In this document: piece by piece, positions 1-64,000 of the stretch | Numbering within the stretch: the stretch's first letter is position 1 | Layout of the letters: every line of letters begins with the position of its first letter | NCBI GenBank assembly: GCA_049513975.1 | Contig: JBEKVM010000029.1 | Location: forward strand, 12,783 to 76,782 | Source: Verrucomicrobiota bacterium | GTDB lineage: Bacteria > Verrucomicrobiota > Verrucomicrobiia > Limisphaerales > Palsa-1400 | Length of the DNA: 64,000 nucleotides | Direction: 5' to 3' | Program-made: the position numbers and the translations under genes | Notes under the pieces: generated by a model | What the model saw: the letters and a program-made list of their open reading frames with translations, nothing else | Databases searched by the model: none | What the model was told of the DNA's origin: nothing

Positions 1-193
1 CTGGACACGACGGGGCCGCTGGTCGGGCCGGGCCACGCCGGGATAATAGTTGACAACGGCACGAACTGGTTCAGTTGCCATTTTGAAGCCGACGGGACGG
101 GGCGGCGCGGATCGGTGCTGGCCATGCTGCCGCTGCATTGGAAGGCCGACGGCTGGCCGGAACTGGACACCAAGGCGGCGAAATAATCCCACC

Positions 194-1657
194 ATGAATC
201 AGCCTCCAGCCGGATTTAGTTTTCAACAGGCCGCCCGGAACGCCCTCTTGCGGGCCGGATTCAAGCCGGATTTTCCCGCGCCCGTCCTGGCGCAGGTGAA
301 GGCGTTGCCGGATAGTCCTCCCGCCCCGTCCGGCGGTGATTTGCGCGATCGGCTCTGGTCGAGCATTGACAACCCGGACTCGCGCGATCTGGACCAGGTG
401 GAATGGGCGGAACGGCTGCCCGATGGCAACATCCGGGTGCTGGTGGGCGTCGCGGACGTGGATGCGGTGGTGAAGAGCGGCACGCCGGCCGATCTGCACG
501 CCCGGGACAACGCCACGTCGGTCTATACCGGCGGGCCGGTTTTTTCCATGCTGCCGGAAAGGCTTTCCACGGATTTGACCTCGCTGCGTCAAGATGAAGA
601 CCGGGCGGCGCTGATCATGGAGTTTGTGATGGGCGCGGAAGGGGAGGTCAAGTGCGCGGACGTCCGCACGGCGAGGTTGCGCAACAAGGCGCGGTTGAAT
701 TACGACCAAGCGGGCCAGTGGCTGGACGGAAAGGCCGGGGCTCCCTGTGAAGGCGCCGCCCCGGCGGGCCTGTGCGAACAATTGCGCTTGCAGCAGGAGG
801 CCAGCCAGCGCTTGAAGCGGTTCCGCGAGGAACGCGGCGCGCTGACGCTGGGCGACGTGGAAAGCGTGCCCATCGTGGTGGACGACCAGGTGCAGCGGTT
901 CGCGATTTTGCAGGAGAATTCGGCGCGGGACATCATCGAAAGTTTCATGATAGCGGCCAACGTGGCCATGGCGCGGTTTCTGCGGGAGCGGAATTCGCCC
1001 TGTCTGCGGCGGGTGGTGCGGACGCCCAAACGCTGGGACCGCATCCAGGAAATCGCCGGGCAACTGGGCTTCAAATTGCCGACGGATCCCGACCCGAAGG
1101 CGCTGGGGGAATTTTTGGAGCAAAGGAGGCAGGCCGATGCGATCCGTTTTCCCGAGTTGTCGCTGGCGATTTTGAAATCGCTGGGACCGGGGGTATATGT
1201 GGTGGAACGGCCGGGAACGGAGCACGAAGGGCATTTCGGACTGGCGCTCAACGATTACTCGCATTCCACGGCGCCGAACCGGCGCTACGCGGATTTGGCG
1301 ATGCAACGGCTGTTGAAGGCGAGCCTGAGCGGCGGCGCGGCGCCATATACGGAAGCCGAGCTGTCCGGTCTGGCCGATCACTGCACGGAGCGGGAGTCTG
1401 CGGCGCGGAAGGTGGAACGGTTCATGAAAAAGGTGGCGGCGGCGGCGATGCTGGCTTCGCAAATCGGGCAGGATTTTGAGGCGATTGTCACCGGCGCCTC
1501 GGAGAAGGGAACCTACGCGCGGTTGCTGAAGGTGCCGGCGGAAGGCCGGATTGTCCGTGGCGAAAGGGGGCTGGATGTGGGCGAGACAACCCGGGTGCGC
1601 CTGCTGGGGGTGAACGCGGAGCGTGGATTTATTGATTTCGAGCGCATCGCGGGTTAG
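194..1657 (+). CDS. RNB-domain 3'-5' exoribonuclease (RNase II/R family)
   Basis: ORF 50..1657. RNB-like core (HFGLALNDYSHSTAPNRRYADL) with an S1-like C-terminal tail. First ATG at 194 (MNQPPAG) preferred as start. Confidence 0.75.
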   Translation: MNQPPAGFSFQQAARNALLRAGFKPDFPAPVLAQVKALPDSPPAPSGGDLRDRLWSSIDNPDSRDLDQVEWAERLPDGNIRVLVGVADVDAVVKSGTPADLHARDNATSVYTGGPVFSMLPERLSTDLTSLRQDEDRAALIMEFVMGAEGEVKCADVRTARLRNKARLNYDQAGQWLDGKAGAPCEGAAPAGLCEQLRLQQEASQRLKRFREERGALTLGDVESVPIVVDDQVQRFAILQENSARDIIESFMIAANVAMARFLRERNSPCLRRVVRTPKRWDRIQEIAGQLGFKLPTDPDPKALGEFLEQRRQADAIRFPELSLAILKSLGPGVYVVERPGTEHEGHFGLALNDYSHSTAPNRRYADLAMQRLLKASLSGGAAPYTEAELSGLADHCTERESAARKVERFMKKVAAAAMLASQIGQDFEAIVTGASEKGTYARLLKVPAEGRIVRGERGLDVGETTRVRLLGVNAERGFIDFERIAG

Positions 1658-3768
1658 AAGCGCGCGGTGAGGGCGACGCCCCAGGTTTCCGGATCGCCGG
1701 GCTGGAGGATCAAGGAACTGAAGCCGGAGGCGGAAGCGGGGCCGGCGCCAAAGTTTTGGGCGTTGCTGAAGTAATGGCGGTCGAAAACATTTCGAGCGAA
1801 CAAACAAGCTTCAAAATTCCTGGTCTGGAAACCAATCTGCAGGTTGACCAGTTCATAGGAATCTTGCACGGTTGGCCCGGCCAGAGGGGCGCCGGTGTCG
1901 TCCAGGTGATAGCGTCCGATGCCAATGACGTCGCCGCGAACATAGGTGCGCCATGGAAGGCGATACGTGGCGGACAAATCGGCGGTAAATTCAGGGACGA
2001 AGCTGATGGGGTGGCCGGCGAGTTGGACGGGGAGGCCGCTGCTGGTGTCAAGAAAATTTTCGTAAGTGGCGCAAGTGTAACCGGCCGCGGCGCTCAACTC
2101 CAGGTCTTCCACCGGTTTGGCGGTGAGTTCCAGTTCCGCCCCGTAGCTGACGGCGCGATGGGCATTGAGCAGGCTGGCGATGAGGGGGTCCAGAGGCGAG
2201 ACCCTGATGACCTGACAGCCCCTGGTGTCGGTGTAAAACAAGGCCGCCCGGGTGGTGTATTTGTTGTCGTCACACGAGTTTTTGAGGCCCAATTCGTACT
2301 GCCAGGATCTGGCGGGCTGATAGGCATTATTGTTGATGAAGGAATTGAACCCGCCGCTTTGATAACCCTGGGCGACGCTGGCGTAGATTTCAGTTTGGGG
2401 CGTGAAATGCCAGGCGGCGGCAAACTTGGGCTGCACGGCGGAGAAGTCGGCGGAGGAATTAACGGGGGCCGGGCCGCCCAACGGGTTGACCACCGAGCCG
2501 TGGATGGACCGGTCGTCAAAAGTGGCGCGGAGTCCGGCGGTTAAATCCAGTTTTTCAAAGAGCGTGTAAGTGCCCTGTCCAAACCCGGCATAGGTTTGCC
2601 CGTCGGAATCGGTCACGCTGGGGGTGCCGCCGACGTAGCCGGAATCGGCGCGGAGGTCGTTGTCCAGGAAATAGAAGCCGGCCAGCCATTTGAAGGTGTC
2701 GGCGGTGTCGGGAGATTTCACGTGGAGCTCCTCGCCCCATTGTTCGAGGCGCGGCCGGGTGAAGCCTTCGGCGATGGGCAGGGCGGAAAAATCAAAGTCT
2801 TGCAACAGATTCTGCTTCCAATCCCGGTGGGTGGCGACCGAGGAGATGAGGGCCGGGCCGGTGTCGTAGGAAATTTTGAGGGCCTGATTGTCATCGGCGG
2901 CGTTGACGAAGCCGTCCACATTGCGATTGACGGCGAAGGGGCTGGGATCGGGCGGGACCGGCAGGGCCGGCGGAGCGGCAAAGGTAAAAGGGCCGGGGCG
3001 GTAGGTGGGGACAAATCCGTCATGGAACCGTTCCCCCGTGGCGGTGAAGGCGATTTTCCACGGTTCGCCGGGCGTCCAAATCAGTTCGGCCCGGCCGCTG
3101 AGTGTATCCTGCGTGTCCGGGTAATCATGGAGGAAGAGGTTGTGGACGTAGCCATCGCGAAAGCCGTAAAGGCCGGACAGATTCAAATAGAGTTGATTGT
3201 TGATGAGCGCGCCGCCGGCGCCGAGTTGATAACTCTGCGCGTTGTAATCGCCAAAACTGAGCGTGCCGGAGCCGTGCCAGTCGTTGCCGGGTTGCCTGGT
3301 GGTGATGTTCATGACGCCGCCCATGCCGCTCGCGCCGTAAAGCGTTCCTTGCTCGCCGCGGGCGAACTGAATGCCGGCCACGTCGTAGAGCGGCATGGCC
3401 CGGGAATTGAGATCGAAATAGGGAACATCGTCCACGTACATGCCGAGGACCGGTTCGCCGACGCCGAAACTGTTTTCGCGCAAGCCGCGGATGGAGAACT
3501 TGGGGGTGCGGTCGTCATTGGCGCCGAACACCGTGAGATTGGGCGTCTGGGCGGACAGGTCGCGGACGGAAGTGATTTCGCCGGGGCGCACCTCCTCGCC
3601 GGAGACCAGGGTGGTGGCGCTGCTGTCGGCCTGGGGAATGGGGGCGATGGAGACGCCTTCGACGGTGACGGGGGGCAATTGGCGGGTCTCGTTGGTGGGT
3701 TGGGCCGCGAGGGAAAAGAGGCCGAGATGAAGCAAGCCGGCAAGGGCGGCGGTCTTGAGATATTTCAT
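1654..3768 (-). CDS. TonB-dependent outer-membrane receptor
   Basis: ORF 1654..3828. Signal peptide from MKYLKTAALAG (ATG at 3768), plug-like N-terminus, long beta-barrel region, terminal aromatic ...LTARF. Confidence 0.85.
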   Translation of the reverse strand: MKYLKTAALAGLLHLGLFSLAAQPTNETRQLPPVTVEGVSIAPIPQADSSATTLVSGEEVRPGEITSVRDLSAQTPNLTVFGANDDRTPKFSIRGLRENSFGVGEPVLGMYVDDVPYFDLNSRAMPLYDVAGIQFARGEQGTLYGASGMGGVMNITTRQPGNDWHGSGTLSFGDYNAQSYQLGAGGALINNQLYLNLSGLYGFRDGYVHNLFLHDYPDTQDTLSGRAELIWTPGEPWKIAFTATGERFHDGFVPTYRPGPFTFAAPPALPVPPDPSPFAVNRNVDGFVNAADDNQALKISYDTGPALISSVATHRDWKQNLLQDFDFSALPIAEGFTRPRLEQWGEELHVKSPDTADTFKWLAGFYFLDNDLRADSGYVGGTPSVTDSDGQTYAGFGQGTYTLFEKLDLTAGLRATFDDRSIHGSVVNPLGGPAPVNSSADFSAVQPKFAAAWHFTPQTEIYASVAQGYQSGGFNSFINNNAYQPARSWQYELGLKNSCDDNKYTTRAALFYTDTRGCQVIRVSPLDPLIASLLNAHRAVSYGAELELTAKPVEDLELSAAAGYTCATYENFLDTSSGLPVQLAGHPISFVPEFTADLSATYRLPWRTYVRGDVIGIGRYHLDDTGAPLAGPTVQDSYELVNLQIGFQTRNFEACLFARNVFDRHYFSNAQNFGAGPASASGFSSLILQPGDPETWGVALTARF

Positions 3769-3884
3769 TTTATTGACGTGTCCTGCTTGAAACGCGCGGA
3801 TAAAACCAGCCCGGCGCGGGAATTGCAATGAATTTTTTGGCTTGATTTGGCGTGATTGGAATGGCTCATGTTTTTTGATGAATC

Positions 3885-4505
3885 ATGCCGGATAATTTCG
3901 CCCTGCTGAACGAGCCGCGCCGGCCCTGGCTGGATGCGGCGTTGCTGAAACAAAAGTTTCTCGCCCTTTCGTCTGAAATTCACCCGGACCGCGCGCACGA
4001 GGCGGGGGAAGCGGCACGGGAGGCCGCGACGCGCTGTTTTGCGGAGGTGAACGCGGCCTGGCAATGCCTGCGGGAACCGAAGGAGCGGCTGGGACATTTG
4101 CTGGAATTGGAATTGGGGGCGCGGCCCGCGGACGCGCAGGATGTGCCGGCGGCGGCGATGGATTTGTTTTTTGAAACGGGCCGGATTTGCCGGGAGACGG
4201 ACGCGTTTTTGGCGGCGAAAGGGAAAACCAGCTCGCCAGTGGTCAAGGCGCAAATGTTCGGGCGGGGAATGGAACTGGCCGGACAGTTGAACGGGCTGCA
4301 GCAAGTCATCCAACGGCGGCGGGAGGAGTTGCTGGCGGAGCTGCCGGGTCTGAATGCGGCGTGGGAGGCGGCGCCGGCGGCGGGGACGGCGGAGCGGGCG
4401 GCGGCGCTGCCGCTGGAGTCGCTGGAGCGGGTGTACCGGATGTTGAGCTACATCGCGCGCTGGACCGGACAAATCGAGGAACGGGTGGTGCAGCTTTCGT
4501 TTTGA
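3885..4505 (+). CDS. J-domain co-chaperone (HscB/DnaJ-like)
   Basis: N-terminal J-domain signature with HPD motif (SSEIHPDRAHE) in a 206-aa ORF. Confidence 0.6.
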   Translation: MPDNFALLNEPRRPWLDAALLKQKFLALSSEIHPDRAHEAGEAAREAATRCFAEVNAAWQCLREPKERLGHLLELELGARPADAQDVPAAAMDLFFETGRICRETDAFLAAKGKTSSPVVKAQMFGRGMELAGQLNGLQQVIQRRREELLAELPGLNAAWEAAPAAGTAERAAALPLESLERVYRMLSYIARWTGQIEERVVQLSF

Positions 4506-4613
4506 GCCGCAGGCGGGCAGTCAGGATATAAGGATTATTACTTGAATGTTTGGCAGGGACGTGGTTAACTAACTTTGAAGAGAGAAAGCCCTCGACTTAA
4601 GGAGAGACGCATC

Positions 4614-7600
4614 ATGCGCGCAAAAGAATTATTTGCCGGCAGGCCCGTCCATTTCCTGGTGCAGCCTAAACATCTTTTCCTTGCAGCGCTCATGCTGTTG
4701 CCGGCGGCGGCGGTTCCCAACGGCTCGGCGCAAGATGCGGCGCAGTTGATTTCCACCCATTCCAGCGCGCTGCCTTTGCCCGCCGGGGGCAACGGCGACT
4801 CGGTGGATCCGCAAATCAGCCCGGACGGACGGTTTGTGCTGTTTAACAGCACGGCGGGGAATTTGGCGCCGAATACGGGCGGGCAGTTGTGTTCCCAAGT
4901 TTATCTGCGCGACCGCGCCAGCAATACGACGACGCTGGTGAGCGTCAATCTCAATGGTTTTGGCGGGAACGGGAATTCGAGTTACGGGGGGATGACGCCG
5001 GACGGGCGCTATGTGGTGTTCACGAGCGATGCGAGCGATTTGGCGGCCGGAGAAACGAATAGATTCAGCGAGATATTTGTGCGGGACATGGCGGCCGGGA
5101 CGACGGTGCTGGCGAGCGTGTCCACCGGCGGGGTGGAAGGGAACGGAGTATCCAGTCATCCGGTCATGACGCCGGACGGGCGTTACGTGGCCTTCATCAG
5201 CACGGCGGGCAATCTGGCCGGTGGAGGCCAGGATAATCCTGACATTTTCCTGCGCGATCTGGCGGGGCAGACGACCGTGGCGATGAGCACGGCCGCCATC
5301 GGTTCCTCGTCCGGGGCAGCGATTTCCAGTCTTACGATCACGCCGAACGGGAGATATGTGGCGTTTGTCAGCACGGCGCTGAACTTGGTATCCGGCGTGA
5401 CGCAAGCCGGGGGCGAAGTCTATGTGCGCGACTTTACTGGGGGCGGGATCATTTGGGCGAGCAGCAATGCCACGACCACGGCCAAAGCGATTTTGGGAGG
5501 AAGCGCCACGCCGTCCTCCGAACACCCGGTCATCAGCGACGACGGGACGTGGGTGGCCTTCAAGACGGGGTCAAATAGCGTGTCGGGCGGCCGGGCCGTG
5601 ATTTTTGAATATAACACCGGTTCGGCGGCGCTGACGACGGTTTATACCAACGGGATATACGCGCTGCCGTGGAGCGACGATTTTTATGGGCCGGAAATGA
5701 CGCCGGACGGACGGTTCCTAGCATTCACGTCGGGAGAACAGGGGACCAACATTTATGGCAGCATCCGCCTTTGGGATTCCCAAACCGGCACCAATGCGCT
5801 GGTCAGCACGAATGGCAGCGGGGTGTATTCGGCCAACACCCTGGCGCAGGCGGCGTCGGTCACGCCGGACGGACATTATGTGGTGTTCCTGAGCAACGCG
5901 GGGGATTTGACGGGCAACACGGTTTCCAACGGCTCGCATATTTTCCGGCGCGACATGCCGGGAGGAAGCATGACGCTGGTGGATGTGGATACCAACGGGG
6001 CTGGCTCGACCGATTTCACGGGGACGTGCCCAAGTATCAGCAGCAACGGCCAGTTCATCGCCTTTTCCGGGCCGGATGGCGGACTGGTACCGTTGGACTT
6101 TAACGGCGCGAATGATGTGTTTGTAAGGGACGCGACCGGCGGGACGACGCAATTGATTTCGCAACGCAATCCATCCGTGCCGACACGGTCAGGCGACCGG
6201 TACAGTTCGGAAGATCCGCTTTCGATCAGCGCGGATGGGCGCTGGGTGGCGTTTGCCAGCTACGCCAATGATCTGGTGGCAAATGACACGAACAACGCGC
6301 GGGATGTTTTTGTGTGCGACCGCTGGAGCGGAAGCAACATTTTGGTGAGCGCCGGGCAAAGCGGAGGTTGCGCGCTGGGAGGGGACTCGATGACGCCGGT
6401 GATCAGCAGCAACGGGCAATACGTGGCGTTTGTCAGCGCGGCGACGAATCTGACCTCGGGCAATGTGATAACCAATGCCGGCACTTACAACGTTTATCGG
6501 CGAGACCTTCAGGCCCAGACGACGGTGCTGGCGAGCGTGAGCACCAATGGGGTGACGACGGGGGACAACGACTCGACCGGCCCGGTGATCAGCCAGGATG
6601 GACGGTATGTGGCGTTTCTGAGCAGGGCGCGCAACCTGGCGGCGGGGCTGACCGGAAGCGGGCCGAGCACGTTCTGGTACGATCTCGACGCGGGAACATC
6701 GCTGGCCCTGGGAGGAACAGGATGGGCGGGAGCTGCACCGACAATGAGCGCCGACGGACGTTACATTGCTTATGACATCCAACCCCAGGCGGTGTACGTT
6801 TGGGACACGCAGCAGGGGAAAAATATATTCACCAACTCCGGCGGTTTCGAGACGATCAGTCCCGACGGGTCGCGCCTGCTCTACGAATTGTTCCCCTCTG
6901 GCACGATCAAGGTCCAGGACTTGGTCAACGGAACCAACATGCTCACGGTCACGGGCGCGCCCAAGATCCGAAGTCCGGGGGTCTGGAGCGGGGACGGGCG
7001 GTTTGTCGCGCTGGTAACCTCTGTGGCGCTATCGGGACTGGACGGCAATCATACGAACGACGTTTATCTGGCCGATCTGCTTGCCGGGACGAACATTCTC
7101 GTCAGCGTGAATTCGAGTCTGACGGGGAGCGGGAATGCCGCGTCCGATTCGCCGGCGGTGAGTTGGGACGGGCGGTACGTGATCTTTCGCAGTTTTTCCA
7201 CCAATCTTGTCGCCGGGCACACCAACGCGCCCGACCTGTATCTCTACGACCGCATCAACGGCACGAACAGCCTTTTGACTCTGGAGCGACCGGCATCGGA
7301 CTGGATGCAGCGGCCGTCCAAACCGGTGATCAGCGTGGATGTCAGTTCGGCGGTGTTCCAAAGCTATGGCTCCGGACTGGGTCTCGGCCATGTCAGCCGG
7401 TTGCAGGACGTGTTCGCCGCCCTCCTGCCGCCCGCCGCGAACGCTGACAGCGACGGCGACGGCATCCCGGACTGGTGGATGATCCAGTATTTCGGGCATA
7501 TCACCGGCCAGGCCGGCGACCGGTCGCTGGCGCAGGACGATCCGAACGGCACGGGCATGACGACGTTGCAGGATTATATTGCGGGCACGAACCCGACTGA

Positions 7601-7832
7601 TCCCACGTCGGTTTTCCAAGTTTTGGTGGCGCCGCCCGGCTCGTCCGGCGGGAACGTGGCGCTGGTTTGGACCGCAGTGGCGGGGCGGAGCTACTCTGTG
7701 CAATTTAAGGACAGTCTGGATGATCCGCTCTGGCACGCCTTGGGCGGCACTCCGACGATTAACGGCAACCAGGGAGAATTTGCCGTGCCGACCGACAAGG
7801 CGAGCCGGTATTACAGGATCGTGGTGCAATAA
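4614..7832 (+). CDS. Large secreted PD40/TolB-like beta-propeller repeat protein with C-terminal Ca-binding-like DxDxDG motif
   Basis: More than 15 repeats of the type SPDGRYVAFxSxAxNL. DSDGDGIPDWW motif near the C-terminus. AAGGAG-like RBS before the ATG at 4614, followed by a hydrophobic signal region. Confidence 0.75.
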   Translation: MRAKELFAGRPVHFLVQPKHLFLAALMLLPAAAVPNGSAQDAAQLISTHSSALPLPAGGNGDSVDPQISPDGRFVLFNSTAGNLAPNTGGQLCSQVYLRDRASNTTTLVSVNLNGFGGNGNSSYGGMTPDGRYVVFTSDASDLAAGETNRFSEIFVRDMAAGTTVLASVSTGGVEGNGVSSHPVMTPDGRYVAFISTAGNLAGGGQDNPDIFLRDLAGQTTVAMSTAAIGSSSGAAISSLTITPNGRYVAFVSTALNLVSGVTQAGGEVYVRDFTGGGIIWASSNATTTAKAILGGSATPSSEHPVISDDGTWVAFKTGSNSVSGGRAVIFEYNTGSAALTTVYTNGIYALPWSDDFYGPEMTPDGRFLAFTSGEQGTNIYGSIRLWDSQTGTNALVSTNGSGVYSANTLAQAASVTPDGHYVVFLSNAGDLTGNTVSNGSHIFRRDMPGGSMTLVDVDTNGAGSTDFTGTCPSISSNGQFIAFSGPDGGLVPLDFNGANDVFVRDATGGTTQLISQRNPSVPTRSGDRYSSEDPLSISADGRWVAFASYANDLVANDTNNARDVFVCDRWSGSNILVSAGQSGGCALGGDSMTPVISSNGQYVAFVSAATNLTSGNVITNAGTYNVYRRDLQAQTTVLASVSTNGVTTGDNDSTGPVISQDGRYVAFLSRARNLAAGLTGSGPSTFWYDLDAGTSLALGGTGWAGAAPTMSADGRYIAYDIQPQAVYVWDTQQGKNIFTNSGGFETISPDGSRLLYELFPSGTIKVQDLVNGTNMLTVTGAPKIRSPGVWSGDGRFVALVTSVALSGLDGNHTNDVYLADLLAGTNILVSVNSSLTGSGNAASDSPAVSWDGRYVIFRSFSTNLVAGHTNAPDLYLYDRINGTNSLLTLERPASDWMQRPSKPVISVDVSSAVFQSYGSGLGLGHVSRLQDVFAALLPPAANADSDGDGIPDWWMIQYFGHITGQAGDRSLAQDDPNGTGMTTLQDYIAGTNPTDPTSVFQVLVAPPGSSGGNVALVWTAVAGRSYSVQFKDSLDDPLWHALGGTPTINGNQGEFAVPTDKASRYYRIVVQ

Positions 7833-7858
7833 CGAGTCCAGCGCGGCGAGGCGCCTCC

Positions 7859-8659
7859 TTACCAGAAGAAGTAAGGATCACCACCGTCGCCCGCCCTTGG
7901 CAGCATGTCGGTGAAATTCCGCCACTCGACATGGCCGTCGAGCATCCCGACATTGCCGCCGAGAGGGATCGAACCGTTCAAATGGGGACTGAGATGATGT
8001 TTTGTGTAACCACCGGGGACGACCACCCAATTGTAGGTGAGCATCGCGGCGTTAAGGGTGGGACCCGCCGGCGGAGGGACGCCATTCCCCGGGGTCAGGG
8101 TCGCGTCCGCCACAAGTGGGCGCGAGGCCGGTGTGACCGGATAATATGTGCCCAAATTGTTAACCCGCTGCATGGTCAAAGTGGCATTGATATTCGTGGA
8201 AAACAAATAGCTTCCCACCGGGGTCGTCCACATAGTGGAGACGCCTGGGACCGTGGTGGCATAACCGAGGACGCCGAACGTGCCTCCGAAATTGAAGAGG
8301 CTCCAATTATCCTGTTCCGTAAAACGCACAGATGTTCCCGGACAATATAAGGAGGTCCATTTCAGGCCGGTGTTTGTGACAAGGAAAATGTAAGCCTCCG
8401 GGGCGTCCCAAGCCCAATTGCCACCGTTAATGGTGGGAAGGTTGTCCTGGTTTTCGCCGCCATAGATTTGCAGGGCCAGGTCGTACTGCTCCAAATTGGC
8501 GGCGCACTGGGCGATGGCGGTTTTCCCGGTGACACGGCCCAGGGAGGGCAGGGCCATGACGGCCAGCAACGTCAGAACGGCCAGAAGGACCACAAGATCA
8601 ACCCGAGTGAGAGCGGAGTTGTCCGATTGCGGACGATGAAGCTTTTGGCTCATTTTCAT
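7859..8659 (-). CDS. Prepilin-type N-terminal domain / DUF1559-like (H-X9-DG-like) protein
   Basis: Hydrophobic pseudopilin-like N-terminus (LTRVDLVVLLAVLTLLAV) and C-terminal MLDGHVEW motif. AAGGAG lies 6 nt upstream of the ATG at 8659. Confidence 0.7.
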   Translation of the reverse strand: MKMSQKLHRPQSDNSALTRVDLVVLLAVLTLLAVMALPSLGRVTGKTAIAQCAANLEQYDLALQIYGGENQDNLPTINGGNWAWDAPEAYIFLVTNTGLKWTSLYCPGTSVRFTEQDNWSLFNFGGTFGVLGYATTVPGVSTMWTTPVGSYLFSTNINATLTMQRVNNLGTYYPVTPASRPLVADATLTPGNGVPPPAGPTLNAAMLTYNWVVVPGGYTKHHLSPHLNGSIPLGGNVGMLDGHVEWRNFTDMLPRAGDGGDPYFFW

Positions 8660-8744
8660 AGCACTCCTTATCAAGGATTGTTGATTCATATTCTACTTAA
8701 TTGGCTCCGCCAAAGCAAGAGGATTCGGCCAGCGGTTTCAAGCT

Positions 8745-8910
8745 CGGCCTGCGGGGAAACGCGGCGTGGGAAGCAGCGCCGGCGGCGGGTTCGGCGGGAC
8801 GGGCGGCGACGCTGCCGCTGGCGGCGTTGGAGCGGGGCTATGGGATGTTGAGCTACATCGGGCGCTGGACCGGGCAAATCGAGGAACGGGTGGCGCAGCT
8901 TTCGTTTTGA
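8745..8910 (+). pseudogene. Relic duplicate of the 3' end of the J-domain gene
   Basis: About 85% nucleotide identity to 4340..4505. Encodes LNAAWEAAPAAG...MLSYIGRWTGQIEERVAQLSF versus ...MLSYIARWTGQIEERVVQLSF, with no upstream J-domain. Confidence 0.7.
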
Positions 8911-8950
8911 CAGGGGCTATGAATTTTCTGGAAACCTCCTCTCCCCGGCC

Positions 8951-8978
8951 CTCTCCTCCACAGGTATGTGGAGGAGAG
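8951..8978 (+). terminator. 12-bp perfect hairpin after the relic gene end
   Basis: CTCTCCTCCACA-ggta-TGTGGAGGAGAG. No clear U-tract. Confidence 0.35.
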
Positions 8979-9077
8979 GGAGAAGACGCGCGGCGTTTCA
9001 AGCTTGCCGGGGAGGGGCTTAAATGAGAGGAAATGGGACGAGATTGCATGAATGAAGGTCTTTTTAGGCGGCATAGG

Positions 9078-9788
9078 ATGAGGCTGCGCGCGGCGGGGCT
9101 GGTTTTGCTGGCGCTGGCGGCCGCCCAGGCGGCGCTCCAGGCGCAAACGACCTGGCAGGAGGAGTTGGGCAAAATGCCGCTGACGAACCGCGTGGCGGAA
9201 CTGAACCGCTCGAATTGTGTGGCGGTAATGCTCGGCTCGTTTCGGCGCAATCCGGCGGTGAAGGGGTTGATTTTCATGCCGGGAGCCACGGATGAGTTTT
9301 ATTTCTTCCGGCGCGCGCGCGCCCGGCTGACCAACAGTTCGCCCACGCTGCTGGACGCGGTGGCGGCGCTGACGAACCAGACTTACATCCGCGCCACGGT
9401 GCGGGCGCCTTTTCTGCTGTTGCACACGGCGGAAGATCCGCTGGAGCCGATCGAGGTGGTGTTGGACGCGAAGGCGGCCGACGCGGCGAGGCGGCACAAA
9501 TTCGCCCGGGAGGCGCTCTATAATGACCGCGATTGGGATTACATGGAGCACCTGCTGGGGTTCTATCTCAACACCACGATGATTCCGAGGCCAAGGTCGC
9601 CTGACTCGAATCATTTCTTCCGCAACAGTTTTGTCGCGTTCGACCTGAACGGCTGGGAAGCGCTGGAGGCGTCGGCGCTGGCGGGGAAAACGAAATTTAC
9701 AGTCAAGAAGAGGTCCATTGTTTTTGAGGGGGACGCGCGGGAATTGGGCAAGCCGCCCATGGATGGGTTTTCCCTGATGCCGCATTGA
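9078..9788 (+). CDS. Hypothetical secreted protein
   Basis: ORF 9033..9788. Signal-like MRLRAAGLVLLALAAAQAALQA starts at the ATG at 9078. No recognisable domain. Confidence 0.5.
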   Translation: MRLRAAGLVLLALAAAQAALQAQTTWQEELGKMPLTNRVAELNRSNCVAVMLGSFRRNPAVKGLIFMPGATDEFYFFRRARARLTNSSPTLLDAVAALTNQTYIRATVRAPFLLLHTAEDPLEPIEVVLDAKAADAARRHKFAREALYNDRDWDYMEHLLGFYLNTTMIPRPRSPDSNHFFRNSFVAFDLNGWEALEASALAGKTKFTVKKRSIVFEGDARELGKPPMDGFSLMPH

Positions 9789-9907
9789 AGGAAGTGGGGA
9801 ATGCAGAGTGGGGAGTGCAGCGTGTAAAGTCAAAAAAAGTCCCCGGCCGCGGGATGGCCGCGGACGGGGATTGGGGACGGGGCGAATCGGATTGGGCGCA
9901 GCGTCAA

Positions 9908-10330
9908 TTACTGGTCATCCGGAGGCGGGCCGCCACCGCCAGGGCCATCCGGGCCGCCAGGACCACGGCCACCGGGACCACCAGGTCCACCTGGGCCGCC
10001 GAAGCCACCGGGGCCGCCCCGGCGCATCGGCGGGCCGAGCAAATCTTCCGGGGTCAAGGTGGTGGCGCCATTTTTGAGGAGTGTTTTCAAGGCGGCGGGA
10101 GCGTTGGCGATTTCGTTGGCATCAATCACGCCGTCGTGATTGGTGTCCAGCGCGAGGAAAACCGGCGGCAACGGGCGGCGTGCGCCCGGCCCGCCTTGCC
10201 GGCCCGGGGGCGGTCCGCCATTACCCCCCTGGCCCCCGGGGCCGGGGCCGTTATCCTGTTGGGCGATGATCACCCAGGTTGAAGCGCCGAGCGCCAACAT
10301 GGCCAGAACTGCTTTTGTCATTGTCTTCAT
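9908..10330 (-). CDS. Secreted EF-hand calcium-binding protein with Gly/Pro-rich tails
   Basis: Start MKTMTKAVLAMLALGAS (ATG at 10330). EF-hand loop DTNHDGVIDANE. GPGG-rich flanks. Confidence 0.7.
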   Translation of the reverse strand: MKTMTKAVLAMLALGASTWVIIAQQDNGPGPGGQGGNGGPPPGRQGGPGARRPLPPVFLALDTNHDGVIDANEIANAPAALKTLLKNGATTLTPEDLLGPPMRRGGPGGFGGPGGPGGPGGRGPGGPDGPGGGGPPPDDQ

Positions 10331-10721
10331 ATTTTGATTCCTTTCGTTGATTCGTTGTTTTGCGTGTTTGTCAAAGGCTGCTCCGACCACCGCGCGGGAG
10401 ACGCCGAGGTCGAAACAGAAAATTCGGTGGCCGGATAAAACCGCACTGGGAGCCGTGCGCGGCAATAGGCGGCGGGGGCCCTTTTGCCGGAGCGGCTGGA
10501 AGGGGAGAGGAGCATGAGCAGGAAGGGGGGGCCGGCGTTTTTCAGAGGCAGCATTTGAATCTTCATGCTGCCACGATACATCAGTGAACCTTAAGGGGAC
10601 GTTAAGGCTGAAATTTATTTGAAAAAAGTTTTTGGGGCGTTCTTCATGCAAACTTAAGGTTGGTTGTGAGAGAGTGACGGCGGGGCGGGGAGGTGTTAAA
10701 GTTCCCGCCGCCCGATGACGC

Positions 10722-11381
10722 ATGAGAATTCTAATTGTGGAAGATGAGCCGGATTTGCTCCGCAGCCTGGCGCAAGCGTTGCAGGAGGAGGGCTACGCCG
10801 TGGACACCGCCGCGGAGGGCGAAACGGGGCTGTTCAACGCGCAAAATTATGACTACGACGCGGTGGTGCTGGACGTGATGCTGCCCAAGGTGGACGGCTG
10901 GGAGATCTTGCGGCGGCTGCGCAAAACCAAAAAGACGCCGGTGCTGATGCTGACGGCGCGCGACCAGCCCAAAGACCGGGTGCGCGGACTGGACACGGGC
11001 GCGGACGATTACGTGGTCAAGCCGTTCGACCTGGCGGAATTGTTCGCGCGGCTGCGGGCGCTGATCCGGCGGAGCGCGGGCCGGACGAGCAACGTATTGA
11101 CGGCGGGGGACGTTGTGATTGACACGGGGGCGCGGCAGGTTTTGCGGGGCGGGCGGGAAGTGGCGCTGACGGCGCGGGAGTACGCGCTGGTGGAGTATCT
11201 GGCGCTGCACCAGGGCGAAGTGGTCACGCGCACGACGCTCTACGAGCATTTGTTCGACGAAAACGAAAGCACGCTGTCCAACTTGCTGGACGTGCATGTT
11301 TCCAACATCCGCAAGAAGCTGGGGGCGGACTTCATCATCACGCGGCGCGGGCACGGCTACTGCGTGGGAGGCGGGGCATGA
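10722..11381 (+). CDS. OmpR-family two-component response regulator
   Basis: Receiver domain (MRILIVEDEPDL...DVMLP) plus winged-helix C-terminus (...HVSNIRKKL..IITRRGHGY). Confidence 0.9.
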   Translation: MRILIVEDEPDLLRSLAQALQEEGYAVDTAAEGETGLFNAQNYDYDAVVLDVMLPKVDGWEILRRLRKTKKTPVLMLTARDQPKDRVRGLDTGADDYVVKPFDLAELFARLRALIRRSAGRTSNVLTAGDVVIDTGARQVLRGGREVALTAREYALVEYLALHQGEVVTRTTLYEHLFDENESTLSNLLDVHVSNIRKKLGADFIITRRGHGYCVGGGA

Positions 11382-12877
11382 TTTTCCGGTCCATCCGCTG
11401 GCGGCTGCAGCTTTGGTACGGCCTGGTTTTCCTGGCGCTGCTGGCGGGGTTTGGGTTGACGGCGTATGCCTTGCTGCGCAACGACCAGCTTCGCCACCTG
11501 GACGAGGAATTTCTGAGGCGGATGGGGCCGGTCTCCAACTCCTTGCGTCCACTGCGGGGCGGGCCGGGGCCGGACGGCCCCCGCATGGGCCGGGGCGGGC
11601 GGCGGGGTGACCGGGGTGATCGGGGCGGCCGGGGCGGTGACTTTCCAAACGGCGGACCACCGGAGGAGGGGATGTTTCCAGGCCCGGGCGAGCCGGGATT
11701 TCAATTTCATCTTCCATCGGAGCAGGCGGCGATGTTTGGCAGCGAGAGCAATTCTTTTTATTATGTGGTCTGGGCGCGGGACGGCAAGGAACTGGCGCGG
11801 TCGGTGGCCGCGCCGCCCGAGGTGCCGCGGCCGGAGGACACCCGGGCGCCGCAAGGACCGCCGGAGTGGCGAATGCGCGGAGTGTTCCGGGAGTTTTGGC
11901 ATCCCACGCCCGGCGGGGAAATGGTGCTGGTGGGACGTTCGATCGCGGAGGACCTGGCGGGGCTGCGGCTGCTGGCGTGGGAACTGGCGGGGGCGGGCGG
12001 GGTGGTGCTGTTGCTCGGTTTGACGGGCGGCTGGTGGGTGGCGACGCGGGCGATCCGGCCGATCGAAGACATCAGCGCCACAGCGGTGAAAATCGCGGCG
12101 GGGGATCTTTCCCAGCGCATCAGCGCGGCGGACACGGACAACGAGCTGGGCCGTTTGGCGGCGGTTTTAAATTCGACATTTGCGCGGCTGGAGGCGTCGT
12201 TCGCGCAGCAAAGGCAATTCACCTCGGACGCCGCGCATGAATTGCGCACGCCGATTACGGTGATGCTGACCCAGACGCAGACGGCGTTGAACCGGGAGCG
12301 CGGCGCGGCGGAATATCGGGCCACGGTGGAAGCCTGCCAGCGGGCGGCGCAACGGATGCGCAAGCTGATGGAATCCCTCCTGGAACTGGCGCGGCTGGAC
12401 GCGGGGCAGGAAACGCTGCAACGGGTGCCGTTTGACTTGTCGAAAACGGTGAACGAGTGCGTGGAGCTGGTGACGCCGCTGGCGGAAGCGCGGGGGCTGA
12501 GAATTCATTGCGCGGCGCCGGCGTTGCCGTGCGCAGGCGACCCGGAACGGATGGGCCAGGTCATCACCAATCTTCTGGGCAACGCCATCGAGTACAGCCA
12601 GGAATGCGGCGAGGTGCGAATCAGCGGGGAGAGACAAAGCGGGACGGTGAAATTGAGCGTGAGCAACAGCGGGCCGGGAATTGCGGTGGAGGATTTGCCG
12701 CGGATTTTCGAGCGATTTTATCGAGTGGACAAGGCGCGGTCGGGGAGCGGGGGACACACCGGGCTGGGGCTGGCGATTTCCAAGGCGATCGTGGAGGCGC
12801 ACGGGGGCAGCCTGGAAGCGGCCAGCCGGCCTGGAGAGGGGGCGACCTTCACGGTGCGGCTGCCGGAGGGGGGTTGA
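11378..12877 (+). CDS. Sensor histidine kinase (HAMP-HisKA-HATPase)
   Basis: 4-nt overlap with the regulator gene. H-box SDAAHELRTP, N/G boxes (NLLGNAIEY, GLGLAISK). Unusual Gly/Arg/Pro-rich sensor loop. Confidence 0.9.
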   Translation: MIFRSIRWRLQLWYGLVFLALLAGFGLTAYALLRNDQLRHLDEEFLRRMGPVSNSLRPLRGGPGPDGPRMGRGGRRGDRGDRGGRGGDFPNGGPPEEGMFPGPGEPGFQFHLPSEQAAMFGSESNSFYYVVWARDGKELARSVAAPPEVPRPEDTRAPQGPPEWRMRGVFREFWHPTPGGEMVLVGRSIAEDLAGLRLLAWELAGAGGVVLLLGLTGGWWVATRAIRPIEDISATAVKIAAGDLSQRISAADTDNELGRLAAVLNSTFARLEASFAQQRQFTSDAAHELRTPITVMLTQTQTALNRERGAAEYRATVEACQRAAQRMRKLMESLLELARLDAGQETLQRVPFDLSKTVNECVELVTPLAEARGLRIHCAAPALPCAGDPERMGQVITNLLGNAIEYSQECGEVRISGERQSGTVKLSVSNSGPGIAVEDLPRIFERFYRVDKARSGSGGHTGLGLAISKAIVEAHGGSLEAASRPGEGATFTVRLPEGG

Positions 12878-12977
12878 GAAGGCAGAAGGTTGAAGGTTGA
12901 AGGTTGAAGGTTGAAGGCTGAAGGCTGAAGGTTGAAGGTTGAAGGCTGAAGGCTGAAGGTTGAAGGTTGAAGGCTGA
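12874..12977. repeat. Tandem heptamer microsatellite (TTGAAGG/CTGAAGG), about 14 units
   Basis: Direct reading. Starts at the histidine-kinase stop codon. Confidence 0.9.
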
Positions 12978-13099
12978 ATCAATACGGAGGACAGGGCGGA
13001 GCGAGAGAAACCCACGTTTATTGTTGACGCTTCTGCCAGCGGTCGGGAGCTGCCGAGGAGGGTGGGCAATAGGCAACGCAGGAGGCCGTCGAGAACGAT

Positions 13100-14476
13100 T
13101 TGCAGTGCGGCGGAGGACCGGGGGGGATCAATGAATTTGCGCCTGATCCAAGCGATTACGCCGCGCTGCTACGTGCCTTGCAATTGGAGGACGGTGACGG
13201 AGCAGGGCGGGAAGGTGCGGGTGAAGGTTTTGCCCAGGCCGGTCACCTTCGCGGTCACGGGCACTATTCTTTGGGGTTCCTTGATGGAATTGGTGTCGTC
13301 CGGGCTGCTGGCGCTCAAGACGGTGGTTTGGCCGGCAGACTCGATGCCGGAAACGCCGCTGATCTCAACCTGCACATCCTGCGGCCGGCCGGCACTGTTG
13401 ACGACCTTCTGTATATTGCTGACTACAACAACAACCGCGTTCGCAAAGCGGATGCCAACGGCATCATTAGCACGGTGGGGGGCAATGGCATCCCGGGCTC
13501 TTCCGGGGACGGCGGCGCGGCCACCAATGCCAACCTGAATCATCCCCAAGGTGTGGGCTGGGACGCTTCCAGCAACCTGTATGTTGCTGACCTGGGCAAT
13601 CAGCGCATTCGCAAGGTAGGTGCCAACGGCATCATCACCACCATCGCTGGAAATGGGGGCCATATCTATTCCGGGGACGGCGGTGTCGCCACCAATGCCA
13701 GCCTGGATGCCCCTGCTGGAGTTGCGTTGGACGGCGCTGGCAATTTGTATATCGCCGACAGTTCAAACCAACGTATTCGCAAGGTGGACGCCAACGGCAT
13801 AATCACAACCGTGGCGGGCAATGGGACTTCAGGTTATATGGGAGATGGCGGTGCAGCCACCAATGGCCACCTCACCAGCCCAAACGGGGTGGCATTGGAT
13901 GCGTCGGGCAACCTGTATATCGCGGACTACAACAACAACCGCATTCGCAAGGCGGACCCGAATGGCGTTATCACCACCGTGGCGGGCGGAGGCGCGGGCG
14001 GCGACGGCGGCGCGGCCACGAACGCCAGCCTAAGCTTCCCCACCGGGGTGGCTTTGGATGTCTCTGGCAACCTATATATCGCCGACTCCGGTCACAATCG
14101 CATTCGCAAGGTGAATATTTCTGGTTCCCCGGCACTCAATTTAACCAATGTGAGTGCCAACGATGCCGGCAGGCACACCGTGGTGGTGGCAAGTTTTTAC
14201 GGCAGCGTGACCAGCGCCGTGGCCACGCTGACAGTCACCGACCCGCGCACCCCGCCGCAGATTATCGCCAGTGACGCCAGCTTCGGTTTCCTGACCAACC
14301 AGTTCGGGTTTAACCTCAGCGGCGCGGTCGGCCAGACGATTGTAGTGGATGGCTCGACGGATCTGGTGAATTGGACTCCGCTCTTCACCAATTGCTTATG
14401 CAGCAACCTGTTCTACTTCTGCGATCCGTGCTGGACCAATCCTCCGTGGCGCTTTTATCGGGCCAGGCTGCCGTGA
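13100..14476 (+). CDS. NHL-repeat beta-propeller protein with Ig-like C-terminal region
   Basis: Six repeats of the type NLYIADxxNxRIRKVxxNGIITTVAG. No signal peptide is visible, so the start is uncertain and the N-terminus may be damaged. Confidence 0.65.
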   Translation: MQCGGGPGGINEFAPDPSDYAALLRALQLEDGDGAGREGAGEGFAQAGHLRGHGHYSLGFLDGIGVVRAAGAQDGGLAGRLDAGNAADLNLHILRPAGTVDDLLYIADYNNNRVRKADANGIISTVGGNGIPGSSGDGGAATNANLNHPQGVGWDASSNLYVADLGNQRIRKVGANGIITTIAGNGGHIYSGDGGVATNASLDAPAGVALDGAGNLYIADSSNQRIRKVDANGIITTVAGNGTSGYMGDGGAATNGHLTSPNGVALDASGNLYIADYNNNRIRKADPNGVITTVAGGGAGGDGGAATNASLSFPTGVALDVSGNLYIADSGHNRIRKVNISGSPALNLTNVSANDAGRHTVVVASFYGSVTSAVATLTVTDPRTPPQIIASDASFGFLTNQFGFNLSGAVGQTIVVDGSTDLVNWTPLFTNCLCSNLFYFCDPCWTNPPWRFYRARLP

Positions 14477-14648
14477 GACACCGATGGGAAATGCTAAATG
14501 CTAAATGATAAAGTGGGTCTCCGGAGGGGAAGATGAATTGGATGGTGAGTTTTAACGGCGGTTGGGGAAGGATAAAAAGCGGCGGGCGGCGGCGGAAAGG
14601 AGTCACGGATCGAGTCTCGGCCTACCGATTTTGAATTCGGTCTTTTAA

Positions 14649-14765
14649 GGGCGCATCTTGATACAACCACCCTTGGATGGATCAAACCCCTCACCCTAAC
14701 CCTCTCCCCACTTCGTGGGGCGAGGGAATTGGCAAATCGCATGGTGGTGGTATCAAGATGCGCCC
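14649..14765. repeat. About 22-bp inverted repeat pair enclosing about 70 bp (MITE/REP-like)
   Basis: GGGCGCATCTTGATACAACCACC at 14649 versus the reverse complement of GGTGGTGGTATCAAGATGCGCCC ending at 14765. Confidence 0.55.
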
Positions 14766-14827
14766 GTTTTTTAAACGGAGGTTGTTAATGGCTCGCGCAG
14801 CGCTGGGACGCGGCTTATGTTGAGGGG

Positions 14828-15427
14828 ATGAGCAGGAAAGCGGAAAGAATTGCGGGGATGATGGCGGGGATGAAGGGGGAAGCGCCAAACGACAAGGGAG
14901 TGGACCGGCATTATGCGGGGTATTTTGAGTGTTTTAACCGGGGGCTTTTTTATGAGGCGCATGATGTGCTGGAACAGCTCTGGCTGAGGCAACGGGGCGG
15001 TCCGAACGGGCTTTTTTACAAGGGGCTGATCCAGTTGGCGGGGGCGTTTGTGCATTTGCAGAAGGACCGGAGGGGGCCGGCGGCGGCGTTGTTGAAGCTG
15101 GCGCGGAGGAATTTGCAGGGGTATCCGGCGGCGCATGAGGGGCTGGAGGTGCGGGAGGTTTTGGTTCTGATTGAAGGCTGGCTGGGAAAATTGGAGGAGG
15201 GAGTCAATCCGCTGGAGGAGGAGGGGCGGCCGAAGGAGATTAGGATTAAGATGAAGAATTGCGGCAATCCGCTGGCGGCGGAGGGTGGAGTTGTTGAAGG
15301 GGCTGGATCAAAAGGAATAATGGACGCCCGGGTAGAGGCATTGAATGGCCCCATGGTAGATGAGCCGGGCCAGGGGGCCGAAAAGTTGCCAGGCCAGGAT
15401 CATGCCGATGAAGGAGACTCCGGGTGA
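14828..15427 (+). CDS. DUF309-family protein
   Basis: YAGYFECFNRGLFYEAHDVLEQLWL...LIQLAGAFVHL signature. The 3' end overlaps the convergent gene by about 120 nt, so the true stop or extent is uncertain. Confidence 0.55.
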   Translation: MSRKAERIAGMMAGMKGEAPNDKGVDRHYAGYFECFNRGLFYEAHDVLEQLWLRQRGGPNGLFYKGLIQLAGAFVHLQKDRRGPAAALLKLARRNLQGYPAAHEGLEVREVLVLIEGWLGKLEEGVNPLEEEGRPKEIRIKMKNCGNPLAAEGGVVEGAGSKGIMDARVEALNGPMVDEPGQGAEKLPGQDHADEGDSG

Positions 15428-16021
15428 ACGCAGGAAGGCGGTGTAGCGGGCGGCGGCGGATTCGGAAAGACAGAGGAGGGGGAGGCTGGAGCCGTCGAGG
15501 GGAGGCAGTGGGATGAGGTTGAAGGCGAAGAGAAGGAGGTTGAGATAGAAAAAGACGCTGAGGAGGACGGCGGCCAGTTCGCAGAGGCCCGGGCGATTGG
15601 CCGAGACGAGGCGGGTGGCGTTGCTGATCTGTTCCGGGGCGGTAAACCAACCGAGGTGGAAGCCGAGGCGAATGAGGAGCGCGGCGGTGAGGCAGATGAG
15701 GAGGTTGGAGACCGGCCCGGCCAGGGCCATGAGGGCGGCGCGACGGGGGTGGCGACAAGCCCATTCCGGATCGTAGGGCGCGCTGGCCCAACCAATCATC
15801 CAGCCGCCCATGATGTAGGAAAGGATGGGGATAATGACCATGCCGAAGGGTTCGCGGCGGATGTGGGGAATGGGATCCAGTGTGACCTGGCCGCCGCGAT
15901 GGGCGGTGGGGTCCCCCAACTTTAAGGCGACGAGGGCATGGCTGGCTTCATGCAAGGTGGTGGAGAAGAGAAAAGCGAGGTACCAGGCGGCGCCGTTGAA
16001 GAGGGTGATTTGCGGGGACAT
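15308..16021 (-). CDS. Site-2 protease (peptidase M50) family membrane protein
   Basis: HEASHALV (HExxH) in a polytopic hydrophobic protein. Confidence 0.75.
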   Translation of the reverse strand: MSPQITLFNGAAWYLAFLFSTTLHEASHALVALKLGDPTAHRGGQVTLDPIPHIRREPFGMVIIPILSYIMGGWMIGWASAPYDPEWACRHPRRAALMALAGPVSNLLICLTAALLIRLGFHLGWFTAPEQISNATRLVSANRPGLCELAAVLLSVFFYLNLLLFAFNLIPLPPLDGSSLPLLCLSESAAARYTAFLRSPGVSFIGMILAWQLFGPLARLIYHGAIQCLYPGVHYSF

Positions 16022-16067
16022 GGTTTGGAACTGCCGGGAAGGAGGGGGCTGTCAAAAGAAGCAGACA

Positions 16068-16616
16068 TCAAGAGGGCATCATGCCGGTTTTGCGGGCGTA
16101 GTTAAAGAGGCCGCCGGCATCCACGACGGGGCGGACATCGCCGAGGGGTTTGAAGGGGTGGGTTTTTCCGGTCTTGGCAATGGTGACGGCGGCCCGGTCC
16201 AAATCCACGGTGACGACATCGCCGGTTTGCAAGGCGTCGCAGAGGCGGTCGGCGCATTCGCAGGGATAGAGTTCGCCGGTGGCCACGGAGTTGCGAAAGA
16301 AAATGCGGGCGAAACTTTCGGCGAGGACGACATGGCAGCCGGAGGAGCCGAGGGCGATGGGAGCGTGCTCGCGGGAGCTGCCGCAGCCGAAATTGCGGCC
16401 GGCGACGACGATGGGATAATCGCTTTGGAGTTTGCCTTGCTTGATGAAGCGGACGGGGTAAAGGGAGTCGGGCAGACCGGCGAGGGCGTGGCTGCCGAGT
16501 TTTTTGTATTCGGCGGGGATGGTGGGGACGAGGTTGAGGTATTGCGCGGAGATGATTTGGTCGGTGTCAATGTTGTCGCGCACGACGTAAACAGGGCCAG
16601 TAAAAACAGATTGCAT
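16068..16616 (-). CDS. Aconitase-family small subunit (LeuD-like, 3-isopropylmalate dehydratase small subunit family)
   Basis: NIDTDQIISAQYL and GRNFGCGSSREHAP motifs. No adjacent large subunit. Confidence 0.8.
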   Translation of the reverse strand: MQSVFTGPVYVVRDNIDTDQIISAQYLNLVPTIPAEYKKLGSHALAGLPDSLYPVRFIKQGKLQSDYPIVVAGRNFGCGSSREHAPIALGSSGCHVVLAESFARIFFRNSVATGELYPCECADRLCDALQTGDVVTVDLDRAAVTIAKTGKTHPFKPLGDVRPVVDAGGLFNYARKTGMMPS

Positions 16617-16747
16617 GGGTGGAATGTGCCCGAAGCGGAGGGGAATTCAAGGGTGTTGTTGCAGGGGAATGGGACGGGGGACTTATGGGACGCATGGGAA
16701 GGATAGGGCGAATGGCACGGATCGGACGCGCGGGCGGGAAGGGGCGG

Positions 16748-17848
16748 TTATTGTTGCGGGGTGGCCAGATAGGACTGCAATTGGCGGTGGCGTTCGGGGA
16801 GAGGGAGTTTGGCCAGTTGGGCGACGGCTTGGTAGAATTTTTCCAGGTCGCCGGCGTTGGCGCGGAGAAGGGAGTCGAAGGCGGGCACGAGATCGTAGTA
16901 GGCGGAGACGGTGTTGAGCTTGGCGTTGTTGATGGGCTGGTCGAACCAATCGTCGAAAGGGGATTGGCCGTCCCAGGAGGCTTTGAGAACGGAGTGGCTG
17001 GCGCGGAGTTGGGCGAGAATGTCCTGTTTGCGGGAGAGTTTGGCGGTGTCGGATAAGTTTGGGTTGTCATAGAGGGCCTGCAATTGGGCGCGGGCGGCCA
17101 TGATGAGGTCAATGAATTGATGGTCCTTGGCCAGATCGGCGCGGTAGCGGTCGCAAGCTTGGGGCGCAGAGGCAGCCAGGAGCCAGCGGCGCACGCCCTC
17201 GGACGCCACGGCGGTGGCGAAGGCTTCATTGAAGTCGGTGTCGCCGGGGACGAAGAGGCGCTGATGGGCCAGTTCGTGGAAAATAATTTCGGCAAGGGCG
17301 GAGTCGGGATCGTCTAGGAAGGTGTTGAGAACGGGGTCCCGGAACCAGCCGAGGGTGGAGTAGGTTTCGATGCCGTCCACATAGACATCCCAGCCTTTGT
17401 TGGCGAAGTCACCGGCATAACGGCGGGCGGGCTGTTCGTGAAAGTAGCCGCGATAGCTGACGCGGCCGACGATGGGGAACCACCAAGTCACGGGATCGAG
17501 GGAAAGGGCGGGGGCGATGTTGACGTTCCAGACGACAAATGGGCGGTGGAGGTCGGTGTATTTAAGGTAGCTCCGGCCGGCGGGGAGGAGGAGTTGTTGG
17601 GCGGCGAATTGGCGAATTGCCAAGATGGTTTCGAATTTGGCTTTGAGGGGGGCTGGAGTTTTTGGATCGGCGAGGAGCTTGGGGATGGACTGCTGATGGA
17701 GGAGGATTTGGCACTGGCCGGCGACGGCCTGCTGGTAGTAACCGACGGTCTGGCAGCCGGAAAGGGCGACAACCAGCAAGGCGCCAGCCAGCCCGCCGAG
17801 GCAACGGCGGAGAGTGGACCGGCGCGAACGGGGCGGGGCGTTATCCAA
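16748..17848 (-). CDS. Predicted zinc aminopeptidase (COG4324-like)
   Basis: Lipoprotein-like N-terminus (LSGCQ) and IFHELAHQ metal motif. Confidence 0.65.
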   Translation of the reverse strand: MDNAPPRSRRSTLRRCLGGLAGALLVVALSGCQTVGYYQQAVAGQCQILLHQQSIPKLLADPKTPAPLKAKFETILAIRQFAAQQLLLPAGRSYLKYTDLHRPFVVWNVNIAPALSLDPVTWWFPIVGRVSYRGYFHEQPARRYAGDFANKGWDVYVDGIETYSTLGWFRDPVLNTFLDDPDSALAEIIFHELAHQRLFVPGDTDFNEAFATAVASEGVRRWLLAASAPQACDRYRADLAKDHQFIDLIMAARAQLQALYDNPNLSDTAKLSRKQDILAQLRASHSVLKASWDGQSPFDDWFDQPINNAKLNTVSAYYDLVPAFDSLLRANAGDLEKFYQAVAQLAKLPLPERHRQLQSYLATPQQ

Positions 17849-17850
17849 GA

Positions 17851-18693
17851 TCAGTTGACGCCGAGGGCTTTTTTCACGGCCGGCTCCAAGGCTTCACCGC
17901 GGACGTTTTTGGCGATGATTTTGCCGGAGGTGTCGAGGAGGAAAGTGGCGGGGATGCTCTGGATGCCGTATTTGACCGCGAGGTCGTTCTGCCAGAACTT
18001 GCCGTCGAAATACTGGCGCCAAGGCATGTTATGGTCTTTGGTGAAGCTGATCAATTTGTCCTTGTCGCCGTCGCGATCGAGGCTGACGCCGATGATCTCG
18101 AAGCCCTTGTCGTGATATTTCTGGTAAACGGCGGCGACATTGGGGACTTCGCCGACGCAGGGGCCGCACCAAGTGGCCCAAAAATCAATCATGACCACCT
18201 TGCCTTTGTAGGCGGCGACGGACATGGGCTTGCCGTCCAGGTCCTTCACATCGAAATCGGGGAAGGCGGATTGGACGGCGAGGGCGTCTTGAATTTTTCT
18301 GGATTCTTCGCCCTTCTTGATGTTGGCGAGCATGGTGTCCACGTTTTTGGCCTGCTTGGAAGCGGGGAAGTCGCGCTGGAGTTGTTTGAGCATCTCGGAG
18401 CCTTTGTCCATTTGCTGGAAAACCTGGAGGTAAAGGGTGGCTTTCATGAAAGCGATGTTGGCCACGTCGTCGTTGGTTTCGCCTTTGTGCTTGGCGAGGA
18501 GGGCGTCGAACTCCTTGAGGTGGTCGGCCTGGTCGGCTTCGGTCCGATTCTGGCCGTCTTTGAGGCTGGCGGAGATGCGGAAGACCAAATTACTCAGTTC
18601 CAGCGCAGTGGCGCTTGGCTCGGCGGCGCGGGCGCGAAAAGAGGGAAGAAAAAGGGCGGCGACGGCGAGCATGGTGAGCAATCTGTTCTTCAT
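17851..18693 (-). CDS. TlpA-like thiol:disulfide oxidoreductase with N-terminal helical domain
   Basis: Signal peptide. Thioredoxin-fold motif FWATWCGPC. Confidence 0.8.
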   Translation of the reverse strand: MKNRLLTMLAVAALFLPSFRARAAEPSATALELSNLVFRISASLKDGQNRTEADQADHLKEFDALLAKHKGETNDDVANIAFMKATLYLQVFQQMDKGSEMLKQLQRDFPASKQAKNVDTMLANIKKGEESRKIQDALAVQSAFPDFDVKDLDGKPMSVAAYKGKVVMIDFWATWCGPCVGEVPNVAAVYQKYHDKGFEIIGVSLDRDGDKDKLISFTKDHNMPWRQYFDGKFWQNDLAVKYGIQSIPATFLLDTSGKIIAKNVRGEALEPAVKKALGVN

Positions 18694-18777
18694 AAAAGTC
18701 CTGAGTTTAAAACTGTTTGGAAATGTTCAACGACGGAGGAGAGCACGAGGCGGGGCGGAAAGCAAGGTTAATTGTCG

Positions 18778-18820
18778 GATTAAGGGATTAGGATTAGGAT
18801 TAAGAGATTAGGATTACGAA
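18778..18820. repeat. Tandem heptamer (GATTAGG/GATTAAG), about 6 units
   Basis: Direct reading between convergent gene ends. Confidence 0.85.
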
Positions 18821-19258
18821 TCAGCGTTTGGCGGCAGGGAGGGCCGGGGTCAGAAGGTCCACTTCGCCGCCATCGAGACCCAGGTGGCCGTCGCGCGGCT
18901 CGCAGCAGGATTGCATCTGGTTCCAAATGGTCTTGACGGACTCGGGGGCGTGTTCGGGCTTGGCGTGGCTGGCCCAGGTGAAAATCTCGATGAAGCGGGT
19001 CTGGCCGCCGCCATCCTTGTCGCGGACGATAACGTGGGGTTGGGCGGAAACCATGCGCTCCTTTTGATAAATGGCCCAGGCGCGCGCCAGGGTGTCTTGC
19101 AGTTGGGCTTCCTGGCCGGCTTTGACATGATAGGTGACCATGACCGTTTCAGGGGGGTCCGCTTTGGCCGGCGGAGTGCGTGGGGAATGGGACTTGGGGG
19201 TGGAACAGGCGGTCAAGGAGCCGAGGAAAAAGGCGAACCAGAGCGGGGTGATTTTCAT
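18821..19258 (-). CDS. Small lipoprotein, ABM/Dabb-like fold suspected
   Basis: MKITPLWFAFFLGSLTAC lipobox from the ATG at 19258. The upstream part of ORF 18821..19414 is Arg-rich noise. Confidence 0.5.
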   Translation of the reverse strand: MKITPLWFAFFLGSLTACSTPKSHSPRTPPAKADPPETVMVTYHVKAGQEAQLQDTLARAWAIYQKERMVSAQPHVIVRDKDGGGQTRFIEIFTWASHAKPEHAPESVKTIWNQMQSCCEPRDGHLGLDGGEVDLLTPALPAAKR

Positions 19259-19281
19259 AAGGCGGGGATAGCGGGCCGTAT

Positions 19282-19497
19282 TCATGCGAATACTAATCGG
19301 CCGCGCGGCAAGGGAATTTCCAAGCCGTCGTCTTTGGCGGTTTTGATCCAAAACTTGATGGCGTCTTCGGCGTTTTTTATGGCGGCGTGCCGTGTGGAGC
19401 CGTGGGCCATGCAACCGGGGAGCTCGGGCACATCAACCACGTAGGCTGTATCTTCCTCGCTCCACCAGACAATCATTTCATAGCGGTTGGGCTTCAT
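19282..19497 (-). CDS. hicB: HicB-family antitoxin
   Basis: YEMIVWWSEEDTAYVVDVPELPGCMAHG pattern. 4-nt overlap with the upstream hicA. Confidence 0.85.
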   Translation of the reverse strand: MKPNRYEMIVWWSEEDTAYVVDVPELPGCMAHGSTRHAAIKNAEDAIKFWIKTAKDDGLEIPLPRGRLVFA

Positions 19498-19736
19498 ATT
19501 AGTTTGTAATTTGCCAGAATTCTGCGGACTTGTCGAACTTGATAGGGCTTGGCGTTGGAGCCTTCGCGCTGGAGATTGATGCGTTCCAATACGCCTGTTT
19601 GGGTGAAAATATGATGGCTCGCCGAAACGCGCATCCGAAAACCTTTAGCCTGGAGCAGATGGCAAAGCTGGTCGAACCGGATGTTGGCGTCCGACTGGCC
19701 CCGAAGGATTTTTTCAAGGGTTTTTTCGGCACTCAT
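19494..19736 (-). CDS. hicA: HicA-family mRNA interferase toxin
   Basis: 80 aa with the ...GFRMRVSASHHIF... HicA signature. Confidence 0.85.
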   Translation of the reverse strand: MSAEKTLEKILRGQSDANIRFDQLCHLLQAKGFRMRVSASHHIFTQTGVLERINLQREGSNAKPYQVRQVRRILANYKLI

Positions 19737-19781
19737 TTTCGCATTGGATGGTATAGCTGGCGATTGTGTTTGTTCCCAATG

Positions 19782-21528
19782 TCATTGCTTTTGGGATTCC
19801 TTCGCCCATGTGTCCTTCAAGGTGATGGTGCGGTTGAAAATGAGATGGCCGGGGGCGCTCTCCTTGTCCAAGGCGAAGTAGGCCAGGCGCTCAAATTGAT
19901 AGCGGCATTCGGGCCTGGCGTCTTGCAAACCCGGCTCGCATTTGGCGGTGACGACTTCGAGGGAGCGCGGGTTGAGGTGTTGTTTGAAATCGCCGGCGGC
20001 GTCGGGTTCGGGGACGGTAAAGAGGCGGTCGTAGAGGCGGACTTGGGCGTCGGTGGCGTGGGGGGCGCTGACCCAGTGAATGGTGCCTTTGACTTTGCGG
20101 GCGGCGTTGGGGCCGCCGGTGCGGCTGTCGAAGTCGGCGGTGCAATGAAGTTGGGCGATGTTGCCGGCAGCATCTTTGACCACTTCATCGCACTTGATGA
20201 TGAAGGCGTATTTGAGGCGGACCTCGCCGCCGGGTTTGAGGCGGAAGAATTTGGGGGGCGGCGCTTCCATGAAATCGTCGCGCTCGATGAACAGTTCGCG
20301 GCTGAAGGGGATTTTGCGGGTGCCGGCGTTTTGGTCCTGGGGATTGTTGAGAGCATCGAGTTGCTCCACTTTGCCTTCGGGAAAATTGGTGATGATGAGT
20401 TTGAGGGGCCGCAGGACGGCCAGGCGGCGCAGGGCGCGCTGGTTCAAGTCCTCGCGGATGGCGTGTTCGAGGACGGCGACGTCGGTGATGCCGTTGTATT
20501 TGGTGATGCCGATGTGGTAGGCGAAATGGCGGAGGGCTTCGGGGGTGACGCCGCGGCGGCGCAGGCCGGAGATGGTGGGCATGCGGGGATCGTCCCAGCC
20601 GGTGACAATTTTATCGTTGACAAGTTGGAGGAGCTTGCGCTTGCTCATGACGGTGTAGCCGAGGCTGAGGCGGGCGAACTCGTATTGATGGGGAAGGGGC
20701 CGGGGCAGATCGAGGCTTTGCAGGAACCAATCGTAGAGGGGGCGGTGGACTTCGAATTCGAGGGTGCAGATGCTGTGGGTGATGCCTTCGAGGTAGTCGC
20801 TGAGGCAATGGGCGAAATCGTACATGGGATAAATGCACCATTTGGCGCCGGTGTGATGGTGCTCGGCGTGGCGGATGCGGTAGATGACGGGGTCGCGCAG
20901 CCAGATGTTGGGGGAGGCCATGTCAATTTTGGCGCGCAAGGTGCGGGTGCCGTTGGGAAATTCGCCGTTTTTCATGCGCTGGAGGAGGTCCAGGTTTTCG
21001 GCAATGGGACGGTCGCGAAAGGGGCTGTCCTGGCCGGGGCGGTCCGGGGCGCCGCGGTATTTGTCGGTGTCGTCGGGGGAGAGGTCGCAGATGTAGGCTT
21101 TGCCTTTTTTGACGAGGGTGACGGCGTAGTCGTAGAGTTGATCGAAATAGTCGGAGGCGTAGAAAGGCTCCTGGATTTCGGATTTCGGATTTCGGATTTC
21201 GGATTTTAAGACGGGCGGGAGATAGAAATCGGGTTTGCCGTTGCTGGTGACGGCTTCGGGGGTTTTGCCTTTGGGTTTGAGGCCCAACCGGTCGCCGGCC
21301 CAGCCGCCGATGAGCCAGTTGACGTCTTCCTGGATGGAGTCCACGTATTCGACGTCTTCCTTGGTGGGATTGGTGTCGTCCATGCGGAGGTTGCAGACGC
21401 CGCCGAATTCGCGGGAAGCGGGTGTGGATTTGGGCATAACGCTTCTCCGCCAGATGGGCGGCGACGATGTCGCGAATGAAATCGGCGGGGGCGGGCGGCG
21501 GAGTTTTATCTGGATTGGGCGTGGTCAT
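19782..21528 (-). pseudogene. glnS: Glutaminyl-tRNA synthetase with frameshift and deletion of the HIGH-motif segment
   Basis: N-terminal frame ends ...[23 protein letters not shown] (about 21426). The body continues in another frame, ...[19 protein letters not shown]... The about 25 aa PEPNGYLHIGHAKS..NFG block of GlnRS is absent. The rest (551 aa) is intact and strongly GlnRS-like, including VMSKRKL. Confidence 0.75.
21173..21207. repeat. (GGATTTC)x5 heptamer repeat inside the glnS body
   Basis: Translates as [14 protein letters not shown] within an about 45-aa insertion relative to canonical GlnRS. Confidence 0.85.
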
Positions 21529-21638
21529 GGTGCGGCGTTAAACATCATGGAGGAATATATCGGTTGTGGTTCTGTCATGGCAAGCCCGCTGGAGCGGATG
21601 GATGTTCGTGGTCAAGGCCGTCAAGGTTCAAAAATGTG

Positions 21639-21668
21639 GTTTGACCGGGTTTGACCGGGTTTGACCGG
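21639..21668. repeat. (GTTTGACCGG)x3 tandem repeat
   Basis: Direct reading. Confidence 0.85.
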
Positions 21669-21801
21669 ATGGGTTCGTTTGGCAGAATTCGACCGCGGCA
21701 GGTCGTGTTAGAGGCGGCGGTTGATTGGCCCGCCGATGGGTTGCGGCCGCGGAGCGAATTGGCCATTTTTTGCCATGTTGAGTCATAAGATTTATTTTTT
21801 T

Positions 21802-21840
21802 GCCTTTATTAACCTTTATTAGCCTTTATTAACCTTTATT
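21802..21840. repeat. (CCTTTATTAR)x4 tandem repeat
   Basis: Direct reading. Confidence 0.85.
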
Positions 21841-21923
21841 GGAATGGGGCCGGCGAATCCGGGCGCAAAGGCCAACGAGTTCAGCGCGGCCAGCCGGGAG
21901 CAAAGGAGTTGAACGACGGATAG

Positions 21924-21955
21924 AAAATGCAGAATGCAGAATGCAAAATGCAGAA
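21924..21955. repeat. Heptad repeat (GAATGCA family)
   Basis: AAAATGCAGAATGCAGAATGCAAAATGCAGAAT. Confidence 0.85.
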
Positions 21956-22069
21956 TTCCGAATCCGCTGCAATCCGCGGTAAAATCCTTGCGGAAAGTAG
22001 TGATGGCAGAGGAGGGAAGATCGTCCCTGTTGAATCGAGTGCTCCGGGATGCCGCGGCACGCTCCCCGC

Positions 22070-22180
22070 CCGCGCCTGCGCTGGCCGCATTCTCCCGGAT
22101 GCGGCCTTGGACTGTGCCTCCGTTTCTCACGCTGACGATTGAACCATAGGTTCTAATTTTTGTCAAGCCCCGGTTTGAAG
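22070..22180 (-). ncRNA. Conserved non-coding block, copy A (candidate promoter plus small RNA)
   Basis: 111 nt whose reverse complement aligns with 56510..56620. The first about 40 nt are identical (CTTCAAACCGGGGCTTGACAAAAATTAGAACCTATGGTT), then about 80% identity. No shared reading frame. Confidence 0.45.
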
Positions 22181-22181
22181 A

Positions 22182-22216
22182 AAATGCAGAATGAAGAATG
22201 CAGAATGCAGAATGAA
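22182..22216. repeat. Heptad repeat (GAATGCA/GAATGAA)
   Basis: AAATGCAGAATGAAGAATGCAGAATGCAGAATGAA. Confidence 0.85.
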
Positions 22217-22393
22217 AAATCGGCTTCCTTGGCGAATGTGACGCGCGACGAGGAAAGAGAACGGAGATGGGTGATTATGCCCCAGTGACGCGCTTTTGAC
22301 AAGTTTGTAAGCACTTACAGCGCAATCATTTGCACTTGAGATAGGGCGAAACCATAGTTTCATAATTCTCATGGCCTCCGGCGGGACACGCGG

Positions 22394-22600
22394 CCCCGAC
22401 GAGTGCATGGTCGTGAAGTCGCTGGATTCCAGCTTGCGCCCGGTGGCCGTGTGCAAACACCCCTTCGCAACATGGAATCCACCGCCATCACCACCAGGGA
22501 TTTGAAGGCATGGAGGGAAACCCGCTTTTGGAGCATCAATCTCGATTTCCACTCTCGCGGAGGGGGAAAAATCAGACGGTGCCATCACTCGCTCTCCGCC
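22394..22600. repeat. R-module copy 1 (about 200-bp non-coding module shared with the tRNA-Pro island)
   Basis: Aligns with 30581..30773 (GTGAAGTCGCTGGATTCCAGCTTGCGCC...CAACATGGAATCCACCGCCATCACCACCAGGGA...GGAGGGGGA.AAATCAGAC). Overlapping ORFs are in different frames in the two copies. Confidence 0.7.
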
Positions 22601-22637
22601 GTCTTGCCGAACGACCGGGACTCGCCTTTATACACAT

Positions 22638-23990
22638 TCAATACACTGTGGGTCGGATACGGTAGAAAGCGTTCGGAAATTGGTTCGTATCTGCCGATAC
22701 ATCAAAAAGCAAGTTGCTGCCCGCCCCCCGCAATTTGGCAACCGGTTGCCAGTTTGCCGCCAACAAATTAGTGGCTCGCTGAAGTTCGTACCAACGAAGC
22801 GGCGAAGTGTTCGACGCGCTCAGATGAAAGTTCGAGTTCCACCCTATGAGCAGGGGCGGACTTGAATTTGTGGGATTATTGCCAAGCATCCACTCTTGCA
22901 CGGTGGTGTATCCATCCGGGTCCGGAACCTGCATTTCCACGCTGTCATTAGTTGACAACCCGTAATAGTTCAACCAGCGGAAAGGGATTCCGTGCGTAGT
23001 TGTTTGCTCGATTGCGCAAATAGAATTGTCGGCTGGATTGAATGCATACAGTACATTCGTGTGGCTATCGAAAGCCATAATAGTCGTCGCAAATGGCATG
23101 CCTGCAATCTCGGTTGCATCACCATGAATCGGAAATGTCGTGGTATCCCAAATCGAGGCCTGCCCAAATGCAACAGTGCCATCGCAGTTCAGTGCGTAAA
23201 CCTGTTCCTGAAATAGACCGAACTGGTCTGAAAAATTCGTTGGATTGAAGAGTATCTGACCATAGGCCAGGCACCGGTTGTCGCCGGACACTGAATAATT
23301 GTCGTAACCCCAACCATAGGGATAAGGGCTATAATACTCGGTATCGTCCAGAGCAATCTGATCAGTGGAAACATCAAAGTCTCCCATTGCGCCGAGATTT
23401 CCATAGTACGTGTACTGCCCAAAGAGGTGAGTTTTATCCGAGAATATGACCATGTGGGTCTTTACGACGGCAAAGCTTCCCAAATCCGCGCCAGTGTCGG
23501 TATTCAGAGAATGCGCGTCGCCTCCATTCCAATCGTCAGATCCCGAGTTGTAGTAAAGCCGGCCCGGTCTGCCGGCGGTCACATTCTCGGCGACGACCGA
23601 TGTAATATACGAAGTAACTAAGGTTTGATTGATGAGCGCCACTACCCCAATGCGCCAAGAGCCGGGCAGCCCGGTTCCTGGTCCCTTATTCGCGATGTAG
23701 AGAAAGTTCCCGGTGCTATCAATGTCGAAGTCCGATGGGTCCTTTCCGACATAAATGCTGTTTTGGATCGATGCAGTCTGAAGATTAATGAAGAGAATTT
23801 CGCTGCCCTGCCGGTTGATGGCATAAACCCACGGTCGATGGGGATCGGGCAGAATTCGCACGACATTCGTGCCCAAGGGAATCTTCTCCGATATTGCCCA
23901 AGTGGCACCTGTCGCGCCACCACAACTGATGAGGAGCATGCCTGCACAAACTACTACTTCCGACATTCGATAAGGGAAATGCTTTTTCAT
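22638..23990 (-). CDS. Secreted beta-propeller (YVTN/lactonase-like) protein
   Basis: Signal-like N-terminus from MKKHFPYRM (ATG at 23990). Noticeably lower GC than the surroundings. Confidence 0.6.
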   Translation of the reverse strand: MKKHFPYRMSEVVVCAGMLLISCGGATGATWAISEKIPLGTNVVRILPDPHRPWVYAINRQGSEILFINLQTASIQNSIYVGKDPSDFDIDSTGNFLYIANKGPGTGLPGSWRIGVVALINQTLVTSYITSVVAENVTAGRPGRLYYNSGSDDWNGGDAHSLNTDTGADLGSFAVVKTHMVIFSDKTHLFGQYTYYGNLGAMGDFDVSTDQIALDDTEYYSPYPYGWGYDNYSVSGDNRCLAYGQILFNPTNFSDQFGLFQEQVYALNCDGTVAFGQASIWDTTTFPIHGDATEIAGMPFATTIMAFDSHTNVLYAFNPADNSICAIEQTTTHGIPFRWLNYYGLSTNDSVEMQVPDPDGYTTVQEWMLGNNPTNSSPPLLIGWNSNFHLSASNTSPLRWYELQRATNLLAANWQPVAKLRGAGSNLLFDVSADTNQFPNAFYRIRPTVY

Positions 23991-24000
23991 ATGTCCGACC

Positions 24001-24147
24001 TGAAGGATGTCGCCGCCAACACCCAAAATCAAACCTTTAATGCGGTTTTTCGTCTCAAATCAACAAAGGGAACAACGGCCTTGCACCAGTCTGGCGGAGC
24101 CTTGGCGCCGAACCGAGCAACGCCGGAAGGCGCTCCCTCCAAAGTGG
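24001..24147 (-). pseudogene. S-module copy 1: remnant of a Rep gene 3' end plus downstream leader
   Basis: Minus-strand translation ERLPALLGSAPRLRQTGARPLFPLLI* matches the Rep C-terminus ERIPALLGSVPRLRQAGAKRLFPLLI* at 31630... The leader up to the next start codon is also conserved. Confidence 0.65.
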
Positions 24148-24411
24148 TTTCTCGAGGTTTTCTGTGGATCTGGTCAGGCAACGGCGGATTTAGGAAGCCT
24201 GCGCGTCTCGCCGAAATTGAGTCCATGGGAAGGAATTGGCGAAGCAGTGGGGCGCGAGACGCACCCCACAGCGACCGGGACGGTCGCGCTCCCAATCCTG
24301 CCATTCTCATTGCCTGAAAGAGGCGGGCCGCGAGGGCGCGGCCCGCGGCACGCGGGGGCGCGCGCGCTCCCAGGAAGCAGGAAATATGTGCGATTAAGAT
24401 TAGGAGTAGGA

Positions 24412-25569
24412 TTAACGGTCGGACTTTAAGCCAAAGAGCCGGCGGTGTTCGAGGATGGCGTAGCGGTCGGTCATGCCGGAGAGGTAGTCGCAGATGGCGC
24501 GGAGCCAGCCGGCCCGACGGGCGCGCTTTTGGCTGGAGACGCCAATTTCCCGGGGATGTTCCAGGTAATAGGCGAAAAGGTCGCCCAGCATGGTGCCGGC
24601 GCGGTTGTTTGGCTCAAAGACGACAGGGCTGGAATAGAGATTCTGCAAAAGGTAGGCGCGGAGTTCGAGGTTCAAACGGCGGCGGCGAAGGCTGTGCTGG
24701 ACCAGGGGATGGGGCTGGAGGCGGACGTCGTCGGCGGATTGGACGCCGGAGGCGAGGATGGCGGCTTCGGTGGTCTGGACGACGTCGCGCACCTGGCGGT
24801 CAATGAGGCAGCGGATGATGAAGTAGCGGCGGGTTTCGTCGGGGAGGCGGGGGTGTTCGGCCAGGACGGCGCGGGAGGCTTCGGAAAATAGTTTGACTTC
24901 GCGGTTGAGTTTTTTTTCGGAGAGGAGGCCGGCTTCCAGGCCGTCATCGAGGTCGTGGCTGCAATAGGTGAGTTCGTCGGCGAGGTTGGCGACCTGGGCT
25001 TCGAGGGAGGGGGATTTTGGGGAGAAGCCGGGGCGGTGGCGGGGATGATCGTAGGGGGATTGGTGTTTGGCCAGGCCTTCGCGGGTTTCCCAGGTGAGGT
25101 TCAAGCCGCGGAAGGCGGGGTATTTTTCCTCGAGTTCCTCGACGATGCGGAGGCTCTGGCGGTTGTGCTCGAAGCCGCCGTGGCCGCGCATCAATTGGTC
25201 GAGGACTTCCTCGCCTTTGTGGCCGAAGGGGGCGTGGCCGAGATCATGGGCCAGGGCGATGGTTTCGGCGAGGTCCTGGTTGAGGTTGAGAGCGCTGGCG
25301 ATGTTGCGGGCGATGGCGGCGACTTCGATGGTGTGGGTGAGGCGGGTGCGAAGATGATCGCCGGTGCCGTTGAGGAAGACCTGGGTCTTGTATTCGAGGC
25401 GGCGGAAGGCGCGGGAGTGGATGACGCGGTCGCGGTCGCGCTGGTATTCGGTGCGCCAGAGGGCGCGGGGTTCGGGGTGGACGCGGCCGCGGGATTGGGC
25501 GCTGAGCTGGGCGTAAGGGGCGAGAGTCTGGCGTTCCCGTTGTTCGAGTTGTTCTCTGGAACAAGGCAT
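24412..25569 (-). CDS. dgt: dGTP triphosphohydrolase-like HD-domain protein
   Basis: RDRDRVIHSRAFRRLEYKTQVF and HDLGHAPFGH motifs. Confidence 0.85.
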   Translation of the reverse strand: MPCSREQLEQRERQTLAPYAQLSAQSRGRVHPEPRALWRTEYQRDRDRVIHSRAFRRLEYKTQVFLNGTGDHLRTRLTHTIEVAAIARNIASALNLNQDLAETIALAHDLGHAPFGHKGEEVLDQLMRGHGGFEHNRQSLRIVEELEEKYPAFRGLNLTWETREGLAKHQSPYDHPRHRPGFSPKSPSLEAQVANLADELTYCSHDLDDGLEAGLLSEKKLNREVKLFSEASRAVLAEHPRLPDETRRYFIIRCLIDRQVRDVVQTTEAAILASGVQSADDVRLQPHPLVQHSLRRRRLNLELRAYLLQNLYSSPVVFEPNNRAGTMLGDLFAYYLEHPREIGVSSQKRARRAGWLRAICDYLSGMTDRYAILEHRRLFGLKSDR

Positions 25570-25587
25570 GGCAGGCCGCCGGCGGGA

Positions 25588-26856
25588 TCAGTTGGCCAGG
25601 AGTTCCTGGACGGAGAAGCCGCGGAGTTCGAAGAGGCGGCGGATGGCGTCCTCGATGAGGTTGTTGGGGCAGGAGGCGCCGGCGGTGATGCCGACGGTGA
25701 TTTTACCCGGGGGCAGCCAGCCGAGGGTCTCGACTTCCTGCTGGAGCTGGAGGTTGTAGTGGCGGATCAATTTGTCGGAGACCATCATGGCGGCATTTTT
25801 GACAAAGTAAGTGGGGAGTTTGGCTTCGCCCATTTCGGCGAGATGGGAGGTGTTGGAGGAATTGTAGCCGCCGATGACGAGGAGGAGGTCCATGGGTTCG
25901 CAGAGCAGTTTTTCGAGGGCGTCCTGGCGTTCCTGGGTGGCGCCGCAAATGGTGTCAAAGAAGCGGAAGTGGCGGTCCAGTTGGCCGGGGCCGAAGCGGG
26001 CGATCATGGCGTTTTTGATGCGGCGCTGGACCTCTTCGGTTTCGCCGCGGAGCATGGTGGTTTGGTTGGCGACGCCGACGGCCTGGAGATGGATGTCGGG
26101 ATCGAAGCCGGCGGAATAAGCGCCGGCGAAGGTGTCGAGGAATTCCTGCTTGTTGCCGCCGTGGAGGATGTAGTTACAGACGTAATCGGTTTCGGCCAGG
26201 GTATAGACGACGAGGTAATGGCCCGGGCCGTCGGCGCCGGCCTGGGAGGTGGTGGCCTTGGTTTCCTCGTGTTTGGCCTTGCCGTGGATGATGCTGGTGA
26301 CGCGTTCCTTGGAGTATTGGCGGACGCGCTTCCAGACGCTCATGACGTCGCCGCAAGTGGTATCCACCAACCGGCAGCCCTTGGCCACCAATTTGGTGCG
26401 GGTGCCGACTTCGGTGCCGAAAGCGGGGATGATGACGACGTCGTCCTCGCGCAGACGATCCAATTCCTGTTCGGTGGGCTTGGGGGAAATGATCTGGATG
26501 CCCATGTTGTAAATCTGGTCGTTGACTTCGGGGTTGTGAATGATTTCGCCCAGGAGATAAATGGGCTGGGGCAGGGGAAAGACATTGCGGGCGGCGTAAG
26601 CGAGGTCAATGGCGCGTTCCACGCCGTAACAGAAGCCGTATTTCTTGGCCAATTTGACGGTGAGCAGGCCGTCGGCGCTGAGGACGTGGCCCTTGTCGCG
26701 AATGCGTTCGACCAGTTCGCTGCGGTAATGGGAGAGAACCTGGGCCTGGACGGCGGCCATGACATCAGGGCGGCGGAGATTGATTTTTTTTGGCGTTGAG
26801 CTGGGGTCTCCGTTGCCACGGCCATTCCCATTCCCATTTTGCGCGTTGTTGAGCAT
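25588..26856 (-). CDS. ispH: 4-hydroxy-3-methylbut-2-enyl diphosphate reductase
   Basis: FCYGVERAI, conserved Cys positions, SSNTSHL motif. Asn/Gly-rich N-terminal extension. Confidence 0.88.
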   Translation of the reverse strand: MLNNAQNGNGNGRGNGDPSSTPKKINLRRPDVMAAVQAQVLSHYRSELVERIRDKGHVLSADGLLTVKLAKKYGFCYGVERAIDLAYAARNVFPLPQPIYLLGEIIHNPEVNDQIYNMGIQIISPKPTEQELDRLREDDVVIIPAFGTEVGTRTKLVAKGCRLVDTTCGDVMSVWKRVRQYSKERVTSIIHGKAKHEETKATTSQAGADGPGHYLVVYTLAETDYVCNYILHGGNKQEFLDTFAGAYSAGFDPDIHLQAVGVANQTTMLRGETEEVQRRIKNAMIARFGPGQLDRHFRFFDTICGATQERQDALEKLLCEPMDLLLVIGGYNSSNTSHLAEMGEAKLPTYFVKNAAMMVSDKLIRHYNLQLQQEVETLGWLPPGKITVGITAGASCPNNLIEDAIRRLFELRGFSVQELLAN

Positions 26857-27022
26857 AACACCGCAAGTTTAGCATGGGTTGGGCGGGTTCAAAGGCTAAA
26901 ATATCGGCGCGCCCGATGAACGGGAATGGGACAAATAGGGCGAATGGGAGGGATCTGGACAAACACGGACGGCCACTTGGGCAGGTTTGTTGGCAAACGG
27001 CAGTGCTTAATGTGGCTGGAAT

Positions 27023-28153
27023 CTATGCCGAAGGGCGTGCGGCAACGCGGGCGGCGACGGCGCGGCAGATGTCGGCGGCGGCGGCGGGGCGGCCCAAGGC
27101 GGCGGCGGCCCGGGCCATGCCGGCGAGTTTTTTGGAGCCGAGAAGCCGGCCCAGACGAAAGGGGAGGTCTTCGACGCGATTGGCTTTGGCGGCGGCGCCG
27201 TGTTCGAGAAGGAAATCGCTGTTGGCGGCTTCCTGGCCGGGAATGGGATTGAGAATGAAGAGGGGTTTGCCCAGGGCCAGCGCCTCGGAGGTGGTCAAGC
27301 CGCCGGGTTTGGTGATGAGCAAATCGGAGACGGCCATGAGTTCGTGCATGTTGGCGACGAAGCCCAGGACGCGGGTGGGATGACGGCGGTCGGAGGAGGC
27401 CAGGTCGCGGCGAAGGCGGTCGTTGCGGCCGGCCACGACGAGGGTTTGAAAGGGGCGTTGGAGCTGATCGAGCGCGGCGAGGATTTGCGCGACCGGCCCC
27501 ATGCCGAATCCTCCGCTGAGAACGAGGAGAATGGGGAGATCGTCGCGCAGGCCAAGCTCTTTGCGCACGAGGGCGGCGTCAATGGGGCCGGAAAATTTTG
27601 CGGAGATGGGAATGCCGGTGACGAGGACCTGGGCGGCGGGGGCGCCGCGGGCGACAAGACGGGCCTTGGTTTCCTCGGCGGCGACGCAATAGAGGTCCAC
27701 GTTGGGGTCCATCCAGAGGGCGTGGGCCTCAAAATCGGTGACGATGCTGACGGTGAGAGGGGGAGGGCCGGGCCACTTTTTGCGGAGTCCGCCGAGGAGT
27801 TCGACGGGGAGGTAATGGGTGCAGAGGACGGCGTCGGGGGCGAATTGTTTGACGAAGCGGGCGAATTTGCGGGAGCTGTTCGAGCCGATGGCGTTTTTCC
27901 AGTGGGCCAGTTTTGCGACGAGGCTGGGGTTGTCCATTGTGTTGAAGACCAGACCCCAGAGTTCGGGGGCGTGGGCGATCAATTTGACGTAGCCATCGCT
28001 ATAGATTTTTTTGTGAAGCGGGGAAAAGAAGGTGAGGAGATCGAGGCGCTGGACGACGTCCTGGGGCCGGGCCTGAAGCCAGGTTTCATGGAGTGCGGCG
28101 GCGGCCTGGAGATGGCCTGCGCCGGCGGTAATGGTGGCGAGGAGAATGCGCAT
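27023..28153 (-). CDS. GT28-family glycosyltransferase (MGDG synthase / UgtP-like)
   Basis: MRILLATITAGAGHLQAA N-terminus and LITKPGGLTTSEALA C-terminal motif. Confidence 0.8.
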   Translation of the reverse strand: MRILLATITAGAGHLQAAAALHETWLQARPQDVVQRLDLLTFFSPLHKKIYSDGYVKLIAHAPELWGLVFNTMDNPSLVAKLAHWKNAIGSNSSRKFARFVKQFAPDAVLCTHYLPVELLGGLRKKWPGPPPLTVSIVTDFEAHALWMDPNVDLYCVAAEETKARLVARGAPAAQVLVTGIPISAKFSGPIDAALVRKELGLRDDLPILLVLSGGFGMGPVAQILAALDQLQRPFQTLVVAGRNDRLRRDLASSDRRHPTRVLGFVANMHELMAVSDLLITKPGGLTTSEALALGKPLFILNPIPGQEAANSDFLLEHGAAAKANRVEDLPFRLGRLLGSKKLAGMARAAAALGRPAAAADICRAVAARVAARPSA

Positions 28154-28296
28154 TAGGTCTGAGGGTTGTAATCGGAAGCCGGTGTTTAGTCCAACCGGAA
28201 AGGGCGGGGCTGGTGGAAGGCGTGCGGGCGTGCGGAACGGGCTGCCGTTGGCCTTGCATCAGTGGAAAGATGTGCCATGATGGAGGGCCGGTCGCG

Positions 28297-28373
28297 CCGG
28301 AGCGTAGCTCAGCCTGGTAGAGCACTTGGTTTGGGACCAAGACGTCGCAGGTTCAAATCCTGTCGCTCCGACC
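28297..28373 (+). tRNA. tRNA-Pro(TGG), canonical, CCA encoded
   Basis: CGGAGCG-TA-GCTC-AGCCTGGTA-GAGC-A-CTTGG-TTTGGGA-CCAAG-ACGTC-GCAGG-TTCAAAT-CCTGT-CGCTCCG-A-CCA. D-loop GG and T-loop TTCAAAT are present. Confidence 0.95.
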
Positions 28374-29637
28374 ATTTTGCCACTTTTGACCCATTGTGAC
28401 AGACAGGGACAAAAGGGGACTTTACCCCCGTAAACAAAGGACTTTTTTCACTTTCCGCCATCACCGGCAAAGTGACAATCGTTGACAGCAAATGACCCGC
28501 TTTGACCAGAGTTTGTGTGTCTAGTTGTGTGTCATCCGCCCCAGGGGTTTCCGCGCGATGGAAGCTCAGTTTCTGAATGGCCTCTTTCAACGGCAGCATT
28601 CGCGCATCGGTGTATGTCTTCGCCGTCTGGCTTGGGTCACGGTGCCTCATCAGCGCCATCCGCACGCGCTCGCTCGGTGTCCCTGGCGCAAGCTGCGTGC
28701 AGAACGTGACGCGGAAGCTGTGGAAGTCCAGCCGCCCGTCACCAGTGTCTTTCCAGTCAATTCCCGCCGCCTGCAAGTCCGCATAAAAGCGTTTGTAACC
28801 GGGGAACATCCCCTTGAAAATCAGTTGGTCCTGACTGCACGACGCGGGCTTGAGCTTCATCAATGCCGCCACAAGGTCAGGATGCAACGGCAGATCATCC
28901 TCGTAATGATTCTTGGAGATAGTCGCAGAGACGGTGATTCTCGGGTCCGCACCATCCAGCACCACGTCAGCCCACCGCAATTGCTTGATTTCGCCTCTGC
29001 GAATGCCCGTCAGCACCGCCAACAAGTAAATCGCCGCACGGCTCCCGGCGACGGCCAGCAGGCGCTGAATCTCCTCTGCCGTGTAAGACCGCCGCGCCCG
29101 TTTCTGGCGGCCTTGCACCCGCAGCAGTTCCACTTTCGCCAGCGGATTCCGTGCGATAAAACCCAAACGCTCCGCCCACTTGAGAAACGCCCGCATTGCC
29201 ACGAGATATTCGTTCAGGGTCTTTGGCGCTTTCTCCTGCTTTTGCCGCCACAGTTGAAACGACTCCGCGTTCACATCTTTGAAGTGTTCCCAGGCGCAAT
29301 CCCTCATCAGCGAGCCGACATAATTTTCCACGCCTTGCACGTATCGTTTCACACAACCGCTGGTTTTAAGCTCTTGGACGAAAACCGCAAAATGCCCCGC
29401 CAGGGGTCTTCCCGCCGCTTCCCGCATTTTCTCCGGCGCAATCAAGCCAACCGATTCTTGACTGTGATCTTTCAATATCTGTTGAAGTTTCTGGTCCGCC
29501 GAGCGCGGTTCCGTGACCTCAAGCGGAATGTCCCTCATCCTGTGTTCGCCGGGAAAGCGGACACGCGCCCGATATAACCGGGCATAAACCACCTTGCCGT
29601 TGCGCCGACGTTTTGGCCGATAAATGTAGGCAATCAT
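28309..29637 (-). CDS. Tyrosine recombinase / phage integrase
   Basis: R..HxxR..Y pattern (HSFRVTF..., LMRHRD...KTYTD). The last about 25 codons are read-through across the tRNA (WSERQDLNL), so the true 3' end is uncertain. Confidence 0.85.
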   Translation of the reverse strand: MIAYIYRPKRRRNGKVVYARLYRARVRFPGEHRMRDIPLEVTEPRSADQKLQQILKDHSQESVGLIAPEKMREAAGRPLAGHFAVFVQELKTSGCVKRYVQGVENYVGSLMRDCAWEHFKDVNAESFQLWRQKQEKAPKTLNEYLVAMRAFLKWAERLGFIARNPLAKVELLRVQGRQKRARRSYTAEEIQRLLAVAGSRAAIYLLAVLTGIRRGEIKQLRWADVVLDGADPRITVSATISKNHYEDDLPLHPDLVAALMKLKPASCSQDQLIFKGMFPGYKRFYADLQAAGIDWKDTGDGRLDFHSFRVTFCTQLAPGTPSERVRMALMRHRDPSQTAKTYTDARMLPLKEAIQKLSFHRAETPGADDTQLDTQTLVKAGHLLSTIVTLPVMAESEKSPLFTGVKSPFVPVCHNGSKVAKWSERQDLNLRRLGPKPSALPG

Positions 29638-29861
29638 ATTTTGCTCCTCTGGGGGAAATTCCCCCTTTGCTCGCGCATCCGCTCAAGAAACGCCTCAATA
29701 TCGCTTTGCATCAATCCCACCGCGCGGCCCACCCTCACCAAATGCGGCAGTTCGCCCCGGTCCGTCATCCGCCGCACCGACCGCACGCAAACACCCAGGC
29801 TGGCCGCAACCTCTCGCAATCTCATAACCCGGTCCAGTTTCTTTTCGCCTTCACCATTCAT
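29634..29861 (-). CDS. AlpA/excisionase-like helix-turn-helix protein
   Basis: MRLREVAASLGVCVRSVRRMTDRGELPHLVRVGRAV.. Overlaps the integrase start by 4 nt. Confidence 0.7.
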   Translation of the reverse strand: MNGEGEKKLDRVMRLREVAASLGVCVRSVRRMTDRGELPHLVRVGRAVGLMQSDIEAFLERMREQRGNFPQRSKI

Positions 29862-29877
29862 TTTTATCCTTTCATAC

Positions 29878-30393
29878 TCAAACCACCAGCCGACTTTCCA
29901 GATACGGCTTGGCCTTCTGCCGGGTTTCCGTGTTGATACAAAACCACTTCGCCCGAAGAATTCTGTCCGCCGACACGACATCCTCTTTCAGGAACAGCTT
30001 GGCACCCAGCCGGCCAAGCGGATTCCCAATGGCCTTGTCAATGTGACTCTCGTAAGCGACCCGGCTCTTGAACAAAAAGGCGAATGCCTCGGATTTCACC
30101 CAATTGGCAATGATCCGCGCGGAAGGCTCGATTGTGTCAAAAAACGCATTCCAACTCTTTTTGGGGTCGTTGAGCGCCTTCGTGATCGTGACGGCGCTTA
30201 ATTTGACGCCCTGTTCTTCCAGCAGGAACCGGCTGATTGCCCGCGCACTCATTCTTTGCGACGCCTCGAAAAGAAACGGGAACATTTCGATCACCAGCCC
30301 GCGATGGGCGGTGAACTCTGTTGATTTTGCGTGCCCGACCAATTTCAGGCCGATGTCAGTCGCACTCGTTGTTTTTTGATGGTCTTGTGCCAT
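29878..30393 (-). CDS. Hypothetical protein (island cargo)
   Basis: 171-aa ORF on the same strand as the island genes. No motif recognised. Confidence 0.45.
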   Translation of the reverse strand: MAQDHQKTTSATDIGLKLVGHAKSTEFTAHRGLVIEMFPFLFEASQRMSARAISRFLLEEQGVKLSAVTITKALNDPKKSWNAFFDTIEPSARIIANWVKSEAFAFLFKSRVAYESHIDKAIGNPLGRLGAKLFLKEDVVSADRILRAKWFCINTETRQKAKPYLESRLVV

Positions 30394-30580
30394 ATTGTTG
30401 GTGATCTTAACACCCTTATCAACCTTGTCAACCCCCTATTTTCAACAATTTTAAACACCGAGACCATGCCGCCACCCCCACCTCTGATAAAGGCATTTTC
30501 CCCGCGGCTCGTTCCCGTGTCGTCATCCGGCTTGCTAAAGGCAAGAAGGCCAAGCCGGATGCCAACACGCGAACGCTCCG

Positions 30581-30773
30581 CCCCGACAAGTGCCTGGTGG
30601 TGAAGTCGCTGGATTCCAGCTTGCGCCCTGTTTCCCCTTCGCAACATGGAATCCACCGCCATCACCACCAGGGAGTTGAAGGCAGCGCGGGCAGGCCGCT
30701 TTTGCGGGTCTCAATGATGTTTTCCGCTGTCGCGGAGGGGGAGAAATCAGACTGTGCCGTCACTCCATCTCCG
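30581..30773. repeat. R-module copy 2
   Basis: See 22394..22600. Confidence 0.7.
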
Positions 30774-30922
30774 AGGCCGCGAGGGACGATAACGCACGGA
30801 TGACGCCTAACACGGAAAGCTGAACCACCGCCGACTCGCGACGTGAGCCGCGTTAGCGAAACGGCAAGCGCCACCGGCGGTTCGCTCCGGCGACTTCGTT
30901 AGCCCACGGTGTCTTCACATTT

Positions 30923-31165
30923 CTAATGTCTCTTCCGCTCCCGGTCATAGTGCAGCTTCGTCGCAAAAGCCGCGACCACCAGAATCGGAACAGTGGCGAG
31001 AAGCCAAGGCAGTTCACGAGCGCCGAAGAGGGCCAGTGCGGCGAAGACGCCGATGACAAAATAGACACTCTCCCGACGATAACAGCACTGGCGATAGCTG
31101 CGACCGGAAGAACAAGCACAAGGCTCAATGAACTTCTTCGCCAGCCATGCCTTCGGACTTTTCAT
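30923..31165 (-). CDS. Small membrane protein with SEC-C-type Cys motif
   Basis: CACSSGRSYRQCC followed by two hydrophobic helices. Confidence 0.45.
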   Translation of the reverse strand: MKSPKAWLAKKFIEPCACSSGRSYRQCCYRRESVYFVIGVFAALALFGARELPWLLATVPILVVAAFATKLHYDRERKRH

Positions 31166-31287
31166 TGCAGTGTGCTTGGTGGCCTAAAGAAAAAAGCTGA
31201 ACCACCGCCGACCCGTGACGTGAACCGCGACAGCAGCACGAAAAGCGCCAACGGCGGTTGGCTCCGGCGACTTGTTTGGCGATGGGG

Positions 31288-31563
31288 TCATGACCTGAGT
31301 TCCGTGATGGCATAATAACCATACCTACCCAGTAAAATAATGGGGAAAACGCATAGGAGGCCTGCAACAACTCGCTGCCACATCACACCGTGGCGTAGCA
31401 CCGGAGCAACAAATAGCAATGCGAGACCGGCAAGTCCAAGATTCTCAAAATACCAAGAATCCGGATTTCTGTAGTCCTTAATGATGTAGCTAATGCGGCT
31501 CCAAAGAAACCACTGAACCGCGATGGCCCCAACGAACGCGAAAAGTGGATAGTTCTTTCTCAT
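31288..31563 (-). CDS. Small polytopic membrane protein
   Basis: 91 aa with three hydrophobic segments, AT-richer sequence. Confidence 0.45.
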   Translation of the reverse strand: MRKNYPLFAFVGAIAVQWFLWSRISYIIKDYRNPDSWYFENLGLAGLALLFVAPVLRHGVMWQRVVAGLLCVFPIILLGRYGYYAITELRS

Positions 31564-31566
31564 CCC

Positions 31567-31722
31567 AGAAGGATGTCGCCGCCGGCACCCAAAATCAAGC
31601 CTTTAATGCCGTTAATGCAGTTGTTCGTTTCAAATCAGCAGAGGGAACAACCGCTTTGCACCGGCCTGCCGAAGCCGGGGCACCGAACCGAGCAACGCCG
31701 GAATCCGCTCCATCCAAAATTC
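31567..31722. repeat. S-module copy 2 (Rep 3' end plus conserved leader)
   Basis: See 24001..24147. Confidence 0.7.
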
Positions 31723-32937
31723 AACGCCAGCAAATAGTTTGACAGTGAAATCCCGCGAGAACAACTGCCCCTTCCGCATCTTCGCCCGTTTCTCCTTCGG
31801 ACAGGTCGCCATGCGGTAACGGCGCATCACCCGGCGCAGTTTCAACGCCTGCCCGTTCGTCAACTCCAGTACATCCCGCCGACCGAGAGGCAGATTCTTG
31901 CGGCCAACAATGCCCCAAAACCGACCCGGCTTCGCGGACCAAATGCACTCGCCAATCTTCGCAACATACTTCTTCGCCGCGTACGCGAAGGCCCCACGCT
32001 TCGAGCCAAGCGTCTGAACCGACGTGCCCGCACGATAATGCTTCACCTCGCCGCTCCCAACCACGTCAAACCAATTCCGCGCAAACCAATTCGCAATCGA
32101 ATCTCCGTTCACCACAGACGGACACTTGCCATGCGGCTCCACACGAATGGCACACCATTCCTCGCGCTCATCCACCAAGGCACTGTGACCCTCCACCCAT
32201 TCGCCCCCGGCCAAAACATCCTCATCCCACACAACCACAAGTCCAATCATTCGGCGGCGCAAACGAACTTGCTCGGTCCGCATGGTCTTCCACTCGAAAC
32301 CCCACGGCACGCCCCAGACAAACGCATGGATATGCGGCGCGATCTTCCCCTTGTTCACCCCGCTTTTGCGAGGTTGAAATTCTAGCTTCCACATCAAACA
32401 GCCGTCAGGAAACCGACGGGCGAACCGCTTTGACATCGTATCAATGTGCCGCTTCACCTGTTCGCCATCCCAGGCGTAACGGTCAAACTCATCAGGATAC
32501 GTCAGACCCGCCATGAACGGCACCGCGCCATCTTCCACCTTCGCCAAGTAATCCAACATCCGCCGCCGTGACGCCGCCGTGAACTCCTCAATTTCGCCAC
32601 GCTCACCACCGCGACGCTCAGGCCCGCGCAAATGTCCCTCAGAACGGCACCGCAATTCCATGAAGCTCGCGTTGCGATAAACTTGCAACATGCCCTTGCT
32701 CGTATTTCGCGGTGAATTATGCACCTTAGACAAGCCAGGGCGAACGCATGTGGTCGGCGGCCAGGCGGCCGGTGAACCGTCCACCTGGCCACCGACCCGC
32801 ATTGCGGCGACAACGGCGGCAGCCTGCTCGAATGTAGTGACCGGGGAGGAATCGAAGGAATCATTGCGCACAATCCACCCCCAAACGCGACGCCCCAAGG
32901 AAAGTTGGCCCTCCCGCATCGTCCGTTGACACCACAT
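31630..32937 (-). CDS. Putative HUH-type rolling-circle replication initiator
   Basis: HUH-like APHIHAFVWG and Tyr motif AFAYAAKKYVAK. The start codon is not resolved. Confidence 0.55.
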   Translation of the reverse strand: MWCQRTMREGQLSLGRRVWGWIVRNDSFDSSPVTTFEQAAAVVAAMRVGGQVDGSPAAWPPTTCVRPGLSKVHNSPRNTSKGMLQVYRNASFMELRCRSEGHLRGPERRGGERGEIEEFTAASRRRMLDYLAKVEDGAVPFMAGLTYPDEFDRYAWDGEQVKRHIDTMSKRFARRFPDGCLMWKLEFQPRKSGVNKGKIAPHIHAFVWGVPWGFEWKTMRTEQVRLRRRMIGLVVVWDEDVLAGGEWVEGHSALVDEREEWCAIRVEPHGKCPSVVNGDSIANWFARNWFDVVGSGEVKHYRAGTSVQTLGSKRGAFAYAAKKYVAKIGECIWSAKPGRFWGIVGRKNLPLGRRDVLELTNGQALKLRRVMRRYRMATCPKEKRAKMRKGQLFSRDFTVKLFAGVEFWMERIPALLGSVPRLRQAGAKRLFPLLI

Positions 32938-33193
32938 TCCGCCGCAGAACCGGCGAGCAAAATGGCTCGCTGTCCGGTTCTGCTCGTTCTATTTCGCCGC
33001 CGTGCCGCCCTGGTATCACTGGCCCCCCTTGTCTGTGGCCGTGCTGGCAATGGCGAGGATTGCCACTTTGAGCGCCGCGTTGAGCCGGGGCCATGCCTTG
33101 ACTACTTGGGACAGGTCATGTAAGGAAGTGACCGGAGTTTGTGAGTCTCCTTGTGAGTCTCGCGTTGTAACTCCTTGATTATCAGCAGGCGGA

Positions 33194-33221
33194 GGCAGGT
33201 TCAAATCCTGTCGCTCCGACC
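33194..33221 (+). repeat. attR: duplicated tRNA-Pro 3' end
   Basis: Identical 28 bp to 28346..28373. Confidence 0.9.
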
Positions 33222-33346
33222 ACTTCATGACCCAGGGCTGGGGTTGGATTACCGGGTCGCCCGATCTGCAAATTCGCTCTTGCAGTTGGGTCGCTTTGAA
33301 TTGACAGCTTGGGAGAGCGAGCTTTTTGGCCCGCCCTCCCGGTGTT

Positions 33347-33931
33347 TTATTCCTTCACGAACAGCCTCCATTCGGGAATGCGGTGGGCGTTGCGGATGAG
33401 GGCGGAGGCCGGCAGCTCCTTGGGCGCGCGCGGCACGCGGAGCAATTTCAAGCCGGCTTCGTGGGGAAGGCGGTTGCCTTTGCGGGCGTTGACGTCTTTG
33501 CCGGCCCAAACCAGATTTTCCCAGGCGTTCTTGCCGCCGCGCGAACGGGGCAGGACGTGATCGAGGCTGCCATCTTCAGGGCGCAGGACGCGGCCGGTGT
33601 ATTGGCAGCGGTTGCCGTCGCGCTCGCGGATGGCGCGGGCGCAGAGCTTCGGGCGCTTCTTGGGCACCTTGGCGTAATTGACCGCGACGATGACCGTGGG
33701 CACACGGACCGGACCGCGGACGGTCCGCACGGCGTTGTCCTGCGGACGAATGGGCAGCGTGATCCACTCGTCCCAGGTCACGGGACGGATGTGGTTTTGG
33801 CCTTCGATGTCCAGAGCGGTCGCCACGTTGGTGGCCATCATGCAGAAGGCCTCCTGCGGCGTGCGAACGTTGACGGCCTGCCAGTTGCGGTTGAGCACCA
33901 GCACGAGCGATTTGTTCAGTATGTCATTCAT
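33347..33931 (-). CDS. HNH endonuclease
   Basis: Start MNDILNKS (ATG at 33931). HNH core CQYTG....LDHVLPRSRGGKNAWENLVWAGKDVNARKGN. Same strand as, and immediately downstream of, the tRNA-like array. Confidence 0.8.
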   Translation of the reverse strand: MNDILNKSLVLVLNRNWQAVNVRTPQEAFCMMATNVATALDIEGQNHIRPVTWDEWITLPIRPQDNAVRTVRGPVRVPTVIVAVNYAKVPKKRPKLCARAIRERDGNRCQYTGRVLRPEDGSLDHVLPRSRGGKNAWENLVWAGKDVNARKGNRLPHEAGLKLLRVPRAPKELPASALIRNAHRIPEWRLFVKE

Positions 33932-33937
33932 AAATTC

Positions 33938-34027
33938 AGTGATGAGTGGAGAGTGGAGAGTGATGAATGAAAAACCCGGCACTCCGCATTTCCCACTCTG
34001 CGCCCTGCACTCCCGACTCTGCATTTT
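33938..34027. repeat. Heptad-repeat hairpin a
   Basis: GAGTGGA/GAGTGAT/GAATGAA heptads face CACTCTG/CACTCCC/GACTCTG heptads. Confidence 0.7.
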
Positions 34028-34072
34028 CTTCCGGTGTTTGTTCTTTGTTGGTGCTTGCGCACAATTGGGAAT

Positions 34073-34147
34073 TGGCTGCCCCGCCTGGTTTTGCTCCAGG
34101 TCCTCCGGTTTCAGAGACCGGCGCACTCCTGAGTATGCAACGAGGCA
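34073..34147 (-). tRNA. tRNA-like Gln(CTG), CCA encoded
   Basis: TGCCTCG-TT-GCAT-ACTCAGGA-GTGC-G-CCGGT-CTCTGAA-ACCGG-AGGA-CCTGG-AGCAAAA-CCAGG-CGGGGCA-G-CCA. U1:A72 and G73. Confidence 0.7.
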
Positions 34148-34148
34148 A

Positions 34149-34222
34149 TGGTCGCCCGGGAAGGTTCTGCCCCTTCGATTTCTGGGTGTAGGCCGGACGT
34201 GATTCTATTTCACCACCGGGCG
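34149..34222 (-). tRNA. tRNA-like Val(TAC), CCA encoded
   Basis: CGCCCGG-TG-GTGA-AATAGAA-TCAC-G-TCCGG-CCTACAC-CCAGA-AATC-GAAGG-GGCAGAA-CCTTC-CCGGGCG-A-CCA. C33. Confidence 0.65.
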
Positions 34223-34240
34223 ATTTTGAGTTAAGAATTT

Positions 34241-34304
34241 GGAATGCGGAGTGCGGAATGAAGACGCCCCACTCTGCATTCTGCATTCTTCATTCTGCAT
34301 TTCC
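34241..34304. repeat. Heptad-repeat hairpin b
   Basis: GGAATGCGGAGTGCGGAATGAAGA...CTCTGCATTCTGCATTCTTCATTCTGCATTTCC. Confidence 0.75.
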
Positions 34305-34307
34305 GAG

Positions 34308-34381
34308 TGGCTGCCGGGGCTGGAGTTGCACCAACATATGCGCCTTCAAAGGGCGCTGTCCTACGATTAGACGACCCGGCA
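34308..34381 (-). tRNA. tRNA-like Gln(TTG), CCA encoded
   Basis: TGCCGGG-TC-GTCT-AATCGTA-GGAC-A-GCGCC-CTTTGAA-GGCGC-ATAT-GTTGG-TGCAACT-CCAGC-CCCGGCA-G-CCA. U1:A72 and G73. Confidence 0.75.
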
Positions 34382-34390
34382 AATGGGAAA

Positions 34391-34469
34391 TGATGAAGGA
34401 TGGAGGATGAAGGAAGAATTGAGGGCCGCTGCGATGTTTTGACTTCATCCTTCTTCCTTCATCCTTCTT
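34391..34469. repeat. Heptad-repeat hairpin c
   Basis: GATGAAGGATGGAGGATGAAGGAAGAA...TTCATCCTTCTTCCTTCATCCTTCTT. Confidence 0.75.
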
Positions 34470-34479
34470 ACTGGAAGAG

Positions 34480-34553
34480 TGGTGGCCCGCCAGGGTAACG
34501 CTCCCTGTTCAACGGCTTAAAAGACCGTTGCATCACTTTAATGCTTGCAGGCC
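34480..34553 (-). tRNA. tRNA-like Lys(TTT), CCA encoded
   Basis: GGCCTGC-AA-GCAT-TAAAGTG-ATGC-A-ACGGT-CTTTTAA-GCCGT-TGAA-CAGGG-AGCGTTA-CCCTG-GCGGGCC-A-CCA. A8. Confidence 0.75.
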
Positions 34554-34557
34554 ATGA

Positions 34558-34651
34558 CGATTGCGGATTGGCGATTGCGGATTGCGGATTTGAAGACAAA
34601 GGTCCGGCTGTCCGGGCGCGCTCTCAATTCGCAATTCGCAATCCGCAATTG
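34558..34651. repeat. Heptad-repeat hairpin d
   Basis: GATTGCGGATTGGCGATTGCGGATTGCGGATT...AATTCGCAATTCGCAATCCGCAATT. Confidence 0.75.
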
Positions 34652-34656
34652 AAAGA

Positions 34657-34728
34657 TGGAGCCTCCAGCCGGTGCTGCCCCGGCACGAATTCTTTACAAA
34701 AGAAATCCACAGGCTGCTGCATGGAGGC
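34657..34728 (-). tRNA. tRNA-like Thr(TGT), CCA encoded, reduced D-arm
   Basis: GCCTCCA-TG-CAGCAGCCTGTGGA-TTTCT-TTTGTAA-AGAAT-TCGT-GCCGG-GGCAGCA-CCGGC-TGGAGGC-T-CCA. Confidence 0.55.
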
Positions 34729-34766
34729 GCATTGGCTCGACGGGCCGTAGCTCGAAGAGCGAAGGC

Positions 34767-34838
34767 TGGTCGCAGTCCCCAGTGCTGCCCTGGGCAGAGC
34801 GGGCGTATGAAACCTGCCTGAGCGCTGGCTCGACTGCG
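34767..34838 (-). tRNA. tRNA-like with CAT anticodon (Met/Ile2 type), weak anticodon stem
   Basis: CGCAGTC-GA-GCCAGCGCTCAGG-CAGGT-TTCATAC-GCCCG-CTCTG-CCCAG-GGCAGCA-CTGGG-GACTGCG-A-CCA. Confidence 0.45.
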
Positions 34839-34883
34839 GTGGGCGAATGGCCGTCTTGGGGAAGGGCTTCACACGACCGAAAT

Positions 34884-34993
34884 TGGCGTCCCTGACCGGC
34901 TTTGCTCCCGCCTACGTTCAGATGCTACGGCGGGCAAGCCGGTGATCTCCTGCATGAGAGGCAGGCGTGTTGGCTGGGCTACACTACAGGGAT
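34884..34993 (-). tRNA. tRNA-like Glu(CTC) with about 39-nt hairpin insertion in the T-loop
   Basis: ATCCCTG-TA-GTGT-AGCCCAGCCA-ACAC-G-CCTGC-CTCTCAT-GCAGG-AGATC-ACCGG-[39 nt, CCCGCC..GGCGGG hairpin]-CCGGT-CAGGGAC-G-CCA. Confidence 0.4.
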
Positions 34994-34998
34994 GGAAT

Positions 34999-35090
34999 TG
35001 GTGCGCGCGTCCGGTAACGCTCCGGAACCCGGCACTGATCTAGTGCGATGCGGGGTATAAAGCCGCCGGCTCTCTTTGAGCTACGCGCGC
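34999..35090 (-). tRNA. Class II (long variable arm) tRNA-like, anticodon ambiguous (TAT best fit, TTA alternative)
   Basis: GCGCGCG-TA-GCTC-AAAGA-GAGC-CG-GCGGC-TTTATAC-CCCGC-ATC-GCACT-AGATC-AGTGC-CGGGT-TCCGG-AGCGTTA-CCGGA-CGCGCGC-A-CCA. Confidence 0.5.
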
Positions 35091-35095
35091 GCAAA

Positions 35096-35183
35096 TGGCG
35101 GAATGCCGTGGAGTTGCGCCACATGCCCGAAGGCACGCACTCGTTAGCACCGAGGCCCGGCTCGCTCGTCCGGTTGACATTCC
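35096..35183 (-). tRNA. tRNA-like Ser(GCT), class II, CCA encoded
   Basis: GGAATGT-CAA-CCGG-ACGAGCGAG-CCGG-GC-CTCG-GTGCTAA-CGAG-TGC-GTGCC-TTCG-GGCA-TGTGG-CGCAACT-CCACG-GCATTCC-G-CCA. Confidence 0.65.
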
Positions 35184-35186
35184 AAA

Positions 35187-35261
35187 TGGTGCCCGTGGCA
35201 GGACTTGCGCCTGCACTGTCGAAGGTTTGAGCTTCGCGCCTCTGCCTTGGGCTACACGGGC
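35187..35261 (-). tRNA. tRNA-like Leu(CAA) with short (class I) variable loop
   Basis: GCCCGTG-TA-GCCC-AAGGCAG-AGGC-G-CGAAG-CTCAAAC-CTTCG-ACAGT-GCAGG-CGCAAGT-CCTGC-CACGGGC-A-CCA. Confidence 0.75.
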
Positions 35262-35264
35262 TGT

Positions 35265-35339
35265 TGGTGCCCACGGCCGGATTTGCACCGACACTGGGCG
35301 CGTTTTAAGTGCGCTGTCTCTGCGTTGGACTACATGGGC
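35265..35339 (-). tRNA. tRNA-like Leu(TAA) with short variable loop
   Basis: GCCCATG-TA-GTCC-AACGCAG-AGAC-A-GCGCA-CTTAAAA-CGCGC-CCAGT-GTCGG-TGCAAAT-CCGGC-CGTGGGC-A-CCA. Confidence 0.7.
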
Positions 35340-35343
35340 AAGT

Positions 35344-35419
35344 TGGTACCGCGTGAAGGAATTGCACCCTCAACCTTCCCGTTCTGAGCGGGACGCCTCT
35401 GCTGTTGGGCTAACGCGGC
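35344..35419 (-). tRNA. tRNA-like Leu(CAG) with short variable loop
   Basis: GCCGCGT-TA-GCCC-AACAGCAG-AGGC-G-TCCCG-CTCAGAA-CGGGA-AGGTT-GAGGG-TGCAATT-CCTTC-ACGCGGT-A-CCA. Confidence 0.75.
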
Positions 35420-35425
35420 CTGGAT

Positions 35426-35501
35426 TGGCACTCCCGGAAGGACTCTCACCCTCATCTTCGACGTTCGAAGCGTCGCGCTCTGGTGATTGAGCTACGGGAG
35501 C
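35426..35501 (-). tRNA. tRNA-like Arg(TCG), CCA encoded
   Basis: GCTCCCG-TA-GCTC-AATCACCA-GAGC-G-CGACG-CTTCGAA-CGTCG-AAGAT-GAGGG-TGAGAGT-CCTTC-CGGGAGT-G-CCA. Confidence 0.75.
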
Positions 35502-35503
35502 GG

Positions 35504-35610
35504 GAAGAAGTGCAAAATGCGGAATGCAGAATGCAGAATGAAATGCCGCACACCATGCCTTGCCTTCGGGATGGTCTCACTCTGCATTCTTCACTCTCAA
35601 TTCTCCATTC
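35504..35610. repeat. Heptad-repeat hairpin e
   Basis: GAAGTGCAAAATGCGGAATGCAGAATGCAGAATGAAATG...CACTCTGCATTCTTCACTCTCAATTCTCCATTC. Confidence 0.75.
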
Positions 35611-35614
35611 GAAA

Positions 35615-35689
35615 TGGTGGGTTGCCGCGGAATTGCACCGCGTTCTCGCCGGTTAAGAGCCGGGACTTCACTGTAAAAGTTTGCAACCC
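35615..35689 (-). tRNA. tRNA-like Lys(CTT), CCA encoded
   Basis: GGGTTGC-AA-ACTT-TTACAGTG-AAGT-CCCGG-CTCTTAA-CCGGC-GAGAA-CGCGG-TGCAATT-CCGCG-GCAACCC-A-CCA. A8. Confidence 0.7.
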
Positions 35690-35691
35690 GG

Positions 35692-35768
35692 ACGCGACGC
35701 GATGGCGGAGTTGAACCGCCGCAGCCAGGTCTGTGAGGCCCTTGCCGGCACCGGTGTTCGCGTCGCGT
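35692..35768 (-). other. Hairpin element: 11-bp closing stem enclosing a T-arm with a canonical-type loop, not a cloverleaf
   Basis: Plus-strand arms ACGCGACGCGA (35692..35702) and TCGCGTCGCGT (35758..35768) pair. The minus sense contains GGCGG-TTCAACT-CCGCC. No anticodon arm could be found. Confidence 0.4.
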
Positions 35769-35819
35769 AAGTAATAATCGTCGTTGTTGATTGTCTCCAA
35801 AGGACGTAACAATCCAGGC

Positions 35820-36581
35820 ATGACGATTCCGGCTGAATTGCTGCAACGCCTGGCCGCCGCCAAAAGCGTGACGGTGCTGACGGGCGCCGGCGTGTCGGCG
35901 GAAAGCGGGGTCCCCACATTTCGCGATGCCCAGACCGGGCTGTGGGCGAAATTCAGTCCCGAAGAACTGGCCACGCCGCGCGCCTTCCGGCGAAATCCCC
36001 GCCTGGTTTGGGAATGGTATGAATGGCGGCGTGAGCTTGTCGCCGCCGCCAAGCCAAACCCGGCGCACCTCGCCCTGGCAGAAATGGAGAAGGTCTTTCC
36101 GCGGTTCCATCTCATCACGCAAAACGTGGACGGTCTGCATCAACGCGCTGGAAGCCGGCGGGTCATCGAACTGCACGGCAATATCATGCGCACGAAATGT
36201 TTTGACGAGGGCACGCTGGTTTCGAGTTGGAAAGACACCGGCGATGTCCCGCCGAAATGCCCGGCCTGTGGCGGCTGGTTGCGCCCCGACGTGGTTTGGT
36301 TTGAAGAGGCAATGCCGGAAGCGGAGATGGCACAGGCCGCGACGGCGAGCACGCATTGCGACGTCTTTTTTTCCATCGGCACGTCCACTGTTGTTTATCC
36401 CGCGGCCGCCCTGCCAGCGGAAGCGTTGCGCAGCGGGGCGACCGTGGCGGAGATCAATCCGCAACCCACACCATTCACGCCGCAGGCGCATTTTGCTCTG
36501 GCTGGGGCGGCCGGGGTTGTGTTGCCCGAATTGATGGAGGGCCTCAACGCCGTGCGTGGCGGGCTGCGCGCGTCGTCGTAG
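35820..36581 (+). CDS. cobB: Sir2-family NAD-dependent protein deacylase (CobB-like)
   Basis: GAGVSAESGVPTFRD, QNVDGLHQRAG, Zn ribbon C..C...CPACGG, FFSIGTS. Start MTIPAELL at 35820. Opposite strand to the array. Confidence 0.85.
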   Translation: MTIPAELLQRLAAAKSVTVLTGAGVSAESGVPTFRDAQTGLWAKFSPEELATPRAFRRNPRLVWEWYEWRRELVAAAKPNPAHLALAEMEKVFPRFHLITQNVDGLHQRAGSRRVIELHGNIMRTKCFDEGTLVSSWKDTGDVPPKCPACGGWLRPDVVWFEEAMPEAEMAQAATASTHCDVFFSIGTSTVVYPAAALPAEALRSGATVAEINPQPTPFTPQAHFALAGAAGVVLPELMEGLNAVRGGLRASS

Positions 36582-36636
36582 GCCCACCTCCGCTCTACGA
36601 GCTACGGCGGCCAACCTTCGCCGCGGCGAAGGTTGG
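36582..36636 (-). repeat. Partial E-type repeat with a perfect 12-bp hairpin that pairs the CCA of the Cys tRNA-like
   Basis: CCAACCTTCGCC-GC-GGCGAAGGTTGG (36611..36636) followed by CCGCCGTAGCTCGTAGAGCGG, homologous to the E repeats. Abuts the sirtuin stop codon. Confidence 0.55.
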
Positions 36637-36708
36637 AATCCCGTGCTGGAATTGCACCAGCCTTTGCGGTTCTGCAGACCGCCGCCTGAGCTGCTCGGCC
36701 AACGGGAC
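36634..36708 (-). tRNA. tRNA-like Cys(GCA), CCA encoded
   Basis: GTCCCGT-TG-GCCG-AGCAGCTCA-GGC-G-GCGGT-CTGCAGA-ACCGC-AAAG-GCTGG-TGCAATT-CCAGC-ACGGGAT-T-CCA. U73. Confidence 0.75.
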
Positions 36709-36720
36709 GCACTTCAAAAT

Positions 36721-36795
36721 TGGGGTGACCAACCGGAGTTGCACCGGCACAAACGCCGTCACGGGGCGTGATGCTGCTGTTACATCATGATCACC
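36721..36795 (-). tRNA. tRNA-like His(GTG) with encoded G-1 and C73
   Basis: (G-1)GTGATCA-TG-ATGT-AACAGCA-GCAT-C-ACGCC-CCGTGAC-GGCGT-TTGT-GCCGG-TGCAACT-CCGGT-TGGTCAC-C-CCA. C33. Confidence 0.75.
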
Positions 36796-36798
36796 ATG

Positions 36799-36892
36799 GC
36801 AAAAGTGCAAAGTTGTGAACGCAAAGTGCAGAGTGGAAGGCACCATGTTCGCGTCCTTCCATTCTTCACTCTGCATTCTGCCTTCTTCACTC
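36799..36892. repeat. Heptad-repeat hairpin f
   Basis: AAAGTGCAAAGTTGTGAACGCAAAGTGCAGAGTGGAAGG...CCTTCCATTCTTCACTCTGCATTCTGCCTTCTTCAC. Confidence 0.7.
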
Positions 36893-36895
36893 AAA

Positions 36896-36971
36896 TGGAG
36901 CCCCTGGCCGGACTCGCACCGGCGGATACGAGTTTACGAAACTCGCCCTGTTGCTGCTGAGGCACGGGGGC
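36896..36971 (-). tRNA. tRNA-like Thr(CGT), CCA encoded
   Basis: GCCCCCG-TG-CCTC-AGCAGCAAC-AGGG-CGAGT-TTCGTAA-ACTCG-TATCC-GCCGG-TGCGAGT-CCGGC-CAGGGGC-T-CCA. U73, as in the other Thr unit. Confidence 0.65.
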
Positions 36972-36973
36972 GG

Positions 36974-37099
36974 GAAAGAAAGGATGAAGGATGAAGGCTG
37001 AAGGCTAAAGTAAAGGCAAAAGCGAGCGATCAACAAGAGATTCTAATGCTCGCTGAGCAATCTTTTCCTTCATCCTTCATACTTCTTCCTTCTTACTTC
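36974..37099. repeat. Heptad-repeat hairpin g
   Basis: AAGGATGAAGGATGAAGGCTGAAGGCTAAAG...CCTTCATCCTTCATACTTCTTCCTTCTTACTTC. Confidence 0.7.
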
Positions 37100-37104
37100 A
37101 AAAC

Positions 37105-37150
37105 TGGCGCTCTCACATGGATTTGCACCATGAGGTTCTGGCTTCGTTAC
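37105..37150 (-). pseudogene. 3' fragment of a tRNA-like unit (CCA, acceptor strand, T-arm CATGG-TGCAAAT-CCATG), truncated at the adjacent CDS
   Basis: Plus strand TGG-C-GCTCTCA-CATGG-ATTTGCA-CCATG. No matching 5' acceptor strand. The region beyond 37147 is the 3' end of the ORF. Confidence 0.45.
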
Positions 37151-37719
37151 GGCCAAACACTCGCCCGGTTTGTCGCCAGGTTGTCGAGAATCCAGGTTTT
37201 GTTGCGAAGCGGAAAAAGAGTTAATCTCGACATGTTGTCAACATTACTGGCGGCCTCCCGGACCTCGGCCATATTCGGCAGGCGGACGTAATTGCTGCCT
37301 TCGATCATCACCTGGGGTGCTCGGTGCTCCATGTAGTCCCGTACGTAGCTGCCCAGGGAGCCGCTGTTCGGCGGCCAGTCCGAGGACCGTGGAAGATTCG
37401 TGGAACCACTCCGAAGATCAACGACAAATACCAACATGGACGTGTCGTCGTCGTCCACACACAAGAAGCGTTTGCCGTCCGCAAAAGCATAGAGACAAAG
37501 AGGACAATCAAAAAAGTCGCCCCATATACTGAACAACTTGGTTTCGCCGGCATAGACGGGATATTCCTTGTCCCCCCACCACAGAGGTGCTGGGAGCTTG
37601 ACAGCCGCCACGACTTTCCCGTTTGCGCGAAGCTTCACACTGCGCGTTCCCAATAGCTGCCATAGCGCCAAGCCAATGGCGGCGACTATGAGAATAAGAA
37701 TGACGATTCGTCGTTTCAC
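37147..37719 (-). CDS. Hypothetical membrane-anchored protein
   Basis: MKRRIVILILIVAAIGLALW anchor. Lower GC. Sits inside the array on the array strand. Confidence 0.5.
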   Translation of the reverse strand: MKRRIVILILIVAAIGLALWQLLGTRSVKLRANGKVVAAVKLPAPLWWGDKEYPVYAGETKLFSIWGDFFDCPLCLYAFADGKRFLCVDDDDTSMLVFVVDLRSGSTNLPRSSDWPPNSGSLGSYVRDYMEHRAPQVMIEGSNYVRLPNMAEVREAASNVDNMSRLTLFPLRNKTWILDNLATNRASVWP

Positions 37720-37810
37720 GATGTGCAGCGCCTGGAATCTATAAGCCTGGAACGCCCCTCGTAGCCATCATAAATTCGGGCTGACTCAGTTTCTTGCATT
37801 TAGAGCAAAT

Positions 37811-37888
37811 TGGCATCCGTGATCGGACTCGCACCGATTAGGCCCGGCTTGAAAGACCGGCTGCTCGATCTGCTTTGCATTCACGGAC
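37811..37888 (-). tRNA. tRNA-like Glu(TTC), CCA encoded, enlarged D-loop
   Basis: GTCCGTG-AA-TGC-AAAGCAGATCGA-GCA-G-CCGGT-CTTTCAA-GCCGG-GCCTA-ATCGG-TGCGAGT-CCGAT-CACGGAT-G-CCA. Confidence 0.65.
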
Positions 37889-37909
37889 TAATTGCGCAGG
37901 ACTGAGAAT

Positions 37910-37984
37910 TGGCCCCCGAGGTTGGTATCGCGCCAACGTCTCCTCCTCTTCAGGGAGGCGCTAATCTTCCTCAGCTACCCGGGG
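37910..37984 (-). tRNA. tRNA-like Phe(GAA), CCA encoded
   Basis: CCCCGGG-TA-GCTG-AGGAAGATT-AGC-G-CCTCC-CTGAAGA-GGAGG-AGAC-GTTGG-CGCGATA-CCAAC-CTCGGGG-G-CCA. Confidence 0.75.
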
Positions 37985-37990
37985 AATGAA

Positions 37991-38062
37991 TGGCCCGGTA
38001 GAGGGAGACTCTGTCGAGCTGTGACTAAATCGAGTCAGGGTTCGACGGAGTCTCCCTACCGG
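37991..38062 (-). ncRNA. CCA-terminated rod-like hairpin (acceptor-like stem stacked on a 7-bp stem, no cloverleaf)
   Basis: CCGGTAG-G-GAGACTC-C-GTCGA-ACCC-TGACT-CGATTT-AGTCA-CAGC-TCGAC-A-GAGTCTC-CCT-CTACCGG-G-CCA. Confidence 0.4.
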
Positions 38063-38070
38063 GAAAAGTA

Positions 38071-38141
38071 TCGTCCCGGCAGGTAATGCTCCTGCGTCTT
38101 CCGGTTATCAGCCGGGCGCTCTGCTCTTGAGCTACAGGACG
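38071..38141 (-). tRNA. tRNA-like Ile(GAT), the only member without an encoded CCA
   Basis: CGTCCTG-TA-GCTC-AAGAGCA-GAGC-G-CCCGG-CTGATAA-CCGGA-AGAC-GCAGG-AGCATTA-CCTGC-CGGGACG-A, followed by TAC. Confidence 0.7.
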
Positions 38142-38287
38142 GTGGTTAGTTGCGGTTTCAGGCCGAAGCGTTTGGCGGGGCGGAACACGATGTTCAGCTT
38201 GCCGATTGGCCGGATGCGCATGGCCCGATTTAGTTGGCAGCGCTTGCGAAAGAGCAACTGGCTTTGACAGCGGACAATGGGTTTCAT
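38132..38287 (-). CDS. Possible 51-aa very basic small ORF (below the ORF-track cutoff)
   Basis: ATG at 38287 with AAAGG 8 nt upstream. MKPIVRCQSQLLFRKRCQLNRAMRIRPIGKLNIVFRPAKRFGLKPQLTTVL*. The stop codon lies inside the 5' end of the Ile tRNA-like. Confidence 0.25.
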   Translation of the reverse strand: MKPIVRCQSQLLFRKRCQLNRAMRIRPIGKLNIVFRPAKRFGLKPQLTTVL

Positions 38288-38316
38288 GGGATTACCTTTC
38301 GTTAAGGGTTTGGAAT

Positions 38317-38418
38317 TGGCTTGCCGGGCCGAAGCCGCTTCCGGGAGGAGACATGGCCCGTCTTGGCTTCGCTTCGACGCGGCAGCCTGCGCCGCCCGCT
38401 GATGGAGGCGGCGAAAGC
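38317..38418 (-). repeat. E repeat copy 1 (CCA-terminated structured repeat plus hairpin)
   Basis: Family shared with 38919.., 39193.. and 39468... The plus strand starts AATTGGC(C/T)TGCC and ends GGCGAA(A/G)GCTGG. Confidence 0.6.
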
Positions 38419-38509
38419 TGGCGGAAGGCGTCGGTAACGCTCCGACCTCGGGTTTGAGCCGATCCTGTTTTCGGGACAGGCGCAGCCAGCTTATATCTGC
38501 CTGCCTTCC
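38419..38509 (-). tRNA. tRNA-like Ser(CGA), class II, CCA encoded
   Basis: GGAAGGC-AG-GCAG-ATATAAGCTGG-CTGC-G-CCTGT-CCCGAAA-ACAGG-A-TCGG-CTCAAAC-CCGA-G-GTCGG-AGCGTTA-CCGAC-GCCTTCC-G-CCA. C33. Confidence 0.7.
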
Positions 38510-38513
38510 TTAA

Positions 38514-38588
38514 GTGGAGAGTTGGGAGTAAAGAGTGTAGAATCGAAAATGCCTGTATTCTGCACTCTGCACTTTGCACTCTGCATTC
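38514..38588. repeat. Heptad-repeat hairpin h
   Basis: GTGGAGAGTTGGGAGTAAAGAGTGTAGAATCG...TATTCTGCACTCTGCACTTTGCACTCTGCATTC. Confidence 0.7.
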
Positions 38589-38592
38589 AAAA

Positions 38593-38666
38593 TGGCTGCC
38601 AGACTTGGACTCGCACCAAGACAAGCGGCTTAACAGGCCGCCGTGCTACTTTGACACCACCTGGCA
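38593..38666 (-). tRNA. tRNA-like Asn(GTT), CCA encoded
   Basis: TGCCAGG-TG-GTGT-CAAAGTAG-CAC-G-GCGGC-CTGTTAA-GCCGC-TTGT-CTTGG-TGCGAGT-CCAAG-TCTGGCA-G-CCA. Confidence 0.75.
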
Positions 38667-38668
38667 AT

Positions 38669-38745
38669 TGGCGCTGCCGGCAGGATTTGCACCCGCATAA
38701 GTTCGTTTAGAAGACGAACGCCTCATCTCGTTCGGCCACGGCAGC
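38669..38745 (-). tRNA. tRNA-like Arg(TCT), CCA encoded
   Basis: GCTGCCG-TG-GCCG-AACGAGATGA-GGC-G-TTCGT-CTTCTAA-ACGAA-CTTAT-GCGGG-TGCAAAT-CCTGC-CGGCAGC-G-CCA. Confidence 0.75.
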
Positions 38746-38754
38746 TTTTGGAAA

Positions 38755-38830
38755 TGGTCGGAATGGCAGGGTTTTCACCTGCGGCCTCCCGGTCCCAAGC
38801 CGGGTGCTCTAAAGACTGAGCTACATTCCG
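38755..38830 (-). tRNA. tRNA-like Pro(TGG), CCA encoded
   Basis: CGGAATG-TA-GCTC-AGTCTTTA-GAGC-A-CCCGG-CTTGGGA-CCGGG-AGGCC-GCAGG-TGAAAAC-CCTGC-CATTCCG-A-CCA. Confidence 0.75.
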
Positions 38831-38837
38831 TGAAGAA

Positions 38838-38913
38838 TGGCGGACCCGAAGGGAGTTGCACCCTCAACCCTCCCGCAGACAACGGGGCGCTCTGCTGATT
38901 GAGCTACGAGTCC
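38838..38913 (-). tRNA. tRNA-like Asp(GTC), CCA encoded
   Basis: GGACTCG-TA-GCTC-AATCAGCA-GAGC-G-CCCCG-TTGTCTG-CGGGA-GGGTT-GAGGG-TGCAACT-CCCTT-CGGGTCC-G-CCA. Confidence 0.7.
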
Positions 38914-38918
38914 GAAAT

Positions 38919-39019
38919 TGGCCTGCCCGCCGAAGCTGCGCAGGACGAGGCGTAAAGCCCGCCTTCGCTAAAGCTACGGCGCGGCAGCCTTCGCCCGCCG
39001 TTGCACAGCGGGCGAAGGC
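38919..39019 (-). repeat. E repeat copy 2
   Basis: Minus sense: GCCTTCGCCCGC-TGTGCAACG-GCGGGCGAAGGC hairpin, then CTGCCGCGCCGTAGCTTTAGCGAAGGCGGGCTTTACGCCTCGTCCTGCGCAGCTTCGGCGGGCAG-G-CCA. Confidence 0.65.
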
Positions 39020-39107
39020 TGGTGGGAAGTGCTGGTAACGCTCCAGTCGTCGCTTCCGACATGTTTTGAGACGTCCGGGTTACGGCCGGATTGCCGGATC
39101 ACTTCCC
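39020..39107 (-). tRNA. tRNA-like Tyr(GTA)?, 88 nt, D-arm reduced, long extra arm
   Basis: GGGAAGT-GA-TCCGGCAA-TCCGG-CCGTAAC-CCGGA-CGTCTCAAAACATGTCGGAAGCGACG-ACTGG-AGCGTTA-CCAGC-ACTTCCC-A-CCA. C33. Alternative folds are possible. Confidence 0.45.
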
Positions 39108-39113
39108 TGAAAT

Positions 39114-39186
39114 TGGTAGCGGGGGTGGGAGTTGCGCCCACGGAGGCAGAGCTTATGAGGCTCGCCTGAATCTCATTCTCCCCGCA
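39114..39186 (-). tRNA. tRNA-like Met-type (CAT), 1:72 mismatch, tiny D-loop
   Basis: TGCGGGG-A-GAAT-GAG-ATTC-AGGC-GAGC-CTCATAA-GCTC-TGCCTCC-GTGGG-CGCAACT-CCCAC-CCCCGCT-A-CCA. Confidence 0.55.
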
Positions 39187-39192
39187 GTGAAA

Positions 39193-39293
39193 TGGCCTGC
39201 CAGCCGTAGCTGTGCAGGACGAGGCGTAACGTCGGCCTTCGCTAAAGCTACGGCGCGGCAGCCTTCGCCCGCCGTTGCACAGCGGGCGAAGGC
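39193..39293 (-). repeat. E repeat copy 3
   Basis: Near-identical to copy 2 over the hairpin and the CGGCGCGGCAGCCTTCGCCCGCCGTTGCACAGCGGGCGAAGGCTGG block. Confidence 0.65.
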
Positions 39294-39368
39294 TGGTGGA
39301 GTCGGTGGGTAACGCTCCCACATCGGCTTGCTTGCAGGGCAAGTGCATTGCTTGTCTGCCACGACCCC
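39294..39368 (-). tRNA. tRNA-like Ala(TGC) with G3:U70
   Basis: GGGGTCG-TG-GCA-GACAAGCAA-TGC-A-CTTGC-CCTGCAA-GCAAG-CCGAT-GTGGG-AGCGTTA-CCCAC-CGACTCC-A-CCA. Position 3 G pairs with position 70 T. C33. Confidence 0.75.
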
Positions 39369-39383
39369 ATAAAGTCAAAAGAA

Positions 39384-39457
39384 TGGCAAGCCGCCCTGGT
39401 GCTGCCCCAGGCAAGCTGAGTTTTGGAGACTCTGCTGCACAGGCTGGTGCGCGACTT
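39384..39457 (-). tRNA. tRNA-like Trp(CCA), CCA encoded
   Basis: AAGTCGC-GCAC-CAGCCT-GTGC-AGCA-GAGT-CTCCAAA-ACTC-AGCTTG-CCTGG-GGCAGCA-CCAGG-GCGGCTT-G-CCA. Confidence 0.6.
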
Positions 39458-39467
39458 GTTTTGGAAT

Positions 39468-39567
39468 TGGCCTGCCAGCCGCAGCCGCGCAGGAGGAAAC
39501 GAAAAGCCCGCCTTCGCTGAAGCTGCGGCGGGCAGCCTTCACCCGTTGACATGCAGCGGGGGAAGGC
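39468..39567 (-). repeat. E repeat copy 4 (most diverged)
   Basis: The plus strand starts AATTGGCCTGCCAGCCGCAGCCGCGCAGG and ends GCAGCGGGGGAAGGCTGG. Confidence 0.55.
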
Positions 39568-39641
39568 TGGTGCGGTTGCCGGGAGTTGCGCCCGGACTTC
39601 CTCCGTGGCGGGGAGGCATTCTGCTGTTAAATCACAACCGC
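39568..39641 (-). tRNA. tRNA-like Gly(GCC), CCA encoded
   Basis: GCGGTTG-TG-ATTT-AACAGCAG-AAT-G-CCTCC-CCGCCAC-GGAGG-AAGT-CCGGG-CGCAACT-CCCGG-CAACCGC-A-CCA. C33. Confidence 0.75.
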
Positions 39642-39651
39642 GAAATTAGAA

Positions 39652-39679
39652 GGGCCGGGAGCGTTGCTGCTCCCGGCCC
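39652..39679. other. 11-bp perfect GC-rich hairpin 10 nt upstream of the first array unit
   Basis: GGGCCGGGAGC-gttgct-GCTCCCGGCCC. Confidence 0.6.
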
Positions 39680-39989
39680 ATGCCATTTCAACAAAGAACA
39701 AACACCTCTTGGCGATCTAAGCGATCCCAACCCGCGGTTTCACGGCGGCTGTTTCGGTGTTTAGGGGCACACCTCCTGCAAAGCCCTTAATATGTAAATC
39801 TAAAATTCGTCCTGTTCGTCCTGGGGACGTTGTCTTCCGGTCGTGGGCAGACCCCGCCGGTGAGGCTTCTCTGCTCGTCCCCGCCAAATTCAATTTGTCG
39901 CCAGAAGACATCACCTGGATGTCGCGTTATTCTTGTTCACAGATTGTCCATTTATCGTTGTTAATCGTTCACAGTCATGCTTTTCAGGG

Positions 39990-40026
39990 AAAATAAAAAA
40001 CCCTGCTTGCATGTCGGCAAGCAGGG
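39990..40026 (-). terminator. Rho-independent terminator (minus strand)
   Basis: CCCTGCTTGC-atgtcg-GCAAGCAGGG, with the A-run AAAATAAAAAA on the plus side, which is a U-tract on the minus strand. Confidence 0.6.
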
Positions 40027-40444
40027 TTGAGGAAGTTCTATTTCGTTCGTTACCTGCTTGCCATGAGTCTATCCAACTTGACCTGTTGTTCCGGGGCTGC
40101 GGTGGATAGACCAAGGCTAAACACACTACCCGGGTTATACCGGCTATGACGTGTCCCAATGGTCATTGGGGCCGCCGTCATCGGCCAACTCGCGGCTGAT
40201 ATGTTTAAGCAAGTTTTCATTGAACTTATAACACAGGTATCACGGAGTGTTCATTGCGTCAACTACTATTTAAAAATATTTTGAGATTTTTTTATTGCGC
40301 CCGGATTCATATATTCGGATAGGTTGATGTGAAATTCCTGACGCCCCGCGCAGTTTTTGCGCTGACGCCGTGAGATTGACGCGGGCCTGCCGCTTCTGTT
40401 TCTCCGGGATGATGAAGGAGCCGGCGGCAGGGTTTGGCCTCGCG

Positions 40445-40473
40445 TTGACTGAATGGCAAAATGATTTTAAAAT
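40445..40473 (+). promoter_or_regulatory. Sigma70-like promoter for the downstream hydrolase gene
   Basis: TTGACT, 17-nt spacer, TAAAAT. GAGGAAG RBS before the ATG at 40495. Confidence 0.5.
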
Positions 40474-40494
40474 AAAAAACTTAGAGGAAGCCTT

Positions 40495-43266
40495 ATGCGA
40501 ACCATGACCCTGATCGAAGGCGCGATGTCCCTGCTATTTGCCGCCACGGCACTGGCCGGGCCACACTGGACCGAACGCTACAACGTCGTCTGGACCACCC
40601 CGAGCAAGGATGCGGCCGGTTCGATGCCGCTGGGCAACGGCGAGGCCGGCATCAATCTGTGGGTGGAGGAGAACGGGGATCTGCTGTTCTACATCGGCCG
40701 AAGCGACTCGTTGAGCGAGATCTCCCGGCTTCTGAAAGTCGGGCAGGTGCGCGTGTCGCTGTCCCCCAATCCGTTTGTCACGGGCGCCCCGTTCCGCCAG
40801 GAGTTGAAACTGAGCGATGGCGTGTGCGAAATCACCGCCGGCGAGGGCGGGAAGAAGGTGACGCTGCGGGTCTTCGTGGGCAGCGATCGTCCGGTGGTGC
40901 ATGTGACGGGGCAGTCCGCCTCGCCGCTGACCGTGAAGGCAAGGGCTGAGTGCTGGCGCACGCAGCGCCGCGCGCTGCCCAAGGGAGACGAACAAGGTTC
41001 GGCCTGGACCCTGCGGGATGCGCCATTCGAACTTTATGAATCGGCGGATGTTTTCCCAGCCGGATTGGAAGGGGCGGCGGCCTGGTATCACCGCAACGAG
41101 GAATCCGTCGCTTTTCCATCCACCATCAAACACCAGTCGCTGGAGTCCGTGGCGGACCAGGCTCACGATCCGTTGTGGCATCGCACCTTCGGCGGGTGGC
41201 TGACCGGGGCGGAATTCAAGCCGGTGGATGGACACTCGATCCAGACCATTGCACCCGGCAGGTCGTTTGCGCTGCGCGTAGCGGCGCCGTGCGGCCAGAC
41301 GCCGACAGCGCAGGCCTGGATGGATGAGGCGAAACAACTCGCAGCCGAGGCTGCGGACGCCCCCGCCGCCCTGGGCCGCACCACGGCTTGGTGGCGGGAA
41401 TTCTGGGACCGCTCCTGGGTCATTACCGATGCCGGGATGGGAGGGCGGGTTGGCGGGGAACAGCATCCGCTGCGCATCGGCTACGACTCCAATAAACAGA
41501 ACCCGTTCCCCGGCGCCATCGGTCGCACGGCGGTCTTCAGCCGGCCACTCCCGCCGGAGGAAATCGCCCGGCTGGCCGCCGCCGCTCGTGACCAGACCAC
41601 TCCGATACAGGATGGTCTGCTGGCCGCCGGCGATGGAACTCCGCGCGAAATCCCCAAGGACAAATTGAACTTCAAACGCGGCTTCAGTCTGGAAGCCTGG
41701 ATCAAACTTGATCGGACTGAACCGGGCCGCATATTTGACAAGATAACCGCCGGCGGTTCGGATGGATTCCTTTTCGATACGCATCCCGGCGATACGCTGC
41801 GCCTGATCGTCGGCAGCAAAGTTCTGAGCGCTCCTCCCCGCACGATCCAAGCGGACGGCTGGCATCATGTGGCGGCCACCTTCGACAGCGGCACCGGCGC
41901 GGCAAGTATATATCTGGACGGGAAACTCCTGGCCGGGCAATCCGGGGATGACGTTTCCCCCATTGCGCGGGGCTACACCCTGCAACGCTACATGCAGGCC
42001 TGCGGCGGCCGCGGCGCCTATCCCATCAAGTTCAACGGCGGCATCTTCACGGTTGAACCCGAAGCCGTGGGCCGGCCGTACAACCCTGATTGGCGCGCCT
42101 GGGGCGACCCCCACTGGTTCCAGAACGTCCGCCACATGTATCACCCGATGCTGGCCGGCGGTGATTTCGAGATGATGGGCCCCTTCTTCCGAATGTACGA
42201 AACCGCCCGCCCCTTGTGCGAGGCGCGGGCCAGGCTCTATTACGGCGCGGAAGGCTGTTACTTTCCCGAAACCATGACGGTTTGGGGCGCCTATGCCAAC
42301 GGCGACTATGGCTGGCAGCGCGGCGATCATCCGCCCGGGGACATCCTGTGCAACTACTGGCGCTACGCCTGGAACCAGGGGCCGGAACTGGTCAGCCTGA
42401 TGCTCGACTACTGGGACTACACCCGCGATGAAGCCTTCCTGAGGCAGCAGGCTTTGCCGATGGCCGTTGCCGTGCTGAAGTACTTCGATACGCGCTTCAA
42501 GAAAGATGAAAAGGGCACGATTATTCTGGACCCCACCCAGTCGGTGGAAACCTTTTGGTGGGAGGTGGTCAACGACATGCCGAGCGTGGCGGGATTGAAC
42601 GACATCACGGCGCGGCTGAGCGCATTGCCGGAAAGACTGACCGCGGCGCCAGAGCGTGAGTTCTTCGCGAAGATGAAAGCGGCCTGCCCCGCGGTGCCGG
42701 TGGAGCAGGGCCGTCTGGCTCCCGCGCAGCAATACAAGGACCAGCGCAGCAACTGTGAGAATCCCGAACTCTACGCGGTTTGGCCCTTCCGGCTTTACGG
42801 CTTGGGCAAGCCGGGATTGGAAGAAGCCCGCGCCGCCTACGCCCACCGTGCCAACCACTTGGATGCGGGCTGGGGCTACGACGGCAACTGCGCCGCGTTA
42901 TTGGGCTTGACGGGGGAGGCCGCCCGCATTCTCCGGGTCAAATGCGCCAACTCCAACCCGGCCTACCGCTGGCCCGCCACCTGGGGACCGAATTTCGATT
43001 GGCTGCCCGATCAAAACCACGGGGGCAACCTGCTGAATACCACCCAGCTTATGCTGCTGCAAAGCCAGGGCGGCAAGCTCCGCCTGCTCCCCGCCTGGCC
43101 GAAGGATTGGGACGTGAGCTTCAAGTTGCACGCGCCCTGCAACACGACCGTCGAATGTGTGTATCGCGGTGGCAAGGTGGAGAAACTCACGGTGACGCCG
43201 TCCGCACGGGCGTCGGATGTCATACAGCCTGACAGCGAGACCGCAGAGGAGAGGGGGCAGCCATGA
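40495..43266 (+). CDS. Secreted LamG-domain-containing glycoside-hydrolase-like protein (DUF5703/GH95-like architecture suspected)
   Basis: Signal peptide. LamG-like block (FSLEAWIKLD...WHHVAATFDSGTGAASIYLDGKL). Large C-terminal alpha/alpha-toroid-like region. Confidence 0.65.
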   Translation: MRTMTLIEGAMSLLFAATALAGPHWTERYNVVWTTPSKDAAGSMPLGNGEAGINLWVEENGDLLFYIGRSDSLSEISRLLKVGQVRVSLSPNPFVTGAPFRQELKLSDGVCEITAGEGGKKVTLRVFVGSDRPVVHVTGQSASPLTVKARAECWRTQRRALPKGDEQGSAWTLRDAPFELYESADVFPAGLEGAAAWYHRNEESVAFPSTIKHQSLESVADQAHDPLWHRTFGGWLTGAEFKPVDGHSIQTIAPGRSFALRVAAPCGQTPTAQAWMDEAKQLAAEAADAPAALGRTTAWWREFWDRSWVITDAGMGGRVGGEQHPLRIGYDSNKQNPFPGAIGRTAVFSRPLPPEEIARLAAAARDQTTPIQDGLLAAGDGTPREIPKDKLNFKRGFSLEAWIKLDRTEPGRIFDKITAGGSDGFLFDTHPGDTLRLIVGSKVLSAPPRTIQADGWHHVAATFDSGTGAASIYLDGKLLAGQSGDDVSPIARGYTLQRYMQACGGRGAYPIKFNGGIFTVEPEAVGRPYNPDWRAWGDPHWFQNVRHMYHPMLAGGDFEMMGPFFRMYETARPLCEARARLYYGAEGCYFPETMTVWGAYANGDYGWQRGDHPPGDILCNYWRYAWNQGPELVSLMLDYWDYTRDEAFLRQQALPMAVAVLKYFDTRFKKDEKGTIILDPTQSVETFWWEVVNDMPSVAGLNDITARLSALPERLTAAPEREFFAKMKAACPAVPVEQGRLAPAQQYKDQRSNCENPELYAVWPFRLYGLGKPGLEEARAAYAHRANHLDAGWGYDGNCAALLGLTGEAARILRVKCANSNPAYRWPATWGPNFDWLPDQNHGGNLLNTTQLMLLQSQGGKLRLLPAWPKDWDVSFKLHAPCNTTVECVYRGGKVEKLTVTPSARASDVIQPDSETAEERGQP

Positions 43267-43373
43267 GTCAAGCAGAGGGAAATGGTTTGTTCGTTTTTTG
43301 TTTGGAAAGCGAGCTGGGGATTGCCGGCAGAGGGCCGGCAACCGGGCGGCATACCCACCCCTTTGGGGGTCTG

Positions 43374-43468
43374 GACCCGTTAACCCGTTAGGACCGTTGT
43401 CAATGAAGGACTTACATGAGGTCCGACCCGTTAGGTGACCCGTTAGAACCCGTTAGGAACCCGTTAGG
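43374..43468. repeat. Seven dispersed/tandem copies of CCGTTAR (iteron-like)
   Basis: GGACCCGTTAACCCGTTAGGACCGTT...GACCCGTTAGGTGACCCGTTAGAACCCGTTAGGAACCCGTTAGGGG. Confidence 0.8.
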
Positions 43469-43506
43469 GGCAAATGCAAAATTATAAATTATGAATTATA
43501 AATGAA

Positions 43507-43680
43507 GACGGTCGGGAAATGCGGAATGCAAAATGAAGAAGGGGGGCAGGATTAAGATAAGGATTATGATTAGGATACTGAGGATTTGGCTTGGTTCCAA
43601 AAACGGGTCGGCAGACTGGCAGGCGGGGGAAATGCAAAGTGCTGAATGCAGAATGAAGAATGAAGAAGGGGGCCGGCGGG
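43507..43680. repeat. Mixed heptad repeats (GAATGCA and GATTAGG families), same orientation
   Basis: GAAATGCGGAATGCAAAATGAAGAAG; GATTAAGATAAGGATTATGATTAGGATACTGAGGATT; AAATGCAAAGTGCTGAATGCAGAATGAAGAATGAAGAAG. Confidence 0.8.
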
Positions 43681-43891
43681 TGTGGAACGGAAACGTGGTT
43701 TTGATCTCGCCGTCTTTTGTGCAAACTGAGCGGGCTTTAACCGCGGATTTCGCGGATTTCACGGATAAGATTTGGGCAACCGCGCCGTCGCGCCGTTCCA
43801 ATCCGGGCTGAACCATCCGGCTAGGCATGTCAAGAATAAATGTGGCATCGTTAGGAACCGACCACTTTACCACTTTACGACCACTTTAGCT

Positions 43892-46800
43892 TTACGGCCT
43901 GCGGGCCGACTGGCGGGCGATTTCTTCGGCGAGCTTTTGTGGCTCGTGGCAGACGAGGAAATCCCATTGGCCGAGACGGCCCCAGTGGTTCACGGCGGAC
44001 AGCCAGCGGCGCGCGGCCTGGTGCTTGGCCTCCGTGTCCTCGTGGCTCTGGCCTTTTATTTCCAGAATGAGGGTGACGCCGCTGGCGAGTTTGACGAGGA
44101 AATCCGGCTCGTAAACGTGCGGGTTGCCGTACAGTTCATACGGGATGTTGAACTCGAGGCGGTCATTGCGGGCGTAGCAGGTGACAATTCCTTCTTTGGC
44201 GAGTTTTTCGAGCTGGAATACGGCGGCTTGTTCCCATGAATTGGTGTCGCACGCCACAAGATTTAAATGGCTTGCCTCGGTTATGAGGACCGGCTTGACG
44301 GTTTTGAAGTGGACGCTTTCGGTGCTGCCGATGGGCTTGTACCGGTTCAGCCTTGGCAAAAGGGGCGTCTCTCCCTTGGCGTCGTCGGGTGTGATGGCCG
44401 CAACCAAAAGTGAAACGATGCGCTGGGCGTAGGTTTGCAGGCCGATCTCGCATGGGTGGCAGCCGCAAAACTCCACTCTGGTGCCGATGTAATCCTGCAC
44501 AATCTTGAGGACCTGGGGAAATAATGTGACGCGGCTCTGGCGTTTCAAGCTTTCCTTCCCGGCATGGGCGGTCTCGGTCAGTTCCCGCACGATTTCCCGC
44601 GCGATTTCAAACGCGATGGTCTGCGGGTGAACCGAGGCATAATACTCGTGCCGGTTCACTTCCGTGAATCCGAAGCCGCCGTGCGCGCTCGGGTGTCCAA
44701 TTTGGTAGCCAACTTGCGGGCGGACAAAGGCGGCGGTCGGGGTGTTCCATGGGTCAAGCCCTGTGCGCTCGACCTGGCGGACGTCGCATTGAATCAGGTT
44801 CCGCTTTAGGTCCACCACGTAGCCTTCCACTATCGGGAAGCGGATTTCAAATTGTTTCCGGGCTGGCAGTGCCATGATTTCGTGTTTGGGGCGGTCTTCG
44901 GGCGGCGGGCCTCCGCCTGGTTCCCGGCCCTTGAACGGGATGAGCGAAAACGGCACGCCGAAAATGTCAACGTATTCGGCGGTGAGCAGACCGGTTTGGG
45001 GGTCGGGCGTGTAATCCATCCGGCGCAATCCCCGGCCAACAACCTGCTCGCAGAGGAGCTGGCTGTGAAAGGCGCGCAAGCCGAGGATCTGGGTCACGTT
45101 GTCGGCATCCCATCCTTCGCTCAGCATGTTAACGCTGACAACGCAGCGGATGCGCTCGCCGGGTTCCCCTACCTTTCCGACCGTGGAAACGATTTTTCGC
45201 AATTCTTCCGCCGCCTCTTTTCTGGTCGCTTTGGGGTCTTCGTTCTCGGCGGCCCTGAGGAGTTCTGAATCAATGCGGAGCGTGACCTCGGCGCCCTTTT
45301 GATTCCAAAGTTGCGGGAAACCATTGAGCCCGCTGCTGTAGGCTTTCTGCGGCTTGGCTATTTTCTTTCGCTTTGGGGAATCCTCATCCTCCTCTTCATC
45401 CGGGGAGTCGGCTGCAATCGTTTCCTCGCCGGAAATCATGCGGTGGAAGTGCTCGGCGATGTCCGTGTTATCGCAGACAATGATCATGACGGGCGGCTTG
45501 CGTTCCTGGCCGGGTGTTGCTTTCTGCATAACGTCGTATCGCTGTTTCCATTCGCCGGTGAGCGTGAGCAATGCGTCCTCGGCTTTGCGATAAACGACTT
45601 CGGGTTTGACTTTTCCTCCCGTGAATTTTTCGCCCGCTTTGAGGTCGCGGGTGATGTGCTCCCACAATTTGAAATACTTGGGGTCCGGCCGGCCGGTGTT
45701 GTCGATGGCCGGCAGGCGCGGAATTTTGGTGATGCCGCTTTCGATGGCGTCAACCAAGCTGAAATCGCTGACAATCCACGGGAAGGGCGAGCCTTCGGGG
45801 TAGCCGCTGCCGTGGATATAAAAGGGGGTGGCGGACATATCCACACAGAGGGCAATGCCGCACGCCGAATTGATCTTGTCCAGTCCCGATACCCACACCG
45901 TCGCGTCTTCTCTTTCCTTTTTTTCCTCTGGCGTGAGTTTTTCATCTTCGCCGACTGGCGCGGGCCGATAGGCGTGGTGGCCTTCATCGTTCAAGACCAT
46001 CAATGGCTCGGTTTCCCAAAGATCGCCAAGCCGATTTTGGGCAAAGGCTTCGGGCGTTTCTGGTCCGAGTTTTCCGACTGTGGCGCTGCCGACTTTGATG
46101 ACTTCGGACTCCGGCCCCAACCAGTGCCAGTTTGTCACCAAGACTTTCCCCTTGGCCAGTTCGCCGCGCAAGGTGGTGGGAACCAGATCGAATTGTTCGT
46201 AATAATTATCCACGTCGCCCGGGTACAGCACGGCAAGGCGTTCCTTGATCGTGAGATTTGGACACAGAACCAGGGCACGGCGGGGAAAGCGGGGATCGCC
46301 TGGCTTAGTGCCGCGGTTGCAGAAAGCCCATGAAATGAGCATCGCCATGAGAACGGTTTTGCCGCTTCCGGTGGCCATTTTGCAGGCGAAGCGCGGAATG
46401 GATTTTAGTCCTTGCTCGTTCGGGATGTCCGCCAGCTTGGGATGCTGCGCGATTTTCGTTATCCATTCGTGCGGGCGGGGATTCTGGCCTTGGCAAAGAG
46501 CGCGGTATTCCTCCGGGGCGAGCTTGGGCGTCCAGCGCGGTTTTTTGCCCTGGGCGAGAATTTCCCGCAAGTAGATGATCGTCTCAGCGGCTTCGATCTG
46601 GCAAAAAAACAGCCTTCGCGCTCTGTCTTGGCGCCACCAATGGCGAAGCAGTTGCTTCGTTGTTTCCGATCCGTTTTCCCAGCCTGATTCGCGCCAGCGT
46701 TTTACGTCTTCACGCAAGGCGTTCACCAGCGGCAGGTCGTCGCGTTCCTCCTCTGCGAGCAGGGACATTTGGGCGCTGCCGGTGCGTTCGCTTTTGAACC

Positions 46801-46945
46801 AATAACTTGCTGGCCGGCGATTGGGTGTTTTGCTGGGGATGCCGGTCTGCGTGTCGTAGAGCCAGTGGTGCTCCGGCTCGGTGTAGGGCGAGCAGAGAAT
46901 GGGATTCTCGACCGGCTGAATCGGGATTTGTTCTTCTTTGCTCAT
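43892..46945 (-). CDS. Type III restriction enzyme, Res subunit
   Basis: SF2 helicase motifs (MATGSGKT, VLNDEGHH, SEGWDA) plus a C-terminal nuclease region. 4-nt overlap with mod. Confidence 0.85.
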   Translation of the reverse strand: MSKEEQIPIQPVENPILCSPYTEPEHHWLYDTQTGIPSKTPNRRPASYWFKSERTGSAQMSLLAEEERDDLPLVNALREDVKRWRESGWENGSETTKQLLRHWWRQDRARRLFFCQIEAAETIIYLREILAQGKKPRWTPKLAPEEYRALCQGQNPRPHEWITKIAQHPKLADIPNEQGLKSIPRFACKMATGSGKTVLMAMLISWAFCNRGTKPGDPRFPRRALVLCPNLTIKERLAVLYPGDVDNYYEQFDLVPTTLRGELAKGKVLVTNWHWLGPESEVIKVGSATVGKLGPETPEAFAQNRLGDLWETEPLMVLNDEGHHAYRPAPVGEDEKLTPEEKKEREDATVWVSGLDKINSACGIALCVDMSATPFYIHGSGYPEGSPFPWIVSDFSLVDAIESGITKIPRLPAIDNTGRPDPKYFKLWEHITRDLKAGEKFTGGKVKPEVVYRKAEDALLTLTGEWKQRYDVMQKATPGQERKPPVMIIVCDNTDIAEHFHRMISGEETIAADSPDEEEDEDSPKRKKIAKPQKAYSSGLNGFPQLWNQKGAEVTLRIDSELLRAAENEDPKATRKEAAEELRKIVSTVGKVGEPGERIRCVVSVNMLSEGWDADNVTQILGLRAFHSQLLCEQVVGRGLRRMDYTPDPQTGLLTAEYVDIFGVPFSLIPFKGREPGGGPPPEDRPKHEIMALPARKQFEIRFPIVEGYVVDLKRNLIQCDVRQVERTGLDPWNTPTAAFVRPQVGYQIGHPSAHGGFGFTEVNRHEYYASVHPQTIAFEIAREIVRELTETAHAGKESLKRQSRVTLFPQVLKIVQDYIGTRVEFCGCHPCEIGLQTYAQRIVSLLVAAITPDDAKGETPLLPRLNRYKPIGSTESVHFKTVKPVLITEASHLNLVACDTNSWEQAAVFQLEKLAKEGIVTCYARNDRLEFNIPYELYGNPHVYEPDFLVKLASGVTLILEIKGQSHEDTEAKHQAARRWLSAVNHWGRLGQWDFLVCHEPQKLAEEIARQSARRP

Positions 46946-49900
46946 GGCAGCTCCATGACGCGCATTCCTTCGTTGCCGCGCGGGTCAATGACCTTGACTG
47001 CCACACGCCATTTCTCGCCCTTCTTTAGCCGGGGTGGTCGCGGAAAGGGCAGGCTCTCCAGGCCGCTCAATGCGGAAAACGCGTCTTCCTCAATTATGCC
47101 CCGGTCGCCCAGCGCCCTGGCCAGCTTGTCCCATTTGGTCTTGTCCGGGAAAAATGCCTGGCAAATGCAGAACGTCCGTCCGTCGTAATCGCTGTCCAGC
47201 CACCATGCGGCGATGCGTTCCTTGTTGGTCGGGAAAAGAGTATTGGTGACCGGGTCATAGACATCCATGCCCTCAACTTCGATGGTGTATGTGCCGTCCG
47301 ATTGTTTTGCCGGGCCTTTGATGCGCGGGGCGCTGAAAACGGTGAAAAGCTGGCTGCCGGGCTGGGTTTTTAGCAAGTCGCCCATCGCCACATCGGGGCG
47401 AATGAGCGCCATGTGCAATCGCAATTTCGGGTGGCTGCCGCCTGCAATGGCGTCCTGGGCGGCTGCGTCGAAGCCAAAGGCGGCAAATACAACGTCGTCA
47501 TAGGCTTTGCGGTTTGCATCGCGAATAACGTCCTCCACTTGGTAGGCGGTGAGGTTGCCGACGTCGGGGCCGATGGTTACTGCGACGTGGCGTTGTCTCT
47601 GGTCGCCGTTGGCCCATTCGCCCTCGGCATGGATGAGAGAGGCGCCGGTGATTGGTTCAAGGCGGCCGAATTTCATGTTTTTGTTTCCGGGGAAATCCAC
47701 GCCGCTGGCTTTCAGGAGACGGATGACTTTATCAAGGTGGGCCTCCACGTTCTGAACCTCGGCGGCGGATGTGGGCTGGCTCGCGTCGGCGGTGGGAATG
47801 AACGTTTCCAGCGGCTCCGGTGCGCCGCCGATGGGTGTCTCTAGCCCTTCTTCCACGGCGATGACACCTTCCACGGTGAATGGGCCGCTGACGCGGACAA
47901 TGCCCGGCACTTCTTCCGGTTTGTCCACGAGTTCTTCCATCTCGGCGTTGGCTGCAATGCACTGATTGACCTCGTCCATTTTTGAACGCCAGGCTTGGCG
48001 GTATTGCTTCAAGGCTTCCTGCAATGGTTTGGGCCAGTCGGGATCGGTGTCGAACGGGACTTCCCACTCCTGCCATTGCTGTTGGCGAGTTGGGGATTGT
48101 GGATTGCCGGGAAGCAACCAACGGCGGCGGTCGGCTTCGGTGATACTTTTCTTTCCCTCTTCCCGTTCCTTCCGCTTGAGTTTTTCGGCCACGAGGGCCG
48201 ATTGCTCAGGCGTCACTTGCTTGAGAGCGGCGTTCAGTTCCTGGAGGCGCTGGGCGAGAATTGGCCCGTGTTTGGCGAAGATGGGGTCCAGCGATGTGTT
48301 GCGGGCGATGCTTTTGAGTGTAACGTGTGGCAGGGTTGTACAGGAAAAAGTTTTCGGTTGATCTCCTGCGTTTTTCAGCCAGGTGCCTTTCGGGTTGCGG
48401 GTCAGGTCCTCGGCGCTCAGTTCGCGCAGTTTGAAATAGGGGAAGCGGGCCGTGAGAAGCCGTTGCTTGGCCAATGCTAGTGCGACACGGCTTGTGTCGA
48501 GTGTAATCCATCGGCGTCCCCATTGCTCGGCCACATAAGCCGTGGTCCCGCTGCCGCATGTTGGGTCTAACACCAAATCCCCGGGATCTGTCGTCATTAG
48601 GAGACAGCGCTGAACCACTTTGGTTGTGGTTTGAACCACGTATATCTTGTCTTGCTCGGCGGTCCCCATTGTGTCAGCCCATAAGTTTCCGAGGACGCTC
48701 GCGGAAAAGTCGTGGAAATACTTCTTGAAGTTCGCGAATTCGCGCGTCTTAAGAAGTCGCTCGGCATTCTTCAACCGCTGCATCCCTGTGGCGTTCGTTT
48801 TCCAGCCGCCCTTCTTGGGGCGTCTTACTTGCTCACCGTCAAGTCCAAAGTCGAACGTAGTGGATTCGCTTGCTGTTTCTGATGTCAGGGGATCGCCCCT
48901 CCATGCGCGGGCGTTTTTCGGGACACTCTCGGGGTCTTCGCGCTCTTCGTCTAAAATCGGACGGGACCATCCTTCGGGAAGCTCGATGCGCGCGAATCTC
49001 GCTCCGGCACCCTCCCGGAGGTCCTTCGTGACGTAAAGGGGATTGTATTTCATTCCATCGAAGTCGCGGGAGTACCAGAGGAGATAATCGGAGACGTTGT
49101 CGAGTCTCGCCTCGCCCATGCCGCCAGTCTTTTTAACCGTGATGAGGGAGATGAAGTTGTCGGCGCGGAAGACCTCATCCATGAGGCAGCGCACGCGGTG
49201 GATGTTCTCGTCGCTGATTTGAACGAAAATTGATCCTGTGTTGGCAAGTAATTCTTTTGCCATCGCCAAGCGGTCGCGGAGATAAGCCAGATAGGAATGG
49301 ATTCCAAGCGTCCAAGTATCGCGGTAGGCTTTGACCATTTCCGGCTCGCGCGTCAGGTCTTGCTCGCGGTCTTTCACGTCGCGCTGCCCGAGCTGCGGCT
49401 GGAAATTGGAACTGAATTTGATTCCGTAGGGCGGATCGAAATAGATCATCTGCACCTTGCCGGCCAGGTCTTCGCGGCGGGCCAGGCTCGCCATGACTTG
49501 CAGGGAGTCGCCCAAAATGAGCCGGTTGGACCAATCCACGTCGTATTTGTAAAACTGGACGGCCTCGGCGTAGGATTGCTGCGGGTCGGCAAAAAGTTCG
49601 CGCTGCACGTCCTGCCTGGCCAGCACGCGCAAGATGGCTTGGGTGGAAACGCGCTCGTGGATGTGAAGGGCGACCGGTTCGACTTCAAACCACGGCTTTT
49701 CGCGTTTGCCGGACCATTCAAGCCAAGGCTCGTGGTTGCGGAGAGCGGCAGCAAGGGTGCGGGCTTCGTCCTCCGTCAATGCCCGTTTGCGCGAAGTTTG
49801 GAGAAGTTCGGGCAGGCGGTCAGTTTCCGTCGCGTCCGTGGCGGAGCGGAGCGTAGGTGGCAAGTGCGGATTGTACTCGTACCTGAGCTTGGGCGCTTCT

Positions 49901-50016
49901 TGCAGGATGCCCTGGGACTCAAGCCCGGCCGGCGGGATGTTCTTCCGTTTGGTTGGGTATTTGTACGACGCGACATCCCCGCTGGCGGCGGGCGGCCCGA
50001 CATTTTTGCGCGGCAT
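46942..50016 (-). CDS. Type III DNA methyltransferase, Mod subunit (long form)
   Basis: IYFDPPYGIKF catalytic motif and DPTCGSGTTA SAM motif. About 400-aa C-terminal extension. Confidence 0.85.
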   Translation of the reverse strand: MPRKNVGPPAASGDVASYKYPTKRKNIPPAGLESQGILQEAPKLRYEYNPHLPPTLRSATDATETDRLPELLQTSRKRALTEDEARTLAAALRNHEPWLEWSGKREKPWFEVEPVALHIHERVSTQAILRVLARQDVQRELFADPQQSYAEAVQFYKYDVDWSNRLILGDSLQVMASLARREDLAGKVQMIYFDPPYGIKFSSNFQPQLGQRDVKDREQDLTREPEMVKAYRDTWTLGIHSYLAYLRDRLAMAKELLANTGSIFVQISDENIHRVRCLMDEVFRADNFISLITVKKTGGMGEARLDNVSDYLLWYSRDFDGMKYNPLYVTKDLREGAGARFARIELPEGWSRPILDEEREDPESVPKNARAWRGDPLTSETASESTTFDFGLDGEQVRRPKKGGWKTNATGMQRLKNAERLLKTREFANFKKYFHDFSASVLGNLWADTMGTAEQDKIYVVQTTTKVVQRCLLMTTDPGDLVLDPTCGSGTTAYVAEQWGRRWITLDTSRVALALAKQRLLTARFPYFKLRELSAEDLTRNPKGTWLKNAGDQPKTFSCTTLPHVTLKSIARNTSLDPIFAKHGPILAQRLQELNAALKQVTPEQSALVAEKLKRKEREEGKKSITEADRRRWLLPGNPQSPTRQQQWQEWEVPFDTDPDWPKPLQEALKQYRQAWRSKMDEVNQCIAANAEMEELVDKPEEVPGIVRVSGPFTVEGVIAVEEGLETPIGGAPEPLETFIPTADASQPTSAAEVQNVEAHLDKVIRLLKASGVDFPGNKNMKFGRLEPITGASLIHAEGEWANGDQRQRHVAVTIGPDVGNLTAYQVEDVIRDANRKAYDDVVFAAFGFDAAAQDAIAGGSHPKLRLHMALIRPDVAMGDLLKTQPGSQLFTVFSAPRIKGPAKQSDGTYTIEVEGMDVYDPVTNTLFPTNKERIAAWWLDSDYDGRTFCICQAFFPDKTKWDKLARALGDRGIIEEDAFSALSGLESLPFPRPPRLKKGEKWRVAVKVIDPRGNEGMRVMELP

Positions 50017-50504
50017 GGTTCAGCCTTGGTTTTGGCAGCCCGGGCCGTTGTCGGGATGGCTTGCGTTCTGTGAAAGGGATTCCGTGCCGAAAAATGAAGG
50101 GGCGTGACCTACACACGCTCCTTCACAGGCACGGAGATGCCCTTTACGGAACGCTTTCGGGCACGCCCGAGTGGGCATGCCTTCGAGCGCCGTCCGTAAA
50201 GTCGAAATTCTCCGTTTCGTGAAGGACAGCAGCCGAAGCTACGCGAATTGATTCTTGTTAAAAATTCTGGTCGTTTTTGCTCTTGTCTGAAAACGCGAGA
50301 CTATGCCGTGAGCTTCCGCGATGCAATCACTGAGTTTTCGCCGCGCTCATTTTCAGCGGAGGCAAGTCGGCTTCGGGCGATTTGGGCAATCGCTGGCATG
50401 TCGGCTGTGGTGCGATGGGTGTTTGGGCGCAACACGGGCGATTTGCCAACGCGACCGCGGAGTCCGTCACCGCCCTGCCCACTCATGACTGACGGATCAT
50501 AAAC

Positions 50505-52505
50505 TCACCCCAACTCCGGTTTCCGGGTCAAAACCCAGATGTGGCTGCGAACGGCTTCGACTAATGGGTCCGCACTCGTCTGGTCAAGGCGGCGCAGGAT
50601 TTTTTCCCAGCGGTAGGCGAAGCTGCCGCCGGTGTCGTACTTGCAATGTTGGAAGAGGGTGTCGAAGGAGCGGCGGCGTTTGCGATAGTCTTCCTGGATG
50701 TGAACAAACCGCTCACGAAATGCGGTGAGATAGACCCGGGCGAATCCGGTTCCGTTGGACAGGAGTTTGGCCCGGGTGTTGACGGGCCGGGCGTAATGTT
50801 CGGCAAAGGCGTCCAACGGACGTTCGTATTCGCCGAAAGCGCCACTGTGATCGCTGACCAGAATCTCCGCCGGCAGCCCCTCCTCGTCTTCCCGGATGAC
50901 TTCGTCGCCATCGTCGAAGACCGGGGAGGCGCCCTGGTACAAAGCCCGGCCGACGATCATGTTGGAGGCGGCGGCCTTGCCAAGCAGGGTGGCCAGCCGG
51001 ATGGCGTAGTCGGCCCGCGCCAGTTTTTCCATGGGCACTTTGTCGCTGGCGACGCCTTCCAGATAGTCGCGCTCGAAGTAGGTGGTGCGAATGAGCTGCC
51101 CGCGATACTTTCCCGCCAGGCCAGTGTAGGTTTCGTTCAGGCGCCGCATGACGACACGGGAGGGCAGGTTCATGCCCAACTGGCGGCAGCCGAGCCTTCG
51201 ATCCAGCCAGTAATCGGTGTAATCGTCGCTTTCCTCGATGGATTGAAGAAGCTCCTTGCCTTCGTCCAGATGCTCCCACACGCCCCACTTGAGCAAGCGC
51301 ATGAAGCGTTTGATGGGCTGGTGCTCGCCGTGCGAGCGCAGTTCGGCCAGGTAAACGCCGCGGCGGCCCACCTTCTGCGGACGTTCCTTGGAGAGGGATT
51401 CGGGGAGGCGGCCGAGATTGATATATTCGATGTCTCCGTATTCCCGGATCATGTTGAAAATGATGCCTTTGGCTCGCGGATCAAACAGCTTTTGCAGGGC
51501 CTGATCCTCGGGATGACGGGCCGCCTCTTCGAAGAGGGGATCCAGGAGAAACTCGCCTTCCTCGAAACGGCCGCCGGGCAGCCACTCCACATGCAGATAG
51601 AATTCGGGGCTTAGTCCGCTGAGGATCTGGTCGGTCTGGGTTTCGCTGCCCTCGAGAAAGAGGGTCGCGATCATGCGATGGCCCCAGGCTTCATTGGCGC
51701 CATTATCCCGCTGGAAGGCCTCATGCACGGCGGAAATGAAATGGCGTTTGAGCGCCTCATATTGGGCGCGCAATTCAGCGGCGGCGAGCTGCCCGAAGAC
51801 CACGCCGGCAAAAAGGGCCGGGCCGCAATGCCGCAAATCCGCGGCAAAAAAATCCAGTTCCAGACGCCCCAGATGGTTGCGGCGGATCGAGTAGTTGGCA
51901 ATTTCCTGAAGCTGCCGCGCCAAGGCGGCGTCATCCAGAGCGCCCAGATTTGCGAACTCCGCGCAGGTCAGCCAGCGCGTGCCGGTCAGCCGGTTGTAGA
52001 AGTAAATGGGCAGCTCTTCAATCGCCACCTTGGAACTCAAGATCAGCCTGGCTTGCTCCTCCTTCGTCGTCGGGATGGCGCTGAGCCGCCAACACTCGCC
52101 CCGCCGCTTGATCGCCTCCCGCACGCGCCGGTCCGCCACCGAGAGGAACATAATCCGCCGCTTGGAAACCAGCTCCTGCAACAGTTCATCGGCGGCGAAG
52201 GCCAAATCCATCCGGGCGGGATTGGGGCGGATCAGGACCTGGCCGGGATCGAAAATGAGATCCACCGAGTTGCGGCAAATCTTTTCCTCTTCCTCCAGGC
52301 TGAGCGGTGCGAGCGCGTCTTTGGCCCGCTGGCGGTTGATCGACTCGAGGAAAGCAGACCGCTGGCACGCATGAACGTCCGGCGGCAGCGTGTAGAGCGT
52401 CTTCTGGCCCACAAACAAAGTCCCGATCCGCACCTTCTGCCGGCCCTGTTCGTCCCGTTCGAACGGAGGGGGCCCAATTAGTTCCAGTTCCAAATCCATG
52501 CTCAC
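50505..52505 (-). CDS. Large hypothetical protein (orphan), upstream of and co-directional with the Type III R-M operon
   Basis: 666-aa ORF with good coding texture. I recognise no family. Any resemblance to atypical (AceK-like) kinases is weak. Confidence 0.6.
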   Translation of the reverse strand: MSMDLELELIGPPPFERDEQGRQKVRIGTLFVGQKTLYTLPPDVHACQRSAFLESINRQRAKDALAPLSLEEEEKICRNSVDLIFDPGQVLIRPNPARMDLAFAADELLQELVSKRRIMFLSVADRRVREAIKRRGECWRLSAIPTTKEEQARLILSSKVAIEELPIYFYNRLTGTRWLTCAEFANLGALDDAALARQLQEIANYSIRRNHLGRLELDFFAADLRHCGPALFAGVVFGQLAAAELRAQYEALKRHFISAVHEAFQRDNGANEAWGHRMIATLFLEGSETQTDQILSGLSPEFYLHVEWLPGGRFEEGEFLLDPLFEEAARHPEDQALQKLFDPRAKGIIFNMIREYGDIEYINLGRLPESLSKERPQKVGRRGVYLAELRSHGEHQPIKRFMRLLKWGVWEHLDEGKELLQSIEESDDYTDYWLDRRLGCRQLGMNLPSRVVMRRLNETYTGLAGKYRGQLIRTTYFERDYLEGVASDKVPMEKLARADYAIRLATLLGKAAASNMIVGRALYQGASPVFDDGDEVIREDEEGLPAEILVSDHSGAFGEYERPLDAFAEHYARPVNTRAKLLSNGTGFARVYLTAFRERFVHIQEDYRKRRRSFDTLFQHCKYDTGGSFAYRWEKILRRLDQTSADPLVEAVRSHIWVLTRKPELG

Positions 52506-52656
52506 GCCCCAGTTTTAGCAGCAGACGGCGGAGACGGCAAGCAAGCGAAAGCGACGCCAGGCCGGAAAAAAGAAAAATGCGCGGCGAGGCATAATGAGAT
52601 TGGCGCTCCCGCAAGCGGGATGACTGCTCATAGAGCACTCTGGACGCCCCGGCACA

Positions 52657-52872
52657 ATGATCTCGAAACCGGTACTTAGAGCGATGCTCTTCGCCGCGCG
52701 ATGGTATTTATGCCACCCCGCTGAAAAAAAGCCAGCCGAAGTTATGGCCCTGTATTTCATGCACTACAATTTCGTCCGCATTCACCAGACCTTGCGGGTC
52801 ACGCCAGCGATGGAGGCGGGGATTGCCGACCACGTTTGGGGCATGGAAGAAATTGTGGCTCTCCTGCCTTGA
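52657..52872 (+). pseudogene. C-terminal fragment of a DDE transposase
   Basis: ALYFMHYNFVRIHQTLRVTPAMEAGIADHVW is typical of a transposase C-terminus. No catalytic N-terminal part is present. Confidence 0.6.
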
Positions 52873-52896
52873 TTTTCAGACGCGGCGGGTTCAGGT

Positions 52897-53277
52897 TTGT
52901 GTGGCGTTAATCCATCATTCATCATGCGTATCATTTTATTGCTTTTCATTACGGCTGCATTGCCAATCGCGTGGTTGGTTGCAGATTTCAAGGCCCCTCC
53001 AATCATCCGCCGCATTCTGGGCATTGTGACAATTTTATGGTCATTCGGGGTCGCCTCGTTGGTTGGGATTTTACAGGTCTTTGACGCCAATATCTATTTT
53101 ACAGGAGCCACTAAGGATTTGCTCACCAACTCGGTTCAGGCACTCAAGGCTGGTAAAACGGAGACAGTGATTCGGGAATGGGTGCGCGCTGATGACCAGT
53201 TTCACCCTACTTACGAAAATCGTGCGGCATACCAACAGATTGTGGATGGGGCAATCGAAGGGATGAAAAAACCATAA
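52897..53277 (+). CDS. Small membrane protein, AT-rich
   Basis: 126 aa with three hydrophobic helices. Composition differs clearly from the flanks. Confidence 0.5.
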   Translation: MCGVNPSFIMRIILLLFITAALPIAWLVADFKAPPIIRRILGIVTILWSFGVASLVGILQVFDANIYFTGATKDLLTNSVQALKAGKTETVIREWVRADDQFHPTYENRAAYQQIVDGAIEGMKKP

Positions 53278-53324
53278 ACGCCTCTTCGATTCAAATTGAT
53301 ACACTACCGAAGTTATTCACAAAA

Positions 53325-55196
53325 CTATTCACCGTCCCGCCCGCCGCCGTCCCCGGGAGGCGGATGGGCGGGTTCGTCCGGCTGCTTGTGAAACTGGAGG
53401 CTGTGCAGCTTGTGATAAACGCCGCCCAGGGCCAGCAGTTCGGCGTGGCGGCCCGTTTCCACAATCCGTCCCTCGTCAAGAACAAGGATAACGTCGGCGT
53501 GCTGCACGGTGGAAAGGCGGTGGGCGATGCAAATGGTGGTCCGCCCTTTCATCAGTTCATCCAGCGCGGCCTGCACCATGCGCTCCGATTCGCTGTCCAG
53601 CGAACTGGTGGCTTCATCCAGGACGAGGATGGGCGCGTTTTTCAAAATGGCCCGGGCAATGGAAAGCCGCTGCCGCTGCCCGCCGGAAAGGGTCACGCCT
53701 TTCTCCCCAATCCCCGCTTCATAGCCGCCCGTCTTCTCCATGATGAATTCGTGGGCATGGGCGTGTCTGGCCGCTTCCTCCACTTCGCCGGCGCTGGCGC
53801 CGGGCCGCCCGCAGGCGATGTTGTTGCGAATGGTGTCGTTGAAAAGAATGACCTCCTGGGTGACGACGGCGATCTGGGAGTGAAGGTCGTGCAGGGCCAC
53901 CTCGCGCAAGTCCACCCCGCCGATGCGCACGGCGCCCGCCGTGGGATCGTAGAAGCGCAAGAGCAGGTTGGTCAGCGTGGTTTTGCCGGAGCCGGTCCGG
54001 CCGACCAGGGCCACCATCCGGCCGGGTTTGACTTTCAACTGGATGTCGCGCAGGACCAGACCGGCTCCATAGCCGAAGCTGACGTTGTCAAAATGAATTT
54101 CCGCGCCGGCGGCGCGCAGCGGCGCCGGTTGGGCGGCGTCGGTCAGGGTGTTGGGGATGGCGAGCAGTTCAAAGACCCGCTGGGTGGCGGCCTGGGCCTG
54201 GGTCATCTGGCTGTGCAGGCGGATCAGGTTTTTAATGGGGGCGTAGAGCATGAGCAGCGCGGTGACAAAAGTGAGAAATTCGAGCGAGGTCGAACGGCCG
54301 GCCATATAGAGAAACATTCCGGCGATGCCGAGGGAGCCTGCGAATTCAATCAACGGTCCCGGAGATTCGGTGGCGCGGACCACCCGCATGCAGTTGCTGC
54401 GGAAGATACTCACGCTGGCTTTGAACTGGTTGACCACCACCGCTTCCAGATTGTAAGCCTTGATGATGCGGTTGCCGGTGAAGGATTCGTGCATGACTTT
54501 GCCCAGCGCGGCCAGTTCGGTTTGGATGGCCGCGCCGGCCCGCCGGACTTTGCGGCTGTAAACCGTAATCGGAATCATGCACAACGGAAACACCAGCAAA
54601 GAGATGACTGTCAATTTCGGTTCCACCTTGACCATCATGTATAAATAGGTCAGGAGGGTGACGGGACAAGAAATCAGGGTGACCAGGGAGACGGCGATCA
54701 TATTCTGCAGGACCAGAACGTCGCTGTTGCGCGAGATCAATTCACCCGTGCTGTTTTTTGTGAAGAAACTCAGGGGCAGGTTGAGCAGATGCTCGAACAG
54801 CCGGACGCGCAAATCGCAGATGGTGCGCAACGCCACCCAGGCCATGAGATACGAACTGAGATAGGCCACGATGCCGCGCACCAACACCACCAAAGGGATC
54901 AGGCTCACGATCAGGATCTTCCAAGTCATGGAGCCGGCCGTCTGGGCGGCGACCCACTGTTTCATCTGGATAAACATTTCGCGCACCCAGCCCGGCACCC
55001 AATGCGGCACGGCGCCGGCCAGTTTTTGCAAATCCTCCGGGTGATTATTCGTAAACATCACGCAGAAAACAAATGCCGCCGTTCCCAGGACCAGCGGCTG
55101 GCCAAGCCCGTTCAAAATTCCAAAAAACACCCCCAGGAGGAACCGTCCCTTGTAGGGCCGGTTTAATTCCCACAGCTTAAAAAGAAATTTAATCAT
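53325..55196 (-). CDS. msbA: ABC transporter permease/ATPase fusion (MsbA-like lipid exporter)
   Basis: Six TM segments plus Walker A GRTGSGKTT, LSGGQRQR and Walker B ILVLDEATS. Start MIKFLFKLW at 55196. Confidence 0.8.
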   Translation of the reverse strand: MIKFLFKLWELNRPYKGRFLLGVFFGILNGLGQPLVLGTAAFVFCVMFTNNHPEDLQKLAGAVPHWVPGWVREMFIQMKQWVAAQTAGSMTWKILIVSLIPLVVLVRGIVAYLSSYLMAWVALRTICDLRVRLFEHLLNLPLSFFTKNSTGELISRNSDVLVLQNMIAVSLVTLISCPVTLLTYLYMMVKVEPKLTVISLLVFPLCMIPITVYSRKVRRAGAAIQTELAALGKVMHESFTGNRIIKAYNLEAVVVNQFKASVSIFRSNCMRVVRATESPGPLIEFAGSLGIAGMFLYMAGRSTSLEFLTFVTALLMLYAPIKNLIRLHSQMTQAQAATQRVFELLAIPNTLTDAAQPAPLRAAGAEIHFDNVSFGYGAGLVLRDIQLKVKPGRMVALVGRTGSGKTTLTNLLLRFYDPTAGAVRIGGVDLREVALHDLHSQIAVVTQEVILFNDTIRNNIACGRPGASAGEVEEAARHAHAHEFIMEKTGGYEAGIGEKGVTLSGGQRQRLSIARAILKNAPILVLDEATSSLDSESERMVQAALDELMKGRTTICIAHRLSTVQHADVILVLDEGRIVETGRHAELLALGGVYHKLHSLQFHKQPDEPAHPPPGDGGGRDGE

Positions 55197-55233
55197 GCGC
55201 GCTTCGGCCAGTATGCCCCGTGGGGCGCAAACT

Positions 55234-56319
55234 TCAAAGTTTAAGGTGCTGGGCGGAAATGGGCCACAGGGGGCGAATGGCATCAAACACCTCGGTCACA
55301 GAAATGGAGGCCAGACACTCGGCCCCGCCCCGGGCCTGGCAATCGTTCCGGCCCGTTTCAATGCAACGGCAGCCCGCCGCCAGAAACTTGTGCTGGAGTG
55401 TCGCGGGCGGCAGCCATTCCTTCAACCCGGGATATTTGCGGAAGAGGGTGAAGGTGGAAACGCCCAGGGCCACGGCCAGATGCAAGACGCCGGAATCCGC
55501 GCCGAGGTGCAGCCGGCAGCGTTGCAGCAACGCCGCCAATTGTCCGAGGCTCAGGCCCGGCAGACACAGCAGCCGCGCATCGGGCACGGCGTCGCCCAGC
55601 CGGTCCAGCCGTTCCGACTCACGGGCGTTGGCCGCGGCGGTGGCCACCAGTTGCACGGCCGGGTCGCTCTCCAGAATCATCCTGGCCAGTTCCACCCAGT
55701 TTTCCAGCGGCCATTCCTTGAGCGGCGTGCTGGCGTTGATGGAAAGGTGAATGGCATTGGCCGGGATGTTGGCCGCGGCCGATTCCCGCGCTTTCTCCGG
55801 CACGCGCAAATCAAACCGGGGCGGCTCCAGCGAGAAACCCGCCGCCGCCAGCACGTTCCGCCGTTGCGCGTAAACCGGGAGATCCCGCCCTTGCCGCGGC
55901 ACCCAATTCCCAATCACCCACCGGTTCCAAAAATGGCGGCGCCCGCCCTCCTGCGCCAACTGCCACTTCGCGCCCGTCAACGCCGTCAGGAAAATCGTGC
56001 GGTCCGATCCGCTGAAATTAAAGGCCGCGTCATACTTTTCCCGACGCAACGCGCCGATAATGTCCCAATGCCGCCACCAGGCCGGGCTTTGCGGCGTCAG
56101 CGGAAACGCCCAGGCCCGGTCCACACACGGGGCCAAACCGAGCAATTCCGCCCCGACCGCGGCGGACAAAGTATGAAGCTGCGCCGCCGGATAATGCCGT
56201 TTGATTTCCCACAACGCCGGAACCAGATGGACCGAATCGCCGAGGAAGCCCAAATCCACCACGATGATTTTGCGCGCCGATTTGGTTTGCTCGTAAAAAT
56301 TTGCGCCCACAGCCTGCAT
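55234..56319 (-). CDS. GT9-family glycosyltransferase (LPS heptosyltransferase-like)
   Basis: KIIVVDLGFLGDSVHLVPAL and C-terminal GADSGVLHLAVALG motifs. Confidence 0.8.
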   Translation of the reverse strand: MQAVGANFYEQTKSARKIIVVDLGFLGDSVHLVPALWEIKRHYPAAQLHTLSAAVGAELLGLAPCVDRAWAFPLTPQSPAWWRHWDIIGALRREKYDAAFNFSGSDRTIFLTALTGAKWQLAQEGGRRHFWNRWVIGNWVPRQGRDLPVYAQRRNVLAAAGFSLEPPRFDLRVPEKARESAAANIPANAIHLSINASTPLKEWPLENWVELARMILESDPAVQLVATAAANARESERLDRLGDAVPDARLLCLPGLSLGQLAALLQRCRLHLGADSGVLHLAVALGVSTFTLFRKYPGLKEWLPPATLQHKFLAAGCRCIETGRNDCQARGGAECLASISVTEVFDAIRPLWPISAQHLKL

Positions 56320-56509
56320 GTCGTCCTCTACTTAATGGCAACCCGCCGGATTGGCGAGAGCAAAATCATCCGGGACAGACGCATCCCAATTGACGGCATG
56401 GGGCATACCCATAAATGTCTTTTCTGTCGCCGACCTCATCCACCACCAGGCACGCGCCTTCCAGTGCAAGAAGCCGCTTCTTCATTTTGCATTCTTCATT
56501 CTGCCTTTT

Positions 56510-56620
56510 CTTCAAACCGGGGCTTGACAAAAATTAGAACCTATGGTTGAATTGCCAGCGTGAGACACGTAGGCAGAGTCCAAGGCCGCCTCCGGGAGGA
56601 TGCGCCCAGCGCAGGCGCGG
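56510..56620 (+). ncRNA. Conserved non-coding block, copy B
   Basis: See 22070..22180. Contains TTGACA at 56524..56529. Preceded by a heptad-repeat arm (56480..56508). Confidence 0.45.
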
Positions 56621-57007
56621 AGCGAAAGGCGGCGTCCCAAACCAGGAGAAGATTTCTGCCACAAACGAACGCAAGCAACACAGAGACAAGAGGTTATGCT
56701 GTTTTTTTCTTTGGGATTCTTAACGCAAAGTCGCAAGGGCGCGGCGCAAAGAGTTTTTTCCGCCTTGGCCTCTTGGCGTCTTGGCGACTCTTGCCCCGAA
56801 AGCTCTCGGGGTTGACAGTTGAACACTCTTTTTTAGCCGTGGAATCCGCGGTTCAATTTGTTTGTTTGAGCCTCCGTCGCGCTGTGCTCTTTTGTGGCAA
56901 ATTCGTTTTGATTGCGGCCCCTTGCGTGGCGCCTTTTGCGCCTTTTTGCGGTGAATCAACACAAGCGCCTCTCCATGAACAACTTGCGCGCAAAAACGAG
57001 CTTTCCC

Positions 57008-57050
57008 AATCAAGGCCAATCAAGTCCAATCAAGGTAAATCAAGGTATTT
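57008..57050. repeat. (CAATCAAGKY)x4 tandem repeat
   Basis: CAATCAAGGCCAATCAAGTCCAATCAAGGTAAATCAAGGT. Confidence 0.8.
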
Positions 57051-57328
57051 TCCATGGCCTCTGCGTCATCAAAATGGTTGAATTCGCGCCATCACGAAGC
57101 CCCTCCCGATCCGGGTTCACCTCCATCCCTGTATGGCTAAATATGAGTAAACACGACCAAATACGACCAAATACGACCCATGCACAAATCCCCAACGGAA
57201 AAATCTCCCGGCTTCCCCGCGACATTCGTGAGCAGACCCACTCCCAGTTGCGCGACGGCCATTCCGCCGGGCCAATCGTTCAGAACTGTGAATTATGACT
57301 GACTTGGGCGGACGGAACTGGTAAAATA

Positions 57329-57565
57329 ATGAGCATGAAAATGGCGACAACCCCGGCGGAGCAGCGGCGCTGGATGCGACAATGGCGCGAGGCGGCCATT
57401 ATGCTGGATGAGGTTAAGCGGGATGAATTGGCCAACCTCACCGAGCATGAGGCGTGGCGGCAAATCGAGGGGCTGCTTTCCCTCGCTCCTTACTACCGCC
57501 GCCTCTCGCGCACCTCCGGCCTGGTCAAACAGCAGGCTTGGTTTCACAAACGGAACAGGAAATGA
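57329..57565 (+). CDS. Small helical protein, putative antitoxin partner
   Basis: 78 aa. Its stop overlaps the next start (ATGA). Confidence 0.45.
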   Translation: MSMKMATTPAEQRRWMRQWREAAIMLDEVKRDELANLTEHEAWRQIEGLLSLAPYYRRLSRTSGLVKQQAWFHKRNRK

Positions 57566-58173
57566 ACAATGTCATCGCCGCCGCGCTTGAGTTACAGGCA
57601 GTTTGCCAGCAGCACGGCTGGCGATTTTGTTTTATTGGCGGAATCGCGGTGCAGCGCTGGAGCGAACCCAGATTCACGAACGATGCGGACCTTACTTTGC
57701 TGACCGGTTTTGGCTCGGAGAACGCCTTTATCCGGCCTCTGCTCGAGGTCTTTGTCCCCAGGAGACCCGATGCCGCTGAGTTTGCGTTGCGCAGCCGCGT
57801 TCTGCTCCTCAAGAATTCCGAAGGCGTTGGTCTGGATGTTGCCTTGGGCGCGTCCCCGTTTGAAACGCACACCATTGAGCGATCCTCGCCGTTTGTGTTT
57901 CCCACCGGCCAGTCTCTTATTACCTGCTCGGCTGAAGATTTGCTGGTGCATAAATGCTTCGCCAACCGCGACAAGGATTGGCTGGATGTGGACGGCATCC
58001 TGGCGCGGCAGTGGAATAAACTGAATTTAAAACTGGTGCGGACGGAATTGAAGCCGCTGGCGGAGTTGAAGGAGGAGCCGGAGATTATCGCCCGGCTCGA
58101 AGAAAAGATCGCCCGCCACAACCAGCCCTTCACCCGCATCAAACCCACCAAACCGAGGAAAAAACGACGGTGA
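57562..58173 (+). CDS. Nucleotidyltransferase-fold protein (AbiEii/MNT-like)
   Basis: Start MNNVIAAALE at 57562. GGIAVQRW...TNDADL pattern typical of minimal nucleotidyltransferases. Confidence 0.55.
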   Translation: MNNVIAAALELQAVCQQHGWRFCFIGGIAVQRWSEPRFTNDADLTLLTGFGSENAFIRPLLEVFVPRRPDAAEFALRSRVLLLKNSEGVGLDVALGASPFETHTIERSSPFVFPTGQSLITCSAEDLLVHKCFANRDKDWLDVDGILARQWNKLNLKLVRTELKPLAELKEEPEIIARLEEKIARHNQPFTRIKPTKPRKKRR

Positions 58174-58961
58174 ATAAATTGCCCATCTCGGTCTGCATGA
58201 TTTCCGGCGCGGAAGCCCAACGGATCGGCCATGCCCTGGCCAGCGTGGCGGGATGGACTTCCGAGATTATTGTCGTGCTGAACGAGGATGTGGCCGACGG
58301 CACGGACCAGATCGCGGCCTCCCATGGCGCCAGGGTTTTTCGCGAGGCGTGGAAGGGCCACATCGCCCAAAAGAATTCCGCCATGCAAAAGGCAACCCAA
58401 CCCTGGATTCTGGGATTGGACGCCGACGAAGCAGTTTCGGAGGAATTGCGCGACGAAATTCTGGCTCTCCAACTCCCGTTCTCAAACTGTGCCGCCTACA
58501 GTTTTCCGCGCCGCACTTTTTTTCTTGGCCGGTGGATTCGTCATGGCGACTGGTATCCAGACCGTTGCGCCCGGCTGTGGCAGCAGGGGAAAGCCCGCTG
58601 GGAGGGCGTTGATCCCCATGATTCCTTGCGGGTGGACGGCGCCACCGGCAAGTTGCGTCACGACCTGCTCCATTATTCCAATCCCAACATCAGCAGCTAC
58701 GTGCGGAAAATCAATTACTTCGCCGATCTGCATCTGCAACGGCAACTGGCCGAAAAGGCGCGCTGGTCCGCCGCCGGCGCCATTTTTCGCGCAGCCTGGC
58801 GCTTTGTGCGCGCGTATTTTTTCCGCCTGGGATTCCTGGATGGGTATCCCGGCTTTTTCATCGCGGCTTCCACCGCCTATTCCACCCTCGTCCGGCACAG
58901 CCGCCTCTTCGAGCATTTGCAAACCGCCCAGCCGCCATGCGCGCCCCCTCAATCTCGTTGA
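58170..58961 (+). CDS. GT2-family glycosyltransferase
   Basis: ISVCMISGAEAQRI..., LGLDADE (DxD). Confidence 0.8.
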   Translation: MNKLPISVCMISGAEAQRIGHALASVAGWTSEIIVVLNEDVADGTDQIAASHGARVFREAWKGHIAQKNSAMQKATQPWILGLDADEAVSEELRDEILALQLPFSNCAAYSFPRRTFFLGRWIRHGDWYPDRCARLWQQGKARWEGVDPHDSLRVDGATGKLRHDLLHYSNPNISSYVRKINYFADLHLQRQLAEKARWSAAGAIFRAAWRFVRAYFFRLGFLDGYPGFFIAASTAYSTLVRHSRLFEHLQTAQPPCAPPQSR

Positions 58962-59749
58962 TCATTTCCACCTACGAGCGGCCCGGCCCGCTGGAGCAGG
59001 TCTTGCAGGGCGTCCGGCGCCAGTCGGAAATGCCGCTGGAGATTTTGATTGCGGACGACGGCTCCGGCCCCGCCACCCGCGCCTTGATCAGCCAATGGCA
59101 GGCACGGCTGGCCGCCCCCTTGCGCCACCTCTGGCAGCCCGACCAGGGCTTCCGCAAAACCCTCATTCTCAACCAGGCGGTCGCGGCGGCCAAAGGCGAT
59201 TACATCGTCCTGCTCGACGGGGATTGCGTGCCGCATGCAAAATTCATCGCCGACCACGGCGCGCTGGCGGAAAAAAATTTCTGGGTGCAGGGCCGCCGCT
59301 GTTTTGTGCGGGAAAAGTTCGCCCCGGCCTTTTCCGCCGCCGCCACGCCCGTCTGCCAATGGATGCTGGCTGGACGAATCACCGGCCTGGCCAAGGCGGT
59401 TCACCTTCCCTTTCCGCTGGTGCGCCGCAACACCGGCCAGCGCGGCATCATCGGCTGCAACATGGGATTCTGGCGCGAGGACCTTCTCGCCATCAACGGG
59501 TTCGACGAGGAATATACCGGGTGGGGCATTGGCGAGGACTCCGACCTGGGCACGCGGCTTTACCATCTGGGCCGGCCGCGCAAATTTGTTTATGGCCACG
59601 CCATTGTTTATCATCTGAACCACCCCATGCTCGGTCGCAGCCACCTCGAAGCCAGCCGCCAGCGCCTGGCCGAAACCATCCGCTCCGGCAAAATCCGTTG
59701 TGCGCGCGGGATCGAACCATATCTTCCCAACGCCGCCCGGCCCGCATGA
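58937..59749 (+). CDS. GT2-family glycosyltransferase
   Basis: ISLIISTYERP..., LLDGDCVP (DxD). Confidence 0.8.
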   Translation: MRAPSISLIISTYERPGPLEQVLQGVRRQSEMPLEILIADDGSGPATRALISQWQARLAAPLRHLWQPDQGFRKTLILNQAVAAAKGDYIVLLDGDCVPHAKFIADHGALAEKNFWVQGRRCFVREKFAPAFSAAATPVCQWMLAGRITGLAKAVHLPFPLVRRNTGQRGIIGCNMGFWREDLLAINGFDEEYTGWGIGEDSDLGTRLYHLGRPRKFVYGHAIVYHLNHPMLGRSHLEASRQRLAETIRSGKIRCARGIEPYLPNAARPA

Positions 59750-60957
59750 AATCCACCCTTGAAGCGGACCGCGTGAAATTGCGGATTTTGCATCTCAATT
59801 CCCTCCTCACCGGCGGCGGGACTGACGACCAATGCGTCCAACTGGCGGCCGGGCTGCAGCAACTGGGCCAGCACGTCATGCTCGCCGGTCCGGGCGGGCG
59901 GGATTTTTCCAAAATCATCGCCGCTGCCGGGCTGCCGTTCCTGGACACGGGAAATGATGCGTCCAAGTTTAGATATATACTGCGCGCGGCCCGTTGGATT
60001 CGCCTGGAAAAAATTCAAATTGTCCACGGCCACCACGGACGCGACCTGTGGCCCGCGATTTTCGCCGCAAAAATGTCCGGCGCAAAACCGAAGATTGTCC
60101 TCACCCGCCACCTGGCGAAAAGCCCCGCCTCCTTCGCCAGCCGCCGTTTCTTGCTCGGCCAATGCGACGCGCTCATCGCCGTTTCCGAATTCGTGGCGCG
60201 CGTCCTGCGCGAAGGGATTTATGAGCCGGATTCGCCGGAGAAGGAACGGCGCCGCCGTCCGCCGCTGCGCGGGGATTTTAGCAAGATTCATGTCATTTAC
60301 GGCGGGATTGACACCGGCCGGTTCCGCCCCTCCGGCGCGGCGGAGAAAAGGCGCGAGCTGGGGTTGGAGCCCGGGCATTTCGCGTTTGCCGTGGTGGGCG
60401 GTTATGATTTGCCGCGCGGCAAAGGCCAGCGCGAGTTTTTGATGGCCGCGGCCCGGGTGCATGAGAAAATTCCGCGGGCGCGGTTTCTCATCATTGGCCG
60501 CGGCAGCATGGCGGGGATTTTGCGGGCGGACATCGCGCGCCTCGGACTGGCCGGCAAAGCGTGGCTGACGCCGTACGCGGCGGACATGCCTTCCGTTATG
60601 AACGCCATTGATTGCCTGGTGCATCCGCAGATTGGCACCGAAGCGCTGGGGTTGGTCATCTGCGAAGCGCACGCCTGCGGCAAACCGGTCATCGCGTCCG
60701 CGCTGGACGGAATTCCGGAGGCCTTTCGCGCCGGCAATTATGGGCGGCTGGTGGCGCCCGAAAACGTCGCCGAACTGGCCGGGGCGATGGAGGCGCAGGC
60801 GGCCCAGCCGGGGCTGGACGCCGCCGCCGCCGCCGCCCTCCACGAAAAAGTGACGCGCGTCTTCTCCCTGGAACGCTCCGCCAAAGAGGTCTTGCGGCTC
60901 TATGGTGATTTGTTATCGTGCGCCAGTTTTACCGCCAGCCCGCCGCCAGGCGGTTGA
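59746..60957 (+). CDS. GT4-family glycosyltransferase
   Basis: ATG at 59746 overlaps the previous stop. LRILHLNSLLTGGGTD... and E..GLVICEAHACGKPVIAS motif. Confidence 0.8.
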   Translation: MKSTLEADRVKLRILHLNSLLTGGGTDDQCVQLAAGLQQLGQHVMLAGPGGRDFSKIIAAAGLPFLDTGNDASKFRYILRAARWIRLEKIQIVHGHHGRDLWPAIFAAKMSGAKPKIVLTRHLAKSPASFASRRFLLGQCDALIAVSEFVARVLREGIYEPDSPEKERRRRPPLRGDFSKIHVIYGGIDTGRFRPSGAAEKRRELGLEPGHFAFAVVGGYDLPRGKGQREFLMAAARVHEKIPRARFLIIGRGSMAGILRADIARLGLAGKAWLTPYAADMPSVMNAIDCLVHPQIGTEALGLVICEAHACGKPVIASALDGIPEAFRAGNYGRLVAPENVAELAGAMEAQAAQPGLDAAAAAALHEKVTRVFSLERSAKEVLRLYGDLLSCASFTASPPPGG

Positions 60958-60964
60958 AAAGAAC

Positions 60965-61885
60965 ATGAAAATTCGCCTGGATTTTTGCGATTTTTGGCCG
61001 GGGTTTCCCAAGACGGATAATTTTTTTTATCACCTTCTGCGCGAACGGTTCGAGGTGGAAATCTGCGACCGGCCGGACTTTTTGATCTTCGCCGACCCCG
61101 GACAGCATGTCCACCGGGTGCATAATTGCGTGAAGATTTTTGTGGCCATCGAGGTGTTCCTGCCGGATTTCCGCTGGTGCGATTATGCCTTCACCTGCCA
61201 TTATCTGGATGACCCGCGCCACCTGCGGCTGCCCTATTACGCCTGGAGCCCATGTCCGCCGTCGCCGGGAAGCGGGGAAGAAATCGCGCGGGTGATGGCG
61301 GCCAAGACCAAGTTTTGCAGTTTCATCGTCACCAACGCGAAACGGAAGAAAACCCATAAGCGCGTCGAATTCTTCCATCGCCTTTCCCAATATAAAAAGG
61401 TGGATTCCGGGGGCGCGGCCTGGAACAACATCGGGCGCGTCATTCCAAGAGGGGCCAACCATAAACTGGAATTTAACCTTCCCTACAAATTCAGCATCGC
61501 CTTTGAAAACGGGTCAACGCCGGGTTATACGACGGAGAAAATTGTGGATGCCATCAAGGCGCGGTGCGTGCCGATTTATTGGGGAAATCCGCGGATCGGA
61601 GAAGAGTTCAACCCCAAAAGCTTTCTCAATTATTTCGATTTTCCGAGCGAAGAGGCGCTGATTGAAAAGATCATCGAACTGGACCGTGACGACGCCAAGT
61701 ACCTGGAGTATCTGCGCCAGCCTTTTTTTCACAACAACCAGCCCAATGAATTCTTCAGCCACGAACGGCTGCTGAATCAGTTTGAAAAGATATTCACCAC
61801 CCCGATCACGCCGGTCTCGGCCCGGCGCTATCCGCTGCAAATTGACCGTTGGATTCCGGTGCTGAAGAACCGGTCCAATCAATGA
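60965..61885 (+). CDS. GT10-family alpha-1,3-fucosyltransferase-like
   Basis: MKIRLDFCDFWPGF N-terminus, FCSFIVTNA and FSIAFENGSTPGYTTEKI motifs. Confidence 0.75.
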   Translation: MKIRLDFCDFWPGFPKTDNFFYHLLRERFEVEICDRPDFLIFADPGQHVHRVHNCVKIFVAIEVFLPDFRWCDYAFTCHYLDDPRHLRLPYYAWSPCPPSPGSGEEIARVMAAKTKFCSFIVTNAKRKKTHKRVEFFHRLSQYKKVDSGGAAWNNIGRVIPRGANHKLEFNLPYKFSIAFENGSTPGYTTEKIVDAIKARCVPIYWGNPRIGEEFNPKSFLNYFDFPSEEALIEKIIELDRDDAKYLEYLRQPFFHNNQPNEFFSHERLLNQFEKIFTTPITPVSARRYPLQIDRWIPVLKNRSNQ

Positions 61886-61924
61886 CAATGCTTCAGTCAT
61901 GGGTGGGCTATATCAGATAGGGCC

Positions 61925-62000
61925 GGCAGTCCTCTGCCCGCCGCACGAAGGTGGTGTGAGGTGGATTCTACCAATGCCCGACGGCGGGCAGAGGACTGCC
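61925..62000. terminator. 19-bp inverted repeat between convergent genes
   Basis: GGCAGTCCTCTGCCCGCCG ... CGGCGGGCAGAGGACTGCC. Confidence 0.5.
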
Positions 62001-62028
62001 CGCCCTACCACCCCACGACGCATTGCCA

Positions 62029-63021
62029 TCAATGATACTGGGCTGGCGCACCGGCCAGGACACGGCGGGTGATTTGGCTGATTTTGCGCCGGGCCTGGCC
62101 CCGGGCCAGGCGCGCCCGCCAGGCGGAGGGTTGGAGAATCCACGGGGTTTTAGCGCGGCGCAGCCTGTCCAGCTCGTCCTGCGCCAGGGCGGCCATGTTC
62201 AGCGCCGGCTCCAGTTCGGCCCAGTGGACCGCCTCCAGTATTGCGGGCAGCGCCGGGTTGCGGGAGCGCTGCTGCGCGATGACGTTCTGGGCCAGCCGAA
62301 ACATTTTCAAGGCCAGGGAGTCAACGTGATAACCCGCCAGCGAATAGGCCTTGGGGTGCAGGCGAAAGGTGGAGAAACGTTGCGGCGTCACGGCAATTTT
62401 GAAGTCGAAAATATTTTGCACTCCCCAGGCGCCGTCGCCGGCGGTTCCGAACTCCAGGGGAAAGGGGCGTTGCCGGAGACAATCGGTCCGATACAGGTTG
62501 CTGGCTGAACTGCCGGGCAGGGCGCACCACAGGTGCGTCACCGTGAACAGAAATTGGTCGGCGGTGGAAAGCAACTCGGGCCGGACCATTTTTCGTCCTT
62601 CCAGGATTTCATCAATCAACCACCGGCTGTCCGGCAGCGCGTGGCCGGCGGCGTTGACGAAACGGGGCTTGCTGATCACCAGGTCGCATTGGAACTCCTC
62701 CGCCACTTGCAAAAGATGTTCCAGGCCGGGGCGGGTGATGGCATCGCCCACCGTGGCGATATACACATATTTGGCGCTGACCTTTTGAATCCCGTAGTTC
62801 CAGGATTGGTACAAACCGGGAGGATGCGTCCAATAAGTCGTGCAGGCAGGCGGCAGACTGGCTCTTAACATTTCCACCGTCCCATCTTGCGAGTCGCTGT
62901 CCACCACCACAATTTCCTGCGCCCGGTCAATCCAGGGCAGGAGAGAGGCGATATGTTCGGGCAGGAGGGGGGCGCAATTGCGGGTGGGGATCAGCACCCC
63001 GATGGTTGGAGTGGCGCTCAT
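62029..63021 (-). CDS. GT2-family glycosyltransferase
   Basis: IGVLIPTRNCAPLL..., VVDSDSQDGT. Confidence 0.8.
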   Translation of the reverse strand: MSATPTIGVLIPTRNCAPLLPEHIASLLPWIDRAQEIVVVDSDSQDGTVEMLRASLPPACTTYWTHPPGLYQSWNYGIQKVSAKYVYIATVGDAITRPGLEHLLQVAEEFQCDLVISKPRFVNAAGHALPDSRWLIDEILEGRKMVRPELLSTADQFLFTVTHLWCALPGSSASNLYRTDCLRQRPFPLEFGTAGDGAWGVQNIFDFKIAVTPQRFSTFRLHPKAYSLAGYHVDSLALKMFRLAQNVIAQQRSRNPALPAILEAVHWAELEPALNMAALAQDELDRLRRAKTPWILQPSAWRARLARGQARRKISQITRRVLAGAPAQYH

Positions 63022-63025
63022 GGAT

Positions 63026-63913
63026 TTAGCCCGAAACCGGCGGATCATTCAGGACCATCAGGCGCGCCAGTTGGTCGAGAGTGACGCGAGGTTGCCAGCC
63101 GAGGGAGCGGATGCGGGACGGATTGCTGACCAGGCGCGAGTACTCGGGCGCGAAGCCCGGCTTCTCCACGACATATTCACGCCAGTCGCAATGGACGGCG
63201 GCAAAACAGGCCTTGGCCCAGTCGGCGATGCTGTAAGCGATGCCGCTGCCGAGGTTGGCCTCGAGGATGGCGTCTTGTTGGGTCAGGGCCAGGATGGCTT
63301 CCACCATGTCGCCGGCAAAAGTCCATTCTTTCTCGACCGACAGGTCCCCCAGTTCCAGGCGGAACTTTTCGCCCGCGCCGGCCCGCCGCGCCGCCGTGGC
63401 AATGGTTTGGCTGACATGGCCCGGCTTGCGCAGCGGGCTTTCGTGGTGGAAAAGATAGCCAAAGAAAACGTTGACCCCCAGTTGGCGGTAGTAACGCGCC
63501 AGGAAGTTGGAATAATTGCGCACGGCGGCATAGGCGCTGGCCGCATCCATCGGATCATCCTCTGAAATCGGCCGGCCGCGATTGACAAATTGGAGGGCGC
63601 TGCCCGCCAGGAAAACCCTCGAACCCCGGCTGTGGCGATGGACCGCCTCCAGGATGTTCAAGGTGCCGGTGCCGATGGTGGCGTGGTTCTCCGCCGCCGC
63701 TTCATGGCCGGTGCTGGAACGCGCCGCCAGATGGAAAATCATCTCCGGCCGGCGCTCGCCAATGAGCCGGCTGACCAGGCTGGCATCGGCCACATCGCCG
63801 ATAATCGGGGCCTGTTGCCGGGCCACCGCCGCCACCCTCCAGCCGCGCTCCTGTGCCAGCCGCCGCAGATATTGGCCATCCTGGCCGTTGGCGCCGAAAA
63901 TGAGGATTTCCAT
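63026..63913 (-). CDS. NAD-dependent epimerase/dehydratase (short GDP-sugar dehydratase-like)
   Basis: MEILIFGANGQDGQYL Rossmann N-terminus and YAAVRNY (YxxxK-like) region. Confidence 0.75.
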   Translation of the reverse strand: MEILIFGANGQDGQYLRRLAQERGWRVAAVARQQAPIIGDVADASLVSRLIGERRPEMIFHLAARSSTGHEAAAENHATIGTGTLNILEAVHRHSRGSRVFLAGSALQFVNRGRPISEDDPMDAASAYAAVRNYSNFLARYYRQLGVNVFFGYLFHHESPLRKPGHVSQTIATAARRAGAGEKFRLELGDLSVEKEWTFAGDMVEAILALTQQDAILEANLGSGIAYSIADWAKACFAAVHCDWREYVVEKPGFAPEYSRLVSNPSRIRSLGWQPRVTLDQLARLMVLNDPPVSG

Positions 63914-64000
63914 CTGACTCCAATGGGCGCGCCCTGGCCCTGCTACTTTTGTTGGATGACTTCGATGGCCGGCAGCGGAAAAATAAAGCCGGCCCCTTTT

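Follow-up and report, generated by a model that had tools for sequence, protein, structure and literature searches.

Some integrative and mobilisable elements (IMEs) are said in a 2017 review to encode an integrase together with a rolling-circle-type Rep or a relaxase. AICEs of the pSAM2 type are small and are integrated in a tRNA gene, and vectors of the pSAM2 system insert in tRNA-Pro (PMC2440964). They carry a tyrosine integrase and an excisionase, and several copies, tandem copies and remnants are present per genome (PMC2440964). The RepSA protein of pSAM2 resembles the rolling-circle Rep proteins of phages, and one remnant is without the N-terminal half of RepSA (PMC2440964). Integrons are reported from Verrucomicrobia, and of 279 CALINs (attC clusters with no integron integrase), 15 have an intI pseudogene in their vicinity (PMC4889954; Cury et al. 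2016). The window analyzed here, a stretch of 64,000 nucleotides from a Verrucomicrobiota genome (G000), contains features of each of these systems. It holds one intact island in a tRNA-Pro gene and a second, gene-poor locus at 22378-24143, referred to below as the relic. The relic is probably what remains of a small element from the island's family, of the integrative rolling-circle kind, that has retained its passenger gene and carries a degraded integron (probability about 0.78).

The initial annotation reported that two modules, R and S, recur in the window with order and orientation kept. A find-repeats comparison of the window bears this out. R spans 22386-22598 in the relic and 30573-30773 in the island, and S spans 23999-24143 and 31565-31718. 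R is made up of three collinear blocks (22386-22444/30573-30631, 88% identity; 22460-22530/30634-30704, 90%; 22536-22598/30711-30773, 83%) and S of two (23999-24047/31565-31613, 90%; 24034-24143/31609-31718, 84%). All blocks are direct, their order is unchanged and their identity is 80-90%. In a whole-genome blastn search, the E value is 1.5e-49 for R and 4e-36 for S. Indels of 13 nt and 1 nt distinguish the blocks of R, which is therefore non-coding. S was also described as a non-coding module, and this proves wrong: it is made up of the last codons of the Rep gene (S-a) and an antisense scrap of the integron integrase gene intI (S-b). The features of both loci are listed in Table 1.

Table 1. 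Features of the relic and of the tRNA-Pro island, in window coordinates.
Feature	Position	Strand	Basis or remark
Relic left edge	22378-22399	.	Last piece of variant spacer before R hairpin (GCCTCCGGCGGGACACGCGGCCCCGAC); R-copy flank alignments
R hairpin, relic copy	22400-22504	.	Arms 22400-22438 and 22466-22504; blocks D9, D6
R extension (R_ext), relic	22505-22598	.	Cargo side of R; block D8, 83%
Cargo gene, 450-aa predicted lipoprotein	22638-23990	-	ORF list; C-terminal domain ends FYRIRP
S-b, relic copy	24003-24059	+	intI relic, codons about 67-88; antisense to cargo gene
S-a, relic copy	24056-24143	-	Stop codon and last 26 Rep codons of island subtype (ERLPALLGSAPRLRQTGARPLFPLLI*); rest of Rep absent
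tRNA-Pro(TGG), island integration target	28298-28374	+	ARAGORN, Rfam
Tyrosine integrase	28309-29637	-	Pfam PF00589, PHROGs
attL	28347-28377	+	Repeat D4, 97% to 33195-33225 over 31 nt
HTH_17 excisionase-like gene	29634-29981	-	Pfam, PHROGs
orf171	29878-30393	-	Island integration module (28309-30393), Pfam/PHROGs
Sigma-70-like promoter	30431-30404	-	Promoter scan
Second backbone hairpin I3	30504-30581	.	Between R and orf171 promoter; inverted repeat I3
R hairpin, island copy	30587-30678	.	39-nt arms; inverted repeat I2
R extension, island	30679-30773	.	Block D8 and tail of block D6
attC after cassette gene mem80 (30923-31165, -)	30805-30903	-	84-86% to attC arrays beside intact IntI; cores GGCTAAC ... 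GTTAGGC
attC after cassette gene mem91 (31288-31563, -)	31182-31280	-	87-90% to attC arrays beside intact IntI; cores GCCAAAC ... TTTAGGC
S-b, island copy	31564-31609	+	intI relic, codons about 67-82; 95.7% over 46 nt to G018 intI, E 5e-15
Rep gene, 435 aa	31630-32937	-	HUH-type motif HIHAFVW, tyrosine motif YAAKKY; last 26 codons = S-a
attR, copy of tRNA-Pro 3' end	33195-33225	+	Repeat D4

The intact island is approximately 4.9 kb long, and a tyrosine integrase, an excisionase and tRNA-derived direct att repeats are all present. It belongs to a family of elements with an integrase, an excisionase and a HUH Rep, of which this genome contains at least eight copies. Along the minus strand, the family layout is attR, a small ORF, the HUH Rep, a cargo slot, R, I3, a promoter, orf171, the excisionase, the integrase and attL. 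The order of Rep, R and integrase is the same on contigs C29, C56, C26, C62, C71, C190 and C209 in the tblastn and blastn maps. Of 80 metagenomic loci, 19 have Rep and 18 have the integrase module at a constant side and strand; each of these counts has one exception, which is a tandem array. No FtsK/SpoIIIE-type domain is found with Pfam and PHROGs in six island proteins (integrase, excisionase, orf171, mem80, mem91 and Rep). Elements of this Rep-integrase type are 5-7 kb long and are abundant in soil and peat Verrucomicrobiota. As far as the searches show, they are without a description in the literature searched.

For the island Rep, the match to Pfam PF23343 amounts to 21.2 bits, short of the cut-off of 27.8, and two other Rep types of the family clear this cut-off with 31.1 and 36.5 bits. 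PDB and NCBIfam searches with the island Rep give no match. A Pfam scan of Rep finds neither Y2_Tnp nor Zn_Tnp_IS91, which places it outside IS91/ISCR. In a search of named-genome contigs, only two MAGs of the same genus match Rep, and the viral contigs searched contain no Rep relative and no match to the R 23-mer. In the relic, residues 407-435 of Rep align to 24056-24143 with 76% identity (tblastn, E 4e-6). This agrees with the Rep family alignment and bears out the earlier claim that the relic copy of S encodes the Rep C-terminus. The motif ERLPxLIG is kept throughout the Rep family. A reading of S-a as antisense intI was dropped; ERLPxLIG is genuine Rep sequence, and the plus-strand translations of S are without an NCBIfam match.

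The remainder of S had been described as a conserved leader, and the alignments identify it instead as a fragment of an integron integrase gene lying antisense, with the island copy nearly identical to the intact intI of G018, a relative in the same genus (95.7% over 46 nt). The relic copy matches the intact intI of the same relative (L056 1367-1426) at 86.7% over 60 nt (blastn, E 2.7e-12). Repeats of 280 nt that share S-b match positions 3-72 of TIGR02249 with E values of about 6e-9 to 7e-10. By blastn, the 45-nt part of S (S-b) has nine copies in the genome and the Rep-tail part of S has three. The IntI sequences of the relatives G005, G018 and G023 score 277-281 bits, against a cut-off of 265. 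In this genome, which is 92.6% complete, there is no TIGR02249 match above the cut-off anywhere, and hence no intact IntI. In the relatives, intact IntI is found only on contigs of 2.5-13 kb, never within one contiguous complete element, and the layout there is an attR-flank homolog, a small PF23343 Rep, IntI and then the cassettes. Larger contigs with weak TIGR02249 matches (G019:C8, G006:C46, G027:C407 and G019:C38) encode other recombinases, which are 24-30% identical to IntI and are without attC, R or Rep.

The two small membrane-protein genes that had been noted in the island, mem80 and mem91, are present, and what had been missed is their predicted nature as integron cassettes with attC sites. 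The attC-type (D2) consensus of 13 copies, each 3' of a small ORF, is GCCTAAC...GTTAGGC over ~99 nt. It has the imperfect-palindrome build of an attC site, with RYYYAAC and GTTRRRY cores at its ends, and the island D2 copies deviate slightly. The D2a fold pairs both ends, with an unexceptional energy. The island has a pair of predicted attC sites inside 4 kb and no intact intI close by, and on this basis it counts as a CALIN. In part of the family, as seen in relatives, the slot holds an integron with intI convergent with Rep and with the cassettes running toward R.

The stretch from the Rep stop codon to R is, by comparison among copies, the hypervariable slot of the family, and the suggestion that it is a place of changing cargo is well founded. 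The 23 slots compared hold at least 20 unrelated contents. In the sister genome G021, the orthologous tRNA-Pro island has an integrase, a Rep and an R that are 97%, 95% and 96% identical to those of the island here, and it carries an unrelated 2.5-kb cargo. G020:C159 and G018:C47 likewise show slot variation. The slots have so far yielded small membrane proteins, secreted proteins of repeat or propeller type, and candidate defence genes. With R and the Rep tail as landmarks, the cargo slots of the family can be located and their contents catalogued, since the R 23-mer alone matches more than 120 contigs in peat and soil metagenomes. Toxin-antitoxin pairs adjoin orphan R copies.

The relic retains only the last 26 Rep codons, 46-60 nt of intI, one cargo gene and R. 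It is thus a second, gene-poor copy of the Rep-to-R segment of the island with a different gene between, much as first described. Rep, the integrase module and the att sites are absent from the relic, and its flanks contain no Rep, no integrase homolog and no tRNA fragment. With both gene modules lost and neither att site left, the relic cannot move unaided. A counterpart is present in G020, a genome of the same genus. Homology to G020 begins at the left edge of the relic (22378) and ends at ~24140, and the sequence to the left of this edge is unrelated. The G020 unit is 85% identical to the G000 unit, and the flanking DNA is unrelated. Between the two genomes, the R hairpin is 87% identical, and R_ext, S-b and S-a are near neutral at 71-79% (R_ext, 71%; S-b, 77%; neutral expectation, ~73%). 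In G021, the place syntenic with the relic is occupied instead by a toxin-antitoxin pair and one half of an R hairpin. Around the G020 copy, synteny with G000 is lost. The same unit has unrelated flanks in the two genomes but nearly equal ends, and plain decay does not predict that.

The cargo protein has a lipoprotein-type signal (MKKHFPYRMSEVVVCAGMLLISCGG). Its gene lies within a kilobase of 50% GC and its neighbors are at roughly 54-62% GC, so the lower GC reported for it stands. Its description as a beta-propeller is less secure. The protein is possibly a YVTN-type beta-propeller, with a weak match to PDB 1L0Q (a YVTN propeller, E 3e-5) and a Pfam Lactonase match below threshold. A single-sequence AlphaFold model of the protein has a pLDDT of 32. 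The gene is present in two of the six genomes of the genus. Against the G020 copy, it has a dN/dS of 0.22 and no stops, which indicates purifying selection; an apparent frameshift in the G020 copy is only a run of N. Since the cargo gene is intact and kept by selection, the host has preserved the passenger while the vehicle fell into decay. There is no D2/attC match within 21400-24420, and 39 nt separate the cargo stop codon from R_ext. Without an attC site, the relic cargo is therefore not a standard cassette. The cargo gene sits immediately beside the intI scrap, a placement for which the preferred reading does not account.

The hairpin that had been noted in R is real and covarying, with compensatory changes in 8 of its 24 pairs. 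The island R folds at -30.4/-32.2 kcal/mol (z -6.7/-6.5), and none of 200 shuffles is as good. In the relic, the loop is enlarged by the 13-nt insertion, 23 of the 24 pairs are Watson-Crick (alignment A1) and the fold has become unremarkable (z -0.5). The second hairpin, I3, folds at -25.4 kcal/mol (z -4.6) and adjoins R in most metagenomic copies. R invariably separates the Rep part of an element from its integrase part, and R_ext is restricted to a subfamily of R copies. The R type tracks the Rep type and not the integrase type. For example, the copies on C29 and C56 have integrases that are 94% identical, yet the inner stem of R differs and Rep is only 49% identical. An Rfam search of 21500-34000 recovers the tRNA only and no known RNA family in R, S or D2. 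R is not an attC-like site, as the base of the hairpin is without RYYYAAC/GTTRRRY cores. From their position, the conservation of their structure and the analogy with hairpin-rich origins of replicons with a G2P-type Rep, R and I3 are most likely the replication or transfer origin region of the element for Rep.

Under the preferred reading, an ancestor would have carried an integron in its slot. Cassette traffic by IntI may have filled and emptied the slot, and co-resident members of the family may also have exchanged contents through the conserved Rep and R flanks. The intI gene would then have decayed, with the same scrap kept in both window copies.

Three other readings bear on parts of this history. 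One holds that R and S are generic dispersed repeats of the MITE/REP kind that flank two unrelated loci by chance, and it is hardly credible. R is indeed many-copy and dispersed, with at least 23 copies in the genome by blastn, many of them orphans beside ordinary chromosomal genes, and S-b has nine. The order and orientation of R relative to Rep and the integrase are fixed, however, in every intact copy in the genome and in the 19 and 18 metagenomic loci. Intact elements show fixed neighbors and the ends of the relic show no duplication, unlike MITE/REP-type repeats. Both parts of S are coding sequence, S-a of Rep and S-b of intI, and both window copies have the composite junction of Rep tail and intI in common, which chance does not give. 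It is unlikely that S-b has been kept as a cassette promoter, so that S would be a functional expression signal and not a scar. In class 1 integrons, Pc lies inside intI, and S-b would be its equivalent. The island, the relic (G000 and G020) and the metagenomic locus L160 all keep the scrap beside their first cargo gene; six further cassette loci retain the 5' 280 nt of intI; and S-b reads TTGATT-17 nt-CATCCT in the cassette direction. The hexamers are weak, however, and a sigma-70 scan finds no promoter in either copy of S. S-b also evolves near the neutral rate between G000 and G020 (77% against about 73% expected), and its distance from the next start codon, which had been given as 4-10 nt, varies by a 21-nt indel in G020.

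The remaining alternative treats R, the cargo and S as a discrete unit that Rep from an intact family member mobilizes in trans, from one R-type site to another or to the Rep-tail end, taking along the DNA in between after the manner of rolling-circle plasmids and of IS91/ISCR or Helitron elements, so that the relic would be a mobilizable cassette and not dead DNA. This is quite improbable, although several observations are congruent with it. The unit is found in G000 and G020 at 85% identity within unrelated flanks, and its ends coincide to about 5 nt at S and to about 30 nt at R. The hairpin is ~20 nt from one end, as in the terminal hairpin of a rolling-circle transposon, and in the two orphan copies its identity of 87% exceeds the 71-79% of R_ext, S-b and S-a, which are close to neutral. 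Orphan R copies exceed the intact elements, and at L133 an incomplete R-like hairpin directly adjoins an intI that is truncated. However, the ends of the unit are without target-site duplications or terminal inverted repeats, and the Rep tail is truncated at different residues among relics (389, 402 and 409). The flanks are rich in other dispersed repeats that could drive rearrangement, just two occurrences of the unit are known, and Pfam does not place Rep among the IS91-type Y2 transposases. The broader idea that the R hairpin is the start and stop site of the HUH Rep, and that Rep in trans excises, copies and reinserts the DNA between direct R-type sites, is also unlikely. If true, Rep action at R would explain the hypervariable slot, the orphan R copies and the presence of the same unit in unrelated surroundings in two species. 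The Rep-integrase family would then be a previously undescribed vehicle that moves integrons between soil Verrucomicrobiota.

The remnant of an integrative rolling-circle element, which is the preferred reading, shares features with several described systems. Like AICEs, the elements here are small and integrated in a tRNA gene (tRNA-Pro for the island), encode an integrase, an excisionase and a predicted rolling-circle-type Rep, and are present as copies and remnants. They differ from AICEs in that no FtsK-like domain is found in the scanned island genes, the Rep is of the ORF2/G2P family, the host is a member of the Verrucomicrobiota and an integron can occupy the slot that follows Rep. Like a CALIN, the island has two attC sites, 377 nt apart and each 3' of a small gene, with an intI relic adjoining. 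Unlike in a CALIN, the array is inside a tRNA-inserting Rep-integrase element and the intI relic measures no more than 46-60 nt. The gene-poor locus at 22.4-24.1 kb is outside the CALIN definition, because the intI scrap is present but there is no attC.

The island and IMEs are both small, with an integrase, an excisionase, one HUH-type protein (predicted for the island), a non-coding hairpin region with a possible role as oriT or ori, and accessory genes that vary. For the island, in contrast, neither a helper conjugative system nor an oriT is identified, and Rep is at most a candidate relaxase. IS91, ISCR and Helitron elements are similar in having a HUH protein, predicted here for Rep, at one end, a hairpin near the other and captured neighboring genes. 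They differ in that the Rep here is without the Y2 or the IS91 zinc domain, the att repeats are tRNA-derived and accompanied by an integrase, and there is no characteristic target tetranucleotide. The integrons of Verrucomicrobiota are not solely large chromosomal arrays; small replicons that insert in tRNA genes also house them in their cargo slots, and this would let cassettes travel. The relic suggests that a passenger gene is able to outlive its vehicle. It joins two known kinds of element, an integrative rolling-circle element and a degraded integron, and the current understanding of both stands unchanged.

The relic (about 22378 to 24143), a decayed second copy of the intact tRNA-Pro element of the window, retains the slot with its landmarks but none of the mobility genes. 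The slot is the stretch between the Rep stop codon and the hairpin region R; S consists of the Rep tail (S-a) and a further part, S-b. In the repeat search, R recurs as three collinear direct blocks with 83-90% identity and S as two blocks with 84-90% identity. Shifts of 13 nt and 1 nt between the R blocks show that R is not a reading frame. The recurrence of R and S as a second copy, reported in the initial annotation, holds (E 1.5e-49 for the R pair and 4e-36 for the S pair against the whole genome), as does the lower GC of the relic cargo gene: the kilobase 23001-24000, inside this gene, has 50% GC and its neighbours roughly 54-62%. The relic and the DNA beside it lack Rep and int homologs and tRNA fragments, and dispersed repeats of other families flank the relic. 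The left flank (21591-22226) belongs to a separate family with dozens of copies in G000, the genome studied, and copies in all same-genus genomes; its motif AGAAAATGCAGAATGCAGAATG is repeated at 21922 and 22179. The right flank (24211-24299, 24323-24383) contains two short GC-rich dispersed repeats with many copies across the genus (85-93% identity).

Coordinates of features in the window and, where a contig or locus is named, elsewhere; R and S blocks (relic/island) are from the repeat search of 20000-34000
Feature	Location	Strand or orientation	Remarks
R block 1	22386-22444/30573-30631	direct	
R block 2	22460-22530/30634-30704	direct	
R block 3	22536-22598/30711-30773	direct	
S block 1	23999-24047/31565-31613		
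S block 2	24034-24143/31609-31718		
Promoter of orf171-xis-int operon	30431-30404		TTGACA-16-TAAGAT
I3, second hairpin beside R	30504-30581		z -4.6
R hairpin, island	30587-30678		arms 39 nt
99-nt repeat after mem80	30805-30903		84-90% to relatives' repeats (joint range)
99-nt repeat after mem91	31182-31280		84-90% to relatives' repeats (joint range)
Island Rep	31630-32937	-	motifs HIHAFVW, YAAKKY
Deleted intI allele loci, G000	C141:2650-3400, C17:8400-8710, C146:180-450, C98:160-440, C66:17250-17600, C106:650-920		
F(Y/F)R-domain cargo sites	G000:C56:3262-6000 (624-aa gene about 3743-5617), L077:2122-4248, window 22638-22900		

The window spans C29:12783-76782 of a 6.05-Mb assembly in 233 contigs, and the named relatives are Verrucomicrobiota MAGs of soil and peat origin. 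On one side the island ends at tRNA-Pro (28298-28374) and on the other at a repeat of the tRNA 3' end with 97% identity (33195-33225). The island genes, all on the minus strand, are Rep, two small membrane-protein genes (mem80 and mem91), orf171, an HTH_17 excisionase-like gene and a tyrosine integrase. The match of the island Rep to PF23343 (ORF2/G2P Rep) is below the Pfam threshold; two further Rep types from this element family exceed it, with 31.1 and 36.5 bits. Related elements in G000 lie on C56, C26, C62, C71, C89, C190 and C209, together with many fragments. The integrase frame continues through attL into the tRNA-Pro antisense strand (28309-28374), so the last 22 or so integrase residues are encoded by the host tRNA gene. 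The same C-terminal residues are matched by tblastn at tRNA-Pro in G020, a same-genus relative, where homologs of int, xis and Rep are absent from the adjacent 6 kb, which contains ordinary chromosomal genes.

The slot is hypervariable and differs between otherwise near-identical elements. The orthologous island of the sister genome G021, at the same tRNA-Pro, shares 97% (int), 95% (Rep) and 96% (R hairpin) identity, and its slot, from R to the Rep stop codon, holds an unrelated 2.5 kb with neither attC nor S-b. In a family member adjoining tRNA-Val (G020:C159), the slot measures 3.4 kb and encodes a secreted repeat protein of 708 aa, and only about 350 nt separate the Rep tail from R on G018:C47. 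A 23-nt R motif has at least 120 metagenome matches; among the matches listed, 80 loci were fetched. In these 80 loci, Rep has the expected side and strand 19 times and the int module 18 times, with one exception each, a tandem array. At least 20 unrelated contents occupy 23 slots of the fetched loci, in agreement with the cargo-exchange slot proposed earlier. The reading of R and S as generic dispersed repeats is contradicted. Tandem family members occur on metagenome contigs L138, L149, L150, L158 and L160, where the Rep/attR side of one element abuts the int side or R of the next. Cargo proteins of different slots (a 624-aa Asp-box-type repeat protein, a 154-aa protein, the 708-aa repeat protein and the relic lipoprotein) share a C-terminal domain ending F(Y/F)R, which may be a sorting or anchoring signal for secreted cargo.

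S-a comprises the Rep stop codon and the final 26 codons. Conservation in the Rep family alignment extends through VEFWxERLPKLIG, and the island-subtype tail, ALLGSxPRLRxAGAxRLFPLLI*, recurs at an orphan copy (C49:30082-30196) and in relatives; the earlier reading of S as encoding the last 26 Rep residues is therefore correct. The 45-nt S-b, annotated initially as a conserved leader, is instead an antisense scrap of the integron-integrase gene intI, because it is tied to this gene both by a model match and by identity to a same-genus copy. Six of its nine copies in G000 begin a 280-nt repeat whose opposite strand reads MNTNEAVRRLTE...KDVAASTQNQAFNA and matches positions 3-72 of TIGR02249, the integron-integrase model (E about 6e-9 to 7e-10). 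Intact IntI (316-330 aa) is present in four relatives, one of the same genus, and scores 277-281 bits against the TIGR02249 cut-off of 265. Compared with the same-genus (G018) intI, the island S-b (31564-31609) matches codons about 67-82 at 95.7% identity and the relic S-b (24003-24059) matches codons about 67-88 at 86.7%. S-b is unlikely to act as a promoter, and the fixed spacing from leader to start codon fails: the G000 and G020 copies differ there by a 21-nt indel between S-b and the cargo start codon.

Integron parts are located in the slot, and the island's two small membrane-protein genes are probably integron cassettes. Each is followed by a 99-nt repeat; in relatives, the matching repeats sit after each small gene beside intact IntI. 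The consensus of 13 aligned repeats contains GCCTAAC...GTTAGGC, the attC core pair. The order in relatives with IntI is attR-flank homolog, small HUH Rep, IntI (convergent with Rep) and cassettes, and the island has the same order with intI shrunk to S-b. Further G000 cassette loci, all with the same deleted intI allele, lie on C141, C17, C98, C146, C66 and C106, and C131 has copies of attC only; the G000 assembly contains no intact intI. The deleted allele fuses the 75 N-terminal codons to the final few and to the spacer downstream. At each of the six loci an attI-like GTTAGCC core follows, then cassettes, including SMI1/KNR4-like, NTF2-like and small membrane proteins. In the fetched loci, integron relics occupy a minority of slots (L133, L160, L161). 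On L133 (Ga0326728_10002202, 1392-1860), the slot contains a truncated intI (residues 33-168) with a second, partial R-like hairpin immediately after it, an arrangement suggestive of elements having recombined at R or close to it.

As single-stranded DNA, the R hairpin folds at -30 to -32 kcal/mol (z -6.7 and -6.5), and none of 200 shuffles folds as well. In the alignment of 23 genomic R copies, RNAalifold gives 24 pairs, 8 of them changed on both sides. Paired cells make up 94.7% versus 86% in shuffles (0/500 reach it) and drop to 31-57% when the hairpin partner is slid. Watson-Crick pairs fill 518 of the 552 cells; G-T pairs are few on either strand, a pattern better suited to a DNA hairpin than to an RNA, and the pairing leaves the strand used unspecified. 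R is constantly placed between the slot and the orf171-xis-int promoter. Its inner stem tracks Rep type and not integrase type: C29 and C56 share 94% identity in both int and orf171 and 49% in Rep, and their inner stems differ. G2P-type replicons have hairpin-rich origin regions, as in filamentous phage intergenic regions. By position, structure and this analogy, R and I3 would most likely form the origin region for Rep.

The entire relic unit is also present in G020 (C145:7654-9439, 85% identity). Homology between the two units begins and ends at nearly identical points, and their surroundings are unrelated. The relic cargo gene is functional, since dN/dS between G000 and G020 is 0.22 (dS 0.31, dN 0.07) with zero stops; an apparent frameshift in G020 is a run of N. 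Identity is 0.89 in the coding sequence, 0.87 in the R hairpin, 0.79 in S-a, 0.77 in S-b and 0.71 in R_ext, the cargo-side extension of R. With the 21-nt indel, these values indicate that S and R_ext are drifting and that the hairpin is still somewhat constrained. The cargo protein is rare among the related genomes: full-length matches are restricted to G000 and G020, with partial or distant ones in G012, G006 and G021; its assignment as a beta-propeller is weak. The unit is absent from G021, a closer relative than G020. The syntenic site there (G021:C2, L075:3364-4032; window 21603-24412) contains a toxin-antitoxin pair (AbrB-type antitoxin, PIN toxin) and 59 nt forming the left half of an R hairpin, so the locus has hosted element debris in both lineages. 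A nucleotidyltransferase/HEPN-like pair adjoins an orphan R on G000:C19.

Cassette traffic by IntI, while intI was intact, would be one source of cargo turnover; the other would be recombination at the conserved Rep and R flanks of elements residing in the same genome. The relic cargo gene, without attC, abuts the intI scrap S-b, and the intI position at which the cargo starts hardly differs among the island, the relic and L160. In the main rival reading, Rep would act in trans and move R-cargo-S units between R-type sites. The shared ends and unshared flanks of the G000 and G020 units and the abundance of orphan R copies are consistent with such movement, but insertion signatures are absent at the relic unit and the Rep-tail breakpoints vary (389, 402, 409), which makes it distinctly improbable. 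Cassette traffic and recombination between elements are the preferred sources.

Integrons are described in Verrucomicrobia, as are CALINs (attC clusters lacking an integron integrase) with intI pseudogenes (Cury et al. 2016, PMC4889954). By that definition the island slot is a CALIN with an intI pseudogene; the relic is not a CALIN, because attC is absent from it. The literature search turned up no account of this element family, nor of integrons housed in a slot of this kind. The element parts are all of known kinds. In working principle, the intact elements are closest to actinomycete integrative elements (AICEs) of the pSAM2 type, which use an integrase and an excisionase to enter tRNA genes and whose host genomes hold tandem copies and remnants; RepSA of pSAM2 resembles rolling-circle phage Reps (PMC2440964). 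The tandem family members in metagenome contigs resemble the tandem accretion described for AICEs. Unlike AICEs, which carry an FtsK-type transfer gene, the elements here have none among the six island proteins scanned; they are therefore not AICE members and look more like small integrative mobilisable elements.

Follow-up and report, generated by a model that had tools for sequence, protein, structure and literature searches.

A long tRNA array in a verrucomicrobial chromosome has three protein genes lying in or against it, and the question is which of these genes belong to the array. We analyzed the locus within a 64,000-nt stretch of DNA (hereafter the window), for which a sequence-only reading had tied an HNH endonuclease gene, a Sir2 gene, and a membrane-anchored ORF to the array. 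All three genes are real and lie at the positions given in that reading. The tie to the array held for the HNH gene and failed for the other two.

Layout of the tRNA array island

The locus is an island in the chromosome of a Limisphaerales-type verrucomicrobium, built around a long tRNA array (L-array). Read along the minus strand, it opens with a leader (about 39800), continues with some 20 tRNA units, and closes with the HNH gene (33931-33347). The array itself (34076..39641, minus strand) contained ~20 recognizable units, 16 predicted by ARAGORN and 4 more by Rfam, and nearly every unit ended in an encoded CCA. The last unit (34076-34147, minus strand) had an Rfam score of 43 bits. The main surprise, beyond the original question, was the tRNA elbow: T-loops carried TGC, AGC, CGC or TGA in place of TTC, most D-loops lacked GG, and elbow statistics found G55 present and G18G19 absent in nearly all array tRNAs. 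The altered elbow described in the earlier reading is thus real and systematic.

The leader (39642..39800, minus strand) comprised a nearly invariant core of ~125 nt, a GC-rich hairpin (39652-39679), and a T-rich run directly 5' of the first tRNA. The hairpin showed compensatory changes in alignment and was scored as a terminator-like site. The leader was conserved in at least 25 genome loci, its core was present on at least 120 metagenome contigs, and it had no match in Rfam. At the other end of the array, the HNH gene (33347..33931, minus strand; 194 aa, ATG start) lies on the array strand 144 nt 3' of the last tRNA unit. The spacer between that unit and the HNH start codon (33932..34075, minus strand) folds into one long imperfect heptad-repeat hairpin (-48.6 kcal/mol, z = -2.4), in agreement with the earlier placement of the gene after the last tRNA and a heptad hairpin. 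No T-run follows this hairpin, and no promoter-like or terminator-like site was scored in the spacer on the array strand.

Conservation of the HNH gene and its known relatives

The neighborhood of the HNH gene and array was conserved among relatives. Within the 54 related Verrucomicrobiota (Limisphaerales-type) loci that had at least 3 kb of upstream flank, which were collected via the HNH gene so that HNH-free arrays escape the count, 53 had at least three same-strand tRNAs upstream of the HNH orthologue. Array gene order was conserved in these loci, and the median gap between array and HNH orthologue was 248 nt. The association exceeds chance because 666 same-strand tRNAs were found upstream of HNH in 474 kb versus 7 downstream in 589 kb. 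A reverse search starting from the leader found an HNH gene in 2/4 contigs that extended far enough. Collapsed islands also keep HNH downstream of the leader, with L076 reduced to leader, RtcB, and HNH, and L117 to leader, two tRNAs, and an HNH remnant. HNH is the sole protein gene belonging to the island, and its position and strand are fixed across the lineage.

The HNH protein consists of an N-terminal domain and an HNH domain of the IscB/Cas9 type, scores above the Pfam cut-offs for HNH_4 and HNH_5, and belongs to the All8564-type family, whose members are found with long tRNA arrays in cyanobacteria, actinobacteria, and large phages. D124, H125, N139, and N148 were invariant and the D-H...N...N catalytic residues were kept. 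Together with a median dN/dS of ~0.14 (dS 0.3-1.2), these invariant residues indicate that the gene is under purifying selection. Its GC3 (0.84) was host-like. The closest PDB relatives were the HNH domains of IscB (2e-16), Gmet_0936 (1.4e-13), and Cas9d, and those of IscB and type II-D Cas9 were nearest by sequence; judged by these likenesses, the protein looks like a DNA-cleaving HNH enzyme. It also has the size and layout of IshB, a ~180 aa protein with a small N-terminal (PLMP) domain and an HNH domain (OMEGA nucleases; PMC10734217, PMC11610941). The N-terminal domain of the window protein had no sequence match to the PLMP domain, and neither an IS200/IS605 transposase nor a recognized guide RNA was found near the gene. 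Its N-terminal motif presumably resembles that of IshB (PLMP).

Pairing of HNH genes with tRNA arrays is already known from cyanobacteria, mycobacteria, and phages, and the link to long arrays has been published (PMC8421152, PMC10272220, PMC5966550). The island is a lineage-specific form of this module. The best plasmid matches of the HNH protein were to array plasmids of Nostoc, Acaryochloris, Tolypothrix, Mycobacterium, and Tsukamurella. The closest known system is All8564 with the trn L-array on plasmid delta of Anabaena/Nostoc sp. PCC 7120 (Santamaria-Gomez et al. 2021, PMC8421152). Both proteins are small two-domain HNH proteins (178 vs 194 aa) with alignable N-terminal domains, and the HNH halves shared 42% identity over 99 aa (E = 5e-22). 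All8564 lies 200 nt from the 24-tRNA array on pCC7120delta, and in both systems HNH adjoins a long same-strand array with short (about 75 nt) tRNA-Leu genes. RtcB, slipin/SPFH, and RimK-type genes, which form part of the TrcR regulon in Anabaena (PMC10272220), are physical neighbors in the related islands here.

The differences are equally specific. Anabaena HNH lies upstream of the array with its own promoter, whereas here it lies at the array 3' end. The window protein has ~25 aa inserted and has lost 3/4 zinc-binding cysteines, all of which are kept in All8564 and the phage homologs. The island here is chromosomal, keeps its gene order across an order-level lineage, and commonly occurs in 2-3 copies. 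Of the Anabaena array tRNAs, 23/24 are canonical, while those here have G55 and lack G18G19, and the control region is a conserved leader and terminator here versus TrcR operator repeats in Anabaena.

Mycobacterial arrays (Morgado and Vicente 2018, PMC5966550; M. avium linear plasmids, PMC12803027) also occur as units on plasmids, phages, and chromosomes, with HNH as the most widespread protein gene in or beside them (PMC5966550). The window HNH domain matched their plasmids at 40-44%, in the HNH half only, and both kinds of array have translation-related accessory genes embedded. Mycobacterial arrays differ in their mobile replicons and gene order, and an elbow change has not been reported for them. 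Among phages, full-length homologs (about 30% identity, PHROG 16726) lie inside same-strand tRNA clusters of S-CRM01 and the Tunturiibacter jumbo phage Tunturi_5, and in the latter RtcB and a RimK-like gene are close to HNH. The earlier remark that HNH genes beside tRNA clusters are typical of phages is in line with these two cases. A comparable setting is known from phage tRNA clusters that carry homing endonucleases (T4 SegB, S-CRM01, Tunturi_5, and cluster M mycobacteriophages), but the T and D loops of the phage tRNAs are canonical, unlike those of the window array tRNAs.

The Sir2 gene and the membrane ORF

The Sir2/CobB class III NAD-dependent deacylase gene (35820..36581, plus strand) lies between tRNA-Cys and the Arg(TCG) block, antisense to the array. 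It is canonical, as first described, with scores of 178.9 bits to Pfam SIR2, 290.6 bits to NCBIfam NF001753 (cut-off 243), and 225 bits to Sir2-Af1. It shares with the class III sirtuins CobB, Sir2-Af1, and SIRT5 a full-length match, the Y-x-x-R motif, the catalytic His, and the zinc cysteines, and differs from them solely by its location, antisense in a tRNA array where it cuts a repeat. Directly after its stop codon (36579-36581) lies an E repeat (36582..36633, minus strand) of which only the first ~52 nt remain; the repeat begins at the tRNA-Cys CCA and is cut short at the Sir2 gene, as alignment with four full E copies of about 106 nt indicated. Sir2 was found within the array in 3/80 genome loci (L001, L003, and L004, all at the same position). 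We conclude that it is an ordinary CobB-type deacylase trapped inside the array in one sub-clade, and a passenger. Further occurrences in L047, upstream of the array, and in the metagenome locus L181 bring antisense Sir2 to at least five islands, which could have a meaning beyond hitch-hiking.

The membrane-anchored ORF (37147..37719, minus strand) encodes a single-pass protein of 190 aa with one N-terminal hydrophobic helix (residues 5-23). It had no family in Pfam, NCBIfam, PHROG or PADLOC, and is a real gene because it has 31 homologs (36-99% identity). Its low GC (0.548) and GC3 (0.64, versus 0.84 for HNH) and its contact with a tRNA fragment lacking the 5' half agree with the earlier description. 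The ORF stop codon adjoins a 3' remnant of tRNA-Arg(GCG) (37103..37146, minus strand) that extends from the end of the anticodon loop to CCA, matches Arg(GCG) of L070 at 28/34 positions, and has a 32-nt exact match to L001. Relative to the orthologous locus L001, the ORF is a ~660 bp insertion that replaced the 5' half of the tRNA, with the cut within the anticodon loop. It was present in 0/80 related genome loci, and its closest homologs were mostly outside arrays and sometimes adjoined integrases. The ORF is a compositionally foreign insertion remnant in the anticodon loop of tRNA-Arg(GCG), probably integrase-borne. Neither Sir2 nor the membrane ORF is needed to explain the island.

Role of the HNH gene

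We consider it moderately probable that the HNH gene is the L-array island's own gene, co-transcribed with the array and acting on DNA, with Sir2 and the membrane ORF as passengers. The conserved leader, the L076 and L117 layouts, and the spacer free of terminator- or promoter-like sites are signs of a single unit. When the leader permits read-through, HNH would be transcribed together with the array, and the cell may express both in answer to damage to translation or to tRNAs; co-transcription and stress induction are both extrapolated from Anabaena. The RNA-repair genes near HNH in related islands, counted below, also fit this reading. The spare tRNA set proposed in the earlier reading, for times of such damage, agrees with these same-strand repair genes of homologous islands and with the shared stress regulon of Anabaena; its function as a decoy or backup is conjecture. 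Like its nearest structural relatives, the protein is predicted to be a metal-dependent nickase or endonuclease on DNA, and its cuts might lead to recombination that maintains, rearranges or spreads the array. This maintenance or spread role is the weakest step, since strong purifying selection and diverged paralogs argue against frequent homing or gene conversion. The lost zinc-binding cysteines and the recurrence of antisense Sir2 are further points against the overall reading.

We regard as unlikely the alternative that HNH belongs to an RNA-repair set and acts on RNA or tRNAs. Its possible tasks would be trimming of damaged tRNAs, removal of broken RNA before RtcB or RNA ligase acts, or maturation of the array transcript at the heptad hairpins or E repeats; this transcript needs extensive processing at its repeated hairpins. 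RtcB, RtcA, RNA ligase or HD-kinase genes lay within 5 kb downstream of HNH on the same strand in 32/61 loci, RtcB was inside the array in 14/41 loci, and HNH is conserved as strongly as a housekeeping partner would be. A single stress regulon in Anabaena takes in rtcB and a slipin gene along with the array and its HNH gene (PMC8421152, PMC10272220). Against an RNA role, the nearest relatives are HNH domains that cleave DNA, searches of the protein showed no RNA-binding domain, and none of the four repair genes was found in the window or near HNH in 29 other loci. HNH cleavage yields 5'-phosphate and 3'-OH ends; RtcB does not ligate ends of this kind, and the protein would therefore not be RtcB's partner in RNA repair.

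We consider it similarly improbable that HNH is no more than a selfish homing endonuclease comparable to T4 SegB (itself a GIY-YIG enzyme, not HNH), spreading itself and the array with no benefit to the cell. The family is common to plasmids, phages, and chromosomes, at least 11 genome bins carried two or three array copies, and arrays were rich in indels and insertions. However, neither a dN/dS of 0.14 at dS up to 1.2 nor the constant position (53/54 loci) suits the gain-decay-loss cycle of homing genes. Paralogous copies are old and not homogenized: those in one bin were only 85-95% identical, with L001 nearer to the window than to its bin-mate L003; some two-copy bins may be strain mixtures. 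Host-like GC3 and the absence of a close HNH copy from 2.9 million viral contigs also weigh against homing, a role that published work suggests for All8564 and for the HNH genes of mycobacterial and phage arrays (PMC8421152, PMC5966550).

The phage origin suggested earlier had no direct support, and a prophage remnant or phage-derived defense island with all three proteins cooperating, for example Sir2 as NAD-consuming effector and the membrane protein as sensor, is very improbable. HNH with tRNA clusters is typical of large phages, Sir2 matches a PHROG family, Sir2 domains are known from several defense systems, and the membrane ORF is foreign in composition, but the island had no phage structural, replication or lysis genes and no other prophage evidence, the closest matches among 2.9 million viral contigs (42-46% identity) were without arrays, the GC3 of the HNH gene is host-like, Sir2 meets the CobB-type model, matches no PADLOC defense model and lies on the opposite strand in about 3% of loci, close homologs of the membrane ORF are mostly in unrelated contexts, and the three genes are distributed independently.

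The Rep-like gene next door gives a phage island no support, as it is part of a separate element of 4.85 kb (28375..33222), integrated at tRNA-Pro, which lies outside the array and marks the island's limit on the HNH side. At the borders of this element are tRNA-Pro(UGG) and an exact 28-nt copy of that tRNA's 3' end (repeats at 28347 and 33195). The element includes the Rep-like ORF (31630-32937; weak PF23343 match) and is present in L001 too. The host of the island is a soil bacterium.

The HNH gene and its tRNA array

ARAGORN and Rfam together gave a minus-strand array of ~20 tRNA units at 34076-39641, spanning 5.6 kb in a single orientation, and related loci had up to 21 ARAGORN tRNA calls each. 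Long tRNA arrays (L-arrays) have been defined as tens of co-oriented tRNA genes close enough together for one operon, and are further described as extra to the housekeeping set, patchily spread via horizontal transfer, and composed of canonical, chargeable tRNAs (PMC8421152). The array of the window is an L-array in number, orientation, and spacing. Its anticodon order was conserved as Gly Ala Asp Pro Arg Asn (Ser) Ile Phe (Arg) Thr His ... Cys ..., continuing with Arg Leu Leu Leu Ile Arg Gly Val Glu Thr Leu Lys Gln (Gln) and then the HNH gene. Many Limisphaerales bins share this gene order and the leader upstream of the array, and their paralogues are old, a pattern that looks vertical; the genes flanking the island varied from locus to locus. 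The tRNA-Leu units of the arrays (116 cases; 35187-35419 in the window) were ~75 nt, like those of the Anabaena array, and thus have no long variable arm. In the window and related loci, tRNA-Tyr was missing from the arrays and Met, Trp, and Ser were almost absent.

The sequence-only reading had placed three protein genes in or against the array, an HNH endonuclease, a Sir2 deacylase, and a membrane protein, and all three were confirmed by their ORFs and by family or homologue matches. The HNH gene (33347-33931, minus strand, 194 aa from ATG) starts 144 nt past the last tRNA unit on the same strand. Scanning a single genome per species, we obtained 232 HNH relatives and retained the best 80 loci. 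Nearly all of these 80 came from Verrucomicrobiota metagenome bins (Limisphaerales, Pedosphaera, 'Verrucomicrobiia') with HNH protein identities of 76-95%, and the few bins under other names were probably mis-binned. The proposed tie between HNH and the array proved to be a true, conserved partnership: of the 54 loci whose sequence extended ≥3 kb upstream of HNH, 53 had at least three same-strand tRNA genes on that side. Same-strand tRNAs around HNH numbered 666 upstream vs 7 downstream across related loci, and HNH started a median of 248 nt past the last tRNA. The contig stopped <3 kb upstream of HNH in 26/80 loci, as expected if array repeats disrupt assembly.

At least 25 genome loci shared a conserved stretch of 400 nt ahead of the first tRNA. 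This minus-strand leader (39642-39800, extending to ~40040) contained a nearly invariant ~125-nt core, then a GC-rich hairpin (39652-39679) that varied in sequence with compensatory changes, and a T-rich run stopping just short of the first tRNA. It had no match in Rfam and looks like a terminator-bearing attenuation or riboswitch-type control element of the array. The core was found on at least 120 metagenome contigs, and same-strand tRNAs followed it in 26 of the 33 contigs with ≥1.5 kb downstream. In metagenome contigs that were long enough, the HNH gene was 5.8-6.5 kb beyond the core; only four reached 7 kb, and two of these contained HNH. One related locus, L117, was reduced to the leader, two tRNAs, and an HNH remnant, and in the genome locus L076 the leader was followed by RtcB and HNH with no detectable tRNAs between. 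The spacer between the last tRNA and HNH consisted of one long hairpin of heptad repeats. The hairpin lacked a trailing T-run, and neither promoter-like nor terminator-like sites were scored in the spacer. The reduced and collapsed loci, together with the missing terminator before HNH, suggest that leader, array, and HNH form a single transcription unit, in which HNH would be expressed together with the array.

Long tRNA arrays with adjoining HNH genes are widespread, and their purpose has been debated as that of a selfish passenger, a stress backup, or an anti-defence tool. The HNH gene is under purifying selection, with a median dN/dS of 0.14 over 1326 pairs (dS from 0.3 to above 1). A selfish homing endonuclease should show relaxed selection or decay and sporadic presence, but HNH was intact in nearly all related loci, with a remnant only in L117. 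Two or three array copies occurred in at least 11 bins, within which the HNH copies were 85-95% identical. A purely selfish homing role is made less likely by the strength of selection on HNH and by array paralogues that were old and not homogenised. The Limisphaerales lineage supplies hundreds of comparable array copies in which HNH is selected and fixed in position, which argues for a real function over simple selfish spread. Confidence in the membership of HNH in the array is much higher than in its mechanism.

Kinship of the HNH protein and its RNA-repair neighbours

The HNH protein matched Pfam HNH_4 (33.5 bits, cut-off 22) and HNH_5 (29.9 bits, cut-off 27.5), and its beta-beta-alpha-metal catalytic motif was intact. 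Residues D124, H125, N139, N148, and K151 were unchanged in all of the 10 diverse homologues aligned. By BLASTP it shared 42% identity over 99 aa of the HNH half (E = 5e-22) with All8564, the HNH nuclease beside the L-array on plasmid delta of Anabaena/Nostoc sp. PCC 7120; the N-terminal domains were also alignable, so that both proteins have a two-domain layout. Unlike All8564, the window clade lacks three of the four zinc cysteines (CxxC...CxxC), keeping only C109 with T, G, and V at the other positions, and has a ~25-aa insert. The best plasmid matches were in Nostoc, Acaryochloris, Tolypothrix, Mycobacterium, Mycolicibacterium, and Tsukamurella, on replicons already known for long tRNA arrays. 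The match on Nostoc PCC 7120 plasmid delta was a 178-aa HNH gene 200 nt upstream of a 24-tRNA array, which fits the description of all8564. The pairing of HNH gene and array is of an already known kind, and the window island is a distinct chromosomal version of it.

ORFs of all loci were clustered and representatives scanned against Pfam; the neighbours reported here lie on the array strand. An RtcB of ~376 aa was embedded behind tRNA-Phe in 14/41 loci, and one of ~470 aa directly followed HNH in 27/61. Other neighbours were SPFH/Band 7 (9 loci), RtcA (8), RNA ligase (6), HD plus P-loop kinase (6), and a metallophosphoesterase. At least one RNA-repair gene was within 5 kb downstream of HNH in 32/61 loci, with none at the window island. 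Several large ORF clusters in high-GC loci merely shadowed tRNAs or the HNH gene and were discarded.

In cyanobacterial L-arrays the HNH gene is conserved alongside, and ribosome-targeting antibiotics induce HNH, array, and rtcB (PMC8421152). Targets of the TrcR repressor comprise the array, all8564, rtcB, a slipin gene, and rimK (PMC10272220), and among the protein genes of mycobacterial array units, the one for an HNH endonuclease is the most widespread (PMC5966550). Whereas array, HNH, RtcB, slipin, and RimK-type ligases form a scattered stress regulon in Anabaena, in the window lineage genes of this regulon are physical neighbours, which supports an island that serves the response to tRNA or translation damage. 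By this analogy, tRNA or translation stress is probably what the island serves. The frequent adjacency of HNH and RtcB could also be read as a partnership; the end chemistry of HNH enzymes counts against it.

By sequence, the nearest relatives of the HNH domain were IscB, type II-D Cas9, and the Geobacter nicking enzyme Gmet_0936, all of which cleave DNA. Among solved structures it matched TbaIscB (2e-16) and the Cas9d group (~1e-12), and partial NCBIfam matches were to Cas9d, Cas9, and IscB. HNH may likewise act on DNA and would then promote recombination within or between arrays. The IscB/Cas9-type HNH domain is also common to IshB, an OMEGA protein with PLMP and HNH. Residues 1-92 had no significant match in the PDB or families, and so none to PLMP, leaving kinship of the N-terminal domain with PLMP/IshB as a lead only. 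The predicted structure had a pLDDT of 36 from an alignment of 30 sequences at ≥80% identity, too low in quality for comparison with PLMP, and a profile search for diverse homologues returned the same close clade only. An IS200/IS605 context was rejected, as the island contained no transposase or recognised guide RNA; its supported ORFs were HNH, Sir2, and the membrane ORF, and Rfam found tRNAs only.

Phage homologues were full-length with ~30% identity to the window HNH (PHROG 16726). Those of cyanophage S-CRM01 and jumbo phage Tunturi_5 sat inside same-strand tRNA clusters, and in Tunturi_5 RtcB and a RimK-like gene adjoined the HNH homologue. The suggested phage origin of the island gained no support: a scan of HNH against viral contigs yielded only five distant homologues, all without arrays.

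Three metagenome contigs (L085-L087) had the gene order RtcB fragment, membrane ORF homologue, tyrosine integrase, two tRNA-Gln, HNH, RtcB, RNA ligase, HD-kinase, two R2K ATP-grasp genes, and TatD; here the array appears mostly lost beside the integrase.

The rewritten tRNA elbow

Position 55 of tRNA is almost universally U. Of the 682 array tRNAs from the window and related loci, 671 (98%) had G55 and ~90% were missing the D-loop GG, with an alternation between T54:A58 and A54:T58. All eight tRNAs outside arrays had canonical elbows: seven canonical tRNAs in related loci and the canonical tRNA-Pro(UGG) of the window (plus strand, 28298), to which the array Pro(UGG) was 78% identical. Relative to this housekeeping copy, the array tRNA-Pro changed the D-loop GG to TT, paired with a T-loop change of TC to GA, and from its sequence this double change would preserve both elbow contacts. 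The array tRNAs kept their cloverleaves and an encoded CCA, tRNA-Ala kept G3:U70, and U33 was present in 87%. In contrast to this G55-type array, 23/24 tRNAs of the Anabaena array were canonical, as were the tRNAs of phage clusters. A literature search found no description of array tRNAs with such a rewritten elbow, which is probably the most unusual feature of the island. Together with the conserved leader, it provides a concrete experimental handle on the role of the array.

A more far-reaching reading, which we regard as unlikely, is that HNH, far from being a hitch-hiking homing gene, is an obligatory, selected part of a second, self-contained tRNA system specific to Limisphaerales and distinguished by its elbow, with the job of HNH tied to that elbow. 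Such a system would be a leader-controlled operon of tRNAs with G55, without G18G19, and with paired elbow swaps, e.g., G19-C56 to U19-A56 and T54:A58 to A54:T58, and would often be joined to RtcB, RtcA, RNA ligase, kinase, and SPFH genes. Given the new elbow, a factor recognising the ordinary tRNA elbow or its gene would overlook this set or tell it apart. HNH might then cut DNA or nucleic acid with the canonical T-loop box, or might alternatively work with array RNA as IscB-family enzymes do.

A unit of 90-92 nt called tRNA-Ile(UAU), with a long extra arm, was conserved in 33 arrays, and the tRNA cluster of cyanophage S-CRM01 has a 90-nt unit that was also called tRNA-Ile(UAU) (units at 34999-35090 in the window and 4698-4787 in L092). 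The minus-strand unit at 37800-37890, found as well in the related locus L001 (4470-4567) and 14 other loci, was 87-97% conserved with a CCA end and a T-arm. It received no tRNA call from ARAGORN or Rfam, and its anticodon region was aberrant.

Sir2, the membrane ORF, and the island boundary

Protein genes inside tRNA arrays are not all partners, and in the window one of three was. The Sir2 gene (35820-36581, plus strand) encodes a single-domain protein of 253 aa with a full-length Sir2 domain (PF02146, 178.9 bits; Sir2-Af1, 225 bits), and its match to the NAD-dependent protein deacylase family NF001753 (290.6 bits vs a cut-off of 243) identifies it as a canonical CobB-type class III deacylase. 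A role as a defence effector was rejected, with no PADLOC match at E ≤ 0.01 and no fusion to a partner domain. As had been read from the sequence, the gene abuts a truncated E repeat, its stop codon cutting this ~106-nt array element after ~52 nt (remnant 36582-36633). Just three other arrays, the closest ones (L001, L003, L004), had Sir2 at the same site, antisense and abutting tRNA-Cys; elsewhere it was upstream of the array in one locus (L047) and behind an SPFH gene in one leader-bearing metagenome locus. Beside Sir2, L001 also had an unrelated 505-aa ORF (6146-7663) that was missing from the window and, judged by sequence, looks like a secreted esterase or tannase. This extra ORF indicates that ordinary genes enter and leave such arrays.

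Searches of Pfam, NCBIfam, PHROGs, and PADLOC assigned the membrane ORF (37147-37719, minus strand, 190 aa) to no family, but its 31 homologues, down to 36% identity, mark it as a real gene. It does adjoin a tRNA-like fragment without its 5' half: the stop codon lies directly against the surviving 3' part of an array tRNA-Arg(GCG), whose break is within the anticodon loop. The ORF forms a ~660 bp insertion relative to L001, was present in 0/80 genome loci, and had a GC3 of 0.64 vs 0.84 for the HNH gene. A homologue occupied the same slot in one related lineage, behind the embedded RtcB and beside a tyrosine integrase, and the other closest homologues adjoined a different integrase or had unrelated, tRNA-free surroundings. 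Integrases commonly insert into tRNA anticodon loops. Five other close homologues in unrelated contexts without tRNAs led us to reject the ORF as a general array partner, and Sir2, confined to a few close arrays, was not a general partner either. The simplest reading is that both are passengers, less certainly for Sir2 because it recurs.

Hairpins of 7-nt repeats (GARTGCA-like vs CACTCNN-like arms) separated tRNA blocks on the minus strand, at 33950-34040, 34230-34300, 35540-35620, 36810-36890, 38520-38610, and other sites, with one just before the HNH start. A second hairpin type with GAAGGAT repeats was at 34390-34480 and 36980-37105. The E repeats (38315-39583, minus strand) run ~106 nt from the CCA of a tRNA unit to their own terminal GCCA and form a pair of long hairpins (-68 kcal/mol, z = -5.4). 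Three of the copies recur with a 274-nt period, each behind a unit with the T-loop AGCGTTA.

On its HNH side the island ends ~125 nt before 33195-33222, where 28 nt of the tRNA-Pro 3' end are repeated exactly. This repeat, with its counterpart at 28347, bounds a separate 4.85 kb element (28375-33222) integrated at tRNA-Pro(UGG), in which no integrase was seen. Besides small ORFs with no assigned family, the element contains an ORF of 435 aa that weakly resembles rolling-circle Rep proteins (PF23343). This Rep-like ORF, located downstream of HNH, was rejected as an island gene, as it sits within the element between the tRNA-Pro 3'-end repeats. The element was also found in L001.
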